This document shows positions 1 through 64,000 of a stretch of DNA of 64,000 bases, piece after piece. Source of the DNA: Carcharhinus longimanus (Eukaryota); assembly GCA_030264375.1 (NCBI GenBank), contig JASCQW010000177.1, forward strand, positions 15,347,243 through 15,411,242, written 5' to 3'. The notes below the pieces were generated by a model. That model had not been told where the DNA came from. It searched no databases and saw only the letters and a list, made by a program, of their open reading frames with translations. The first letter of the stretch is position 1; every line of letters starts with the position of its first letter. The translations under genes were made by a program, and so were the position numbers.

Positions 1-557
1 AGTGGAGACCCATATTCTGCGACACAAAAGTAAGATGCAGGATTCATAATGTAGCAACTTGTCAATCCTAGCAGTGACACCAGTTCCATGCTGATATCAT
101 TATAAGTTAAAGCAGCAGTGAATGCGAATGAAGAACCACTCAGTCCTGCTTCTTACTTAGATCATCTACAATCTACTCTAACATCGATGCTACACACATT
201 AAACCTATTGAGGGAACGGGAATATTCTCTAATCCTCAGTGATATCAAACAACTCCAGAATATACATCCAACCCCATTTTACAGAATCACAGAATGGTTA
301 CAACACAAAGGCAATGATTTTTGAACTGATAGAGACGTTAATTATAAAAAGCTAATTTGACTGACAACAGTGGAGCAATAATAAACTAAAAAAGCTGAAA
401 ATACATAACCAGTAATCAGGATGTTTCATCTCATGCTTTTGATGTGAAGGGTGCATATTCAGAACAGATAGAGACATACTTTGTGTATGTCCAACATTTT
501 GTTTTCAGGTTATTAAATCATGAGATTGACAAGAAACAGGATGCATTCGATACTTAC

Positions 558-708
558 CAGGAAGGAACAGAGGAAAATGAAGGAGACAAAATAGAAATAG
601 GCAAACTCATTGCCACATTCGTTTCCTGCGATGCCAGATTTTGGATCACATGGTTTGCCACCCAAGCATGATAACATGATACTATGCCATGCCTCTCCTG
701 TTGCACTC
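558..708 (-). CDS. CACNA1A: CACNA1A exon ~35 (151 nt), domain IV pore loop and S6 start: (R)[50 protein letters not shown]
   Basis: Acceptor tatttcag at 709-716 and donor gtaagt at 552-557 (minus strand); contains the selectivity-filter TGEAW motif. Confidence 0.97.
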
Positions 709-1341
709 CTGAAATACACATACAATCTTGTTACAGTAACGGCAGTCAAGGAAGACAGATGAAAACTAATAGGAAATTCACACACTTCCTTTAATAATTC
801 ACCTGAAAGACATCAATTTGATAAAAGCCCCAGTATAGGTGATTCCCAATTCTGGGTAAAATATGAGGCTGCGTCCAGACTCATTGGGTCAGAGATACCT
901 CCTCAAATTGTGCACTGGTTTTGGATAACGTACTTAGTAACAGAAAAAAATCATCCTGTCTGAGTCCTTCTCTGTGATGGCTCAGTGGGCTTGCTGTCAT
1001 ACTGAGCTCTACAAATCAGAAAATATCAGTTTCAATCTCTGGCCTAGCCAGGGAAGAATCAAGGGGCATGGGAAAGAGTGGTGCCTTCATTCGCTAGGGA
1101 AACAAGGAACTGGATTTGCCAATATTCATGCTATTAATCATTACACAGTGATCGTTGCTGAAAAGTGCATGCGTCTCCATGGCAGGTGAGAATTGGAGTC
1201 AGCTGTGGTACCTTCTATACTTCGATAGCTTGCTGACAAACATTACTTAGGCTGCAGGGGAAGAAGTGCCTGGTATCTATGAAACCTTATTAAGAGATAT
1301 TAAAAGAAATTAAGAGGCAAATAAAGTTGATGGTTTTTTAC

Positions 1342-1439
1342 CGGAAAAGAAGTATCAGGGCTTGGAAGAATGTTCTGAAGTTGTTGTGGTGATTAATTTC
1401 ACTATCTTCATCATCATCAATTGCAATATTTCCAAATAC
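1342..1439 (-). CDS. CACNA1A: CACNA1A exon ~34 (98 nt): [32 protein letters not shown](R)
   Basis: Acceptor ttttgcag, donor gtaaaa; phase 0 to phase 2 joins exons 33 and 35; [10 protein letters not shown] motif. Confidence 0.95.
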
Positions 1440-1694
1440 CTGCAAAATAAAATGAGGCTATTTCAATTCCAAGTTCACTTTACTGTCCATACAGAAATTT
1501 ATTTCAGTGCATTACTCATTTATTAAAAATTGCATACAAGTGAATAACAATAAAAGAAAGAAAATCACGCAAAGACGTCTAACTTTAAATCAAATATCTA
1601 TTCAAAACTACATTAAAATGATCAGCCAACATTCCCATCCACACATCAAACTCCTAAGTTCTTACAGAGAAGAGCACATTGAATTCAGGTGGTA

Positions 1695-1883
1695 GGGTGG
1701 CACAGTGATTAGTAATGCTGCCTTACAGTGCCAGGGACCTGGGTTCGANNNNNNNNNNTTAATGTCAGGGGGACTAGCTAGGATAAATGTATAGGCTTAT
1801 GGGGGATAGGGCCTGGGTGGGAGTGTGGTCGGTGCAGACTCAATGGGCCAAATGGCCTCCTTCTGCACTGTAGGGATTCTATG
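1695..1883 (+). mobile_element. tRNA-derived shark SINE (HE1-like), interrupted by a gap
   Basis: A/B-box-like head (ggtggcacagtg...gggttcga) and CR1-like tail (gggccaaatggcctccttctgcactgtagggattctatga) shared with copies at 33993, 47730 and 57768. Confidence 0.8.
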
Positions 1884-2229
1884 AATTGATTTGTCCTGTA
1901 TCTGAGGGATTGTAGCCTTTCAACTGAACACAGCCATCAGTAATACTGAAAGAAGGGATGATTCTCATTGTTCATGACACCACTTTTATCAAGAAAAATC
2001 TGCTTATTAAATATCCTTCTTACCTGGTTCAATAATCTTTGTACCTTTAAAGTGTCTATTTTCAGAAGGCAACAGCATCAGAAAAATAGCACTCTCAAGA
2101 TCTACTTGAAATGTTTTTAATTTTCTGAATAGTATAATCATATATGTTCCTTGGCCATCACATCTGTATATTCTTCCCTCCAATTCAACTTATAATCTAC
2201 TTTGACATCTAGAAACTTGTATTAATAGC

Positions 2230-3080
2230 TATTTCAATGTCCACATCATGAATCTTCACAGGAACAATATCATTAGCTACTTTTTTTCTAAAATCTATAA
2301 CTAGTTTCATCCTGTTTTCGTTCAGAACATTTTACAACCCTCTCCATCAAATTCCTGGTTTCCTTCACTATTCCCTATGAGACCCACAAGTTCCGTATTC
2401 TCAGCATACTTTTGGATTGTTATGTACTTTGACTGACAATCATTCATATAGAGAATGAAAAATAAAGGTACACAACCCTGAGGAGATCCAGTGTTAGTTA
2501 ACATAGGCTTCCAGAAACTCTCTCCCGTTGTCATGTTGTGAAGTAAATCATTGTTTCAAAATATGAAGTAGGATTGATATCAATGTTTTTAAATTTTTCA
2601 ATAAGCTGGAATGGTTATGGAGTATTAAAACCTGAAGAGAAAACAACAAAGGTAGCAAAAGCATAGTTGCCTAATCTATCCCCTGGTATCAGATAGAGCA
2701 AGATCAGAATAGCATCAACCACTGACTTATGACGACATTGATAAGCAAACTGATCAATATGTGGAACAAGAGGATCAAAAGGACAACTTTTACTATGCGC
2801 TCAAAGCAATTCATGACTATTGATGTAAGAGCAACTGGTTGGTATTCTGAAATTGAGATATCCTGATTATTGTGTCTGCACAAGTACTCTGCTCACAGAG
2901 AGAAAAAGAAAAATATTTATAATGAAAACTTAGCAGCAAGGAACAGCTCCAGAACTTGTATGTTTTGTTGTAAAAGATTGCAACCTTTTTCTGCGTCTGC
3001 TGAATGCAAGTGAGATTGGAAGGGCATAGATTTTCCACTGAACTACATCTTTTCAGGACCACAACAGAACCTGTTAGAAT
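2230..3080 (-). mobile_element. Decayed non-LTR retrotransposon RT fragment (Rex1/Babar-like)
   Basis: Minus ORF NTGSPQGCVPLFFILYMNDC...QKYAENTELVGLI resembles the RT motifs G.PQG..LSP.LF.LY.ND and K(F/Y)ADDT; an upstream QFAY motif is present. Ends approximate. Confidence 0.7.
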
Positions 3081-3444
3081 TCCAAGTTTTTTAAATGGAT
3101 AAAGTTAACAATATGGCTGGCAAGGTTAAAAAGAACAGGGAAGAATCAGTTAAATTGGATGGCAAATTTGGGTTTTAAAAACCTGTAGATTATAGTTGGA
3201 AAGGAAGACTGAGTGAGGGATGAGAAAAGTTCTGGGAAATAATGAGTTAAAAGTTATAGTTATTTCTAATTAAAATCTTGATTTTAAAACAGTGAGAATG
3301 TAGAAAGAAGATTCTGTTGTATGCATGGAACCAGAATAACATATCAATGTCTGGCAAAATGGTGTCAATGTTTTTCAATAATCAAACATAAAAGTGTGTG
3401 TGTGTGAGTGTGTCATTCATAGGAGGAGAGAAGTTATCCCCTTT

Positions 3445-4160
3445 GAGTGAGCCGTTTGAGCCTGCTCCACCATTCATTATCTTGGCTGATCATTCAACTC
3501 AATAGCCTGATCCCACCTTCTCCCCATATCCTTTCACCCCCTTCATCCCAAGTGCTACATCTAACTCGTTCTTGAAAATATACAATGTTTTGGCTTCAAC
3601 AGATTTCTGTAGTAGCAAATTCCAGAAGATTACCACTTGCTGCATGAAGTAATTTCTCCTCATCTCAGTCCTAAAAGGTTTACCTCGTTTCCTTCAACTA
3701 TGGCCCCACATCATCAGGAACATCCTTCCTGCATCTACTCTGTCTAGCCGTGTTAGAATTTTATAGGTTTTTATGGGATTTCTGTATTTTGTTCTTGTCC
3801 TTGATTCCTCCTGCTTTGACTCCTTGCAGAGGTCCCCATCCCCCTGCTATTTTAGTTTAAATTCTCCTCAACCACTCAGCAAATACTTCCCAAGGACATC
3901 AGTCCTGGTCCTGCCCAAGTGTAACCCATCCAGTTTGTACTGGTCCCACCTCCCTCAGAATGGATGCCAATGTCCCAGGAATCTGAAACCCTCACACCAT
4001 CTATTCAGCCATATATTCATCCTATATATCCTGCTATTCCTGCTCTGACTAGCAAGTGGCACAGGAAGTATTCTTCAGATAACTACCTTTGAGGTCCTAC
4101 TTTTCAACTTACTTCCTAACTATATTCTGCTTTTAGGACTTCATCCTTTTTAACATGAGT
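3445..4160 (-). mobile_element. CR1-like LINE fragments (3' end plus ORF1 esterase-like piece)
   Basis: Reverse CR1 3' tail (cctgctccaccattcat...tggctgatc); minus-strand RWDQYKLDGLHLGRTRTDVLG resembles the DGLHL motif of the CR1 ORF1 SGNH esterase. Confidence 0.65.
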
Positions 4161-4271
4161 CATTTGTGCCAGGACCATAGGAACACAGCTAATATTATGC
4201 TTCAACTCCACTATGCTGCCTGATCCCCATGTTCCTCGATTCCCCATAAGACCAGAAAACTTGGGCATAGT

Positions 4272-4433
4272 CCATCCATGTAGACTAACCCATCCTTGTA
4301 ATCCAGCTCATTCATGTAGACTAGCCCGTCCCTATACTCCAGCCCATCTACATAAACGGGCCCATCCCCGCACTCCGGCTCAGGCCTGTAGATGAGCTCA
4401 TGCCTGAAATCTAGACAATCGCTGTAGTCTAAC
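4272..4433. repeat. Degenerate 18-bp minisatellite (~9 units, alternating 36-bp higher-order pattern)
   Basis: Units ccatccatgtagactaac / ccatccttgtaatccagc / tcattcatgtagactagc / ccgtccctatactccagc / ccatctacataaacgggc / ... Confidence 0.8.
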
Positions 4434-5269
4434 CCAAACCAAGTCTACCCCAGTAGTTGTGCAATGCTGCCTTTACCTTTTGGTAAAAGGAACTATACAA
4501 GTTTGATGTTCAGCTATATATCTACATTGAGCCACTAGATGGAAACAGCACACTGGAAACTACACCACAACCATGTCTACAAAACTAGGTAGGAGAGTTC
4601 ACTCTTCATTTCAATCACTGGAAATCACCAAAAATAGCTGCTCAACAGGGTCTGGGTATTGACACGATTTCTTTTGCCCCATTTTTATTTATTAAATCTT
4701 ATTTGCTAGCAGCTTACTCAAAGATATAAGGAGGTGTAACATCTCAGAAGGAAGTATTTAAAAAAAATGAAAATTGTTAATAGGTTATTCTAATTCTATC
4801 ACTGCATCATTTTCAACAAATCAATTATTTTTATTTCTAATGATATTGATTTATTGGAGTTACTTACTGATTGAGGTTACCTAATTAGGATCAGGTTTGT
4901 AACTGTGGGCTCTACCCACTGGAAACTGAAATGACACTCCCCCTGTCCCATTTCAAGTACAAGTTGTGCAGAACTTGTACCTGAAGCTACATTCAGTCTG
5001 GTGTGTCATTTCAGTCTGGTTTGGATTTTTCAATTGTTATATATGTATTATGATTTTTCAAATCAGCATGTTGAGACTTCCTGTTTGTTTTGCAATACTT
5101 CATTATCTTTCCTCACTAATCAGGTCCCTCTCTCTCCTCTGATTAGACTGCTTCAGTTGTCCAGCTAACTACCACCTTGGTGCATGTTGGCAACACTACA
5201 GCTTGTTTGATTCCAGATGTCCTGAACAGAGTTCGAAGACAGTTCTTAAATCAGTTTCCTCCCTTTCTC

Positions 5270-5620
5270 TCACATATCTGCATTGCTGAAAAAGAGAGAC
5301 ATGCTGCCAAAGCTTTTCGTCTTGCACTCATCAGGACAAATTCACAAGAATACCAAACTCAAAGGAAACAACAATTTATACTGCACAAGAAGAGGGTGCC
5401 GATTGTTTGGCAACTGAACTCTAATTGGTAGAGGAGTTGCCAAGGAAAATGAACCAGAGAACAGTTTGCTGGCAAGCTTTTGTTCAATTTCAAATCAGGC
5501 AGGTTGACCCTGATTGATCAAGACATTGCCATGGGGAGTGTTGTTTATCCCGATAGAAAAACATGTTACGTGAATGTCAGAGAGATTCAGTTTGGACTCT
5601 ATTCTCGTTGGTAAAGGCCC
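5270..5620 (-). mobile_element. Penelope-like element terminal fragment
   Basis: Contains a minimal hammerhead motif of the kind found in Penelope pLTRs; boundaries approximate. Confidence 0.5.
5305..5338 (-). ncRNA. Minimal (Penelope-type) hammerhead ribozyme motif
   Basis: Minus strand reads UGUC-CUGAUGA-GU gcaag AC-GAAA-AGCUU-U-GGCA: intact core, 4-bp stem I, 2-bp stem II, palindromic stem III. Confidence 0.55.
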
Positions 5621-5889
5621 TAGCACCTCTACATGTCATTCAATTAAGTTACTATAAATTAATTATAACAAGCAATCACCATCATGTGATCCATGTAATA
5701 CATTAATTAACATGAACCAATTAATCCCTGCTACATTGAATGGAATGTCTTTTTATTCATGAAAGTTTTAAACATAATCTAGAAATAAAATCTCGCATTC
5801 AACATTCTAAAAGAACATTCCGTTTATGATCTTGCCAAATTAACTTATATTAAATAGAAAGGAATGTTCAGGGCAATAGTTGTTCAAAA

Positions 5890-6200
5890 TGCCAGCTTGG
5901 TTTAATTGGTACACTCCTGCCACTGAGTCAGAAGTCCATGGGTTCAAGTCCTGAATTCAGGACTAGGCACATGATATCAGCTGACAGCCCAATGCATTAC
6001 TGAGGCAGTCAAAGAGCCATCCTCCAGATAGAAATGAAATGAAGGACATATCTACTTCCTATTACACTATTCAGAGAAGAGCAACTAAAGCCACCAAGAA
6101 ATGGGTGATCTCATCATTCATCTCATCTCCACTTGTATGCAAAATGGCAATCATTGGGTTTTTTATGTATATATGATGGATAGATTTTGTTAACCAAATG
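5890..6200 (+). mobile_element. Old tRNA-derived DeuSINE (SacSINE/AmnSINE-like) remnant
   Basis: Head ...gccactgagtcagaag...gggttcaagtcc and a Deu-like body; homologous to 58830-59450. Confidence 0.55.
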
Positions 6201-6214
6201 TATTTTTTCTTTAT

Positions 6215-6545
6215 CTTTTTCATAGGATGTTGGCACCATTGGCAATTGTTGCCTATTCCTAACTGCCTTTGAACCAAGGAGCTTGCTCAACCATTTCAGA
6301 GGGCAGTTAAGAGTCATCCATATTGCTGTGGGTCTGGAGTCACATGTAGGGTAGATTTTCCCTAATGGACATTACTGTACTAGATGGGTTTTTATGACAA
6401 TGACAGTTTCATTGTCACTATTATTGAGATTTGCTTTATATTAAATTCCACTAGCTGCTGTAGTGCAATTTGAACCCATGTCTACTGGCCATTAGCCTGG
6501 GCTGCCAGATTAATAGTCCAGTGGCATCACCAATACACCACTGTT
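6215..6545 (-). mobile_element. LF-SINE-like element
   Basis: Core ccatttcagagggcagttaagagtca...ttgctgtgggtctggagtcacatgtagg recurs at 19445, 20415, 28630, 34905 and 61805; tRNA-like head on the minus strand. Confidence 0.7.
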
Positions 6546-6996
6546 TCCCTTTAGGAATATGGGTCAAAAGCAGTTGCATCAGATCAGAACTCACTGAATG
6601 ACAGAACGGGCCATAGGGGCTAAAACAGCCTGCTCCTATATGGGTTTTAAGGTATTGTTTAAATTCTCTGTTCATGAATATAACATTACGTTTTTCTAAA
6701 TATCAAATTTTTGATCCAAAAAAGACATGCTCTTTTGGAGCTCCTAGTCTCTACGTCATAAGTTCACTGAAAGGGAGCAAATTGAAATGGCCTTACTGCT
6801 TGCAGCAAGACTGAACCTCCTACTGATTTTCACAGTCTGTGGAATATCTTCTTGCTGAGTTCCAGGGGTGAGAGGAGGACACCAATTTTAGTTTTATTTA
6901 AACTAGTGCATTGATGGTAACATTTTAGAAACAGATTTTCAAAGGTTTTGGACATTTTTCTTCTAGATTATGAATAGAAAAGAAATTCTGTCTCAC

Positions 6997-7062
6997 CTGC
7001 ATTCCGATAATCGCATAAATGAAGAACAGCATTGCGATCAGGAGACAGACGTAAGGCAATGC
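6997..7062 (-). CDS. CACNA1A: CACNA1A exon ~33 (66 nt): [22 protein letters not shown] (IV S5)
   Basis: Acceptor tttttcag, donor gtgaga; canonical Cav2 sequence. Confidence 0.97.
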
Positions 7063-7658
7063 CTGAAAAAAAGATTCAATTACCCATTCCACTTAATTCT
7101 CCAAGTGACTCAAAAAGCAAATATTATGTATCACACTATATGATATTTCAAGTTTTACAAACATGTTGATCAGGTTGTTTCCCTACTAGGAAAGCTGCTA
7201 GGTAAAATTAGATACCGAGATTCTGGTGCTAAGAATGGAACATCTTCAATCTTCGCCACATATTGCTGTAATTTTATTTTCCTCCATGTTTCTCAGATCA
7301 ATCAGCCTATAAAGCTAGTTAATAAGCTGATTGATAAGCTGTTCGTTATTGAGTGAGAAAGCCTGCAGCATGAAGGATGATGTTAGCACCAAGAATTTCT
7401 AAATAAGTGTTGTGTGATTAGACAGAGTAAAGCTCCCTCTACTCCAACACAACCTCCCAACACCAGCCATCCTAGCAGTTCTCTTAGGAACTTACATCTT
7501 GATGTATTTTTGTGTTGTGGGCATGTACCCAGTTATACTGAAACTGGCCAAACATGGAATTCTACATTTAAAGCAGAATTTCATTCTTTCAGCCTGTACC
7601 AAGTTTGAAGCTAGATCCCAAAGAGGAAAAAACAGTGTGTAATCTTCAGAAAAACCTA

Positions 7659-7844
<186 letters not shown>

Positions 7845-9597
7845 CTATAAAAGCGAGGTCAATGAACAAACAGGACAGTTAAACATTAATGTATTCTTGT
7901 CTCTGCTGGTTGCATTTGACAAGAATGGCACTTAAAGAAGACTCCCAAAAAACAAGTCTGGCCATCATCCAATCATGTAAAAGAATGGGTTTCCTTGTTA
8001 AAATATATATAGGTATACATGTATATATATATTTATAACACAACCAAATGCACTCTTCTTTGACACTAGTAAGCCATAAGGTGGAGTCTACTTGCAAGTA
8101 AAATGCACATGTGGGGTTTGCAAACATTCTGCTGAAATAAAACAATTCCTTTTAAAGTTATGATTTGTATCCGTAGATTCCAGGTGAGCATGCAAGGGCA
8201 CCAATTGCAAAAAGCAACAATGCAGTAGCAGTCCCTGATAAGAGCTGTGGCTCGATAAATTGCAGCTCTTTAAACACATGCAGCAAATATACATTTTTAG
8301 TAATGCATCAGCTTGAGTTTATCAGTGGTCTGATTCAACTATCAAATACCCTCAGAATGGCAAAGAAAAATTAAAGTTGAGCAGACTTATACATATTGAT
8401 ATGTATAAGAAGAAATCAAAATAAATCCTTTAACCTCACCCACTGGCTCTTCATTCATCTCATCTTCCTTTTTACTTGTTTCCATTTTGCTCTTGCCCTG
8501 CTTTAAAAACTTGTGCTTCTTGTTTCTTATATTGTTTCTTCATGGTGCTTGTTCCAAACCATATCCTTTGACACACAGTTAAGAAAGAAAGAGGCAGCAA
8601 GACTACACTACAAGGATTCTTGGGCAGATGGTTATGTTCAGCACATGGAGTGGTATGAACATTACAATTGCCTGGACACCAGGATTAAAGTGTAAAAGAC
8701 TGACACAGCAATCTTTTGGCAAGGACCATCCCACTCTTGGAACAGATTTTTATAAACACGAAAAAGTTTTTTATGCTAGACAGATGATAAATTCATTTAC
8801 TATGGGACCCTTATTATAGAAACTTTCACCATCATTATAGACTAGATTCAACTCGGGTTTTAAAAGGTGAAAGGACACTACTAATTCATCGCTCAATATT
8901 GTCCCATCCTAATGTATTTAATAATTTTGTTCAAATAAAGTATTCGTATTTTATTTAATTTGCTACTTTTTAAAATTTCAAATCGTCAATGGATCACACA
9001 TATATCATCAGAGTGTTAATCTCTTTCAATATATTGCTGTTTGTATGAAGGATTCTTAATAAGTCACCCACAGATGTTTCAAAATCTCCATCACCCATAT
9101 CAGGTAACAGAGGCAGCAGGTCAGTCATACACATGCATAAGTTTTAAATGCATCAGTGACCAAACACAAGGAAAGGGCCCAAAGCAGGGAGTGAGGTCCA
9201 CAGGCTTGGAGGAGAAACACGAACCAAAAGAATTTTTTTCTGGCTCTAAAGCTCTAAAAAGTAACCCATTTAAAAAGTGTATGTAAACAAGTGCGTTGCA
9301 ATTTCAGTACCTGTGGTAAAATCCCTTTCCCTTTAATATAATCTCATTGTTTTTGATAATCTAATTATTGAAGCGTGTAGGGAAGATGCTGTTAAGATTG
9401 AAAGATAGGTTTAAGTTGAATGGTGTATTTTATAAAGGAAGAGTCGACATTAGAGAGGTGATCATAATAGGCTGAGGGTTGAGAAGCTCCTTATAGATTG
9501 TGATAGTCCCTGAGCTACTACAACCTCCTCATTGAGTAAAACATTTAAAAAGGATGTCTACTGTAGGATATAACAATACATATTCTGGAGTGTAAAC

Positions 9598-9815
9598 AAA
9601 ATATGCTGAAAAATTCAGCAGGTCTGGCAACATCTGTGGAGAAAGAAACAGAGATAACATTTCAAATCCAATAGGATTTCTTCAGAACTGGGAGTACCAA
9701 AGTCATATTGGACTCAAAACATTAATTCTGTTTCTTTCTCTACAGAAGTTGCTGGATCTGCTGAGATTTTTTCCAGCATTTTCATTTCTATTTCATATCT
9801 CCAGCATCTGCAGTT
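9598..9815. mobile_element. Palindromic Penelope-derived short element (related copies at ~19015, 20980, 24050, 28315 and 30530)
   Basis: Inverted arms atgctgaaaaattcagcaggtctggcaacatctgtggagaaagaaacagag / ctgtttctttctctacagaagttgctggatctgctgagattttttccagcattt; other copies carry degenerate (C/T)TGAYGAAGGGTC...GAAAC cores. Confidence 0.6.
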
Positions 9816-10183
9816 TTTATCTACATATTTTGGAGCTTTGTTTTTATCTTTGAGGATAAAGAGAAATTTGCTAACCCTTCCTCTGCAGATTTAATTAACT
9901 GGTTAGGCTTCACCATGCAGCAGTTAGAACAGTGAAAGGTGGAGGTTTGTTCTGCTAAATTGACTTTACACCAGTACTAAATAAGTTATTAATAAAGCTT
10001 ATTGTTGAAGCTTTGGGAACAGAGCACTGAGGCAAGTGGTGGGTGGGAGCCACAACAAAATCCAAAGCCATGCCAAAAAACACAATCCAAGAAAGCGACA
10101 GCGATTCACAATTCAGCGCTGCATAGCATGCCAAGGGTACTTAGTTTGTGTATGCATTAGGCTCAAAAAAATTACAAACCAAC

Positions 10184-10189
10184 CGTGGT
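10184..10189 (-). CDS. CACNA1A: Candidate 6-nt alternative microexon e31a (ACC ACG = Thr-Thr) in the domain IV S3-S4 loop
   Basis: Minus strand ctacatatag|ACCACG|gttggt; phase 0-0 between exons 31 and 32; 240-nt AG-free upstream zone with a YCAY cluster; same position as mammalian Cav2.1 NP and Cav2.2 ET microexons. Confidence 0.8.
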
Positions 10190-10191
10190 CT

Positions 10192-10431
10192 ATATGTAGA
10201 TGTTGTTGATGGATGATTGTAATTGGATTGCATTGGGATTGGTTTGCAACCAGTTTTAAAATTAGTTGGCATGGACACACAGACGGATACATGGATGACA
10301 CATGAATTTCATAGTGCATTTTGATTGGATGAATTATTTCAGAAGGCGTTGTGCCAATAAAGCACAGATTAAAGACAGCATGTGAAAAGACAAAACAAGA
10401 AATACAGCAATCATTATTGGCAGTTCGTTTT
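10192..10431 (-). promoter_or_regulatory. AG-exclusion zone with Nova-type YCAY cluster upstream of the e31a candidate
   Basis: No CT on the plus strand (no AG on minus) from 10192 to 10431; about 8 YCAY motifs (e.g. ucauccauc, ucauccaug); two GCAUG motifs downstream of the microexon (plus catgc at 10069 and 10127). Confidence 0.65.
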
Positions 10432-11664
10432 CTTTTATCGGCAATGATCTATATCAAAATACAATAGCAACAGACTGGTTCAGACAGTAATAGTGCACAC
10501 TGGCTGCAGATTTTGGTNNNNNNNNNNNNNNNNNNNNNNNNNNNNNNNNNNNNNNNNNNNNNNNNNNNNNNNNNNNNNNNNNNNNNNNNNNNNNNNNNNN
10601 NNNNNNNNNNNNNNNNNAGTGCACACTGGCTGCAGATTTTGGTCAGGAAATAACAATTAACACACATGTGTATACATATACACACATTATTAGTCTGCAG
10701 TTTGTTTTTAATTTGCCCTCTGGATATTTGGCACTATTTTTCTCACAATGTTTGTACAGTGATTATATAAAAAGCACCCATTAGCAGAGATTTTTCTCAT
10801 TTTCTTAATTCTGCTACTAATTTAGATAAAAATAACTGGAAAGGTCACACCATACCCAATTGGAAAATTGTCTGACTTCCAGGTTGAAAAAATAGTGCCC
10901 AAAAATAACCATCAGGTGGTGAGAGAGCACCAGTACCATTCAAAGGTAAGTGTTAGTACAGTTGATTTGTTTCAGAAGGCCTGCATATTGTTAAGTCTCT
11001 GTCAGTACACATATCGCTTATATACATTTAGGTTAGGTAAAAAAACTGGTTACAGCAAACTTAATTCCTCACTTTCTAGTTTCTGCGCAATGCCCAAGTG
11101 GTTGGACCAATCTGTTACTATATAACAATGATCAGGTGTCTCGCAAAATATCCATTCCATTTCTCACTTTTACATAGCCTTTCCAAAAGGCTGCTAATAA
11201 TTGAACAGGTGGTTGGCAAACTCCTTATTTGCATTTATAAACGCACAATACAAACATTGTAGGGGTACTTAAACACAATATTATAATGAAGATAAGGCAT
11301 GGTCCTTCGCTCTCCCAAATACTTTTCCAGTAAGGCATTGTCTCTTTGAAATGTTTAAGTCTTTCATCCTTTAATTGTCAAAGTGCTTATAACACATAAG
11401 AAAATGAGAACATCTATGTGTTTTGATCCATAACACTATGTACTATTTTCTATTTCTGCCATTCTTCTTTGCTAAACAGGAGTGGACAAGTTTACTTCTT
11501 GTTATAGAATATACCATTGCACAAAGTTTCATATCATATTTTAACAACATTTCACCCAGAAGAAGTAAAATATGGGAAATTTGTAATTTCTTTAAAATGT
11601 CAGCAGAATCTGTAATTGCTTTAAAGAATGTTTGAACTTGCATCAATTGTAAAGGGGTTAATTA

Positions 11665-12890
11665 GCAAGTATTAGTGAGAGACAACATGGTTTTGTGAGG
11701 GGAAGGTCATGTCTTACTAACTTGATCGAGTTTTTCGAAAAAGTGATGAAGATGATTGATGAGCAGAGGGCAGTGGACGTTGTCTACATGGACTTCAGTA
11801 AGTTCTTTGACAAGGTCCCTCACGGCAGACTGGTACAGAAATTGAAGTCGCACGGAATCAGAGGTGAGCTAGCAAGATGGACACAGAACTGGCTCGATCA
11901 TAGAAGACAGAGGGTTGTGACAAGTGGCGTTCTTCAGGGATCAGTGCTGTTTGTGACATATAAAAATGATTTGTAGAAAAATGTAACTGGTTTGATTAGT
12001 AAGTTTGCAGACGACACAAAGTTTGGTGGAATTGCAGATAGTGAAGAGGACCATGGGAGGATACAGCAAAATATAGATCGGTTGGAGACTTCGGCGGAGA
12101 GATGGCAGACAAAGTTTAATCCAGACAAATGTGAGGTAATGCATTTTGGAAGGTCTAATACAGATGGGAAATATACAGTAAATGGCAAAACCTTTAAGAG
12201 TATTGAGAGGCAGAGGGATCTGGGTGCACACGTACAGAGGTCACTGAAAGTGGCAACGCAGTGGAGAAGGTAGTGAAGAAGGCATACGATGAAGGCTTGC
12301 GTTCATCGGCTGGGCATCGTTTAAAAATTGGCAACAAATTGGCAGTTTTATAAAACCTTGGTTAGGCCACACTATTTCTCAATTCTGATCATTGCACTAC
12401 CACAATAATGTGGAGATTTTGGAGAGGGTACAGAAAAAATTTACCAGGATGTTGCCTGTATAGAGGACATTAGCTTTGAGGAGAGATTGGAAAAACTTGG
12501 TTTGTTCTCACTAGATTGATGGAGGTTGAGGGGTGACCTGAAGTTTACAAGATTATGAGGAGCATGGACAGAGTGGATAGTCAGAAGCTCTTGCCCAGGG
12601 TGAAAGAGTCAATTACTAGGGGGCATAGGTTTAAGGTCCAAGGATCAAGTTTTAAAGGCAAGTTTTTCTTACAGAGGATGGTGGGTGCCTGAAACTCGTT
12701 GCTGGGGAGGTAGTGGAAACAAATGCAATTATGACTTTTAAGGGGTGTCTGGACAAAAATATGAATAGGACAGCCATGGAGGGATGTGGTCCCCAGAAGG
12801 GTTGGGGGTTTTAGTTCAGACAGGCAGCGTGGTCGGTGCAGGCTTGGAGGGCCGAAGGGCTTGTTCCTGGGCTGTAATTTTCTTTCTAAT
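11665..12890 (+). mobile_element. CR1-clade LINE, 5'-truncated RT and 3' end, decayed
   Basis: RSCLTNLIEFFE...VDVVYMDFSKFFDKVPHGRL, KFADDTK, FNPDKCEVMHFG; stops and frameshifts. Confidence 0.92.
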
Positions 12891-13319
12891 TGTACTTTTC
12901 TTGGATAATGGGACATACTAGTCTATGTGACCTAGCAACCTTTAACCTGGAAGCAGTACCAACAGAAAAGAAGTTAAGATCTGCTTGCCAGGTGGACAGA
13001 CACAAAGGAAAGATGCAGGCATAAAGGGTGACTGCAAGCATAGGAGCTGCAGGATGAAGGTGATCAGTGCACAGATGTAGACACAAAGAGAAAGCAGATA
13101 AAGACAGAAGTAGAAACTCAGATATCCTGCGAGAAGAAACAAATCTTTCTCCAGAAGAGTTCACTTTTTCTGTTTGGCAGAGAAGGAAGCAGGAGCATTT
13201 GGAGGGATTGTTGGGGCAGGCTTGATGGGCTGAATGGCCTCCTTCTATACTGTAGGAATTCTGGCTAGAATGATGTAAAACCTGGAAAGTTGTGTGAATA
13301 ACTCAGAGACACTGCTGGG

Positions 13320-14312
13320 TGCTTTCCGAGAAGTGGCCAAAACATCTTGCCAGAGCCATCCCCACACCCCCACTTCTTGCCTTCAAACAACCGCACAACC
13401 TCAAACAGACCATTGTTCACAGCAAACTACTCAGCTTTAAGGCGAACAGTGACCACAACACCACACAACCATGCCACAGCAACCTCTGCAAGACATGCCG
13501 GATCATCAACATTGATNNNNNNNNNNNNNNNNNNNNNNNNNNNNNNNNNNNNNNNNNNNNNNNNNNNNNNNNNNNNNNNNNNNNNNNNNNNNNNNNNNNN
13601 NNNNNNNNNNNNNNNNNNNNNNNNNNNNNNNNNNNNNNNNNNNNNNNNNNNNNNNNNNNNNNNNNNNNNNNNNNNNNNNNNNNNNNNNNNNNNNNNNNNN
13701 NNNNNNNNNNNNNNNNNNNNNNNNNNNNNNNNNNNNNNNNNNNNNNNNNNNNNNNNNNNNNNNNNNNNNNNNNNNNNNNNNNNNNNNNNNNNNNNNNNNN
13801 NNNNNNNNNNNNNNNNNNNNNNNNNNNNNNNNNNNNNNNNNNNNNNNNNNNNNNNNNNNNNNNNNNNNNNNNNNNNNNNNNNNNNNNNNNNNNNNNNNNN
13901 NNNNNNNNNNNNNNNNNNNNNNNNNNNNNNNNNNNNNNNNNNNNNNNNNNNNNNNNNNNNNNNNNNNNNNNNNNNNNNNNNNNNNNNNNNNNNNNNNNNN
14001 NNNNNNNNNNNNNNNNNNNNNNNNNNNNNNNNNNNNNNNNNNNNNNNNNNNNNNNNNNNNNNNNNNNNNNNNNNNNNNNNNNNNNNNNNNNNNNNNNNNN
14101 NNNNNNNNNNNNNNNNNNNNNNNNNNNNTCTGTAAACTGTGTGTGTCTTTATATGCCTTTCTCTGATCAGAACCTTGCACACACCTGACAAAGGAACACC
14201 GTTTCTGAAAGCTTGTGGGATTACTATCAAATAAACTGGTTGGACTTAAACCTGGTGTTGTGAGAATTCTTACTGTGTTTACCCCAGTTTAAGGCTGGCA
14301 TCTCTACATCAT
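13320..14312 (+). mobile_element. Penelope-like element 3' part (pre-GIY-YIG Cys motif, gap, pLTR)
   Basis: LAFKQPHNLKQTIVHSKL...PCHSNLCKTCRII resembles the Cys-rich linker before the GIY-YIG endonuclease. After the gap there is a pLTR-like end with a degenerate hammerhead (cac-ctgacaa...gaaagcttgtg) shared with 37555-37650 and 61355-61587. Confidence 0.8.
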
Positions 14313-16269
14313 GCTAATTCAATCCAGGGCTGGGAGAGGAAGGTGCTGTCCTAATCATCTGGGTGCCTGCCTTCGGGGGCACAGGCTTGGGCAGCACTGC
14401 ACCCTTTCTCAAGGGGTGACCTGCTTGCTGGATGTGTACCCAATCAAGTGGGTAGCGGTTCCAGCGTTTGAAATCTGATCGTCCTGGAGCGAGCATTCAA
14501 GTCTGAGTGGCCATTTGCTTTGATAGGTGCATTCTGGTTGGTGTAGTCCTCTCTTGACCCTCCTCTTGCCCTCCCACATAGGTGCCAGCCCATTAAAGAG
14601 CTACAGGAATCAAGGAGGAGAAGCTAGGAGGAGCAGCAACAGTGAAGTCCAGGACAGCTGAATTATTAGACAGGGCTCTGAGGAAGAATATGAGGATGGA
14701 ACATTCTTTATGGGCTAAATGGCCTTTTTTGCTCTGATTTCTTAAATTTATTTTTTCTTATGATTCATAATTTAACAATTATTTAAATCTTGTTTATGGC
14801 TGATGCAGAATAAACATGACCTCTAAGCTATGGAACGTGAGAAATTACTTAGTACAAATTTGTGATATAGTTTGGGAGTATGAGGAAAAGTAAAACATTA
14901 AGAAGGGTAGTCTGTATTCTGTACCATTTTGAATGAACTCCTTTTGGCTGATGTTGATTCACAACGCCTAGTTTCAGATGAAGACATTTTGCAGCCACTT
15001 TAATTGGGATCAATTTTAACAGCAAGTGTGCAAAAACAGGCAGGTGCGAAAGAGGGTAGTTGGGAAAATAACACACAATAATTCCTACCAGTTGAAGATT
15101 GGATGGTTGTGGGCATAGGAAGTCCTTACTTAGTGTCGTTAATTGGTTCTGGAAAATGCAACATTCTGAGGCTCAAAAATACCTTCTCAGATTGCTTGCT
15201 CCCCACCTTACCTGAGACCCAGCTGTTGCAGGTTCAACAGGGGAGAATTAATGCAAAACAGCAGCAATGCAATGCAAAAGAAGAGTTCTAATTGGAGAGT
15301 GGCATTAAAGCAAAAAATTGTACAGAATGACATTATAATGTGGAGAAATGTTCTCAAAGGTTCCTGCAGAAGGGACGAGGAGCTTTTCTGGGCAATAAAG
15401 GCTTTGAATTTCTTTGTGGGAACTGAAGAAGCATTCCTTCTCTCCAGGTCCAGGATGCTATGGTAGTTCCTTTCTCAAGCTCCAGTTGAAATGCTGTCAG
15501 GACACATTGACATCAAATGATCCTGTTTATCATTTATGCAGGAGGACCACACTCAAGTCCAACAAATGTATCATCTACTGCCAAGACCAGCAAGATCAGA
15601 ACAAGAGATACAGCCATCCCATTTTAATTGATAATCACCCACTAGCCCCTCCCACAGTAATTCTGTGAACAGTAAATGTTGAGTCTCACAACTAGAGATT
15701 GAAAATAGTGTTAATTAGCACAAACAAATTATGAGTAGAAATAATTTATGAAATAGATCAGAAATAAATGTTGCAATATCCTAAATTAAGATTTTTGATA
15801 GATTGAGGCACTACATTAGTGAATCATCAGAGGCATACGATGCTGATGTAATAATGATGTAAAACAAAATGATTCAGTAACAGATCTGGAGGGAGCAGTA
15901 GTTCCAACCTCGTCCCAATAAGCATATAGTGGCTGAGAATAAAGAGCAATGGTTTTAATGAACTACATTCTCAAGGAGCTTACTTTGGGAGGTCCTCACA
16001 TGACGAAACAATCCCTATCCTGCTTAATTTGCTTGGTAGCATATTGCCTCCAGTTTAAGATTCCTGTCGTCATATTAAGCTCACTTCATGGACTCTATCT
16101 ATTTCTGCAAGTTCCTCTATCCCTATGTCTTCATACTAAATCCTGTTATTCTCACTTTGATTGCTCATTTATTCCCTGATGTCCGTTTCCCTATCCCTTT
16201 GGTTATCATGCCTTCAACTGCCTGGATTCCACAACTTTTCTCTGTAAAATATAGAACTGATCTCAGGGA

Positions 16270-16714
16270 GCTATCTAATTCATCCCTCTCCTCTGGTCTT
16301 TCCCTATAGCCTTGTAAGTTGCTCCTTTTCAAATATATATTTAATTCTCTTTTGATTGCTATAAATTGAATCTACTCCCTTTGTACAGCAACTTCATGTT
16401 ATAACAACACGTAAAAAACACCTCCTTCTGTTCTTTTTGCCAACTATGTTAACTCTCTGCTTTCTGGTTTCTGAATCCCTTGCCAGTGCATACCGTTTCT
16501 CTTTAATTATTCCATCTAAACCATAATTTTAACATCTGTATGAAGTTACACATTAACCTTCTCTGCTCAAAGAAGAAGAATCCCAACTCTTCAGTCTATC
16601 TACATAATTGAAATCCCTCATCACTGGTACCATTCTAGCAAATCTCCTTCTGCACCCTGTCCAAGCACTTGACATCCTTGCTACAGTGCGATGCTCAGAT
16701 TTGTCTACAATCTG
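16270..16714 (-). mobile_element. Decayed CR1 3' fragment
   Basis: Reverse CR1 motifs (aaccttctctgctcaaaga..., ctggtaccattctagcaaatctccttctgcacc); resumes after 17228. Confidence 0.55.
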
Positions 16715-17228
16715 TCTACACTTCCCGCTGCCTCGGCAAAGCAGCCAGCATAATTAAAGACCGCACGCAACCAGACATTCTCTCTTCCATCTTCTTCTGC
16801 CAGGAAAAAGATACAAAAGTCTGAGGTCACATACAAATTGGCTCAAGAACAGCTTCCTCCCTGTTGCTGTCAGACTTTTGAATGGACTTACCTCGTATTA
16901 AGTTGATCGTTCTCTATACCCTAGCTATGACTGTAACACTACATTCTGCATTCTCTCATTTCCTTCTCTATGAACGGTAAGTTTTGTCTGTATAGTGTAA
17001 AAGAAACAATACTTTTCACTGTATGNNNNNNNNNNNNNNNNNNNNNNNNNNNNNNNNNNNNNNNNNNNNNNNNNNNNNNNNNNNNNNNNNNNNNNNNNNN
17101 NNNNNNNNNNNNNNNNNNNNNNNNNTTCCTTCTCTATGAACGGTAAGTTTTGTCTGTATAGTGTACAAGAAACAATACTTTTCACTGTATGTTAATACAT
17201 GTGACAATAATAAATCAAATCAAATCAG
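16715..17228 (+). mobile_element. 3' end of a Rex1/L2-like LINE nested in CR1
   Basis: gccagcataattaaagac...aagaacagcttc...cagacttttgaatgg followed by an aataataaatcaaatcaaatca microsatellite tail. Confidence 0.6.
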
Positions 17229-17415
17229 ATTTGGACACAATACTCAAGCTTAATCTATGATAAATAAGGGTTTAACGTGGCCTCCTTGCTTTTCCTATTT
17301 CTTCATCATGTGTTATTAAATTGTGAATCTCACTCAGAAACAGAAATAGAGTTATGTAGGAAATGGTGTTGTCATGGTTGCTTTTCATTGCATAAGATTT
17401 TTAATGTATACTTAC

Positions 17416-17499
17416 CCAGAATTCCGTCACTAATATATCAGTGACACTGCCCAGGACTGTGACAAAATCAAATATATTCCAAGCATCCTGAAAATAGTT
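17416..17499 (-). CDS. CACNA1A: CACNA1A exon ~31 (84 nt): [28 protein letters not shown] (IV S3)
   Basis: Acceptor ctttgcag, donor gtaagt; [12 protein letters not shown] motif. Confidence 0.97.
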
Positions 17500-18207
17500 C
17501 TGCAAAGCAAAAGATAACACCGTTAGAAATGCTGAATTTTGAAGCAATTTTCTCCCTCGTCCCCTGAATGTGCTGGCTCACCCTGAACTATGGACCTCAC
17601 TAGTTCACCTGTATCTCCCATTGTACTTATTTATGTATCATTTCAGGCAGAGTGTGCTGAGAAATTATTGGGACTATAAGGCACCATAACAAAGCTTGGT
17701 TCTGTCCTCAACCTGATATCCATAAGCACACTTTTCAGCATGAACCATTTGACACTGATCAGGACTGAGAGTCTTGGATATTTTCCCTCCCTTTTCTTGG
17801 GCCAGAGTTGCTACAGCCAAATGCAGCAGAAGCAAGTGCTACCTTAGGTCTGATCAAATGATTCAGAGGATCTTGGAAGGAATGCTACAGTTGATTTCAA
17901 TGTTCCTTCGCTTGGAAGGGAAAAAAAAACAATTGGTTTTGCCATTCACATTCACTGTCCAGTATTGTCAGCTGAAAAATGCATGCGTGTAAATGTTGGT
18001 AAGGATGTGTCCAGTGTCCAGGTAATGCCCCCTTAGTTGAAAGGTCCCCAACACTTATGTCTACTCACATATCAAGAATAGCCACTTAGTTCAGCAAAGG
18101 ATCAGTTTCAGCATCTGTAGAACTATATCCTGCAAGAATCAATGTTTTCAGGAGGAGAGGAAGGGGGAGAAAATTTAGAGAATAGAAAATTCATTCCATG
18201 TACTCAC

Positions 18208-18318
18208 CAGAATTCCAAAGGCAATAATTTTCAGGATACATTCACATGAGAACAAAATGGTGAACACCATATTGAGATACTTTAGAACGTCATCGTAAGA
18301 CTGTGGCTGACCAGAAAA
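18208..18318 (-). CDS. CACNA1A: CACNA1A exon ~30 (111 nt): FSGQPQSYDDVLKYLNMVFTILFSCECILKIIAFGIL (IV S2)
   Basis: Acceptor tggtttag, donor gtgagt; E-C-x-L-K motif of S2; phase 0-0. Confidence 0.95.
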
Positions 18319-19444
18319 CTAAACCAAGAAAAAGAGAATTTAGTTACTAACGCTACATGTCTATTATATGGGTGATGGAGGCAGGAGGGAAAGATCATTA
18401 AAGCTTGTTAATTAACACGTTGGTACAAGTGAGGTTATTTATCATGGTGTCACTGGAGAATCAAAACCGCTGATTTTTGCAGTCACCATAGAGTTTACAG
18501 CATATATATACAGACTATTAACCCATTATGTCAGTGCTCATTCTTCACTAAAACAATCTAAAATGAGTCCCTGTGCTTTCCCCAAAGTCCTGTACATTTT
18601 TCTAATTCAAATATCTATCCATGCTTCCCTTCAAAGTGTGATGTTTACTGTTCAAACTGCTTCTTGTAGTAAAACATTTTATGTAAAAGAAATTCTCCAC
18701 AAAATATAAATTATCCTGACCTCACTCTCATTAAACTTGAAACTTTCTGATTCTGCACCAACAGAAATAGCTTGCTGTACTGAACTGTTCAACATTCCTC
18801 ACAGTTTTAAAACCCCCATTAAATTTCCTTTTAGCATTCTTTTCTTCAGTGGAAACAAGGAATTGATTGGTGACTGGGAGAATTCTCTACATAAAGGCAT
18901 CACTGTTGAAATAGCCCCATTAAATGTCATCAACTGTAATCTGTCACATCATTTGTAAAACTTGCGCTGCCTCAGTAAACATTACCTTTGGTAGCCAGTT
19001 GTCTATTGCTGTGGAATAAAAACAGAAAATACTGGAAAACTCAGCACGCCAGGCAGCAACTGTCAAGAGGCTTCGTTAGGAAGTGGGAGGTGCAGGGGAA
19101 TCCCAGCATTCTGCTAAGTGAGATGGTCAAAATCAAGAATTGGGGAGAGAATAGGGAAAGGAATCCTTGGGGTGGGGGATCAATGGCTTTGGGGGGGGAT
19201 GTCTTGGAGAATGACTGGCCTTGGATGGAGGAGTTGAGGCCTCATAGGGAGAGTCAAGTTTGGGTGGAGGAAGGGTGCCTAATTGCAGGCAGGCACGCTA
19301 GATCCAGTAGGTAAATAAAGAGGAAGTCACCTTCAAAGTCTGGCAGCGCTTCCTGAGATTACCTGCCAGGTTTCCCAAGGTTCAGGAAACACAAACACCC
19401 ACAGTAAAATTTCCAATGGGGCTCTACTATAATGGGGCCAACAT

Positions 19445-19745
19445 TAATTACCAATTCCTAATTGCCCTTGATGAGGTGATGGTGAATGGCCTTCTTGAAC
19501 CGCTGCAGTCAGACTTTCTAACGATTTGCTAGGCCATTCCAGGGCAGCAGTTAAGAATGAACCATATTATTGTGGATTTGGAGTTACGCGTAGGTTGGAC
19601 CAGGTAAGGACAACAGATTTCTTTCCCTAAAGGACACTGATGAAGCACACAGGTGTTTCTGACAATTGACAATGGCTTCAGGATCACTATTAGTGAGACT
19701 AGTTTTTAATTCCAGAATTGAATTAATTGAATTTAAATTCAGCAC
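19445..19745 (-). mobile_element. LF-SINE-like copy
   Basis: Homologous to 6215-6545 and 34905-35262. Confidence 0.6.
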
Positions 19746-20589
19746 CTCGTTTTGATCAAACACATATAGTTTGCAATGCCTCCCACCTGCTACTTCATGC
19801 TGATCTATTCAGCCCACCCAAGGTGTGACTTCCATCAAAAAGGCTGATCTGGAAAAACCAACCCACACAATGCAATTTCCACCTAGGCAAATGACACAAC
19901 GAACAAGTATCTGGTCTCAAACCTAACCCAGCAGCTGTTTCTGGTTTCAACCTTCCAAGCTAAAAGTGCTCTACCCTCAATAGGTTCAGGACCAGCCACA
20001 CCTGATTGTCCAACCGCCACAGATGGGGCATTAGTGCCACCCCTTATGCGTCTGTGGGAGAGAGCAAACTACACATGACATCATAGAAGTGTGTCCAATC
20101 CACAGACTCAGCAGAGGCCTATCTGCACTCAACATAGTAGGACCAGAAAAAAAACTGCTTGGCTTATGGACTTTGCAATTGCTAAATAAATAAAATAAAT
20201 TAGCCTGGATTACTAGTCCAATGACATTACACCATCTCCTCAGACAAAATACATTGATATAGCTGATAAAGAAATACATGAATAGGGTATTTATGAAGTT
20301 GAATAGGGTCATGTTAAATTTAAATTTAAATGTTAAATTTAAGCCAGTCTTTAGTTGTTCACAGGAAGCATACAATGTCAACAAATCTAGCATTTATCAC
20401 CCATTCCAATGCAACTCAGTGGCTTATTAGGCCATTCCCTAGGGAAGTTAAGAGTCAATCACATTTGCCACGAATTAACCAGACCTGCAAGGATGGCAAA
20501 TTTCCTTCCCTAAAAGATATTAGTGAACAGATGGGTTTTTACAGCAATTAGTAATAGCTTTTTTTCCAGACTTATTTCATTAATATTAA

Positions 20590-20850
20590 AGAGGAGTCAC
20601 AGGTAAACAAGATGGTGAAGAACGCATTCAGCATGCGTGGTTTCATCGGTGAGAACACTGAATACAGGAGTTGGGACGGCTTGTTGAAGTTATACAAGAC
20701 ATTGGTAAGGCCACAATTGGAATACTGTGTACAGTATTCCACTCAATTATAGAAAGGATATTATTAGAAAAAGTGCAAAGAAGATTTACTTGGATGCTAC
20801 TGGGACTTGATGGTTTGAGTTATTAGGAAAGGCTGGATAAACTGGGATAC
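20590..20850 (+). mobile_element. CR1 RT C-terminal fragment
   Basis: LYKTLVRPQLEYCVQ-like reading (ttatacaagacattggtaaggccacaattggaatactgtgtacag). Confidence 0.75.
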
Positions 20851-21186
20851 ATGAACAACAGATTGAATCAATGACAAACCCCACAGAGGTGACATTCTTC
20901 TCCTACCTCCCACCTATCCCTGACCTATTTTTTTCCAACCCCTCTTAAACACTATAAAATCCATCACACCTCTCCCTCTCATATGGGCTCAAACTGTTAA
21001 CTCTGTTTATCTTTCCACAGACACTGTCAGATCTTCTGGGTTTTTCCAGAATTTTCTGTTTTTATTCCTTTGGTATTGATAGTCACCTGGAAGCGTGTGT
21101 CAATAAGATAATGAGAGGCAGTGGTGCCAGAACGCAAACAGCAAAAATTTGAAGCAAAAGGCAGAAAACCAAAGAATGGAAATTTA

Positions 21187-21360
<174 letters not shown>

Positions 21361-21819
21361 CTACAAAAGATAAAATAATAGGTCAGTTCAGCAGAAACAA
21401 CCTCATAACATTGTATAACATATATATTCCTTCCGATACAAGGAAGTGCTGAGCCCTTTCCTAAGCAACATCATTAAGCTAAATACTTGCTTTGCCCATC
21501 CCAGTTAACACTGTGCTCCCCACGAAGAAGTCTACCAATTTACTGCCATTTTCACATTCCATCTACACTGATCATGATCGTGATTCAGACTACCCTAAAT
21601 TCAATGCAGCAGGAACCTACAACCAACTGCTTTTTAATCTCTCCATCTGAACTGGATTCAATAAATTTCTGAGCTCTGAGGCATCGTAACTAGGAGGGTA
21701 CCCCAAAGATGCAGTGGGGCCCACTTCTTGTGGGTGCCCACATAATCAGTGCACAGCAATTGCTTGGAAAGTTCAACCTCATGTTGGGCAATGTTTTTGC
21801 AAGTGGAACCATCCTAAAG

Positions 21820-22650
21820 GAAGATATAAATCAGAAACTTCAGATGCTTCTCATTTTATTATGGTAATTGTTCCCCAGAAAAAGTCAGAAATAATTAGAA
21901 CCACTTCTAGATTCTGCGTAACAATAGTACTGACATTCCACTCTACCACAAGTGATTCCTCCCACCTCCCTGACACCCCAAGGTACATCCCTAACTCACC
22001 CTCCACCACCACCTGATTAATCCCTCCTGCCCCTAGCCCGCACAGATCTCCCCCCACACTGCTGACCAGCCCCCACAAGACCCCTGTACCACTCATGAAC
22101 CCACCCTCCTCCCCATCCCATGTGATTCCATGCCAATGAAACATCCTAACTATGACCCCCGCTCCCTACTGACCCCCAATCCTTTCCTACATCCCCCCAN
22201 NNNNNNNNNNNNNNNNNNNNNNNNNNNNNNNNNNNNNNNNNAAGACTGCCCTCTCCTCCCCCAACTACCCTATCTACATTGCTCAACGCACCCCCCCTAC
22301 TCCCTCACCCCCCACAACTACCCAGCCCCCACCTCCTGGTCCATGTCCCCTCTGACAAAACCCACCCCAATCCGACCACCTGAAGTCCAATCCTATGCAT
22401 TTACATAACAAACATGCCTTCTCTCTGGCTTCTCAAAGCGGCTGGACCTTTAAACATACCTACTTTATAGCAGTTGTGCCATAACAATGGGGCATTTCTT
22501 CTTTATCTGACTCAGGTTCCCTCAATACAAGCCCTCAGGAACCTCCTGAATTATACCTGCCCAGCCTGAGTTGGAAGATTGGGTGAGCGGTTTCATTTCT
22601 GGGTAATTAGGTAAAAATGGAGTGACAATCCAACTCTGATTATTCCTCCA
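21820..22650 (+). repeat. Unclassified interspersed element with C-rich core; a diverged inverted relative lies at 27120-27650
   Basis: ccccagaaaaagtcagaaataattagaaccacttctagattctgcgtaacaatagtactgac aligns with the reverse complement of ~27455-27515. Confidence 0.5.
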
Positions 22651-24150
22651 CAAAAGGTTTGGATAGAGTGTCATCTAGTTTCCACAGAGAAGTTGCACCA
22701 GATTCAAGACACACTCCCATTCCCAATAATAAGGCAACAGGTCACATCATTCTATAGTGGCATAGCATCTCATGTAAAAAAGACTTTTTTTTATCTTACA
22801 TAAAATATAAATGTAAGGTGCAGTACTGACCCTATCTTTGGATAATTTTTTTAACTCTTGCGATTTATATAACATTATTGGACCCTTATGATAAGATCAT
22901 TAGTTGATAATTAACTCATCAATATTCACTCTCTTCCTCTCTGTCTCTGTGAATGATTAAAGCACCTGGATGCTGTGATGGGAACACTGGATGATCTTTC
23001 TGGGAAGATGAGTTACCAAAGGTCAACTGGTCTTTCATATCCACATTGATCTTGCAAAACTGCTTTGAAAACTGCCTTTATATGGAGATATATTTTGTCT
23101 TAATGTCATGCTATTAGTTCAAATATCTTGGTGGGAAATATAAAGGGAAGTAAGTCAAAAGTTGGAAGCAAGTGTCAGCTCATGAAAAGGGGATCTGAGA
23201 CAACTTAAAAAAAACAAGATTGTATTATGTTTGTTACAAAGGTTGATTACGGCTGTACTGGTCCACAGACAACTGGGAAAAGCAACATAAAACTAGATGG
23301 AACAGTGCGTATATAAAATGCAAAATCATTGAGAGTTACTAGTCTCTGGACAGGGGAGATGGAATCTAACATGTCCCAGAACCAAGGGTGCAGTATAAAT
23401 CAGATCCCAGCAGCCAGGAGGGATGTAATTTTAGGTGGTCCTTGCAAGAGGAAACGAATTATATCCAATATTCCAGGTACCTGGGATGATTTATAATGTT
23501 TTATTAGGTTCTAAAATCAACTCAAGCTACAAATACCTTTATAACGTATGTTCCCATAAATAATGTGATGCTTATCCCAATGTTACTCTCAACCGTGTCA
23601 GCCATCATTCACTTCAGAGGACATTTTTAAGGCTATGAGGAGATTTGACAAAATTGGTTTAGAACAAACTTAACTGCGGTGAAGAGTTCAAGTACCAGAT
23701 GATACAAATTAAAAATTAGAAAATTTACTTGTATTACATTCCCCAATTTGAGAAACAATTTGATTAATCCAAGACAAAAGTTGCATTGTGCAATACAAAA
23801 GGAAATTAACAGACAATCTTTTCGAGGAGGATAGTAGTACTGAAACTGAAGCATACTGGAGTTTAAGAGACAGTTGGGTGGCTGTGAAAAGAGCAAAAAG
23901 TTGTGGAGGTGAGGTTGAGATCTATTAAATAGAGCAGGCTGATTGAACCCAATGACCAGCTCCTGATCCTAGAAATTCTTGTGTGTATTACAGAGAAACT
24001 TAACATCCACAGGCCAAAGAACAACACTGTCATAAGACAGCAGCCAGCAAAAACAGGAAATGCTGGAGAAATTCAGCAGGTTTGATGAAGGGTCATTCAG
24101 ACTGAAACAGTGCCTCTATTCTCTCCACAGATGCTGTCAGACTTGCTGAA

Positions 24151-26366
24151 TATGCTTCTAGATGGCAACATGGCACAATCCATGAGGAAAGGCATCATTA
24201 CCCTCATCTACAAGCAGAAGGGGGAGAGGGATAAATTTAGAAATTGGCGACCCATTTCACAGTTGAACATGGACTATAAAATTCTGTCCAAGATCATTTC
24301 CAACCAGGTCAAGTCTGCTCTGGAGTCGGTGATCCATCCTGACCTGTGCTGTATCCAGCAGGAAGATCTCGGATAGCCTTGCAATACTCAAGGATACAAC
24401 TGCCCAAGTGCAGGAAAGGAGGCGGACACCCTCCTCATCAGCCTGGACCAGGAGAAGGCATCTGACAGAATATTGCACATTTGCATGCTAGATGTGGTCT
24501 CCAAAATGGGGTTTGGGGAGTAAATCCACAGTTGGATCCAACTGCTCTACACAAACATTAGTAGCACAGTTAAATCAATGAATGAGAATAAGAAGATTTT
24601 CAGATCAAATCTGGATCAGGTAGGGTTACCCTCTCTCTTCTGTCCTGTTTGTGTATTGCATTGAGCCTTTTGCTGAATCCATCAGGCAGGATCCGGGCAT
24701 AGGAGGAGTGACGATCCCAGGCAGCGGATGCACATAGGTCAAAACCTTCCTGTACAAGGATAATGTCACTGTTTTCTGCTCCGATCTGATATCATTGCAT
24801 GGGCTCCTGAATGGCTGCAGCCAGTTTGAACTGGACTTGGGAGTCAAGGTAAACTGGGGCAGAAGCGAAGCCACGTTCTTTAGGAACTGGGATGACCGAT
24901 CTTTTGCTTCTTCATTATCAGAACAGATTTCCTGAAGGTGCTGGGAATATGATTCGGAGTAGCTGGAGCATGCACCAAAAACTGGGAGGATCATACTGCC
25001 AAGGTAAAGCTGGGAATGTGGGAGCAATATTTCCTTTCCATTGCAGGAAAAAAACCTAGTCATCCGGTGTGAGGTTCTCTCGGCGTTGGTGTATGTAGCA
25101 CAGGTCTGGCCCATACCCTGAATCTGTGTGGTATCAGTCACCTGAGCCATCCTCAAATTCACTTGGAGATCCAGAAGGCACAATGCACAAATTTCTGGAT
25201 AAGGGAGGAGAAAAAGTACTCAATGCCACCCTCATCCTGATGACCACGTTTGTGCGCGGTGGCATCAAGTTGTGTGTAGATCCTTGGTATGCAAACACCA
25301 AGTGTCGCCACATACAGAGATTCTATCTTTCCCTGATGTTGTGGGGGATGCGCTGGCCACATTGCCATGGAATGCTTCAAGTAGTTGGACCATACCTTAT
25401 CACCTGTCCCTCATGGAAAGCTTTATGCCGAGAAGTACCTTTGACCACAAGTCGATCAAGCAGTGGCCTGAGCATAATGTCCTCAAGGCCCTGAGGGAAA
25501 AGGAGACGGGAGATGGTTCTTGAGCAGATTGTAAAAACAATTTTGGCAGAAAGCCTCATCATCAGGACTTTCAAATAAGCACCCAGACGTAGTTTGGGTT
25601 GTGGTGAGAAGGGCACTTGCCATCTGATCCTTCCTATACGTCCAAGTCTCTGCACCACCACACACTATCCTCGAAGTGGCTGTGAGGAGAGGGGAAATGA
25701 TACAGTCGCAGACCATGCCTCTACAAAGAAGGTCTGGAGAGAGATGCGGTGATATTTGTTGAGGTTCATCCCGAGTGATGCAGGATTCTGTGCTTTACGG
25801 ATTATTTCCAGGGACATACACCGAGACAAACATCAGCTGCTGTTGGAGGGTCATCAACTCAGTGAAAGACACTCTTTGGTCTGCCCAATAGCTGTTGATC
25901 TACCAGTGCAAAGGATTGTCCTCCACCGAGTGTTTCAGACTGGCACATTCCGAGGTCCAGGACTATGTGCTGAGGAACACTCTCCAGTTTGGGGTAGCCA
26001 CTATCAAGGTGCAATGGGGAAAGGCCAGTACGTAAGGTGTTTCAGCCAATGTACTCTGAGTGGCTAGTAATTGTGTAAAACCGCCTAGACGGAGTGTTTA
26101 ATTCTAACTGCACATAACTGTATTGAAGCACTGCAGAGTGCAACATGACCAATGTATATAGTTTGTAAAGAATTGTACTCTCGAGATTTAAAATATTGAA
26201 ATGTTTGTAATGTACTTATTCCTGAATTGAAGCACCACAGGGTGTATCTTGATCTCTAGAGGAAATATGAACATCATTGCACTTCACTGTTATAACTATT
26301 TGACATGTTTTGTAATGTTTCTTTCAGATTATTTTATGAACAAAGTATATTTTTGCAAATGAAAAA
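24151..26366 (+). mobile_element. Tx1/L1-clade LINE, 5'-truncated and decayed
   Basis: KGIITLIYKQKG...NWRPISQLNMDYKILSK, SLDQEKASDR, QGYPLSS-like and LYKDN (YxDD-like) RT motifs in shifting frames; AT-rich 3' UTR ending aaagtatatttttgcaaatgaaaaa. Confidence 0.85.
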
Positions 26367-26563
26367 CCTTTCACTGTGACCCAACACCATAATCAGAAGC
26401 TGCACTGCTCCACATTTCCCTTTGAGATTCCTCCCAGGCTGTATCTATCATAGCGTCCACCTTATGAACTACAACATTTGTAATTCAACACTAATTATTT
26501 TTAGCCTACATGTAATTAATTCCTGACCATACATTAGTTTGACTTCCAAAGAGTACATTGCTA

Positions 26564-27016
<453 letters not shown>

Positions 27017-27839
27017 NNNNNNNNNNNNNNNNNNNNNNNNNNNNNNNNNNNNNNNNNNNNNNNNNNNNNNNNNNNNNNNNNNNNNNNNNNNNNNNNNNNN
27101 NNNNNNNNNNNNNNNNAGCTGCACATTTCTAATCCGGACTTCTGACCGGGTCCTGCTGAGGTGGGGGACGGGGGGGGGACGGGGGGCGGATGCGTGCGCG
27201 CTCAATTAGCCGGAAGTTTGGTGGTTGAATGGTTAGTCAGGGGGTGGGGGGTAGTTAAGGTTTGTCAATGGGGGTCAGGTGGTCAGTGGGACTGGGGAGG
27301 TAGTCGGGACTGGGTGTAGTCGAATGATGACGGGGAGAGTGTGGGCAGTAGTCAGGAGTGAGGCAAGGTTACTGGTGGAGGAGGTGAGGGGGGATTGGGG
27401 GTAGAGCTAATCAGGGAGCTTCAGTTAGATGGAGTGGCTGGATAGAGGAGGTGGTCAGTCGTATGGTTACCCAGGAGTTAAATGTGGTTTTGATCTTTCC
27501 AACTTTTCCTGGGGTAACTATTCTAAGAGAATCAGAACTACCCAAAATCTCTGAGTTAAATCTGAGTTTTGGAGGGTTCAAAGGAAGTAGAAACTTTCCA
27601 GACAATTCCCACGTAATCTTTGGGAATTTTGCAGGGGATTCCACCAGAACATCAGTTTGGACAATGGGGGTTGGTTATTTGATCATATGGAACATTGCAA
27701 TTCAGCCTAATGCTGTTCTCTTTTTCTTTAGCACACACACACAAACACTCACTAGAAACTGTAAGATGCTAAACATGAGACTGAGGAGTCAAAAAGAAAC
27801 AAAGATTGAACTGTAATCGGGTTTAATAATGAAACATAC

Positions 27840-27980
27840 TCTGGCCATCCTTCTCCAGTTGACACAGTGAAGAGAGTCAGCAGAGCCCATAGTACATTAT
27901 CATAATGAAACTCATATCGTTTCCACTCCCGCTTCTGTGCCTTAATATCACTTTCCCTCATGTAGACCAAGTATTGTCCT
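27840..27980 (-). CDS. CACNA1A: CACNA1A exon ~27 (141 nt): (R)[46 protein letters not shown] (III pore loop)
   Basis: Acceptor tgtttcag, donor gtatgt; TGEGW selectivity filter. Confidence 0.97.
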
Positions 27981-28629
27981 CTGAAACAGAAAAGAGTAAG
28001 GAAAAATGAAAGGAAGGCTCATATTTACATATTTTTTAAAACATCTCAAAATAAATTCAAAGCCCCTAAAAACAAATCAATTCAGAATACAGTGGTTAGT
28101 GTTTTACAGGTAGATGGGCAGTCATTGTCTGTTAGGAACTACCCAAGCTGAATAAACAAAGAGTTAATTTGTTCCTGGTAGTGTTGATTGAGGAAGGAAT
28201 ATTGATCAAGGTACTGGAAGAACTTTCCGCTTCTCTTTTAAGATCCTTTAACACAATTGGAAGTCTGCCTAAACTCCTAGAACAGGTAAGTGTGGCCTTG
28301 ACCACCTTCTGTTTTGCCAGAGCTGATGAAACATCACAGACGTGAAATGTTAACTCTGTTCCTCTCTCTGTAAATGTTGCCTGATCTGAGTATTTTCAGT
28401 ATTTTGTGTATTTATTTCAGGCACCAGCCATTGCTTTTGGCTAACATTAAGTGATCAGGCAGGTCTTAGTTTTGGAACCAATTTGTGAGAATGAACAAGT
28501 TGGGAGTCCAAATCAGAAAGAATACAAAGACTGTGGTAGAATCAGCCAAGACTGCATTTGGGTAACAGTGGGTGCATCTACACCAGAGCAGTAAGTTAAT
28601 TCATGGGATGCAGTTGTTTCTATTCTGCA

Positions 28630-28950
28630 TCCTTAAGTGTCCTTGAGAAGGCGGTGGTGGTGAGCTACCTTCCTGAATATTACTGAATGGCTAACTGTGC
28701 CATTTCAGAGGGCATTGAGAGTCAAACACAGCGTGAAAAATCTGGCGTCACATTTATGCCAGATCAGTAAGGACAAGAGGTTTCCCTCCTGAAAGAATAT
28801 TAGTGAAACATATATTTTTTTTACAACAATCAGGTAGATTTGTGGTTACTATTACTGATTCTAACTTTTTATTCCAGATTTATTTAATTAATTGGATTTA
28901 AGTTCCTCAGTTGCCATTGTAGAATTTGAACTCAAGTCTCTGGATCATGG
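28630..28950 (-). mobile_element. LF-SINE-like copy
   Basis: Homologous to 6215-6545. Confidence 0.6.
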
Positions 28951-28959
28951 TTCTAGGGT

Positions 28960-29880
28960 TTCCCCACATTTCACTAGCTGTGGGAGTGGGCGTGCAAAAT
29001 GGTTGTTTCCTGTTGACAATAGCAGGTTTCCATGCAGTATCATCTACTTCCCACCTCATTCATTAAGTACACATGCGAGATATGCTGTATCACTGGCATG
29101 TAGCACCTCATTCACCTGTCCTGCCATTAGCTCTCTGCTTCCTTACTCCAGCCACCACGTTTAAATATCAGCCAAACACAGCTTTCTCCATTTCTGTAGC
29201 TCAGGGCTGCTACAGATCACACAGATGGCCCCAAAAGGGAAGAAGACAGCAGCATCCAAGTTCAGTGATGCCTCGCTCGAATATCCACCATGATGTCCTC
29301 CACCTCTGATGGCTGCAGATGGTCCACCAACCTCGCCAATCCAGCTTGGGGGTGATCACAGCAGTTGTCAGCACTAATGCTGCCCAAAAGAGATCAACCA
29401 CCCAGTGCAGAAAGAAGATAACTGATCTCATCCATGCTGCCAGAGTAAGTCAACCATCTCATCACTCTCAACTCACACACACTCTGAATCTTGCTCATAC
29501 GCTCTCCATTGTCTTTACACAGGACAAGCTGGCAAACAATAAAAGGGAGAGGTCCAGTCTGGGGTGGAATGCTGGAACTTGGTCAAATCACTGAGCTAGT
29601 CAGACAGGGAGTGGACAGTACCTATAGCAATGGGGATACTGACAGCACACCTCCACGTGAGTATCCTGCACCAGCTCATCCCTCAGTAAACAGTCGGTGC
29701 ACTGTCATGAATTTTATTCCAATGCCACAGATTAACTATCTCTACTTTCTTTCATAGGTACCTCTGCCTAGCATCCAAAGCCTTCATCCAGTCGAGCTCT
29801 TACCTCAGATGAGGAAGCCACCACAGGAGACCTATCAGAATGCTCCCACACCTTCCACCAATGCAGAGAGAGACAAACAT
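28960..29880 (+). mobile_element. PIF/Harbinger remnant with a spliced Myb/SANT-like gene fragment
   Basis: VSTNAAQKRSTTQCRKKITDLIHAAR|gtaagt (29445) ... tttacacag|DKLANNKRER (29523); same structure as 39603-40157. Confidence 0.7.
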
Positions 29881-30272
29881 CAGTGGGGCCTTATTCCCCC
29901 ATTATTAGTGGCGGGGGGTGGGGGGGAGTTCTCCCAAAAAAATTCTAAGTGTTGAATTTGTGTAAANNNNNNNNNNNNNNNNNNNNNNNNNNNNNNNNNN
30001 NNNNNNNNNNNNNNNNNNNNNNNNNNNNNNNNNNNNNNNNNNNNNNNNNNNNNNNNNNNNNNNNNNCAAATCTCCCAATGCCTCTGCACCAGCAATCCCA
30101 ATCAGCCCACCTCTTCCCCTCCCCCTCATAGTTTCAACCCCCTGACATAATCTTGCATTTATAAAGCACCTTGCATAACCTCAGGATGTTTCAAAACATT
30201 TCATAGCCAACAAAGCACTTTTGAAGCCTAATTAATCACTATTGCAATGTAGGAAAATGTGGCAGCCAATTT

Positions 30273-30437
30273 AGAATCATAAAATCCCTACAGTGCAGAA
30301 GAAGGCCATTTGGCCCATCAAGCCTGCACCAATCACAATTCCACCCAGGCCTTAAACCCGTAACCCCATTACCCTGCTAATCCTTCTGACAGGGGCAACT
30401 TAGCATGGCCAGTCCACCTAACCTGCACACCTTTGGT
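30273..30437 (-). mobile_element. HE1-like SINE 3' portion
   Basis: Reverse complement of the SINE tail at 1800-1883. Confidence 0.8.
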
Positions 30438-30946
30438 GTGAATTTGTAGACAGGCAAGTTTTAATTCAATGTGAAATATTATACAGGTCCAGCGGACCAA
30501 AATTTCCCCCAGGAAACCCATTAAAAATGTAAAAGCATAATACTGCGAATGCTGGAACCCGAAATAAAAACAGAAAATGCTGGAAAATCTCAGTCTGACA
30601 GCAGCTGTGGGGAGAGAATTGAACTAATGTTCTGACTCTAGATGACCCTTCGTCAGCTCTATTCTCTCCCCACAGATGCTGTCAGACCTGCTGAGATTTT
30701 CCACCATTAAAAATTCCCTAAATTAAATCACTGGAAAATCTGACTGCTAATTGTTGTACTCCATTTGCACTCTATTATCTCCCTTATCTTCCTCCAATAC
30801 ACACCAGGCCTTATTCAATAGAGACAATGGCAGGTGACTTGTTCTGGAAGTATCTATAGCTTCCTTAAGGATGCAAAGCAACAGCTCAGAGTATATTTTC
30901 TCCATTCTCTCTTTTCTTAACACATCGAACAAATGTTGATCCTTCA

Positions 30947-31237
<291 letters not shown>

Positions 31238-31314
31238 CTATATGGAGAGAGTAACAAAATGAAAGAACCAGAAAAAAATTGCAAAATTTATTAAACTGAC
31301 TAGAACAAATCACT

Positions 31315-32095
31315 GGGCAAAATCTTAACAAAAAATGGCAGAATGTTGTTTCTGATGAGAAAACTGGCATATTTCTCTTCAGAGAAACTGGTTAGTTTTC
31401 TCACCAGATTCCACCATGCAAAAAAATTGATTGGGGCATCCTCTTTAATTGATGCCCTGATCAAAACTGCAATAAACTTTTCCCCAACCCACAGCTGAGG
31501 CCTCAGGGGCTCCCCTCACCACTTCTGCAATCGGAGCAAGCATTCACTTTGACCCCCTTATCCTCCGCGATCATCAGCCCCTTCTCCTCAACACACACCA
31601 CCCCACCTTGGACTGCTCTCGACCCACAATCAAAGCTGCACTAACCACACTCCCTTCCCATATCAGACTCCCACTGGGGCACGACCCTAGGCACAGGTTG
31701 GTACTGTCAGGGTAACACTGTGCCCAGCTGGCAGTGCCAACCTGTGTCAAGGGTACTGCCTGGAGGCATTGCCAGGTCAATGCCTGCACATGTCTCTGGG
31801 GCTCTACTTACCTTTGTGCCCCCAAAAAGACCTCCACATCAGGTTCACACCTGCATTAACTTGTTGTAAACCGCACCAACATCATGTGACATCAGTGCGG
31901 TTTGAAGATATGGTGAGGGGGTGAAGCTACGGCAGGGGAGTGGGTTAATAATATTCAAATGCATGCAAATTATGTCACCAGTGAGGGGCAGGAAGATCTG
32001 AAGTCACGTTCTCCCTGGAGAGGACTGTGGCTTCTAGATCTCAAGCCCCTACTGGCAGTCTTGCAGATAGCAATCACAGGCTCAAGATTTCACCC
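31315..32095. mobile_element. Non-autonomous DNA transposon (Harbinger-like MITE)
   Basis: 12-bp terminal inverted repeats gggcaaaatctt / aagatttcaccc (2 mismatches); GC-rich interior similar to 62362-63010. Confidence 0.55.
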
Positions 32096-32344
32096 TTTGT
32101 GTACAACTATATCTTAGATATGCTTATCAAGATTTCCTAGCAGCCTTTATCTTTTTAATACGTTTGTGATTTCACCAGAACTACCAATCAGATAAAGCTT
32201 TCTGAATATGTTAATAAAGCAATACACAAGGCACTGCAGTCATTCTTTCCTGTTTCTACAGAATTCTGGAACACAGTCTTAGTTTCCCCATAATGGAAAA
32301 GGAAGACGTCTGGAAGTGAAAGCAGTCTAATCAAAGAAAATCTA

Positions 32345-32464
<120 letters not shown>

Positions 32465-33992
32465 CTAAATTAGCACTTCACACAATAACGTCAGCAGTTA
32501 TAGAGCCTTTGGTGACTGTGCAATTGCTCCTTTTTTATACATTGAAAAACTCACCTCATTTCAGGAACATCACACTGAAGTAAAACCTCATGCTTTTTGA
32601 ATAAGTGTATTCACCTGGAATAAAGGCCCAATAAACAATGGCTTTCTATAGCAATTATGCACCCTTTCTCACACTATTTTCACAGCCAACTGGAATTTTT
32701 TCTTAAGTGTTTTATCTTTTATTTTAATTGCATTTCAATGTAGAAATATATTAGTAGTATTGGAATGTTCATTGCATTATTTAAAGAAAGCAGGCAGCTT
32801 TTGATATTTAAACTGTTTAAAGAACAGGTTTCGTCAGAAGTACCCATTGATAGTCTGCTGGCAAACATGCTGTATTCTAATAAAAGCACTGCTAAAAACA
32901 TTTCTCGAACAATGCAGAATCAAAACCGATCTGAATGATAAATTTTCCAATTTAAGTTAAAAAAAAGCAATGACGTAACTAGCATAAGATGCAAACATCT
33001 CATACAATAAACATTTTATATTGCTCCTCAGAAGTGCCTTGGATTTTTATTATGTTAAAGTGCTATATAAATAAGCTGTTGCTGTTAAATATCTTATCCC
33101 AGTCAAGGGTACTGAACACATTTTGCCATTATTTTTCACAGTTGAGTAAATCATTTTTTTCTAAGTAGTATCAAATAGCAAAACCTTTTAGAGAGTTTAT
33201 ATCTGCATGTTTAAAAACGTGGAAGTTTTAATTGTACCTTACAGCACTATAAGCCAATAGTAAACTTCCTGGGAAAGCAATTAATCAGTTGGACACATCA
33301 ATTACTGCAAGTTATGAATCCAGTTGTACAACTGGGTGCCTTGAATCCAAAAGGGAATGATTAATATCTTCCAAGGAACATAGGACTTATTTTATTCATA
33401 GTATTGATAAAAGGGAGAAAAGAATACAATATTTAAACACAAATTATAAGAGCAAAATTTTGAAGGATAAATCCTTCGGGCAGAATTTTACAGCCCCTCC
33501 TGCCAGCAGGATTTCCCGCAGATGGCACTGGACTTTAGGACAGCTTGCCACATTTTATGGTCCAGCCCCTGTCACAGATGGCTGTACATTATACTTCACG
33601 TGTTTTTGTTTTTGCTAAGTGAGGGATGTTAGCGCTGGGGAATGGAACCCTTTTCAAGCAATGATGCTGATATCAAACACTCTTAAGATTAGGATAACAC
33701 AACCAGATTCAGGTTCCCCAGGTTCCCCTTACCCCATCCCAAAAATATACCTCAACACACAGAAGAACCCTCAGCCTCCCTACATTGCACTATTATCGCA
33801 CTTTTGTACTTATAACCAAACATCTTATGGTCGATTACAATGAATTTGACAACTTGGAGTTGAATTATTATTAATCTGTGCTGAAGGCCCTCACTCATTA
33901 GGACTTGTATTGAAACTGTCCAATCAATTTTGTACAGGATCCTTACCACCAATTTACAGGAGTCTGGGTTCAACTTGCACTTAACAAGTTTA

Positions 33993-34280
33993 CAGTGCAC
34001 TCTGCCTCACAGGATCAGGAGCCTGCATTTGTTTCCGGCCTTGGGTTACTGTCTGTGTGGAGTAAGCACATCTCCCTGTGTCTGTGTGAATTTCCTCCAG
34101 GTGATTCGGTTTCCCACCACACTCCAAAGATATGTAGGTTAGGTGGATTAGCCATGGTAAATGTGCAGGGTTATGGGGATGGGGCAGAGTGGAGGGCTTG
34201 GGTGGGATGCTCTTTTGAAGAGTCAGTGCAGACGCGATGGGCCAGATGGCCTCTTTCTGCACAGTAGGGATTCTGTGGTT
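33993..34280 (+). mobile_element. HE1-like SINE
   Basis: Body gtctgtgtggag...tttcctcc...ggttaggtggattagccatg and CR1-like tail. Confidence 0.8.
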
Positions 34281-34904
34281 CTCAAGCATCACAGGATTAA
34301 CCTATTGTCTGAATGCTGTAGGGAAAATATAGGCTGAAATGTTCCAGCTGTTCACACCAGAGGGATTCTCTGGTCCAGCTGCAGTGAATGGAGATTTGGC
34401 TGACCACCAAATTCTCTGTTCTCGCTTGCAGTGGTGACGGGGTCTGAATGGCTAGGAAATTCCGGCCCTACAATATACATCATTTTTTTGAAGAATTAGC
34501 CAGGTTTACCTTTGGCAGAAAATGATAATGTCACTGACAAAGGGTTTGATAAAACTGAAGATTTGTTCTCAGATCCGGAAGCAATTGTATAATGGGTTTA
34601 GCTTGGTAAACTCTTTACAGCTGATATATTTCACTTTAGTTACAGCCTTGCTGCTCAGGGTGTGCTTGTTGCAATCTCAGACAAACAACTCTTACTATCC
34701 TCATGAGAAAGGTTCGAGGATCTCCTTAATTTTTCCTGTCTCAGAATATCAACAGAGTACTTACAAAAAGTTCAAAATTTGTATTCACAAATAAGATCTC
34801 ATCAATCAAATTTATGTAATCACATTTTTCAGATTCAAGGAATGACTCATTTTTTGAGTTCTGATATTTTATTGCAAGATCTTTGAGGCAGCAAACATTT
34901 TAAA

Positions 34905-35262
34905 AATTCTTTCATGAGATGTGGGCATTGGTGGCAAGGCCAGCATTTGTGGCCCATTCCTAATTGCTCTTGAACTGATTGACTTGCTCAGCCATTTCAG
35001 AGGGCAGTTACGAGTTAACCTTATTGCTGTGGCTCTGGAGTCACACGTAGGCCGGACTGGGTAAAGACCATTAGTGAACCAGATGGATTTTTTTATGATA
35101 GCTTCAAGGTCACCATTACTGAGACTAACTTTCAATTGCAGATTTCATTAATTGAATTTAAATTCCACCAGCTGCTGTGGTGAGACTTTTAAAGCATCCC
35201 CAGAATATTAGCCTAAGCTTCTAGATTACTAGTCTGGTGACATTATCACTATGACAGCATCA
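34905..35262 (-). mobile_element. LF-SINE-like copy, near full length
   Basis: Homologous to 6215-6545, including the gatgtgggc...ggcaaggccagcattt tail and the tRNA-like head. Confidence 0.7.
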
Positions 35263-36252
35263 CTCCCTTCGCCACGCATCCTCCATAATAAGAAGGGTAA
35301 GTTGTGAATTTAGTGCATTTCATTGATATTTCTTTTGCAGAATTTTGCTGGGAGTTAGACATTCAGATTCACGTAAACAGGATTACAGATACAGCCATGA
35401 CCAATCTAAGCCACTTGTCTTCATTCTTGCTTAATTGAGCTAGTTTGTTAAATAACTAGTTTGCTAAATCATAAATTAAGAGGTTCTTTTTAGTGTATTT
35501 TCCATATATTTCCTGTGTATACAAATAATGCATAACGCATTAGATTTCTACTGCAGAACTACTTGCAGCACATTGGAGTTTATGAACAGTTGGATAGAAC
35601 TATTCATCAGTAAGGTATAATACTTCATTAACATAATTTCTCAAATGCAGTTTCAGCATTATGGTTGAGTGACAGTGTTCAGTCCTAATTTACATTTACA
35701 CTGTATAAGACTTGATCTTTTAACCGATCCAAGATGGGGTTGATGCAAGGTTCTGTAAAAGGGGCAGGTTCCAACAGAGTGCGATGATATTTTAAAATAA
35801 GTTCATACATGTATGAAAATGTTCTATTATCTATGCCACTATAAAATAGGTTGACTCATCATTCAGAAAACAAAGAACTGATGCATATTTTTTAAAAAAA
35901 TATAGTAATTGAAAAGATATTTACTTCTCAAAATTATTGCTTGATCATCCCCAAAGCTAGACTGGTCAGTTCACAGCTGGATGTGTGGACATCTTAATGT
36001 TTTTAAAATACTACAGTTTTTAAAATACTACAGTTTTTAAAAGTTTCAGCAGTGATACCCAGCATAATCTGATACAATGACTTCAGAACCAACACCCAGC
36101 AGAACTGCAACATAATCACTCATCAGAAAGCACAAATATACATATATAAATAGATATAAAATAGAAAGTGAGAGAAACAGAGAGATACACAGAGAGGTAT
36201 AGAACACTGCAAATTTGCTGAGTATTATAAAGAGAAAGAGCAGAAATATTAC

Positions 36253-36264
36253 CCCATAAGGCTC
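36253..36264 (-). CDS. CACNA1A: Candidate 12-nt alternative microexon e24a (G AGC CTT ATG GG = Ser-Leu-Met-Gly) in the domain III S3-S4 loop
   Basis: Minus strand cactgacccttttctcgtctttcttgacttgctggatcag|GAGCCTTATGGG|gtaata: CUGAC branch point, polypyrimidine tract, UGC near the acceptor, phase 2-2; the peptide nearly matches Cav2.2 e24a SFMG. Confidence 0.85.
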
Positions 36265-37554
36265 CTGATCCAGCAAGTCAAGAAAGACGAGAAAAGGGTC
36301 AGTGTAAAAAAAGGACAAAAAAGCTTTTACACGTACTGCAAGTACAGAGGTGAATCAGACTTAGAAAACAGAAGGCACAGTTATAAAAACCTGAAGGACC
36401 AATACAGACAATGCAGTAAATAGGGAAACAGGACACAGGAGACACAAAGCACAGGCCCCAGCAGTCATGTCAGCCATGCTACATTAAAGAAATTGGTCAG
36501 GATACAATCTCCCTCATAGAATGCAGTTTTAAAAAAAAAAATCGGGATAGGAAAACTCTCCATTATTCTGTGTTCATATTACACACATGTAACCAACTAC
36601 AAGATGTAAAAGAATTTAAATTATTTGTTAATGTAAATTATGTCACTCCAACAGCACAGTTCCTATTAGGTGTTAGACAATATCAGAACCACACTGGGGA
36701 AGTGTAGATAATATTACATGGTGTGACAATGCTATGTGCAGCCTATCAAATTAATTTCACTGATCTTTTCCGATTTAATGCTTAAATAAAAATTTGATTC
36801 AATACAACTTTCAGTGCCTAACATAGATGCAACATGACCACACAATGGACACACATTGCTGCTGCTGCAGTGGGGAGCAAAGCCATTTTTGTAACATTTG
36901 TATAACACTGCAAAAGAGAATTTCCACACAAGTGGTATCACAGCAGGTTGGTGATCTCATCTAATTATTAAATTATAAAAATTACAAATTCATTTGTTCA
37001 TGTAAAACACAAAACATGAATGTTAAACAAAATAATGACTGATAGCCATGTTGTATTTAAATTACCTTTTGGGAGCCTAATTAAAACTTATTAAAGGAGC
37101 AACAATTCCTCATAATCATTAAATATAAAACACAGAAGCCTGTTCAGTATCCTCTATTTCCTGTTTCCCTCTTCTGTTATTCCCCCATGTAGTTTCTTTA
37201 GAGCATGCAATCTTCCCTACAAATTTCTAAGTAGATTCCGGGTTTACTTGGCTTCTGAGGTAGTGCCTGACTATAGATAAAGCACGAATTTTCAGCTTGG
37301 AGAGAAAGTAAGCCACGTAAAAGTGGCATTATTGTTTTATCCCATTCTTCAATTTTCCTCTGCTGTTTTGCATTCCCAGTAAAAAGTCTGACAACACCAG
37401 GTTTTAGTCCAACCGATTTATTTGATAGTAAACGCACAAGCTTTCGGGTTAGTNNNNNNNNNNNNNNNNNNNNNNNNNNNNNNNNNNNNNNNNNNNNNNN
37501 NNNNNNNNNNNNNNNNNNNNNNNNNNNNNNNNNNNNNNNNNNNNNNNNNNNNNA

Positions 37555-37650
37555 CAGTAAAAAGTCTGACAACACCAGGTTTTAGTCCAACCGATTTATT
37601 TGATAGTAAACGCACAAGCTTTCGGGTTAGCCCCTTCGTCAGGTGAATGC
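37555..37650 (-). mobile_element. Penelope pLTR-like fragment
   Basis: Arm cagtaaaaagtctgacaacaccaggttttagtcc is shared with 63066-63099 and (inverted) 14230-14312. Confidence 0.7.
37613..37645 (-). ncRNA. Minimal hammerhead ribozyme motif, intact core, sense to the CACNA1A pre-mRNA
   Basis: CAC-CUGACGA-A-GGG gcuaa CCC-GAAA-GCU-U-GUG: stem I CAC/GUG, stem II GGG/CCC, palindromic AGCU stem III. Confidence 0.65.
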
Positions 37651-39354
37651 ATTTTGCATTCCTCCAGACTGAACATACTGTGCTCATTTATTTATTCCCC
37701 CATTCCTATTGCATTCTTAACTGGGAGAAGACAGAACTTGACAGGACAAATTATTTTCGTACTGAAAACAAAGATTCTTAGAACGTGGCATGAAGGTTGT
37801 CTCATAGCAAGAGCAATGTAACATGATAATGCTTACAGGGAATGCAGAGGAATAAGAAACAGCAGAAACACAGTCACAACAATTAAACAGATTAGAATTG
37901 CTGGAGGAATTACTTTGTTTCAGAAGCGCAACTAAACTTGATTTAATCTGCCATTAAATTATATATTTTTTAAGTTAACCCCCAAACTATGCCCTCCTCC
38001 CCACAATACAAGGAAAACGGACCACGTCTGTTCGTATCTTATCCACAGATCAGCCAGTAAGAGGAACCTCTCATACTAATCGAACATCACATCCACAGGT
38101 GGGAAGGACTGAAGAGAATGCCACACTTATTGGTTATTGGGTTATAATATATACTGTGTATGGAATGATTTCAATATTTTGCAAGAATTTTAATAAACTC
38201 ACAGAAATGATGCAAAATAATATCTTGTTTCCCCAACGTGAAACATCAAAATTACATCATGCTACTTCAAACATTTTACAATAAAAAATTATGTTTTGAG
38301 AATAATTTTCTGCTTCCCTCTCTGAACATCCTGTATTGGGGTAAAAGTTCAGAACCACTGATGGTTCTCTGATACTGCATCCAAATGGTCATTCTACAGG
38401 TGGGATGGTCAGTGTTGACTGCGAAAGGAAATCACCACTGATTTTGACCCCCATTTACATCCAATGCATACGATTGCAGTGGAAGTTAGTGGACTGAGTA
38501 GTAGTTATTTTTGGTTTAAGAGTACATAGTCTAATTGTCATTGCCTTACTACCACCCAATTGAGCACGCCAGAATCAAGTCTCAGAACTTCCTGATCCGC
38601 ACAACTTAGTACAACACTGAGAATTAGGCGTTATCAATGGGGTGCCAAAGACAGTATATGTTACAAAAAATGTAACCAGGCAGTGTGACTGTGACTTAGT
38701 CTCAGGAATAATATTACATTCATTCGGGTCCAATGACAGCAGGTCTGAGATTAAGTTACAGATTGCTGCCACATGCCTTTTTACTCTTTCATCTGTCAGA
38801 TCCCATAACCAGAGAAGGCAAAAATCAGTACCTTACCCACTGCACCACCACAGAACTACTTAAAAAATCATTCAGTTATATGATGGGTGATTGTTTGGTT
38901 CATTAAATTCTCTAATCTCAGACATGAGAGACTAAAGAAAAGCAGTCAACATGCTGAACTGCCGTTTATGCTACTGTTCCATGTCTGATCACTTCATTAG
39001 AACAAATAACTGCTGCATTCTGACACGAACGAACTTAAACTATTAATTGCTGGTGTATATATCATGGTTATCATATAAACCAGGAAATAGCAATCATAGT
39101 TCACAGTGATGACCTTCACTTATCCCATCTCAATTTCTCTCTTCTCATGAGAGCACTGACTGATTGCTGAAGTGTAGTTCCACAGTTGGCCTTTGATGCC
39201 TTGCCCAGTGACTATTCTTCGTAAAGCCGTGATAAGTGATGGCTGGATAGTTAAACAGAGAGCAAGGGATTCACATCACAGTTGAGTCCGATTCTGTCCT
39301 TCCTCAATGCCCCACATAAAATTTCTATTTGGAGTCATTAGGTTTAATGATAAA

Positions 39355-42300
39355 GGGCAAGATTTTCTCAGAAAATTGCAAAGGCTGATGGACACGAACA
39401 GCAGCATTCGGCCTGCTGACCTAATGGTAACTTTTCCCACCATATAGTGCGGCACTTAGCGCTAAAAAATGTTTATCTGCGGTTTCCACACTGTAATGCT
39501 GATTTCCCCGCCCCAACATCAACCTCAGTGCTGTAATCATTAGGGCGCCACATTTAAAGGCTGCCCAGTAAAAAGCAGCCATGCTTTGCAGGTCACCTGG
39601 AAGTGATGGCAATGAATAAATCTACCCCCAGTTATCTGGACACCTCCCTGGAGAAACTACTCAATGCTGCAGAGGTCCAAAGTGATATCCTCTACCCATT
39701 CACAGGAAGAAAACTGATAAACACAGCATGGGAAGCAGTGACCAGTGCTAATGCCTTGCAGAAGAGGACAGCTATCCAGTTCAGGAAGAAGATGAATGAT
39801 CTCCTCTGTTCTGCCAAGGTAAGTCACTTTTCTCATCACTCTCAACTCACGCACTCACACACCCATCACAAGCATCTTCATCTTCCTTATGGGCCATGTT
39901 CTCATCAACTCACTGGTTCCACTCACCATTCACACATGCCAGACATCTTTATCATCTGCCCTGGCATGTGTCCTGCTCACAGTCTCTATCTGTCTTCATG
40001 CAGGGCAAGCTGGCACACAACAGGGAGAGATCCCAGCTGGGCAAATGGGTGCCAGAACTCAAAATATGCATGGAATTTGAGGACAGAGCCATCCAGCTGG
40101 CTGGGGAGAACACTGACTACTCCTGCGCTGATGGTGCGGTTGGAGGCAATAAACAAAGTGAGCACTCTTGCTTTCACGCATTGCAACATCCATCAGACAA
40201 CAATGCTGTGAGTCATGACTCCTGTTTATCAGGCCCGTGCATGCACTAATAAACTCTCCTTTCTTTCACAATCACATCTGGGAAGCAGCCTAGGGTGTCT
40301 ACCAGCCAGGTCCTTGACTCTAGCCCTGACACCAGCACAGAAAAGTGACTGCAGACTTAGAAAAAGAACAATCATAGCACTCCCTCATGCCCTCCATGAG
40401 CACAGGCATATATACTTCAGTGGGATCTAATTCCAGATTAGCCTCAGGGTCAGTCTCTTGAGATTTCCGACCCACAGCAGGAGGAGGCAGGAACATCCCA
40501 GGGGGCTGATACTCGGAGGGTTGCTGGAGGCCAGGAATCTGCTGATCCCATTCAGATAACCAGCCTCTGGATTCGCTCATGTCTCAGTTGCTGGAGCTCC
40601 AAAGGCAAATTTAGGGAAATCTGGAAGACATCTCTGGTACACTCCCCAGATTGAAAGACTCCATGGAGGAGTCTGTCCACCTTATGTCTGAGGCGATAGT
40701 GTTAATACCAGAATAAAATGAAGTTAACACAGCAAGGGTGGCAACCACAGTGGAGATCTTGGTGCAAGACATTGGTCCTGCACTGCATGCACTCCATGGT
40801 GCATGCACTTGGTGATATCCATCAGTGCCAGCGGCAGAGAATGGCGGGGTTTCTTGAGTTTATTCCATCTGATCGTCTATCCTAAGGAGGAAGTAGGTGC
40901 CCTCGGATACCTGTAGGGAGGAGGATCAGCTGGTGCATACCCTAGGGTCACCCACCCAGGTGACTCTGGGATTATCTTGCTCATCCAGCTCCCCTCTTCC
41001 TGTGACCACTTCAGCTCTAGCTCCACAAGCTGAGAAGGACCACAAATGCAGGTTGGAGCACCCATCTTGGCCCTCCAAAGGACGTCAGCCAAGATCATCA
41101 CAGCAGGCTGCCTCCACCTCTGCTGTTATAGATGTTGAGGATGCACAAGGACATAGTGGCAGGGTTAGAAAGGTTAAGAAGCNNNNNNNNNNNNNNNNNN
41201 NNNNNNNNNNNNNNNNNNNNNNNNNNNNNNNNNNNNNNNNNNNNNNNNNNNNNNNNNNNNNNNNNNNNNNNNNNNNNNNNNNGAAGCTGCAGTTGCACTG
41301 CTTGGGCACGGCTGTTAAGCACTTGTATATAATGTTCACCTCTGTAAACTTCCAATCATTGCTCTCTTTCTATAGTTTCTTACTCTGATGAGCTAAGTTC
41401 CAGTATTCCTGACCTGAAAACCTGGGCCCATCACTCTTCTATCCTTGCTTGCCTGATCTCAATTGTAATGGTCGAAGTTGTGTGCCTTCATGAAAATTGC
41501 ATTTGTCATTACCTGAATGGACTTGCGTGCAGAGACTTGCAAGATCTCACAGAGATCACCACAGGAGCCCTGGAAGGAGTCACTTACATAAATTGAGTGC
41601 TGCTGGAACTATCAGTGACACTGGCAGTGAATATCCTTCAAAACCGCATAGTGCTGAATCCTACAGAAAGTGGCAGATGTGACCAACTAGCTCCCTGGAC
41701 ATGCCAAGTCTTCAGTGACACCTATACATTTGTTAGGCGCCATCTGTAGACTCTGGTTTAATGAGGCGCCTCTGAGAACTGGTTCTCTAAGGTTCATCCT
41801 CTTCGTGCAGAGCATGCCCTGCCACCCCTTCCTCTCCATTGTTCAGGTGGCTCCAATGACATCTTCTTCTTCTTTGCTCTTGCCTAAAAGCGAGAAGAAT
41901 GGCAGCAATATCATTGGGCTCTATGTTCTATCTATTCGTTCTCTTCACGGCAGTACCAAATAAAGAGAGACACTTGACAGTTAGCATTTGTCTCCTAAGG
42001 ATTACTCTTTGCCCATTTATTGTCTGAAGCTGCCTCTCAAAGTGCACTGACTCATGTCCTGGTCACCACACTGACGCTCAATCCTTCGCATTCTGCTTTG
42101 GCAACATCCTATACCACATGACGAATGGCCACTACTGAATCCTGAGCTCTCATCTCAGACACGGGCATTGTCCAAAACCTCACTCCAAGGCCTTACATTC
42201 AACCTGGTCGATGGGTGGAGGGCACCTGTCAATATGCACATCAGCGCACAGCCAAGGATTATCAGCATTCTCCTTGGGCAGTGTGCCATTGCCAACTTTC

Positions 42301-43574
42301 GAAGGAGATATAATTACTTACCCAGTCAGCTAATGGTACAGGCACGCCATGACAGTCAACAATTTTGGAAGTGCTCCAAAGGGTTAAGTCTGAGCAGCAA
42401 TCAGTAGCACTCACACACAAATAGTGCTTGAACTGGCATAATTACATGACTAATTTGACTCCAGACATGTCAATTGAGTTATAGCTCAATGGTTTCAGCT
42501 GAAACCATTCAGCTGAGGGCTGTCATATCTTCCGCTTATCCATGCTGTCATCAACATCTTGCCTTCAGAAGCCCCCGACCCCTCAGACTGAGTCAAGCCA
42601 TTGGTCCATGATGGCTCCTCCCCTCTTCAAACTGCCCCAGGCTACCTTTCCCATAAGAGGCCCTTTCAAGAAGTCTGTGCCTAGGCTTCCCTTCCCTCTG
42701 TAAGATCCTTCCTAAAGGCCCATGCCCCAGGCTTCCCTTCCCTCTGTGTGGCCCTTCTAAGATATCTGTGGCCCAGCAGCAGAAGGCATTCTCAAGAATG
42801 GAATTTTAACACTTGATAGTCAACCCAGAATCAATACCTGGAATGCCCTTACCCCTCCATCCAAAAGTTAAAGCCCAGGTCTTCACCGACTGGGTCTCCG
42901 GTATGCTGGAGTCAACTCCCCGGTACCCTCTGAATCAACCCTGGCACACTGAAGTCAAACTCTCAATTCCATGGACCAAACCCCAGTCTCCCCCAATAAG
43001 GCACACAATATCCTGGAGTCAACCCCTTGATACCTTAGAGTCAACCCCAGGTACCGTGGAATCAAAATCCCGGTGTCCCCCAACTAGGTCCCGGTACCCT
43101 GCAATCAACCCGCTGTTACCCTTCGCATGTTACGCCAGTCTTCCTCAAGTGTAACCTCAACACCTTCGAGAGTCACCCTGGTCTTCCTTGAGAGTAACAC
43201 CAGTTTCTGTTGGAGTGTTAACCCAATTATTACACCCCACCCACCCCCCGCCCTCACACAACAGAGGTGTGCTTACTGGATGCCCTTTTGGAACCATTTG
43301 TGATTGGAGCCATTTTGACATCACATTGCTGTAAATGGATTTTATTGAGGTGGGGTGGGTTGATTATGGTTTATGGACCCAGTAATAAGATACAAGTGTA
43401 TTATAATGATGTTCCAGACATTGAATGGCGGGAAAAGTGTCCCACCTCTCACCGGTGTAGGGGCAAATAACCATGGCAAGCTTTCACGCCAATGTAAAAC
43501 ATGACTTTGGACTTCTGGTGATTTTTTTTCTGCTCCTGTCACCAAACATAAACGGGAACAGAAAATCCCAGCCC
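39355..43574. mobile_element. Decayed autonomous-type PIF/Harbinger transposon: Myb/SANT-like gene (+) and transposase remnant (-), convergent
   Basis: Termini gggcaagattttc / gaaaatcccagccc. Plus-strand exons 39603-39818 (AWEAVTSANALQKRTAIQFRKKMNDLL) and 40004-40157 have GT-AG ends. Minus strand ~41510-41720 reads RLGMSRELVGHIC...LPVSLIVPAALN / SFQGSCGDLCEI, like the HARBI1-type transposase N-terminus, with stops. Confidence 0.75.
42813..43200. repeat. Degenerate ~21-bp subterminal tandem repeat (gagtcaacccc..ggtacc) inside the Harbinger element
   Basis: Repeated gagtcaac/gaatcaac units followed by ggtacc/gatacc. Confidence 0.6.
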
Positions 43575-45943
43575 AATAGTGGGAGCCCTGATTGATTCTC
43601 ACCTTTTTTACAATGCCACCTTATTCTTATTTTGGTCTCAAATACATCCCCAATGCTCCATGGGATAAATAAATTCCCAGTTGAGCAATGAAGCACACAA
43701 AACAAGGAGGCTCACTGTTCGATCTGCATCGTTAGCCCATTTAAATAAGAACACAATAGGGCACTAAGTTGGCTCCAATGTTCTTTGGCTAGTAGGAAGG
43801 TGTTGAGAAATCAGAAGGTTACTAAATTCCAACTGCTATCCTTCTGTTGCAAATTGTGCCATCAGGTGTGAACATCAGATTAAAAGAGAATCAGGATCAT
43901 CTGTGATGCACCTACAATTAACACCCATTGTCTGTTCCCACATGGATGGCCACTTAACCTCAATGTTAACAGATGGTTAGTGCCTGAGGAGCCATGTGCC
44001 AGCACAAGTCAGTGCCTTCAGGAAAAAGGAGAAAATTAGTAAGTATAAAATAGATTTTTAAAAAGGAAAATGTGCTTTTCAGAATCCTGTACATGAGAAC
44101 ACATTGTATAAGATAGGCACATGATGGGGAGTGATAGGTATACACTGAAAAGAAAGGGAGGGAAAAATCACTACATACAGGAAGTGAATTCTACTTAGCA
44201 ATTTGAACTTTGTATTAAAACATGCTCTGGAAAGCACTGAGTGTGTTTCTCAAGAGAAACAATCCACAGATATTGTGAGAATATGGATTGAAAAGGTTGT
44301 ACTGAGGTCGGATAGGAGGAAGGGTTGTCTTGAAGGTTGGGCTGGTGGTTGCAATATATCAAAACATCCTTAAGCAAATGAACCAAATGTGACATCAGAA
44401 ACCACGATTGTAACAAAGACTCTCTGATGTCACTTGACAATCTTTTAAGCAATTACTCCACATTGTGCATCCTTCATACAACGCTACACAACAATACAGT
44501 ATATATAGAACTAAATTTAAAACCATGAAATAATCACCCCTGCATAAACAGTACAAAAGTCATGTTTAAATCTCTTAGGAAAAAGAGAGGAGGGTTAGCA
44601 TATCAATTATATTCAACTATTATTAGAATATACTGTTCCAGGAACGAAGAAAATAGTACATTAAAGATAATTGTTTCCACTGTGGTGAACATTACTCCAG
44701 TTTCTTTATCTCTAGATCACGTGAATGACCTTTATATTGACTGCCACTGCTATATTCTGCAGTCAAACACTATTGATATCAGGCCAAATCTTATTTGGCA
44801 CCATACTATTTATATCTCTCAAGCCTCAGTTCTATGCAATCTGGGAAGGGAGTAAAAATGTCATTAGGCAATTCAGTATGTGGATAGCTGAGACCAGGGA
44901 TAAGAGTCAGTCAATAATAGCAAGGAGGAGGATTATGGAGTGTACACATCTGCAACATCCACATTTATATTCATAGATTAACCATGAATAAAGGTAGAAA
45001 AATTAGTTTGATGATGCTTTGTGGACAGAATCTTACTATGTACAGTGCCAGTATTATACAGTGACTGGACAGAGAAGGTTTGGTCTGGTGCTATTTATAT
45101 TCTTGTGCCTCAATTTTCTTTACAACCATCTCTGATGAGATGGTTGTCTCTCTCTAATGAGATGGTTGTCGAGAGAATTGCTGTTTTGGCAGGTTGACAT
45201 TCTGAAGATGCCGGTGACTCTCTGGTACCTCCAAAAAGTGGTCAAGGAATAGCTTTACAGCTGAATCATGTCAATAATAGCAACAAGGAGGATTATGGAG
45301 TGTTGACTTGTGCCATGTCCTCACCCATGGAGTGTCCCTCAGGGGCCATGAGATAGTGAGCAGGACTGGGAGCCTAATCTGACTTTACACTTAGTGAATA
45401 TTAACTCAAAAAACAACCATCATGTACACCTGGGACTTCCTTGATTTGTCTGGTATAGAACCCTACCAATAGGTCAGCATTTATTAATAAACCTGAGAAA
45501 GGCACCCACAGCACATTTGGTACTGGGCTGGAGCACTTACTATACATGGCAGATTAGGGCATAGGCTTTGCAATTTTCTGCTGAGTTCCTGCATTTAGTT
45601 GGGATAACTGGGTGCAGGCACTGGGCAGAAAAAGAAGTTCTTCCACAGGGGGAACAGCACCCTACCATGTTGTCCAAAAGCTCCAGCACTTGCATTATGA
45701 AGTCTGGGGATTGGAGTCAAGGCCTCAATCCACCTCAGTTACGAGGGAATAGGAATAACTGTGCATGAAAACACAAAGAATAGGAGTAAATGAAAAATAT
45801 AAATGTGTGGCGGGGGGGGTGCAATTGTAAAGTTAAAAGACATAAATAAGGTCCTCTGAATATCAGTTAAATACTAATGAACAATCCGGCTCACAATAAA
45901 TGTCTTTAATAAATCCCAGCGCCAGCTGCGTTGGGTGATTTAC

Positions 45944-45991
45944 ATTTCAGAGGACTCCTGATCTGACCCCAACTCCGGCGACGGCGGCTTC
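45944..45991 (-). CDS. CACNA1A: Candidate 48-nt cassette exon in the domain III S3-S4 loop: (T)KPPSPELGSDQESSE(I/M)
   Basis: Minus strand cttttacctttctcaacag|GAAGCCGCCGTCGCCGGAGTTGGGGTCAGATCAGGAGTCCTCTGAAAT|gtaaat: strong acceptor, phase 2-2, no stop, CpG-rich codons in non-repetitive AT-rich intron. Confidence 0.65.
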
Positions 45992-47729
45992 CTGTTGAGA
46001 AAGGTAAAAGCGATTTAAAGAAAAAAAAACATGAGCTATATAACGTCAGCGCCATGCTCACAAATGCAAAGTTGCCACGCTCCGTGCTCTGACCTGGCTG
46101 ACCCCCTCAACATTCCTTCAAAAATTGCTGCACAGGAAAATTAATACTATCACTGTGGTTTGGTGAGTGGGGGTCAAAGCCAGTCACAGCTCCAAACAGA
46201 GACAGAGCTCCTCTGGGAACATCTATACCAAAGGGTCCATACTATGCATACTTCAAATAAATCACTATGAAAACACAAGGCATACTAATACTACTGAACC
46301 CAATCGATAGCCAAAAATTAAGAAACTTCATTGAGCCATCAATGGCACCCAGGTTCAATTCACAATAGTAACCAGGTGTCAGTGATGTATGTCTTCAGCT
46401 TGTAACATGCAGTGCCTACTGGTGCCAGGCAACAAGCTGGTGAGAGCTGGCATGAGCTGCAGATGGACAACATTGGCTATTTCTATATCAGCGTTCACTT
46501 ATTTAGATTTGTCATTTGTCCTTATAATTTTCTGCATTTTTCCTGATGATGTTGACTCATGCTTGGGTACGATTTTATGAATGGTTCTAATTCACCAATA
46601 CTCTGCTCACATGATTATGTGTGGAATTAGACAGTTCACAGGAAGAGTGGGCAGCAGCATGCCTAAACTCAATTCTGTCTGTTCTAGAGCAACTTTAGAA
46701 TGTTCCCTCTCACTAATCCTCCATTAATTTCTATGCAAGTATCATATGGTAATAATACATGGTGGTAATACAATGATGGCATATTGTGTGAAAATAGCAG
46801 AAGCAAGATTTCTTATCATAAGTAACCGTTGGTGAATATGGGTAATTCCTGGTGACTCACAGGTGAAAATTGTAAATCTTGGGGATGACACGGCCACAAA
46901 TTTTAAATACTGTATTCATGGAAAGGATTTTTAAGATAGCAACAAAGGCACCTGAAGAGGCGCAACTCATATTGTACAAATCTTTTAATAACAATACTGA
47001 CGTTAATAAACTAAAATTAGTAAAGTTTGAATGATTAACAATTCATTTTTGTTTATTCTCCTCAATTTCTTCCCTCCTCTCCTACAGATACCAACACTCT
47101 TTGGGTTATGATCTCACAGGCCGCAGGTGTCTTCTACTCCTAGACCAATTTGTGTTTGAACTGAGGCAATGAATGTACCAATGTGTCCTGCTGCCTGTTG
47201 ACCTATAGCATTCAAGCAGCGCTTTTACTCACTAGGTCTCTGATCTGCGAATAGTATAATTGTAAAGAAACACACCCCATATCTATTGTTTACACACGCT
47301 TATAATGGTAAGAGCACCACCCTCTGACAACCAAAAGGTATCCCAATTTTTGCTGTTGCTACTTCACAAGGTCTTATTGCACACTTCCTACCAGCCAGGT
47401 AAATTCAGCTAGTTATATCTTATTAGAGAACAACGGAGACATTCTTCACTTCTGAAAGGATGATGAAGGTCTGATGCCCAGCTAAGTGGAAAGTTACCTA
47501 TAATTACTTGGCTTCTTTGCTGTTTGCTGCCTGCTGAAAAAAATTTGGCTGCATCAAATATTTATGCTTTACCAAGCTTCACCTTCAATAACAGCAATAG
47601 GCAGCTACTTCTGAGTGTTTTATGTGGGGTCAGGAAAGTATTGTTGGGCAGGCAATCACAGTGGTGTGCAAGTCCACATAAATAACATACTGATCAGAAC
47701 AGGCTGAACAGACTAAGACTCTTTTCATA

Positions 47730-48028
47730 GGTTTTCATAGAATCATAGTGCAGAAGGAGGCCATTTGGCCCATCGAGTCTGCACCGACAACAATCCCACC
47801 CATGCCCTATACCGTAACCTCTGCTAGTCCCCCTCACACTAAGGGGCAATTTAGCGTGGCCAATCAACCTAATCCACATGGACTGTGGGAGGAAACCGGA
47901 GAACCCGGAGGAAACTCACACAGACATGGGGAGAACATGCAAACTCCACAGAGACAGTCACCCAAGACTGGAATAGAACCCAGGTCCCTGCCATTGTGAA
48001 GCAGCTTTGCTAACCACTGTGCTACCCG
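47730..48028 (-). mobile_element. HE1-like SINE, full length
   Basis: Reverse complement matches 57768-58065 and 33993-34280. Confidence 0.85.
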
Positions 48029-51000
48029 TCTTTTGCCTACAAAAATGAAAACTTGGGGTTACTAACAGAGGTTATTAAAATTATGAAGAGGTTTGATAAG
48101 TTAATGTAGATGTCTCCACTTGTGGAGAAGATTAAAACTTGTATCCATAACTATAAGATAGTCATCAATAAATCCAATAGGGAATTTGGCAGAAACCTCT
48201 TTATCCAGAGTAGAGATGATGTTGAACATTTTGTTGAACAGGAAATAAATATGAGGTTGATCAAGGTAAAGCCTAGTAGTTTTGCCTCTATGTATTCAGT
48301 GCCAGTTTCCAGTTCGGGTTTAGGAAGAATCCTCGTAATCATTTCATCCCAACATTGCTTTTAGGCTGTTGTAATGTAGAGTTTTCAAACTTTTCAGAAG
48401 CTATGAGTTGACAGAAAATCCTAGCTACCTGAGGATTTGAGAACAGCATTTCAGGAGATGTATACATTAATCAGGGTCAAGTGTTTTACTTTCATTATTA
48501 CAACATGTCTAAATAAGAATAACCGCATAGTACTCAATTACAATTTAGCTGACGTTTGTAGACTCTCAACTATATTTCTCCTCTTAAGCTTGAGTACAGT
48601 GTGGAAATTCAGAACAGATGTTGTTAGATGATGTGTGGATGCACCCCACATAGATTGACATCTGAAGCTCAAGATAATCTTTGTTTAGTGGATTTTATAG
48701 TGGAAATAACCTAAATAGATTTTTATTTAGAACTGAAATTTTATAGCACATTTCAATGTCCCACTTAAACATGTGCACATTTGGCTTAGGTTGGGGATTG
48801 ATACTCATATGCTCTCATTCTTACCTGGATGTTAAGAAGCTTCACATTGTTGTTCAGATGAGAAGGTGGGAAAATCCAACTTCTTATGGATATTATTATT
48901 TCTGCTTCTCAGTTATCTACAACTGAGTGCACCTGAGTGTTAAAGGATCTCTCCTGTTTAGAAGGCTCCTTTTCCCCCCAAGTGGAAATTTGCTGGTTGG
49001 TGAAAAGGAAATTTGAATTGTTTTGGATACAATGGGTATACAAAACAGACAAAAGAAGAGAAATGCCAAAAAACAAGAGAAATCATAAAGCTTCTCCAAT
49101 GGTTCTTCCTAAATGCACCAGGTTTATGATACAGAGCCACAGAGAGCAAGAAGACATCAAATTGGAGTATTGGTCTGTATTGAGGTAGTTGACGTCAGCT
49201 AGTCCATCACTGAGTGTGCTCAGTGTCCTTAAAATAGTGAAAGCAAAAAAAAGAGCAAAAATTCTTGTTTCTGGTCAAAGTCTGTACGACATGTATGAAT
49301 GTGGATGTGGAGTGAATTCCTGAGCAAGGTCAGATCAGTAGACCGCTGACACCTGCACTCCAAGCTCACACATGAAGACCAACTATCTGGGTGAGATACC
49401 AGACAGTTTCTGGTATCCATACCCAAGCAACAGTCAGCACTTTTATGTGAAGAACAGAGTAAAAAAAGAAATATGTTTTAAAACATATATTAGTGATAAA
49501 GGCTTGAGCAGTGGATAAAAAACCATATGTTTTATTCTGTGTGCAGGTCCATTAATACATTTTTGGCCTAGCAGTGCATTGATGCGTCACCACTTTTGTA
49601 TTTCCAATTCATTATTCTAATGACCTCAAATAAACTATAGACAGGTTTTCTGATAATTTAATTCATTTTTGGATCCCTCATCATGGACATAACTTCAGAC
49701 ACAAAAATGTCACATTTTGGTGGCACTGTATTGAAATCTCACCAAGATAGGTTCAAGCAGCAAAACCCAATGTGTCGTGCACCAACATGCAACATGCATC
49801 TATATCCTTTGACAGGCAGACCCGGCTCTGTGCTATGTGTTATTTTCTTACCCATCAATGTGCACCATTTCCAAATGGGATCCATTACTCAATGAACGTG
49901 CATCATGGGATCACCTTCTTCCATAGCAACAGACAAGGAAGGTGATTCCAACCCAGCGCCTTTAGGACATGATTGGGACAAGTGATTTGGTATGTGCCAA
50001 CAAATCCCATGAAATCTACACGTACGGTGCGTAGCATCATTTGTCATCCAAGGGTTGTCATTTTGCATAAAGTGTCCCGGAAGCAGTGAAAGCAGCTATT
50101 TCCGAGTGGATCCTAGCAATAGCAAATCACTTATTCCAGTCATGAACAACACAGATGAAAAAATCCTATCATATCAGCGTGCAACAAGTCAGCTCTGGTG
50201 TAAAATAACGGGGACTTTTAAAATTCTTAACATTCAAAAATTTATGAAATCTTAATCGTCCAGGAGAGTTTGAAACATTCATATAATTTCTAGTTTAAAT
50301 TTGTATGAATAATCATCAACTTGGAATGAATCATATTTACATTTAAGCACAGCACTTTATTACTTAATACTTTTTCTCTATTTTTCATCTGATTTCTTCC
50401 ATTTTCTTCTTCTAATCTGACCACATCCTGCACTAGTCACAGACAAAGGAGTGGCTAAATAACATCTTCCCAGCTTCCTATTCTCTTTTCTAATTACGAG
50501 TGGAACTGACTTACTCTGATTTGTTCTCCCTCAATCCAAAGAAATCCATTATGATTGAGTAGCTTAATCTCCAGCCCTTCTTGATGGATCAATTGAAATC
50601 TGAAATTTATCAGAAGGATAAAGACTCTGCCCCACTCAAAACGTTTTCAAGTAATTGCCAAGAATCATAGAGCGGTCGTAGTGCTAAAGTCCTAACCTTC
50701 CTCTTAAGGTCCAAATACACTGCCACATGATCACTATGGAGAAGGTTGTTCAGAGTTAATTTTTCAGAATTCACCCATTTAGAGGGATGGTAATATTTCA
50801 AATAACCCCCATTGTCCCTTAAATTATGTATACCTTCCAAATGAACTTTTCTATCTGGCAATCAATTCTACGTGTTAATCATCCTTGTGCAAAAAAGAAT
50901 TTGCTGTGTCTATTTGTTTTACTCTGAAACTTAATTTAAAGCAATATTCCTGATTAATCTTTTCTATACAATAATAAATTATATGCTTCCATAAAACTAC

Positions 51001-51574
51001 CTTCCAAATGCCTTCTTCCTAGCCTGAGAAATTAAGTTTCCCTTGTCTTTCCTCATAACTCAAATTGCTAGCTCTATGGAATACTCTCCAATGATCCTCA
51101 CTGTGATTCTAGCATTACTTATTCTTTTCCAGGTCATCAAAACTTTCTTTCCTCCTTCAATCTTTCATTCCTCCTACAACATACAGGCTATTAAAACCCA
51201 AACTTCATGGAATGTAACTCCTTTATTTAGCTTGTTAACTTATCTTNNNNNNNNNNTGATAAAATCCTCCGACTTCTCTTCTTCCTCTGCAAAAGTCAAT
51301 ATGTAACAAATATTTGAGGGTAAAGGTCTCAGATCCAATCAAGAGTTCTGATACATAGAAATCTGAGAATGAGAAACAGTCTGGAATTTGATCACTGGAT
51401 TATTGATACTTGGAAGGCACAGCAGACTGAAATGCAATCGTAGGGTTTGAATAATTTTTATATAATAAAGGCTAGCAGGCAGTGAGTTACAGACAAACCA
51501 AATTGAAGAGTTTGGATCACATTGCAAACTTCTATAATTTACAAGAATCAAGTTACTTTGAAAAGTAGACATTC

Positions 51575-53480
51575 ACAGGGTCATGGAGAAAAAGCAGGTA
51601 ACTTAAGGAAGGAGTTAGGAGGGCTAAAAGGGATCATGGAAAGTCCTTGGCAAACAGCATTAAGGAAAATTCAAAGGCATTTTATACGTACGTAAAGAGC
51701 AAGAGGGTAGCCAGGGTAAGGGTTAGTCCACTCAAGGATAGTGGAGGGAATCTATGCAAGGAACCAGAGGAAATGGGAGAGATACTAAATGAATACTTTG
51801 CCTCAGTATTCGCCAAAGTGAAGAACTTGGTTGATGAGGACTATAGGGCAGGGTGTGTAGATATTCTGCGTTATGTCAATATCAAAAAGGAGGTGGTATT
51901 GGACATTTTAAAAAGCATTAAAGTAGGTAAGTCCCAGGCCTGATGGGATCTACCCTAGAATACTGAGGGTGGCAGGGGAGGAAATTGCCGGGGCCTTGAC
52001 AGAAATCTTTGTATCCTCACTGGCTACAGGTGAAGTTCTAGAGGAGTAGAGAATAGCCAGTGTTGTTCCATTGTTTAAGAAGGGCAGCAGGGATAATCCA
52101 GGAAATTATAGGCAGGTGAGCCTTATGTCAGTGGTAGAGAAATTATTGGAAAAGATTCTTGGGACAGGATTTATTCACATTTGGAAACAAATGGACTTAA
52201 TAGTGATAAACAGCATGGTTTTGTGAAGGGCAGGTCATGCCTCACTGACCTGATCGAGTTTTTCGCGGAAGTGACGGAGATGATAGATGAGGGAAAGGCA
52301 GTGGATATTGTTACACATGGACTTCAGTAAAGCCTTTGACAAGGTACCTCATGGTAGACTGGTATGAAAGGTGACATTACACAGGACCAGAGGAGGGCTG
52401 GCAAGATGGATACAGAACTGGTTTGCCATAGAAGGCAGAGGGTAGCAGTAGAGGGGTGCTTTTCTGAATGGAAGACTGTGACTAACGGTGTTCCACAGAA
52501 ATCAGCTCTTGGACCTTTGTTGTTCATATACATACATATATATAAAAAAATACATATGATTTGGAGGAAAATGTAGCTAGTCTGATTAGTAAGTTCGCAG
52601 GTGACACAAGAATTGGTGGAGTTGCAGATAGTGGACAGGAGTTCAGAGGATACAGCAAGATATAGGCCAGTTGGAGACTTGGGCGGAGAAATGGCAAATG
52701 GAGTTTACTCCAGCCAAATGTGTGGTAATGCATTTTGAAAGGTCCAATGCATCTAGGAATTATACAGTAAATGGCAGAATCCTTAGGAGTATTGACAGAG
52801 AGATCTGGGCGTACATCTCCACCGATCACTGAAAGTGGCAACACAGATGGATAAGATAGTCAAGAATGCATATGGCATGCTTGCCTTCATCAGTCGGAGT
52901 ACTGAATATAAAAATTGGCAAGTCATGCTGCAACTGTACAGAACCTTAGTTAGTCCTCATTTGGAATATTGTGTAGAATTCTTGTCGCCACACTGTCAGA
53001 AGGATGTAGATGCTTTGGAGAGGGTATGGAAGAGGTTTACCAGGATGTTGCTTGATCTGGAGGATATTAGCTTTGAGGAGAGGTTGGATAAACTTGGTTT
53101 GTTCTCATGGAACAACGGAGGTTGAGGGGTGACCTAATAGAGGTTTACAATATTGAATGGCATGGACAGAGTGGATAGTCAGACGCTCTTTCCTAGGATA
53201 GAAAAGTCAAGTACTAGGAGGCATAGGTTTAAGTGGTGTAGAGAAAAATTTAGAGATATGTGAAGTAAGTTTTTTACACAGAGTGTGTTGAAGATCTGGA
53301 GCCTACTGCCTGGGGAGGTGGTAGAAACAGGTACGATTGCGACATTTAAGAGGCATCTAAGCAAATACATGAATAGGATGGGAACGGAAGGATACGGATT
53401 CCTTAAGTGCATACAGTTTTAGTTTAGGCAGGCATCATGATTGGCGCAGGCTTGTAGGGCTGAAGGGCCTATATTGTTCT
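51575..53480 (+). mobile_element. CR1-clade LINE, ~1.9 kb of ORF2 (RT) plus 3' end, decayed
   Basis: KENSKAFYTYVKSKR, EILNEYFASVF, NYRQVSL, DFSKAFDKVPH, GVPQKSALGPLLF, LYRTLVSPHLEYCV. Confidence 0.93.
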
Positions 53481-56400
53481 TTGTAAGCGTGACTAATTGG
53501 ATAGTTCTTCAAGTAATGGTAGAGGAGTTATGGACTGAATGTTCTCCTTTCGTGTTGCCTCATTCTATGCAAACACAACAGATAGATTATTGCTTTGAAA
53601 TTAATACATTACAGATTCATTATTTATTTTACTAAGAGGGTTTTCAATGGTCATCAAGGGCCACTTTTCATTGGCAGATAGTAACATTAATACTCAGGAA
53701 CCCATGACTCTGATAAAATCACAAGATGTTAGTAAGTAACAATAGCCAGGGTTTTCTGCTTCTCTACTTGCCAGTCTTGTGATTTTTCTGTCCATTTAAT
53801 AAAAGGAAAATCACAGGTTGTCACATGCACAAATGGAAAGTCTCAATGACTTTCTGATTGGTTTGTGGGAAATCTACAACACCTTACAGCATACCGAACT
53901 AAACAAGGCAGATTGCCAGGTCAGAATTACTCAATGAATGTAAATCCATTCATGCAGAATTACCAAGTCATTATCCACTAGCATATTCATGAAGACCTCC
54001 TCATTTTCAAATGCATTTACAACATCTCTGCACAAAGTACCTTTTCCCTTATTATAAATGCCGAGATGCTGCTTACTCTAAATATTTCAGACAAAGCCTT
54101 ATATGATCCTATAACTTGGTGCCAAAACTGTAGAGGAACAACACTATTCAGAGGGGTCACAGCCACAGGAGCAAAATTTTCAACTTTCATTCATCCCAAT
54201 CCCCAAATAAAAACATAGTAAAGATAAGTAAACAGTATGAAACCATCAATATTGGAAATATGAAATTAAATCACAAAAGGTACACAGCAGAAGGAGCACA
54301 GACAGATTATTATTGCAGGTTGGCCTCTGTATCAGAAGTGACACATTCAAGCTGGAGAATTCTGTTGTTCTCCCCTTCCTAATCTCTTCATTTTTCCGGA
54401 CATGCTCTCTCATTTTCGTAAGTCTGGTAAAAGAGTTCTAATTATGCCAGATCAGATGAGTAGCCCCCACCCATACTTTTAACTTATCCTTTGCTTCTCA
54501 GGTGCTGACTGTGTATGTTCATAACTTTCTGCCTTTTATAAATACAATGCAAAGTTTATTTTTTTCTTTCAAAAGTTGGGTGAAGAAAATAATATGAATG
54601 AGAAACTGTTTTGGTGGTTCAGTATAATTCTCTGGTTATACTTTATAATGCGCAGCATTACAGACTGGCATGAGAATGCAAAATGGTACATGTTATATGA
54701 AGCATGTATTTGACAGAACTTGCACTGGTACAGGAATAATCTTGGACATCTCTTTTACTCTTGGGAAGAATGCAGTGACAAAGCAGTAGATAGTCAGCTA
54801 GCTAGTAAACACCATTCATCACTAACTCCAACTTCTTTCCCAACGGATACAAATGCATTATTTTAGGAAAGAGGGAGAACCAAGTTTTTGAAGTCTTGAA
54901 CTTCCTCTGACTACTCATATTAGTGAGATAATCTCACCCATCTTCGGTGTAATATAACATCATAGTCCTATTCCAGTAACAACAAAACTACCAGGGAGTG
55001 ACTCAAGACATCCAACTGGTCCAACTTGGGCTTGGACTGTTGATGACATGGCAAAAATACTACAAATAATCTTGAGGGCACATTGCACCACTTACTGGAT
55101 AAGGTACCAAAAGATATACATGCCTTAGGGACCCTTTCNNNNNNNNNNNNNNNNNNNNNNNNNNNNNNNNNNNNNNNNNNNNNNNNNNNNNNNNNNNNNN
55201 NNNNNNNNNNNNNNNNNNNNNNNNNNNNNNNNNNNNNNCCTTAAGTAGCTATATTCCACCTCAACATGGTCAAAAGCACAATTATCATGCCAGCAAAAAA
55301 TAGCTCCGAAGAGCAGAAGGTCCTGGATGTCAAAGGACCACTTAGCCCAGTGAACCTAACACTCGAATTCATCCCGCCTAATATTTAACTGTAACTATAA
55401 CTCCCCTAATAATGTTTTGGATACTAATGCCTTACCTCAGATTGTTCCAAATATCCTTTCATAAAGACATATTTTCTAAGGTCTGTTTTAAATTTATTTT
55501 CATTAACTTAAATATTAATCCTCTAGTAATAATGGCTTTATAGAAATAAAAGTAATAGTCACTTGTTCACCTTGCCTACATCATTTAATATTTCATATAC
55601 ACATCACTGAAATAATCTTTAACTATGTTCTTTCTGCATTGTAGAGCTTAAACTGCTCCAGATTTTTCTCAAAGCTCATCTTCTTCACAATTAGAATAAT
55701 TATTATTCTTCTTTTATCTTCTCCAAAGCCTGCACTTCCTCTTTTGAATTGCAGTGGCTAGAGATATACACAGCACTCCGTGAACTCTGACCAACACAAC
55801 ATAAAACTTCATCATTAAGCGATGGATTTGTACCCCTATTTCAACAATATACGTTCATTAATTCTTCAAGTGAAGATACGAACATATTGGATTGCTTATC
55901 GAGTTACAACTATGTCAGTTATGTACAGACAATATATTTGTTTCTTGGATCCCTACTCAGACAGAATAGGAGCATCACAGAATGCTAAAGACACCTTAGG
56001 GCATTTGTTTCTGTTGATGGAAATGAGTAATGGCTGCATGGTTATAAGCGAAAATGACAGGACTAAAAGTACGGGAAAAAAAAGGATATTTAACTCAAAA
56101 AAGGTGGACGTGGAATTAACAAAAAGCAATGGAAAGCCGAAGCAGCATCAACGGGAATATTAGAGAAATTTGAGTCCGATATTTTGAAAGAATGCTTCTA
56201 GTAATTATTGGTTCAAATGGACTGATCACATATAGTCCCAACCAATATTGAAGCACTTGTTGCAGTTGATCTCCAGCCTGTGTTACTACGGAAATGAGTT
56301 CAGAAATAACCTCTAAATTAAATTTACCACTTAGCGAGTTTCACAATTTTCAGTGTTTTCACAAGTGTATGTAATTTTATTTCTTTTTTAATCTGCCCAC

Positions 56401-56899
56401 CTCAACANNNNNNNNNNACATGCAAACATCCAGAAGCACTGGGAAGGAGCAAGAAATGAATGGGACGATACCCTGGCAGATAAATATGCTAGGCAACTCA
56501 AGGTAAGAGGAGAATGGCTTAATTTATTGTGCTAATGCTTAACTGAACATTTTGGCCTATTCCAATCCTAAACACGTTAACAAACGTTGGGTCCAATTGC
56601 TCTCTGCTGTGTTTGATTTCCCTTTCAATTTTATACGTTCCTCTCCTGAAGGTGTCATCTCAGGCTGGGTAGTTCTGTGGGCAATAGTTTTGCTTTGGTA
56701 TCTCAATGCTCAGTCCTCCTGCCTGAGCCTGGACAGTGGCTGTCAGTAGGATACTTAGCCATGAGTGGTCATCACAGCTGAGCCTAACAACCAAACACAT
56801 ACATTTCCACCACAGGTCACTGAAAAATGCTTATGAGCTGAAACATCAGTCGTTCTTTTAAATCCTCCCTAACCAAAAAATATTAAAATCAACAGCCCC

Positions 56900-57139
56900 T
56901 GTTCCAAATATGATCAACAAACTCATGGATCGAGAGATGGAACCTTACAATTTCCAGGTTTATATTGTTCAGTACATTTGATAGATGAGATACCAGGATT
57001 GGATCAATGATATTAGAACAAATGTGACTTTTGGCCAAATAATGTTTTGCGTATTTATGTGACAATCTTCTCCCTAGTATTTTAGTGAAGGTATTACTCC
57101 CATCATTTTCAATGAGTTGACACTGTTAAAATGTGGGAA
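56900..57139 (+). repeat. 240-bp direct repeat, copy 1 (probable donor)
   Basis: Ungapped match to 58982-59221 with 7 substitutions counted by eye. Confidence 0.93.
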
Positions 57140-57513
57140 CCTGATGAGCTTTTATCCAATAATGTCATCAGCAGTATTTGTATGGTGTTCATTCTGTTTG
57201 TAATGTGCTAATTTTCCTAGCTTTTGTCAGAGGGACACTGCGCCTCATACATGTTCGAACATTGTCTGCCACCTCCCCCCCCCCCAACCAACCCAATATG
57301 GTACTGAACACTTATGAAAACTTAAAATTTGAGAACAGTTGCTAAGTACAAACAGCATGCATTCCATGTCCTTTCTCTGCAAGCATAGAGATACTAGCAG
57401 AGTGTACATACCATGTCTCTCAGTGAAAACTGAGACAAAATGAATGCGCTGCATACAAAGTTCTTAGGCAGCAGGACCTTCCAAGCAGGCACATGAGATC
57501 AGTAAGAAACTTA

Positions 57514-57651
<138 letters not shown>

Positions 57652-57767
57652 CTATGTCAATTTCACACTTTTGCCTGCACTACTTTTCTCGCAAAAACGC
57701 TGACACATGTTGAGCAATGATGACTGCCCTCCATTACCTGACTCATTCTCCAAGTTTACCCTCCAAG

Positions 57768-58065
57768 TGGGTGGCACGGTGGTTAGCACTGCTGCATCAC
57801 ATTGCCAGGGATCTGGGTTTGATTCCCTGTTTGGGTCACTGTCTGTGTGGAGACTGCATGTTCTCCCTGTGTCTGTGTGGGTTTCCTCCCGGTGCTCCGG
57901 TTTCCTCCCACAGTCCAAAGGTGTGTGGATTAGATGGATTGGCCACGTTAAATTGCCCCGTAGTGTCAGGGGGACTAGCTATGGTAAATGCATGGGGTTA
58001 TGGGGATAGGGCTTGGTTGGGATTGTGGTTTGTGCAGACTTGATGGGCCTAGTGGCCTTCTTCTG
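57768..58065 (+). mobile_element. HE1-like SINE, full length, followed by CR1 and SINE fragments to ~58456
   Basis: Head gggtggcacggtggttagcactgctgc...gggtttgattccc and CR1-like tail. Confidence 0.85.
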
Positions 58066-58829
58066 TTGTTTATGAAGGGTGGCAGGCAAAAGGCGGGGAA
58101 TTATAGGCTGGTTAGTTTAACGTCTGTTGTAGGTAAAATGTTAGAATCCATCATCAAGGAGGAAATAGCGAGGCATCNNNNNNNNNNNGCCCTTTAGTGT
58201 CCCAGGATCGGTAGTTTAGAGGATTAGCTGGATAAATATTTGGGGTGATGCAGATAGGGCCTGGGTGGGGTTGTTGTCGATGCAGACTCAAGGGGCCAAA
58301 TGGCCTGCTTTTGCACTGTAGGGTTTCTATTATCAAATCTATGCAGACATGGGGAGAACGTGCAAACTCCACAAAGGCAGTCACTCAAGGCTGGAATGGA
58401 ACCCGGGTCCCTGGCATTGTGAGGCAGCAGTGTGAACCACTGTGCCGCCGTGCCATCCTTTGTCTCAATTTTTAGATTTGTTCACTAAACAGCCAATCAC
58501 ATAGTAGGGCTTTGGGAAGGGATGGGGGGGGAGGGAGGGATTCAGTCCCCATTCTGATTGATTATAGAAAGAATGTTTAGAAGTTGTGGGGAACATTCAG
58601 CTCTTTGATTAGATATCGGTATTTCTGTTCCTGGGGAAGCTTTCTTGGGGAATTGTGTACAACAAAATCATCTGTTCTTTATATATGTTACAAACAGTAC
58701 TCAGAGAAATTCTCCCTTCCCTTTCCTTGCATGCTTCCACCCTCCACGCATCGTCATTCACACAGTTTCAGTCCTAACTTATCGCTCACACTCCAACCTT
58801 CTATCTCTAGATCCTACTTAAGATGTTAA

Positions 58830-59450
58830 TCTTGCCTCTGAGTTAGAATGTCATCAGTTCAAGCTTTGAACACAATTTATACAAGCAAATAGTTGCAGTA
58901 TTTAAGGACCGCTGCACTATTAGAGGTTCCGTCTTTTGGCTGAGATGTTAAACCAAGGTCCCATTTGCTCTCACAGATGAATGTTCCAAATATGATCAAC
59001 AAACTCATGGATCGAGAGATGGAACCTTACAATTTCCAGGTTTATATTGTTCAGTGCATTTGCTAAATGAGATACCAGGATTGGATCAACGATATTAGAA
59101 CAGATGTGACTTTTGGCCAAATAATGTTTTGCGTATTTATGTGACAATCTTCTGCCCAGTATTTTAGTGAAGGTATTACTCCCATCATTTTCAATGAGTT
59201 GACACTGTTAAAATGTGGGAAATTGCATTATTTCAAAGAACAAGGGAGTTCTCCTGGTGCCCTGAGCAATATTTATCCTTCAACTAACCAAAACCCAAAA
59301 CACATTTTATCTGGTCATTTATTTAATTGTTGTTTGTAGGAGTTTGCTATTGTGTTTTCTATATTACACTAATAACATTTCAAAAGTACTTTGTTAGCAG
59401 TAAAGGGCTTGGAACATTCCAAAGTTGTGAAAGGTACTATATAAATCCAA
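58830..59450 (+). mobile_element. DeuSINE-like element split by a 240-bp insertion
   Basis: Deu-like core gctgcactattagaggttccgtcttttggctgagatgttaaaccaaggtccc stops at ~58984 and resumes at ~59222 (gcattatttcaaagaacaagggagttctcc...gtgaaaggtactatataaat). Confidence 0.7.
58982..59221 (+). repeat. 240-bp direct repeat, copy 2 (inserted into a SINE)
   Basis: About 97% identical to 56900-57139. Confidence 0.93.
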
Positions 59451-60743
59451 GCAATTGTCATGCTTCTTTATATCCATAATTTTACAGCCTCAGTTGACAT
59501 TCACTGCTCCTACCTCCAACCTTCCCTTCCAGGCTTTCACTCTTTGCTGACATTTGCACACAACCTGGTGCCAACTTAGACGACATGACTAGTCTCTGCT
59601 TCCTTGATTATCAGTAGTTACCTACCTGTACACTTTTTCCCCCGGACTATAATCTTTCACAGAAAATAAACTAAATTTCTTAAAACCATCAGCAAAAGAT
59701 AATAGTCAAAATTTAGATCAAGCTCATTATCACACTGTAGGGTGCTGCTGAAGCACAAGTAAGTGGTTCAAAGAGTCAGTATTTTTCCCCAATTTTTTTC
59801 TTCCCATCTCTCTTGGAGAAATCACCTCTTCACTGAGGTACATTTCTGTATGATGGTTGTACTTCCAGTACTAGCTAAGTGACTATTATTTATACCTGAA
59901 ATTGAGTGTTGCCTATTTGATCAAAGGTGAGCAGTTAATGCCAATCATATCCTTCCCTAGCACGAGCACATTTTGAATCAATCTCTGAAGATTTACATAG
60001 AACTTACAGGTACAGAAAGAAGCAGGGAACATACTGATAGGATAGCACTCAGTCACTGTATCCTATCAATGTGTCCCCTGCTTCTTTCCTCCTCATATAC
60101 TTAGATTTCACTGAAATGCATCTACGTTATCTGTCTTTACTGATCCAAGTTCCACATTCTGACCACTCTTTGGGTAAAGAATTTTCTCCTGAATTCCCTA
60201 TTAGATCTATTATTAACTATCATATCAGAATCACAGAACGGTTACAGCTCAGAAGGAAGCCATTCAGCCCATCATCTGCACTGGCTTTCTGAAGGAACAC
60301 TTCACACTGCATCACTCCCTGTTCTTCTTCCCAAGGCCCTGCACATTCTTCCTTTTCAGATAATAGTCCAACTCCTTCTTAAATGCCTTCATTGATCCTA
60401 ACCCTACCACACACTTAGGTAGCGCATTGCAGATCCTAACCACTTACTGTGTGTAAAAGCTTTTCCTCACACCTCCATTGATGGCATCTAGTTATAGATT
60501 GTCCACAAGTGAAAATATTATCTCTATATAATACTACTGGATCTTTTTATAACCTTCAAGACTTTTATCAAGCGGTAGGGAATTAGGCAGTGTCTCTCTG
60601 GTGGATTTATCATTCTTTAACTCAGACACTGAGGAAACTACTGTAATTATATCATCAGGCTAGCTGAGGTAAGTTAGTGGCAAAAAATCTGGGTCCTACC
60701 TGTTCTATATGATTCAGTTACTCACTGGGAAGAGCCTACTTAC

Positions 60744-60803
60744 CTTAATCACCATTTCAAAGGTAAAGACTCCAGTAAATACATAGTCAAAGTATCTTAA
60801 AAC
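60744..60803 (-). CDS. CACNA1A: CACNA1A exon ~23 (60 nt): [20 protein letters not shown] (III S2)
   Basis: Acceptor ttccacag, donor gtaagt; canonical Cav2 sequence. Confidence 0.97.
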
Positions 60804-61354
60804 CTGTGGAAAGAGGATTGAAAATAATGAGTGAAATCAAAGTTTACACAGTCTAGTCACTGATGATGATAAACAATAATCAGCATGAAGATCATAAGAG
60901 ATAGAAGCCATTTAGGTCTTTCAAGTTTGCTTCATTCATCACTCAATTTAATGACTGCATCCCCATAATCCTCGATTCCCTTGTAGATCAAAAAACTGTC
61001 TAATTCAACTGTCAACATATTCAACAAGCCAACTCCTCTGCTCGCTCGAGAAATCTAACAATCTGCAGAGAGAAAAAAAAAATCCTCAACTTCTTCTTAA
61101 ATGGGAGACTCCTCATTTTTAAATTGTGCCTCCTAGTTTTAGACTCCCACACATGGATTAATTACATCTCCTACTCTGACTCATTTTTTTCCATAATTGC
61201 AAAACTGTGAACTTGCTCATCTTTTTCAGCCTTCAGTTTAGAAAACTAAAAGCCTTTGACATCCAAGCTTGGTGTCACCTAACTACTAAATACTTCTTGA
61301 TTTACCTGATCTTTTTGGTTACTTTATCACTGTGGCAATGTCCCAAATCCTCCC

Positions 61355-61587
61355 GATGTGGAGCTGCTGGCGTTGGACCGGGGTAAAACAGAAAGAAATT
61401 CCACAACACCAGTTTAAAGTCCAAACAGGTTCATTTGTAGCAAAAATAAGGTTGGGCCACCTGATGAAGGGACAGGCTGTCCCGAAAGCTTGCGGCTTTT
61501 GCTACAAATAAACCTGTTTGGACTTTAAACTGGTGTAATGGGATTTCTTTCTGTTTTACCCCAGTCCAACGCTGGCATCTCCACATC
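61355..61587. mobile_element. Fold-back Penelope-derived element: ~90-bp inverted arms around a hammerhead motif
   Basis: Arms 61355-61445 and 61497-61587 are near-perfect reverse complements. Confidence 0.8.
61456..61496 (+). ncRNA. Minimal hammerhead ribozyme motif
   Basis: GCCAC-CUGAUGA-A-GGGACA ggc UGUCCC-GAAA-GCU-U-GCGGC: 6-bp stem II, stem I with one mismatch. Confidence 0.6.
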
Positions 61588-62361
61588 ATGACAAAGTACC
61601 AATGCCGAGGGGACACCTTGGCTCTAGCCATTGGGCATAGGGCAGTACCAAGGGAGCAGGGACAGCTGGGGGGGATCCTACTGCTGCTCTGCATTGGGAT
61701 TGATGGGTGCAGGAGGGAGGCCAGGGATTGGAGTGAGCTGATTGGGGGGGTTTCTGCTGGGGGTGGGAGGGATTGCATTGCAGAGCGAATGGGAGATTCT
61801 AGTGTGAAATCTGCCATCCTTACCTGGTCTGACTCATGTGACTCCAGAGCCACAGCAATGTGGTTGACTCACAAGTGTCCTCTGGCAACTGGGGATGGGC
61901 AGCCAGTGACACCCACATCCACGAATGAATAAAACAGAATGCTGAATTTGATGTGAAAGGCTTCTATAGCCTACAGACTTCCTGCATGTTAATTTCAAGG
62001 ACTTGAGGAGGGAGATGAGGTAGCAAGAATGTTGTTAATATTAATGCTGTTTTAATGGCAATAATGCTGAAATAACATTAAGGTTGTCACTATAATGTAA
62101 ATTCACAAGACTCCGAACAACGTAAGACTTAGAATAAAGAACATAGAAAATTACAGCAGAGGAACAAGCCCTTCGGCCCCCACCAAGCCTGCACTGACTA
62201 CACTGCCGACTGAACTAAAACCCCCTACCCTTCCAGGGACCATATCCCCCTATTCCCATCCTATTTGTGTATTTGGCCAAACGCCTCTTAAAACTCATTA
62301 TCATATCTGCTTCCACTACCTTCCCTGGCAGTGAGTGAAGTAAACTGAAGTAATGTTACTT

Positions 62362-63010
62362 AGGCCAGGTTTTCCCAAAATAATCTAAGTTAATGTGTGG
62401 GAAATGGGAGTAATTCTCGCCTTTTCTTTAGTGTACTTACCTGAGCGAATCTCTGACACTCAGCACTGCAGAGTGCCTCAGCAGGATTCACGTTGGAAAG
62501 TAGTGACAAAGCCTATTGCCATCCAAGAGGCCTGCATCATAGTGCTGAGCAGGCTACCGCACATGCGCTGATCTGTGAGTGGAGATCGCCACGTATGTAA
62601 TGCGCCCTCCCAGTTGTTGGCTTTTCTGATTGCTGGCTAGCCCCGCAAGCCTCCCTGATTGCTGGTCTTCCAATTACACCCCCCTTCATCCGATTGACCT
62701 CCTGGACCTCCCCAGGCCAGTCCCACCTGCCCAGTGGGCAATGCCAGTTTGCACCCCTCTTACCCCCAACTCCCCTGGGAGTTTCAATGGCCTCTGTTCT
62801 GTTCTATGGGGTCAGATGCCTGTTCCCTGTTAGTGGGGAGCAGTTGTAAACGCCGCTGGAGGGATCAGTCCCAGTGGGGGAGGAAACACTCGCAGGCCTC
62901 GAGAATAGCGTCCAGGGCCCACTGATTATATTGAAATGCTGATTTCAGTATGATAATTAGCTCCACGTTGATATCTGGCATAGAGCTGAATACGCTCAAA
63001 AACCTAGCCT
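62362..63010. mobile_element. Non-autonomous DNA transposon (Harbinger-like MITE)
   Basis: TIRs aggccaggtttt / aaaacctagcct; GC-rich interior similar to 31315-32095. Confidence 0.55.
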
Positions 63011-63027
63011 GGGAGACATGCAGAAGT

Positions 63028-63290
63028 GATGATGTGGGTATGCCGGCGTTGGACTGGCGTAAACACAGTAAAAAGTCTGACAACACCAGGTTTTAGTCCN
63101 NNNNNNNNNNNNNNNNNNNNNNNNNNNNNNNNNNNNNNNNNNNNNNNNNNNNNNNNNNNNNNNNNNNNNNNNNNNNNNNNNNNNNNNNNNNNNNNNNNNG
63201 AAGGGACAGGCTGTCCCGAAAGCTTGCGGCTTTTGCTACAAATAAACCTGTTTGGACTTTAAACTGGTGTTGTGGGGTTTCTTTCTGTCC
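63028..63290. mobile_element. Penelope-derived fold-back element spanning a gap; another left arm starts at ~63962
   Basis: Left arm gatgtgggtatgccggcgttggactgg...; right part gaagggacaggctgtcccgaaagcttgcggcttttgctacaaataaacc is identical to 61466-61514. Confidence 0.75.
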
Positions 63291-64000
63291 AACTCCTCCC
63301 AACAGGAAACTGTCCTTGCAGGAGCAGTTTAGGGAAATAAGGCAGCAAGATTGTAATCTGATGTTCATTTGAGGGCAGCTTCCCCAGTGGAATCTTTATT
63401 AGCCCAAATCGCTCATAAAGGCTTTTGAATTATATAAACCTAAAAATAGCGAAGAAAATAAGGTAATTGGTAACATGGTGGGTTGGTTTACTGGGTACAC
63501 CATAGCTGAGATTGCTAAGGCACTGTATGATGAAAGTGGCTGTAACCTCATGCAGCACCGATCGGCTGTTCAATTTCTCAGGTTGACAGTATTTGGGTTT
63601 TGAAATCTAACCAATCTGATTATCACATCTGATTTTCTGTAGTTATGAGACTATGCCATGCAGCTATCTCTGGAGGTAAGCATCTTAAAGCAGTTGAAAA
63701 AAAACTCATTTAGACAGGAGATGAATGTAAGTTATGCTGTCCTGATACATGAAACATGGTGTATAGAAGTGGAGGAAAAGAGTAGAATTTTTAACTCTGG
63801 AAATGATGTAGAGAAGACGCTGAGAATACAAGAACACAGGAACACAAAAATTCAAATCTGCAAAAAAGCAACTGACAAAAAAAAAAGAAGCTACAAATGA
63901 AATATTGATTACTGGGGCAGATTTACAATGAAACATACTGTGCCGTGGCATGGGGCCCCAGTGATGTGGAGATGCCGGCATTGGACTGGGGTAAACACAG

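Follow-up and report, generated by a model that had tools for sequence, protein, structure and literature searches.

The stretch analysed, hereafter the window, comprises 64,000 nucleotides of contig JASCQW010000177.1 from Carcharhinus longimanus and carries on its minus strand part of a gene for the calcium channel Cav2.1. Thirteen constitutive exons were placed, and splice sites were determined for 9 of them. Within this gene lie two candidate microexons, one at the position of e31a and one at that of e24a. The features are listed below in the direction of transcription.

558..60803, minus strand: partial Cav2.1 (CACNA1A) gene, covering domain III S2 through the pore region of domain IV in 13 constitutive exons (tblastn exon map)
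36253..36264, minus strand: candidate 12-nt e24a microexon, GAGCCTTATGGG, phase 2, encoding SLMG in the IIIS3-S4 linker, donor GTAATA
17416..17499, minus strand: upstream constitutive exon, IVS3, ending VTEFW, phase-0 donor GTAAGT
10192..10431, minus strand: 240-nt AG-exclusion zone, U-rich in its distal half, A/C-rich and G-poor in its proximal 60 nt
10261..10266, minus strand: branch-point-like ACTAAT (A at -73), function putative
10184..10189, minus strand: candidate e31a microexon ACCACG (Thr-Thr), between AG (10191-10190) and GTTGGT, called from sequence and peptide match
10069..10131, minus strand: two weak Rbfox-like GCATG motifs (motif scan)
7728..7844, minus strand: constitutive exon 32 on the downstream side, coding for the last part of the IVS3-S4 linker and for the IVS4 voltage sensor, starting KNIINLSF

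Comparison bears out that the gene is Cav2.1: the exon at 26786-26585 is identical to human Cav2.1 (8x90) at 65 of 67 positions and to Cav2.2 (7mix) at 61 of 67, and in a tree of 31 rows and 475 columns the window protein falls inside an 11-row Cav2.1 group with support of 98/93. Judged by its sequence the host gene is Cav2.1 (CACNA1A); identity as Cav2.2 or as a fourth paralogue is ruled out by the same tree. Placement within the Cav2.1 group is weak (86/78), and identity is highest with bowfin, at 91-92%. Exon by exon, identity ranged from 17/37 to full, with 3 of the 13 exons marginally nearer a Cav2.2 set; no block pointing to gene conversion was found in these 13 sets of identities. The most divergent exons were those of the extracellular loops, at 27842-27979 and 18208-18318, whose best identities among the fetched proteins were 39/46 and 26/37.

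Several repeats were noted in the window. LINE-like fragments at 11670-12860 and 52198-53468 are related to each other (71% identical), the first lying within the e31a intron, and a 240-nt direct repeat (56900-57139 and 58982-59221, 97% identical) flanks the IIIS3 exon. Copies near 47750-48030 and 57770-58065 are probably of a SINE that, together with the lack of close protein relatives, points to a cartilaginous fish, a placement on which the dating argument below depends. Sequence is duplicated across the 100-N gaps at 10492-10643, 16960-17191, and 37377-37630, a usual sign of contig overlaps left unmerged, and the real intron is perhaps shorter than assembled.

The candidate e31a sits in a phase-0 intron of 9571 nt, 812 of them N, which runs from the IVS3 exon (exon 31 by mammalian numbering) to the IVS4 exon. 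The unit reported at first pass, ACCACG at 10184-10189 between AG and GTTGGT, is present on the minus strand and in frame at the e31a junction. Host gene, IVS3-S4 linker intron, and six in-frame bases bounded by AG and GT are all as expected of e31a; the encoded TT is the dipeptide of two Cav2.2 models (P0347 and P0433) and is not NP-like. At the donor, 6 of 9 positions agree with the consensus; it departs from it at +3/+4 and has the exonic G and +5G/+6T. Two constitutive exons of the same gene have donors that are equally weak. On the acceptor side, pyrimidines make up 60% of the last 25 nt, and the last 60 nt are 42% A and 5% G. A proximal pyrimidine tract is absent, the best pyrimidine runs lying near -220. 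The constitutive linker itself reads EFW (17416-17424) followed by KNII (7833-7844); Trp at the EFW position recurs in the Cav2.1 rows of frog and of many teleosts, and the KNII start was found in none of the 517 proteins fetched.

The unit had further been said to be preceded by 240 nt free of AG. This count is exact, and the stretch is the longest N-free, AG-free run on either strand, the runners-up measuring 139 nt (minus) and 164 nt (plus). None of 600 dinucleotide shuffles reached 240 nt: shuffling 7845-10517 (500 rounds) gave 193 nt at most, and shuffling the whole strand (100 rounds) 187 nt. For the nine constitutive exons the AG-free zones were 16-56 nt. AG-free stretches of at least 100 nt numbered 18; after 7 of them an in-frame GT follows within 27 nt, and after a single one, that before ACCACG, this GT stands at six bases. 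No tandem repeat was called within 6900-18400, and no second copy of the zone was matched elsewhere in the window.

Six bases between AG and GT are commonplace in themselves, following 245 of the 4062 minus-strand AGs (~6%). Within the e31a intron 34 such units are stop-free, and ACCACG stands well ahead of the rest; the other 33 were rejected, having AG-free zones of at most 90 nt against 240 nt and encoding unrelated peptides. Across the minus strand, 214 units are stop-free, and TT is encoded by one, the ACCACG unit itself. Eight of the 214 encode one of ten reference dipeptides, from a reference list set after the data had been seen. Only one other unit of the intron does so, that at 16142-16137 (minus strand), which encodes DL as in coelacanth Cav2.2; it was set aside for its poor splice signals, its AG-free zone being 6 nt long and its acceptor rich in purines.

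For comparison of the peptides at this junction, 517 proteins were fetched, of which 462 fit the junction pattern and 55 were dropped for lack of a match. The reference dipeptides come mostly from automatic gene models, some of them probably artefacts (VST), and isoforms of the same species are not independent; the search queries carried no dipeptide, which biases the insert tallies towards skipped forms. Among 219 Cav2.1 rows, 8 carried an insert: NP in one (colugo), DP in one (gecko), NL in two (carp and wolf-eel), and M in four (teleosts). A ninth row was left out, being a Cav2.3 protein misassigned by motif. The single-residue M, seen in P0021, P0028, P0083, and P0110, suggests from the sequences a 3-nt form of the microexon. 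In 201 Cav2.2-type rows the inserts were ET (6), DT (11), TT (2), and AK, AS, DL, and DQ (1 each). Eight rows with VST went unused, as these look like artefacts of donor read-through.

TT at the e31a site belongs to the Cav2.2 models of paddlefish (P0347) and Sinocyclocheilus (P0433) and is absent in the latter's relative Labeo (P0430). The first-pass annotation had called TT a different dipeptide, which is right with respect to mammalian NP and ET; it is not new, TT being already present in these two Cav2.2 models. Its occurrence in ray-finned fish makes the exon call stronger and the novelty lower.

Among cartilaginous fishes, none of 13 Cav2.2 models had an insert at this site. No cartilaginous-fish Cav2.1 protein was among the 517 fetched, nor among the matches listed in three protein searches (the best 120 of 834, 1777, and 1130; the first limited to 82-2000 residues, the other two queried with frog and hagfish regions), nor among the members listed in two look-ups of 10 clusters each, with at most 15 members per cluster. 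This failure to find one is no evidence of absence.

Taking these observations together, we consider it likely, with good confidence, that ACCACG is the e31a orthologue, a candidate cassette microexon of the Cav2.1 gene. In the mechanism we propose, a distal branch point would be used, probably the ACTAAT at -73, from which the spliceosome would scan to the first AG; excerpts of bioRxiv 2024.09.17.613571 describe, for microexons in general, a branch point and a pyrimidine tract placed at some distance from the AG. The six bases would then be joined in frame as an optional inclusion, adding Thr-Thr to the extracellular S3-S4 linker directly before the domain IV voltage sensor. Because there is no proximal pyrimidine tract and the donor is off consensus at +3/+4, inclusion is expected to be optional and regulated. 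In rat Cav2.2, e31a (ET) is reported to slow activation and the movement of gating charge (0.28 versus 0.14 ms; PMC2311404, in part), and by analogy inclusion of the shark candidate would be expected to slow voltage-sensor movement and activation. TT would fit the Cav2.2-type series ET/DT/TT, as an ancestral xT exon kept in the Cav2.1 gene.

The unit could instead have arisen by chance, the AG-free stretch being a G-poor, CAAY-rich low-complexity patch or some other element, the GT a coincidence, and the true e31a lost or hidden in a gap. The ~6% frequency of six-base units, the repeated CAAY and 5% G of the last 60 nt, and the 812 intron nucleotides of N, which leave room for another candidate, are all compatible with this reading. 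It would require, against that, that the longest AG-free stretch in 128 kb of strand fall in this very intron, end at six bases, and encode a dipeptide of the sister gene, and neither the tandem-repeat call nor the search for a second copy of the zone gave it any support; we regard it as improbable. Less probable still is a vestigial exon, at the true orthologous position and no longer included at a meaningful level. The weak donor, the missing pyrimidine tract, a nearest UGC as far off as -43, and the 0 of 13 cartilaginous-fish Cav2.2 models with an insert would fit such a relic; an AG-free zone of 240 nt would, however, be expected to decay without selection, donors of the same weakness serve two constitutive exons of the gene, and mammalian e31a is itself described as seldom included in brain and as absent from reference tracks (PMC5008151, excerpt). 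Least probable by a small step is a poison exon, in which a real acceptor would be paired with one of three further GTs within 50 nt (+10, +14, and +49, all out of frame, that at +14 reading GTAATT) and the frameshift would lower channel mRNA by decay, since the +6 donor, with its exonic G and +5G/+6T, leaves the reading frame intact and yields a peptide found in relatives.

On the reading of ACCACG as a genuine e31a, its regulation was considered from the motifs around it, for which a Nova/Rbfox architecture had been proposed at first pass. The motif counts were right, with eight YCAY in the 240-nt zone (among them one tight trio and a pair at -27/-23) and two GCAUG downstream; what they were taken to mean holds less well, as YCAY is not above shuffled sequence and both GCAUG lack the 5' U. 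Eight YCAY compare with a dinucleotide-shuffle mean of 8.7, at least eight being reached in 73% of 5000 shuffles and in 8% of 240-nt windows. YCAT occurs 7 times in the last 150 nt, a density reached by 0.09% of windows in what was one of 12 pattern/length combinations taken post hoc. The GCATG copies lie at 10131-10127 (+53) and 10073-10069 (+111), both as GGCATG; two or more were found in 6.6% of shuffles, and no TGCATG occurs within 200 nt downstream of the candidate. The strongest motif enrichment found was that of CAAY, with 7 copies in the last 60 nt (10190-10250, minus strand; 0.04% of windows), in a run that occupies the usual place of the pyrimidine tract before the acceptor. UGC occurs at -43, -59, and -82 from the acceptor and no nearer, so the near-AG UGC associated with SRRM3/4 is not found here. 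ACTAAT at 10261-10266 also fits the QKI motif ACUAAY.

According to the portions available of PMC12149502, PMC5633781, and PMC3849787, Nova2 promotes skipping of e31a in both Cav2.1 and Cav2.2; PMC12149502 is inconsistent on the point, its table marking the Nova effect on exon 31 as '+' and its text describing skipping. The likeliest regulator of the shark candidate would be Nova, acting on YCAY between branch point and AG to cause skipping in central neurons, with inclusion higher in peripheral neurons, the pattern that e31a of mammals is reported to follow. Given a real exon, Nova repression is plausible by homology, and we lean slightly towards it. A role for Rbfox is unlikely: no report of Rbfox regulation of e31a was found in the literature examined, much of it in excerpt, and the Rbfox2 work on Cav2.2 described in part in PMC5633781 concerns e18a.

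Inclusion might instead be set mainly by factors other than Nova, which is compatible with a real exon: the distal UGCs could serve SRRM3/4, the ACTAAT could be bound by QKI, or the CAAY run by a CA-binding repressor. The unenriched YCAY total, the enriched CAAY, the UGCs at -43, -59, and -82, and an SRRM4 response that has no strict need for UGC (bioRxiv 2024.09.17.613571, partial text) speak for this possibility. The tight trio and the AG-adjacent pair do, on the other hand, have the YCAY cluster spacing of Jelen 2007, as excerpted in PMC2014790 (17 such trios occur on the strand), and Nova regulation is reported, in the partly available sources above, for both mammalian paralogues. We hold control without Nova to be a serious but somewhat less favoured option.

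In mammals the NP insert alters sensitivity to omega-agatoxin IVA, distinguishing P from Q type. This effect, cited at first pass, need not apply to the present candidate: the insert is TT and not the NP of the P/Q switch, and zebrafish Cav2.1 is said not to be highly toxin-sensitive (PMC7939481, excerpt), on which ground P/Q pharmacology is not to be assumed for a TT exon. The toxin binds near the domain IV S3-S4 loop, according to the part of PMC12737659 available.

A second candidate microexon was found in the 25-kb intron between IIIS3 and IIIS4 (flanking exons ending at 57515 and starting at 32447), where e24a would be expected. The 12-nt unit has a pyrimidine-rich acceptor, UGC at -11, and a 57-nt AG-free zone. 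By likeness of its peptide, SLMG, it tops the 79 twelve-base units of its intron (15 versus 8) and leads the 404 of the whole window (16 versus 14), 4 of which reach 3/4 identity. An alternative at 47244 (SETY, with a strong donor) ranked below it. At the e24a site, bony-vertebrate Cav2.1 has peptides of SSTR type, and Cav2.2 has SFMG, SFVG, SFIG, or SVMG, with SFLG in stingray Cav2.2. Five ray-finned-fish Cav2.2 models (P0347, P0168, P0365, P0420, and P0500) carry SFMG followed by seven more residues in the IIIS3-S4 linker, which fits an extra zebrafish exon mentioned in the accessible text of PMC2014790.

Both candidates of this Cav2.1 gene are thus Cav2.2-like in sequence, which suggests, as the simplest reading, that ancestral exons have been retained. 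Local gene conversion or convergence may also be the source of the Cav2.2-like peptides. As to age, the e31a switch had been dated at first pass to the jawed-vertebrate ancestor at least, which is perhaps too young. Two hagfish models, P0503 and P0112, are identical across 448 aligned residues save for a PK insert at the e31a junction; they are named differently and may be isoforms or two loci. If they are isoforms, the switch perhaps predates jawed vertebrates. Beyond the vertebrates, partly available text of PMC10657410 gives Aplysia as without an e31a orthologue and Drosophila as having an alternative exon at that place. Combined with ancestral retention, a broader scheme can be offered tentatively, at somewhat less than even confidence: the Cav2.1 gene would keep the pre-duplication S3-S4 microexons (SxMG in domain III and xT in domain IV), SSTR, NP, and the mammalian P/Q switch would be later bony-vertebrate rewrites on an unchanged splicing scaffold, and hagfish PK would make the e31a switch older than the divergence of jawed from jawless vertebrates. 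If confirmed, the Cav2.2-like state of both candidates would show when the NP and SSTR versions arose.

The e31a event is very probably one already known from mammals, of which a predicted orthologue is described here in another vertebrate. No report of cartilaginous-fish Cav2.1 e31a was found among the titles and abstract openings listed for a mainly open-access literature. Microexon databases and supplements that cover elephant shark may already list the event. A classic example of how two residues can tune a presynaptic calcium channel, e31a gains in range from a predicted orthologue in a deep-branching vertebrate, which also fills an exon in the gene model; by itself this advance is modest, since excerpts of PMC5008151 already credit all vertebrates with Cav2.2 e31a. 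The portions available of PMC7018710 and PMC4502356 hold nothing further on e31a. The inserts TT, ET, DT, NP, DP, NL, M, and PK form a natural series in which linker length can be set against side chain as a determinant of gating.

Compared with mammalian Cav2.1 e31a (NP, Cacna1a), the shark candidate has in common the gene, the phase-0 IVS3-S4 junction, the length of 6 nt, and upstream YCAY. It differs in encoding TT instead of NP, DP, or NL and in its flanks, EFW and KNII versus EFG and NNFI; Nova control and the toxin effect are features of the mammalian exon, and splicing of the shark candidate is predicted from its sequence. SRRM3/4-dependent neural microexons resemble it in being tiny and in frame, with a distal branch point and pyrimidine tract and a long AG-exclusion zone; in contrast, the candidate is without UGC near the AG, and mammalian e31a is skipped, not included, in brain.

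The second candidate shares with Cav2 e24a (SSTR in Cav2.1; SFMG, SFVG, and SFLG in Cav2.2), of which the human Cav2.1 form has been characterised (PMC11580629, in part), the matching intron, 12 nt, phase 2, UGC at -11, and a good pyrimidine tract. It differs in having three scattered YCAY within 200 nt downstream and no cluster, and in encoding SLMG, a Cav2.2-like peptide, in a Cav2.1 gene. Finally, Cav2.2 e31a is known as ET in mammals, DT in amphibians and reptiles, and TT in paddlefish and a cyprinid model. The shark candidate is set apart from it by its place in the paralogous Cav2.1 (98/93 in the tree), with the insert in 0 of the 13 cartilaginous-fish Cav2.2 models. The two share the junction, the length, and Thr as second residue, and their introns are of similar size, 9.6 kb here and 10-12 kb in mouse Cacna1b, whose e31a is likewise 6 nt (PMC5008151, excerpt).

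What the first reader, a model, noticed from the sequence alone, without database searches (positions are those of the whole stretch)
36120..36325. 12-nt SLMG microexon in Cav2.1 resembles the Cav2.2 e24a exon
Seen: a textbook microexon context (CUGAC branch point, long pyrimidine tract, UGC about 10 nt before the AG, CU-rich downstream tract). The phase 2-2 exon gives AFAFT-SLMG-GSKGKD. Recalled: Cav2.2 e24a encodes SFMG, Cav2.3 has NALG here, and rodent Cav2.1 e24a was reported as a different tetrapeptide (SSTR). Inference: an S-x-M-G microexon predates the Cav2.1/Cav2.2 duplication and is retained in this lineage's CACNA1A, probably under SRRM4 control.
Basis: partly seen in the sequence, partly recalled or inferred. 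Interest (0 to 1): 0.75.

Follow-up and report, generated by a model that had tools for sequence, protein, structure and literature searches.

The report
Ancient microexon in fish calcium channel
A 12-base optional exon in the P/Q-type calcium channel gene of what is probably a shark or ray is this lineage's copy of an exon already known in mammals; its one notable trait is that its four amino acids resemble the version in the two sister channel genes, probably the ancestral form.

Summary
A 12-nt phase 2-2 exon lies at 36264-36253 (- strand) in the 25-kb intron 24 of a Cav2 gene. It adds SLMG to the domain III S3-S4 loop in frame. It has a CUGAC branch point (A at -35), a 17/18 pyrimidine tract, a UGC at -11 and a 57-nt AG-free zone.

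The gene is CACNA1A: two trees give 99/95 support and 10 of 13 diagnostic columns agree, although the AU test against Cav2.2 is borderline (p=0.054).

The exon is the counterpart of the known cassette e24a. Its orthology across Cav2.1, Cav2.2 and even Aplysia Cav2 is already in print, so 'predates the duplication' is not new.

What I add is the peptide pattern. Cav2.2 inserts are S-F/L-M/I-G (smelt has SLMG itself), Cav2.3 inserts are N-x-M/L-G, and 0 of 17 bony-vertebrate Cav2.1 inserts are of that type (11 end in Arg). This lineage probably keeps the ancestral peptide.

Inclusion was not shown: the one transcript contig seems to skip the exon. SRRM4 control is inferred from motifs only; the papers I read name Nova2. 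Real, known kind, modest interest.

The parts
36253..36264 (-). 12-nt phase 2-2 cassette microexon (e24a counterpart), adds SLMG to the domain III S3-S4 loop
36265..36266 (-). 3' splice site AG (CAG), preceded by a 57-nt AG-free zone
36273..36275 (-). UGC at -11 to -9, SRRM3/4-type enhancer position
   Evidence: motif defined in 10.1101/2024.09.17.613571 passages
36280..36297 (-). Polypyrimidine tract, 17 of 18 pyrimidines
36298..36302 (-). CUGAC branch point, branch A at 36299 (-35); a weaker UUGAC lies at -17
36247..36252 (-). 5' splice site gtaata (lacks G+5)
36133..36246 (-). Downstream pyrimidine-rich tract (63-83% per 30 nt), partly simple repeats (36138-36165, 36170-36195)
57515..57621 (-). 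CACNA1A exon 24 (IIIS2-S3), 35 of 35 residues identical to human Cav2.1 (8X90) and 33 of 35 to Cav2.2; ends phase 2
32351..32447 (-). CACNA1A exon 25 (IIIS4), 97 nt; spliced to exon 26 in a contig of run X1
60744..60803 (-). exon 23
31077..31237 (-). exon 26
27840..27980 (-). exon 27
26585..26786 (-). exon 28
21196..21360 (-). exon 29
18208..18318 (-). exon 30
17416..17499 (-). exon 31
7728..7844 (-). exon 32
6997..7062 (-). exon 33
1342..1439 (-). exon 34
558..708 (-). exon 35; 86 bits to human Cav2.1, 64 to Cav2.2, 56 to Cav2.3

Best explanation
The 12-mer is this lineage's CACNA1A exon 24a, a frame-preserving cassette microexon. When included it lengthens the extracellular S3-S4 loop of voltage sensor III by four residues (SLMG). 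Shown: splice signals, phase, open frames, gene identity and position in the protein. Inferred: (a) it is included in part of neuronal transcripts, with the long branch-point-to-AG distance and the UGC at -11 letting SRRM3/4 assist recognition, possibly together with Nova2 as in mouse; (b) the small-hydrophobic-Met-Gly peptide is the ancestral state of the vertebrate Cav2 exon, kept in Cav2.2, in Cav2.3 and in this Cav2.1, while bony-vertebrate Cav2.1 drifted to polar peptides mostly ending in Arg; (c) lacking that Arg, the exon probably shifts gating little, as reported for SFMG. The host is probably a cartilaginous fish. That rests on a repeat I recall as a shark SINE and on the protein's distance from all bony-vertebrate Cav2.1 (best 91%); no call names it.
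For: Splice architecture and chance tests. Thirteen AG/GT exons join into 520 codons without a stop. Trees of 51 rows put the window among the 22 Cav2.1 rows at 99/95 under both LG+G4 and the C20 mixture. 10 of 13 Cav2.1-versus-Cav2.2 diagnostic columns are Cav2.1, 2 are Cav2.2 and 1 is neither. Among 314 of 381 fetched proteins with a readable linker: 8 of 14 Cav2.2 inserts start S-F/L-M/I-G, including SLMG in smelt P0288 (Cav2.2 by BLAST); 56 of 57 Cav2.3 inserts are N-x-M/L-G; 0 of 17 clear Cav2.1 inserts are of that type (11 end in Arg; 6 teleost ones are SLSG, SSSG, GGSG or GGGG). The human Cav2.1 e24a is also 12 nt in the same phase and matches the window's exon at 7 of 12 bases, including the first four (sequence in PMC11580629 passages; compared by eye). 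The gene is transcribed: an X1 contig joins exon 25 to exon 26 with 0 differences. In relative X6 the contig around the exon differs at 8 of 737 bases against 88 of 4266 elsewhere (p about 0.03-0.04).
Against: No inclusion read or contig was seen. The X1 contig alignment stops exactly at the first base of exon 25 rather than one base further, which fits the skip form (indirect, the joint table was cut, and contigs drop minor forms). The AU test does not formally reject window plus Cav2.2 (log-likelihood 26 lower, p=0.0535). The free trees place the window beside ray-finned Cav2.1 (91/91 and 92/90, unstarred), not below all bony vertebrates, and the peptide class needs 3 changes on that tree for 21 labelled rows, although bony-Cav2.1 monophyly is not rejected (p=0.227). 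No protein labelled as chondrichthyan appeared in the three top-120 lists, so deep conservation is untested. In relative X3 the conservation dip is not significant (31 of 1542 against 93 of 3709, p 0.12-0.16). The donor lacks G+5. A UGC in the last 20 nt also occurs in 2 of 13 ordinary exons. No YCAY cluster lies near the exon (4 YCAY in 300 nt downstream against a mean of 5.3).
Confidence: 0.72

Rival explanations
1. The exon is real and is e24a, but its likeness to SFMG is convergence or drift in a fast-changing tetrapeptide, not retention. Only the first Ser and the final Gly/Arg codon are constrained, by the splice signals.
For: Cav2.1 inserts vary widely (11 peptide types among 17 inserts). 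A goldfish Cav2.1 model has SLSG, one residue from SLMG. The free trees do not place the window basally. Aplysia has AFDS.
Against: Two independent paralogues (Cav2.2 and Cav2.3) carry hydrophobic-Met/Leu-Gly from basal ray-finned fishes and coelacanth to mammals. The exact peptide SLMG occurs in a Cav2.2 (P0288).
Confidence: 0.14
2. Two tandem microexons were ancestral in intron 24: a 12-nt Met-Gly exon and an Arg-ending exon. Ray-finned Cav2.2 keeps both, mammalian Cav2.2 and this gene keep the first, and bony Cav2.1 keeps the second. SLMG would then be the orthologue of Cav2.2 e24a but not of human SSTR.
For: Bichir, paddlefish and cyprinid Cav2.2 models carry SF(M/I)G followed by a 7-residue Arg-ending insert, and 2 models carry the 7-residue insert alone. 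No Arg-ending 12-nt candidate lies in the sequenced part of intron 24.
Against: Human SSTR is 12 nt, not 21, and shares 7 of 12 bases with the window's exon. Teleost Cav2.1 SLSG and SSSG are intermediates. One base change turns the last codon from Gly to Arg. No 21-nt counterpart was found in the window, though intron 24 holds 320 N.
Confidence: 0.07
3. The gene is CACNA1B, or a Cav2.1/2.2 mosaic, so SLMG is an ordinary Cav2.2 e24a.
For: Exon 25 is 97 nt, one codon shorter than in most bony Cav2.1, like Cav2.2. AU p=0.0535. 2 of 13 diagnostic columns are Cav2.2-like. Whole-protein phmmer scores for exons 24 and 27 are tied between 7MIX and 8X90.
Against: Trees 99/95. Exon 24 is 35/35 identical to human Cav2.1. 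Exon 35 scores 86 against 64 bits. The best overall identity is 91% to bowfin Cav2.1 against 85% to the best Cav2.2. Squamate Cav2.1 also has the shorter exon 25 start. The two Cav2.2-like columns are shared with hagfish or Cav2.3, so at least one looks ancestral.
Confidence: 0.04
4. The 12-mer is a chance or dead pseudo-exon that is never spliced in.
For: No inclusion evidence, and the X1 contig probably skips it. The context filters also pass at 2 antisense sites. The donor is weak.
Against: 0 of 300 simulated introns gave the peptide class plus a pyrimidine tract. Length, phase and position match a cassette present in all three paralogues.
Confidence: 0.03

Closest known systems
CACNA1A (Cav2.1) cassette exon e24a, SSTR in human and mouse
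   Same: Same gene, intron, length (12 nt), phase and protein position; 7 of 12 bases identical (compared by eye). The human exon is included at 10-94% depending on brain region, and shifts activation V50 from -11.8 to -15.4 mV (PMC11580629 passages).
   Different: The peptide is hydrophobic and uncharged (SLMG) rather than polar with an Arg. None of 17 bony-vertebrate Cav2.1 inserts has this type. Inclusion is not yet shown here.
CACNA1B (Cav2.2) cassette exon e24a, SFMG
   Same: Near-identical peptide; smelt Cav2.2 has SLMG exactly. Same position and length.
   Different: It sits in the paralogous gene. Nova2 promotes its inclusion in mouse (PMC5633781 passage), but no YCAY cluster is close to the window's exon. 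Ray-finned Cav2.2 has a second 7-residue insert that was not found here.
CACNA1E (Cav2.3) 4-residue insert, NVMG / NVLG / NALG / NTLG
   Same: Same position and length. It is optional in gene models of gar, turtle and goose, and ends in Met/Leu-Gly.
   Different: Starts with Asn; a different paralogue.
Aplysia Cav2 alternate exon 27 (AFDS)
   Same: A 4-residue insert in the same loop, called orthologous to e24a (PMC10657410 passage).
   Different: Unrelated peptide except for the hydrophobic second residue.
SRRM3/4-dependent neural microexons
   Same: Length a multiple of 3, distant branch point, UGC near the AG.
   Different: The donor lacks G+5, no exact UCU_CUC element was found upstream, and dependence is untested.

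Membership tests
Cav2 e24a cassette exon | Lies between exons 24 and 25 of a Cav2 gene, in the domain III S3-S4 loop | tested here: met
Cav2 e24a cassette exon | 12 nt, phase 2-2, frame-preserving, AG/GT bounded | tested here: met
Cav2 e24a cassette exon | Peptide within the range of known inserts | tested here: met
   identical to a smelt Cav2.2 insert; best of 79 candidates
Cav2 e24a cassette exon | Alternatively included in neural mRNA | tested here: inconclusive
   one spliced contig, probably the skip form; contigs only, tissue unknown
Cav2 e24a cassette exon | Inclusion promoted by Nova2 | not testable with these tools
   motif scan only: no nearby YCAY cluster
CACNA1A (Cav2.1) gene | Groups with Cav2.1 in a tree of Cav2.1/2.2/2.3 | tested here: met
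   99/95 in two models; AU against Cav2.2 borderline, p=0.0535
CACNA1A (Cav2.1) gene | Cav2.1-diagnostic residues | tested here: met
   10 of 13 columns
CACNA1A (Cav2.1) gene | Conserved synteny and a separate CACNA1B in the genome | not testable with these tools
   no genome held
SRRM3/4-regulated microexon | UGC between branch point and AG, close to the AG | tested here: met
   UGC at -11; also in 2 of 13 ordinary exons, so weakly specific
SRRM3/4-regulated microexon | Strong, distant branch point and pyrimidine tract | tested here: met
   branch A at -35, 57-nt AG-free zone
SRRM3/4-regulated microexon | Strong, consensus-like 5' splice site | tested here: inconclusive
   lacks G+5; no calibrated splice-site score was computed
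SRRM3/4-regulated microexon | Inclusion depends on SRRM3/4 | not testable with these tools
   needs a minigene or knock-down; no statement on Cav2 e24a found

The most novel reading that the evidence does not exclude
After the split from cartilaginous fishes, bony-vertebrate Cav2.1 remodelled an ancestral, gating-neutral hydrophobic microexon (S/N-x-M-G, still present in Cav2.2, Cav2.3 and this gene) into an Arg-bearing one that tunes the voltage of activation. This lineage would then preserve the state before P/Q-type channels gained a splice-controlled voltage switch in sensor III, a change traceable to a few bases in a 12-nt exon.
Probability: 0.3. Interest if true: 0.55.

Novelty: new member of a known kind. 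Interest (0 to 1): 0.3.

Why it matters
It polarises the history of a known neuronal splice switch in presynaptic calcium channels. The uncharged Met-Gly peptide looks ancestral and the Arg-bearing human SSTR looks derived. SSTR shifts human Cav2.1 activation by about -3.6 mV and the authors point to its Arg, while SFMG is reported to have no clear effect (PMC11580629 passages). SLMG is therefore a natural control for asking whether loop length or charge does the work. For annotation, it marks a 12-nt exon that gene predictors miss easily. The existence and age of the exon are already known, so the gain is modest.

Tried and rejected
No whole genome is held, so synteny and the CACNA1B locus could not be checked.

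The run search listed no holder on record as RNA; X1 was only a guess until its contig proved spliced. The joint, variant and loose-end tables were swamped by repeats (848, 230 and 4072 rows not shown), so I cannot say whether the 12 bases are invariant in X3 and X6. For the divergence comparison I used 5 of 7 outside pieces of X6 and 2 of 7 of X3, dropping those that lie in repeats.

Three protein searches listed no protein labelled as chondrichthyan among their best 120 each. The third used a hagfish region chosen by simulation to rank the window first and still returned none. This is a limit of word-based candidate selection and length caps, not evidence of absence.

Searches of intron 24 for a second, 7-residue fish-type exon and for an Arg-ending exon found nothing convincing. 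A search of intron 31 for the 6-nt e31a exon found no convincing candidate; both introns contain N gaps.

Nova-type YCAY clusters near the exon: none.

Literature: searches gave no paper on a chondrichthyan Cav2.1 e24a, on SLMG in a calcium channel, or on SRRM3/4 control of e24a. Allen et al. 2010 is not held. The supplements of PMC10987577 were unreadable, the one of PMC13281805 was cut and showed only binding-site rows, and bioRxiv supplements are closed; these and VastDB may already list the event. The listing was not followed up, so the shark-SINE label stays recalled.

Earlier scan notes: nothing by sequence or by the full word set. No structure prediction was run; a 4-residue loop insert would not be resolved meaningfully.

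Full report
Observation. On the minus strand a 12-nt segment, GAGCCTTATGGG, lies at 36264-36253 between a CAG acceptor and a gtaata donor. Upstream are a CUGAC branch point (A at -35), an 18-nt tract with 17 pyrimidines and a UGC at -11, inside a 57-nt AG-free zone; the 13 ordinary exons of the window have zones of 15-56 nt. Downstream DNA is pyrimidine-rich, but part of it is simple repeat. The donor lacks G+5.

Gene context. Splice-site scans and tblastn with database proteins located 13 exons, numbered 23-35 by recalled CACNA1A numbering, from 60803 to 558. All are AG/GT bounded and join into 520 codons without a stop. Exon 24 ends and exon 25 starts in phase 2. The candidate lies 21.3 kb after exon 24 and 3.8 kb before exon 25. 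Inclusion adds SLMG and keeps the frame. The position is the extracellular S3-S4 loop of voltage sensor III (PMC11580629 passages).

Is it chance? Context filters alone leave 2 of 211 candidates in intron 24, and 2 sites on each strand of the whole window, so they are suggestive only. The peptide adds the weight. Of 79 open AG-12-GT candidates this one scores best against inserts seen in database proteins. In 300 simulated introns, 22 contained a Cav2.2/2.3-type tetrapeptide between AG and GT, and none had one with a pyrimidine tract as well (the class was defined after seeing the data).

Which paralogue? Trees of 51 rows (22 Cav2.1, 14 Cav2.2, 12 Cav2.3, 2 hagfish and the window; rows picked by me from 308 fetched proteins for taxon spread) place the window in the Cav2.1 clade at 99/95 under two models. 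Ten of 13 diagnostic columns are Cav2.1, two Cav2.2 and one neither. Exon 24 is identical to human Cav2.1 over 35 residues, and exon 35 scores 86 bits to Cav2.1 against 64 to Cav2.2. Against this, the AU test with the window forced into Cav2.2 gave p=0.0535, exon 27 was a tie, and exon 25 has the shorter start typical of Cav2.2, though squamate Cav2.1 shares it. I put CACNA1A at about 95%. The host is probably a cartilaginous fish: the intron repeat near 34120-34280 is one I recall as a shark SINE, and the best identity is 91% to bowfin. No call names the organism.

Comparison of inserts. Of 381 fetched proteins, 314 had a readable linker (paralogue checks). Cav2.1 has 17 clear inserts: SSSR in birds and a snake, SNSR in tortoise, SNQR in frog, SNVR in lungfish, SSAR in paddlefish, SSTR in teleosts (11 ending in Arg), and SLSG, SSSG, GGSG or GGGG in other teleost models (6). 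I set aside three odd Cav2.1 models (P0069, P0094, P0128). Cav2.2 has 14 inserts: 8 begin S-F/L-M/I-G, among them SLMG in smelt; 1 begins SFIR; 2 carry only a 7-residue fish insert; 3 are odd bat models. Cav2.3 has 57 inserts, 56 of them N-x-M/L-G, with NVMG in coelacanth, gar and bowfin, and forms with and without the insert in the same species. These are gene models, not transcripts, and isoforms of one species count several times. Still, two paralogues share the hydrophobic-Met/Leu-Gly pattern with the window and no bony Cav2.1 does, so retention of an ancestral peptide is the simplest reading. On the free tree the class needs 3 changes for 21 labelled rows, because the window groups weakly with ray-finned Cav2.1; a basal position is not rejected (p=0.227).

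Expression and conservation. Four runs were laid on 30900-36700. A 2607-nt contig of X1 joins exon 25 to exon 26 with no differences, so the gene is transcribed and spliced. Its alignment begins exactly at the first base of exon 25. Inclusion would have supplied one more matching base, so this contig probably skips the microexon. That is indirect, the tissue is unknown, and contigs drop minor isoforms. Two related organisms hold the region contiguously at about 2% divergence. The piece around the exon is less diverged in X6 (8 of 737 against 88 of 4266, p about 0.03-0.04) but not significantly in X3 (31 of 1542 against 93 of 3709). Deep conservation in cartilaginous fishes was not testable: none of three protein searches listed one.

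Mechanism. Shown: an in-frame optional exon in a voltage-sensor loop. Inferred: neuronal inclusion helped by SRRM3/4. The UGC position and distant branch point fit the architecture described in 10.1101/2024.09.17.613571 (passages), where about three quarters of dependent microexons have such a UGC and the response is conserved from shark to mammals; that text does not mention CACNA genes. The papers I read name Nova2 as promoting e24a inclusion (PMC5633781 passage; PMC10676324 passage), yet no YCAY cluster lies near this exon. I put SRRM3/4 involvement at about 60%. At the protein level, human SSTR shifts activation by about -3.6 mV and the authors point to its Arg, whereas SFMG reportedly changes little. 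SLMG should therefore behave more like SFMG; this is untested.

What is known. e24a is a described cassette of Cav2.1 and Cav2.2. PMC10657410 (one Discussion passage) already treats SSTR, SFMG and Aplysia AFDS as orthologous, so an origin before the Cav2.1/Cav2.2 duplication is in print. I found no paper on a chondrichthyan Cav2.1 e24a or on the ancestral peptide. Allen et al. 2010 was not held, and supplements I could not read (and bioRxiv files) or public gene models may already contain the exon. Other papers opened: PMC4317164 and PMC7235277 (passages; background) and 10.1101/2024.06.13.598849 (passages; no bearing). All others were seen as search listings only.

Verdict. A real microexon (about 93-95%), the CACNA1A e24a of this lineage, and a new member of a known kind. 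The retained ancestral peptide is a plausible and apparently unreported detail (about 65-70%) that offers a neat natural control for gating experiments. Inclusion and regulator remain unshown. Interest 0.3.

Noticed in passing
P0192, P0194, P0327, P0336, P0334, P0340 (database proteins): Ray-finned fish Cav2.2 models carry a second, 7-residue Arg-ending insert right after or instead of SF(M/I)G, suggesting two tandem microexons in intron 24 of CACNA1B. No counterpart was found in the window.
   Followed up: partly
window 17415-7845 (intron 31, - strand): No convincing 6-nt e31a (NP-type) microexon was found; the intron has three N gaps. The domain IV S3-S4 junction has Trp at the end of exon 31, as in frog and some teleost Cav2.1 models.
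   Followed up: partly
window 27980-27840 (exon 27) and 1439-1342 (exon 34): Exon 27 is one residue longer than in human Cav2.1 and Cav2.2, and its first half is divergent (best database identity 85%). Exon 34 encodes an acidic run in the domain IV pore loop.
   Followed up: no
window 18318-18208 (exon 30): IVS1-S2 is unusually divergent for Cav2.1; the region ranks the window closest to a hagfish Cav2 among 111 aligned rows.
   Followed up: partly
window 36261-36253 and 32447-32440 (- strand): Tandem AG acceptors: a second AG 3 nt into the microexon could give a 9-nt form, and some Cav2.1 models use shifted acceptors at exon 25, so the loop length may vary further.
   Followed up: no
window 56892-57125 and 58974-59207; 61468-61560 and 63200-63330: Near-identical duplicated intronic blocks, the first pair flanking exon 24; either local duplication or an assembly artefact.
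   Followed up: no
window 11662-12270 (+) and 52300-52860 (-): Fragments that read like LINE reverse transcriptase (label recalled); the only other site passing the microexon context filters (52828) lies in one of them.
   Followed up: no
window 34120-34430 and 34900-35200: Very high-copy interspersed repeats (contig depth above 100,000 in the DNA runs), recalled as shark-type SINEs.
   Followed up: no
window 35999-36042: A 17-nt tandem duplication, one copy of which is absent in relatives X3 and X6.
   Followed up: no

Follow-up and report, generated by a model that had tools for sequence, protein, structure and literature searches.

A 48-nt exon-shaped segment of shark CACNA1A intron 24: more likely a look-alike in a probable regulatory patch than a regularly used exon

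The window analysed here, a stretch of 64,000 nucleotides from the shark Carcharhinus longimanus, carries exons 24 and 25 of CACNA1A. The gene is identified by its exon 19, whose best matches are P/Q-type alpha-1A proteins, and a catshark alpha-1A model aligns with it exon by exon, both forms of exon 37 included; the tandem exon 37a/37b pair is present at L013:9480-9385 and 8925-8824 (minus strand). The closest of the models fetched is that of Mustelus asterias, at 96.7-99.0% on three long exons. Exon 24 (IIIS2-S3; 57515..57621, minus strand) ends in phase 2, and exon 25 (32351..32447, minus strand) encodes the end of the IIIS3-S4 loop together with IIIS4; shark alpha-1A models map onto both. 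Between the end of exon 24 at 57515 and the start of exon 25 at 32447 lies intron 24, a phase 2 intron of 25,068 nt.

Within this intron, at 45944..45991 on the minus strand, is a 48-nt segment with the shape of an exon, which may be a cassette exon or a pseudoexon. A T-rich sequence and an AG come directly before it, GTAAAT comes directly after, and it is in phase 2-2. A sequence-only reading had described such a segment within 45900..46070, bounded by AG and GT, preserving the frame and free of stop codons, and all of this was re-derived directly from the sequence; the AG/GT bounds, the length in multiples of three, the correct phase and the absence of a stop expected of a cassette exon are thus all present. 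The 15 whole codons (KPPSPELGSDQESSE) contain no stop, and with the segment included the IIIS3-S4 loop would become 16 residues longer. The encoded peptide has a net charge of -3 and two S-x-E motifs, S-x-E being the Fam20C consensus.

The same intron carries the true counterpart of e24a, a 12-nt microexon encoding SLMG (36253..36264, minus strand), found in RefSeq XP_038640697.1 (P0357 in our set). The loop can be read in 21 of the 22 Cav2.1 models from sharks and rays (13 species, with one name incomplete), and of these 21 just this one catshark model includes the SLMG exon. An ortholog of e24a has 12 nt and four residues; the 48-nt segment is therefore not one, and the SLMG exon is separate from it. 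The SLMG of shark Cav2.1 is nearer to the SFMG of Cav2.2 than to the SSTR of mammalian Cav2.1. A 12-nt exon of the SFMG/SLMG type is known in Cav2.2; none was found in intron 24 of the Cav2.2-like paralog C148 (L025-L027; 18.7 kb, with 145 N). Nothing similar to the 48-nt segment was found in that 18.7-kb intron, nor in the 75 kb upstream of exon 25 of a second paralog, C81, a stretch that does not reach its exon 24. Two teleost Cav2.2 models (P0220 and P0224) have seven extra residues after the e24a tetrapeptide, possibly representing a second cassette in the same loop.

Other optional exons of the gene were also considered. In domain IV, the IVS3-S4 intron contains an e31a-like 6-nt candidate (Thr-Thr; 10189-10184, minus strand) with a poor acceptor score of -1.6, nine YCAY motifs in the 300 nt upstream and three GCAUG downstream. 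A second AG/GT-bounded 6-mer in that intron (Asp-Met; 8565-8560, minus strand), with a good acceptor and a poor donor, is probably a decoy. A 66-nt optional exon of the II-III loop, encoding 22 residues at an e18a-like position, lies at L006:1433-1368 (minus strand) and is included in three of the five catshark isoforms listed. The sequence-only reading had proposed eight voltage-sensor variants, a number that needs three independent exons, all of them real; the SLMG exon is borne out by one of the 21 shark and ray models, and the e31a-like 6-mer and the 48-nt segment each occur in none of the 21.

Splice sites were scored, leaving one out, against 38 donors and 38 acceptors of the same gene (37 of 39 junctions were resolved, two mis-resolved junctions and one U12-type intron were removed, and the sites of exon 24, e24a and exon 25 were added). 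A donor starting GTATCCTT is located at L007:7694 (minus strand), and from its consensus we take it to mark a U12-type intron. The polypyrimidine tract and AG at 45992..46029 (minus strand) score 10.4, more than 30 of the 38 true acceptors, so that the strong acceptor claimed earlier is confirmed. The donor, GTAAAT at 45938..45943 (minus strand), scores 6.6, above 16 of the 38 true donors, and is thus middling by the matrix; its class, however, is atypical for the gene, as it has neither -1G nor +5G and no true donor (0 of 38) lacks both. Decoy donors of like score fall into this class in 41 of 419 cases, and the -1G/+5G rule has weight outside this gene too. The matrix of 38 sites is a rough tool, and a scan for 6-nt exons missed the e31a candidate because of the low score of its acceptor.

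With a summed site score of 16.9, the segment ranks first among the ten in-frame candidates of intron 24, above e24a. Scores of at least 16.9 were also reached by four of the 76 candidates found across 190,407 sense bases, although some of these are possibly real exons, and by seven of 81 in 215,155 antisense bases. As 0.68 decoys of this quality are expected in intron 24, the exon shape alone is not significant. By 4-mer log-odds only one of 123 decoys is as exon-like as the segment, rising to nine of 123 when words containing CpG are excluded, at which point the flanks of the segment look like intron; its 4-mer content lies above 72% of 97 true 48-mers without the CpG words and above 97% with them. 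Bulky residues are as few in only one of the 123 decoy peptides, indicating a polar peptide, but the composition and peptide measures are mutually correlated and were picked after looking. Neural microexons of the SRRM4 type are at most 27 nt long with a UGC just upstream of the acceptor; the segment, at 48 nt, has no TGC within 20 nt of its acceptor, and e24a has one there. YCAY motifs around the segment number five and six per 300 nt against a background of 5.3, GCAUG is likewise at background level, and the 300-nt flanks show no enrichment of UGCAUG or YCAY.

The segment sits inside a single-copy patch that has retained 12 CpGs (45888..46084, no strand assigned), five upstream of it, four inside it (45986, 45983, 45980 and 45977) and three downstream. 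The best 200-nt window contains 11 CpGs against a mean of 1.85, a count reached by 0.11% of 10,068 intronic windows. The sequence-only reading had taken the four internal CpGs as favouring a coding exon. They are all third-position, silent CpGs of NCG codons, which make up four of the seven NCN codons of the segment against 27 of 384 in the true exons of the gene (p ~7e-4), and a further eight CpGs lie within 100 nt on both flanks. Since the CpGs occupy silent positions and the cluster is wider than the segment, they lend no support to coding, and the earlier argument fails. Indeed, because loss of these CpGs would be silent, their retention would point to constraint on the DNA or RNA, or to low germline methylation, rather than to coding. 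The flanks of the segment have five and three CpGs per 100 nt, compared with at most three for 37 flanks of true exons, and windows with at least ten CpGs harbour only one of 30 true short exons. In favour of an exon, the segment lies near the middle of the patch, much as alternative exons lie in the middle of their conserved flanks.

The 215 kb of introns contain six clusters of at least ten CpGs in total. Three of the other five are clear repeats (6, 16 and 18 hits) and two have one or two short hits, whereas the cluster around the segment has no repeat hits at all. For the whole gene, the expected number of decoys that equal the segment in quality and also fall in a CpG cluster is 0.06; this figure, although calculated post hoc, argues that the patch is functional, without saying how.

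Beside the cluster, 100 nt upstream of the segment, is a predicted nuclear-receptor element, a perfect direct repeat with a spacer of three (DR3, of VDR/RXR or PXR type; 46090..46104, minus strand). Read as 46104-46090, it is the only perfect RGGTCA DR3 in 370,058 bases of both strands, in which perfect DR0 to DR5 repeats total five. The patch also contains a third half-site, along with a CRE-like word. At 46043..46057 (minus strand) the motif scan found overlapping words matching the GCATG (Rbfox-like), CTGAC (branch-point-like) and TGACGT (CRE-like) consensus motifs, and this stretch may serve in splicing or in DNA binding. CpG retention in single-copy DNA together with transcription factor motifs, as seen in the patch, is what an enhancer-like element would present, the DR3 and the other motifs having been chosen after looking. 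A scan for bacterial promoters and terminators, irrelevant here, gave no sites.

We hypothesize that the segment is a pseudoexon lying in an intronic element that is probably regulatory, a reading to which we give about even credence. On this hypothesis a VDR/PXR-RXR-type heterodimer would bind the DR3 and a CREB/ATF factor the TGACGT word, and the bound patch may stay unmethylated or under constraint, so that its CpGs and high G+C content would be kept. Such retention would make the 48 nt resemble an exon, the T-run would supply a good acceptor, and the poor match of the donor to U1 would hold inclusion at the level of noise, with the segment skipped in nearly all transcripts. The segment is accordingly more likely to be a look-alike in a probable regulatory patch than a regularly used exon, and its exon status is slightly disfavoured. 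As a pseudoexon it would be an ordinary finding, apart from the candidate intronic regulatory element around it.

The strongest alternative, which we regard as a serious but doubtful one, is that the segment is a real cassette exon restricted to a lineage, which in some neurons would lengthen the extracellular IIIS3-S4 linker by 16 polar residues, or by 20 with SLMG. A longer linker could shift the activation voltage by changing either the local surface charge or the coupling of S3 to S4; the weak donor would be that of a regulated exon, and the flanks, rich in CpG, would represent conserved elements for splicing. The first rank among the ten candidates of the intron, the strong acceptor, the exon-like composition and the polar, loop-like peptide all fit this proposal, and the loop does accept inserts, e24a being present in many of the Cav2.1 and Cav2.2 models fetched and 11 residues being inserted in P0220 and P0224. 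It is opposed by a donor class unseen among the 38 true donors, by the lack of a cluster of neuronal splicing motifs such as that of the e31a candidate, and by the CpGs, which coding leaves unexplained. Moreover, no chondrichthyan model of the 21 includes the segment. The catshark isoforms capture optional exons of 4, 6 and 22 residues, and five isoforms are among the models without the insert. Even so this absence is weak evidence, since SLMG appears in only one of the 21 models and the e31a-like exon in none, and since 11 of the 26 members of the shark cluster fall outside the count, which covers the 15 listed, most species having one model.

Wider comparisons gave the same outcome. The Cav2 loop could be parsed in 368 of 418 other proteins, and nothing like the segment peptide was found in any of the 368. 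Inserts in these loops usually comprise four residues; those of two teleost Cav2.2 models comprise 11, and those of two models that are probably mis-annotated are longer, none resembling this peptide. The segment is also absent among the best 150 of 313 representative matches, which are mostly unspliced genomic fragments and so provide weak evidence. A run search with exon 19 listed 23 runs, none of them recorded as RNA. Contigs from four of 17 runs presumed to be RNA (X1, X2, X3 and X12) gave no match to 45560-46460, a result that speaks neither for nor against the exon, as contigs drop rare variants and may be filtered out, 48 nt may be too short and the stretch contains no positive-control exon. 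A 21-nt metagenome match to the segment (L038) has unrelated flanks and was rejected as chance. In the literature, searched without most subscription journals, no paper on alternative microexon splicing of shark CACNA1A was found; a search on CACNA1A splice variants in cartilaginous fish gave one pharmacology guide, and neither half of the segment peptide occurs among the 15 of 196 matches listed. Mammalian Cav2.1 was said earlier to have no known exon of this kind, which agrees with the 368 loops, with the best 150 of the 313 representatives and with the literature. Of the earlier exon reading itself, the exon-shaped sequence stands, and its use as an exon may or may not be real, none of the annotated isoforms examined carrying it.

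It is conceivable, though unlikely, that exon and enhancer share one patch, the segment being a second cassette exon of the shark Cav2.1 linker, four times the length of e24a and opposite in charge, inside a nuclear-receptor-responsive element. Were the segment real, its combination with SLMG would give linkers longer by 0, 4, 16 or 20 residues.

We consider it improbable that the arrangement is due to chance throughout, a T-run, a GCC-like run and a GT having been aligned by accident in neutral intron. Good decoys are common, two of the other five CpG clusters have nothing beyond one or two short repeat hits, no stable RNA fold is predicted at the segment (z 0.91), and the six weak Rfam matches within 45400-46600 score far under the gathering threshold and do not overlap the segment. 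Against accident stands the coincidence, within 220 nt, of CpG retention in the top 0.1%, in single-copy DNA, with the top splice score and a DR3 that is unique. The weakest proposal is that of an exonised transposable-element remnant, with a polypyrimidine tract derived from its antisense poly(A); the T-run before the acceptor is compatible with it, as are six other genome matches with two mismatches to a 22-mer from the segment against none for the reversed control, an unexplained excess, but in the four of the six examined the similarity stops at the end of the pattern, a second pattern matched only itself, whole-genome DNA searches with the segment region (which skip common words) returned only itself, and in 344 kb of DNA the segment has no non-self match against 112 for a SINE control, so that the further copies expected of such an element are missing, a young or abundant repeat origin is largely refuted, and we hold the proposal to be very improbable.

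Splicing in S3-S4 linkers is already known, and a real exon here would therefore extend a known mechanism rather than open a new one. Among the credible models fetched, it would nevertheless be the largest insert in the voltage-sensor loop of a vertebrate Cav2.1, and it would offer a natural test of the effect of linker length and negative charge on domain III gating at the synapses of cartilaginous fish. The nearest known system is exon e24a of CACNA1A and CACNA1B (SSTR in human Cav2.1, SFMG in rat Cav2.2; PMC11580629), which shares with the segment the intron, the phase and the insertion point where the IIIS3-S4 linker starts, but is 12 nt long; the segment encodes an acidic, proline-rich peptide with no sequence likeness to it and is found in no model fetched. 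SSTR is reported to shift the V50 of human Cav2.1 from -11.8 to -15.4 mV (PMC11580629). Exon 29 of Cav1.1 encodes an extracellular S3-S4 insert of similar size, 19 residues in IVS3-S4, and would be the functional model for the segment if real; it belongs to another gene and to domain IV and has been shown in transcripts and by electrophysiology, and no homology is claimed (PMC4886277; PMC5279877; PMC11580629). Its insert is reported to shift activation by about 30 mV (PMC4886277), and across Cav1 channels V1/2 is reported to correlate with how flexible the linker is (PMC5279877). By analogy, a linker bearing the segment would shift activation if the exon is real.

Under the preferred reading, that of a pseudoexon in a probable regulatory patch, the closest parallel is with deep-intronic pseudoexons, which by the estimate of one study may outnumber real exons tenfold (PMC1935003). 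They resemble the segment in being short, bounded by AG and GT, located in a long intron and without sign of regular inclusion; the segment differs in preserving the frame, in having the top score of its intron and in lying within a CpG patch. The DR3 has its counterpart in the DR3 vitamin D response elements of intronic enhancers, with which it shares two RGGTCA half-sites and a spacer of three, as in the canonical DR3 probe that skate VDR-RXR is reported to bind in vitro (PMC4391915); the present site differs from them in being known from a sequence match found post hoc.
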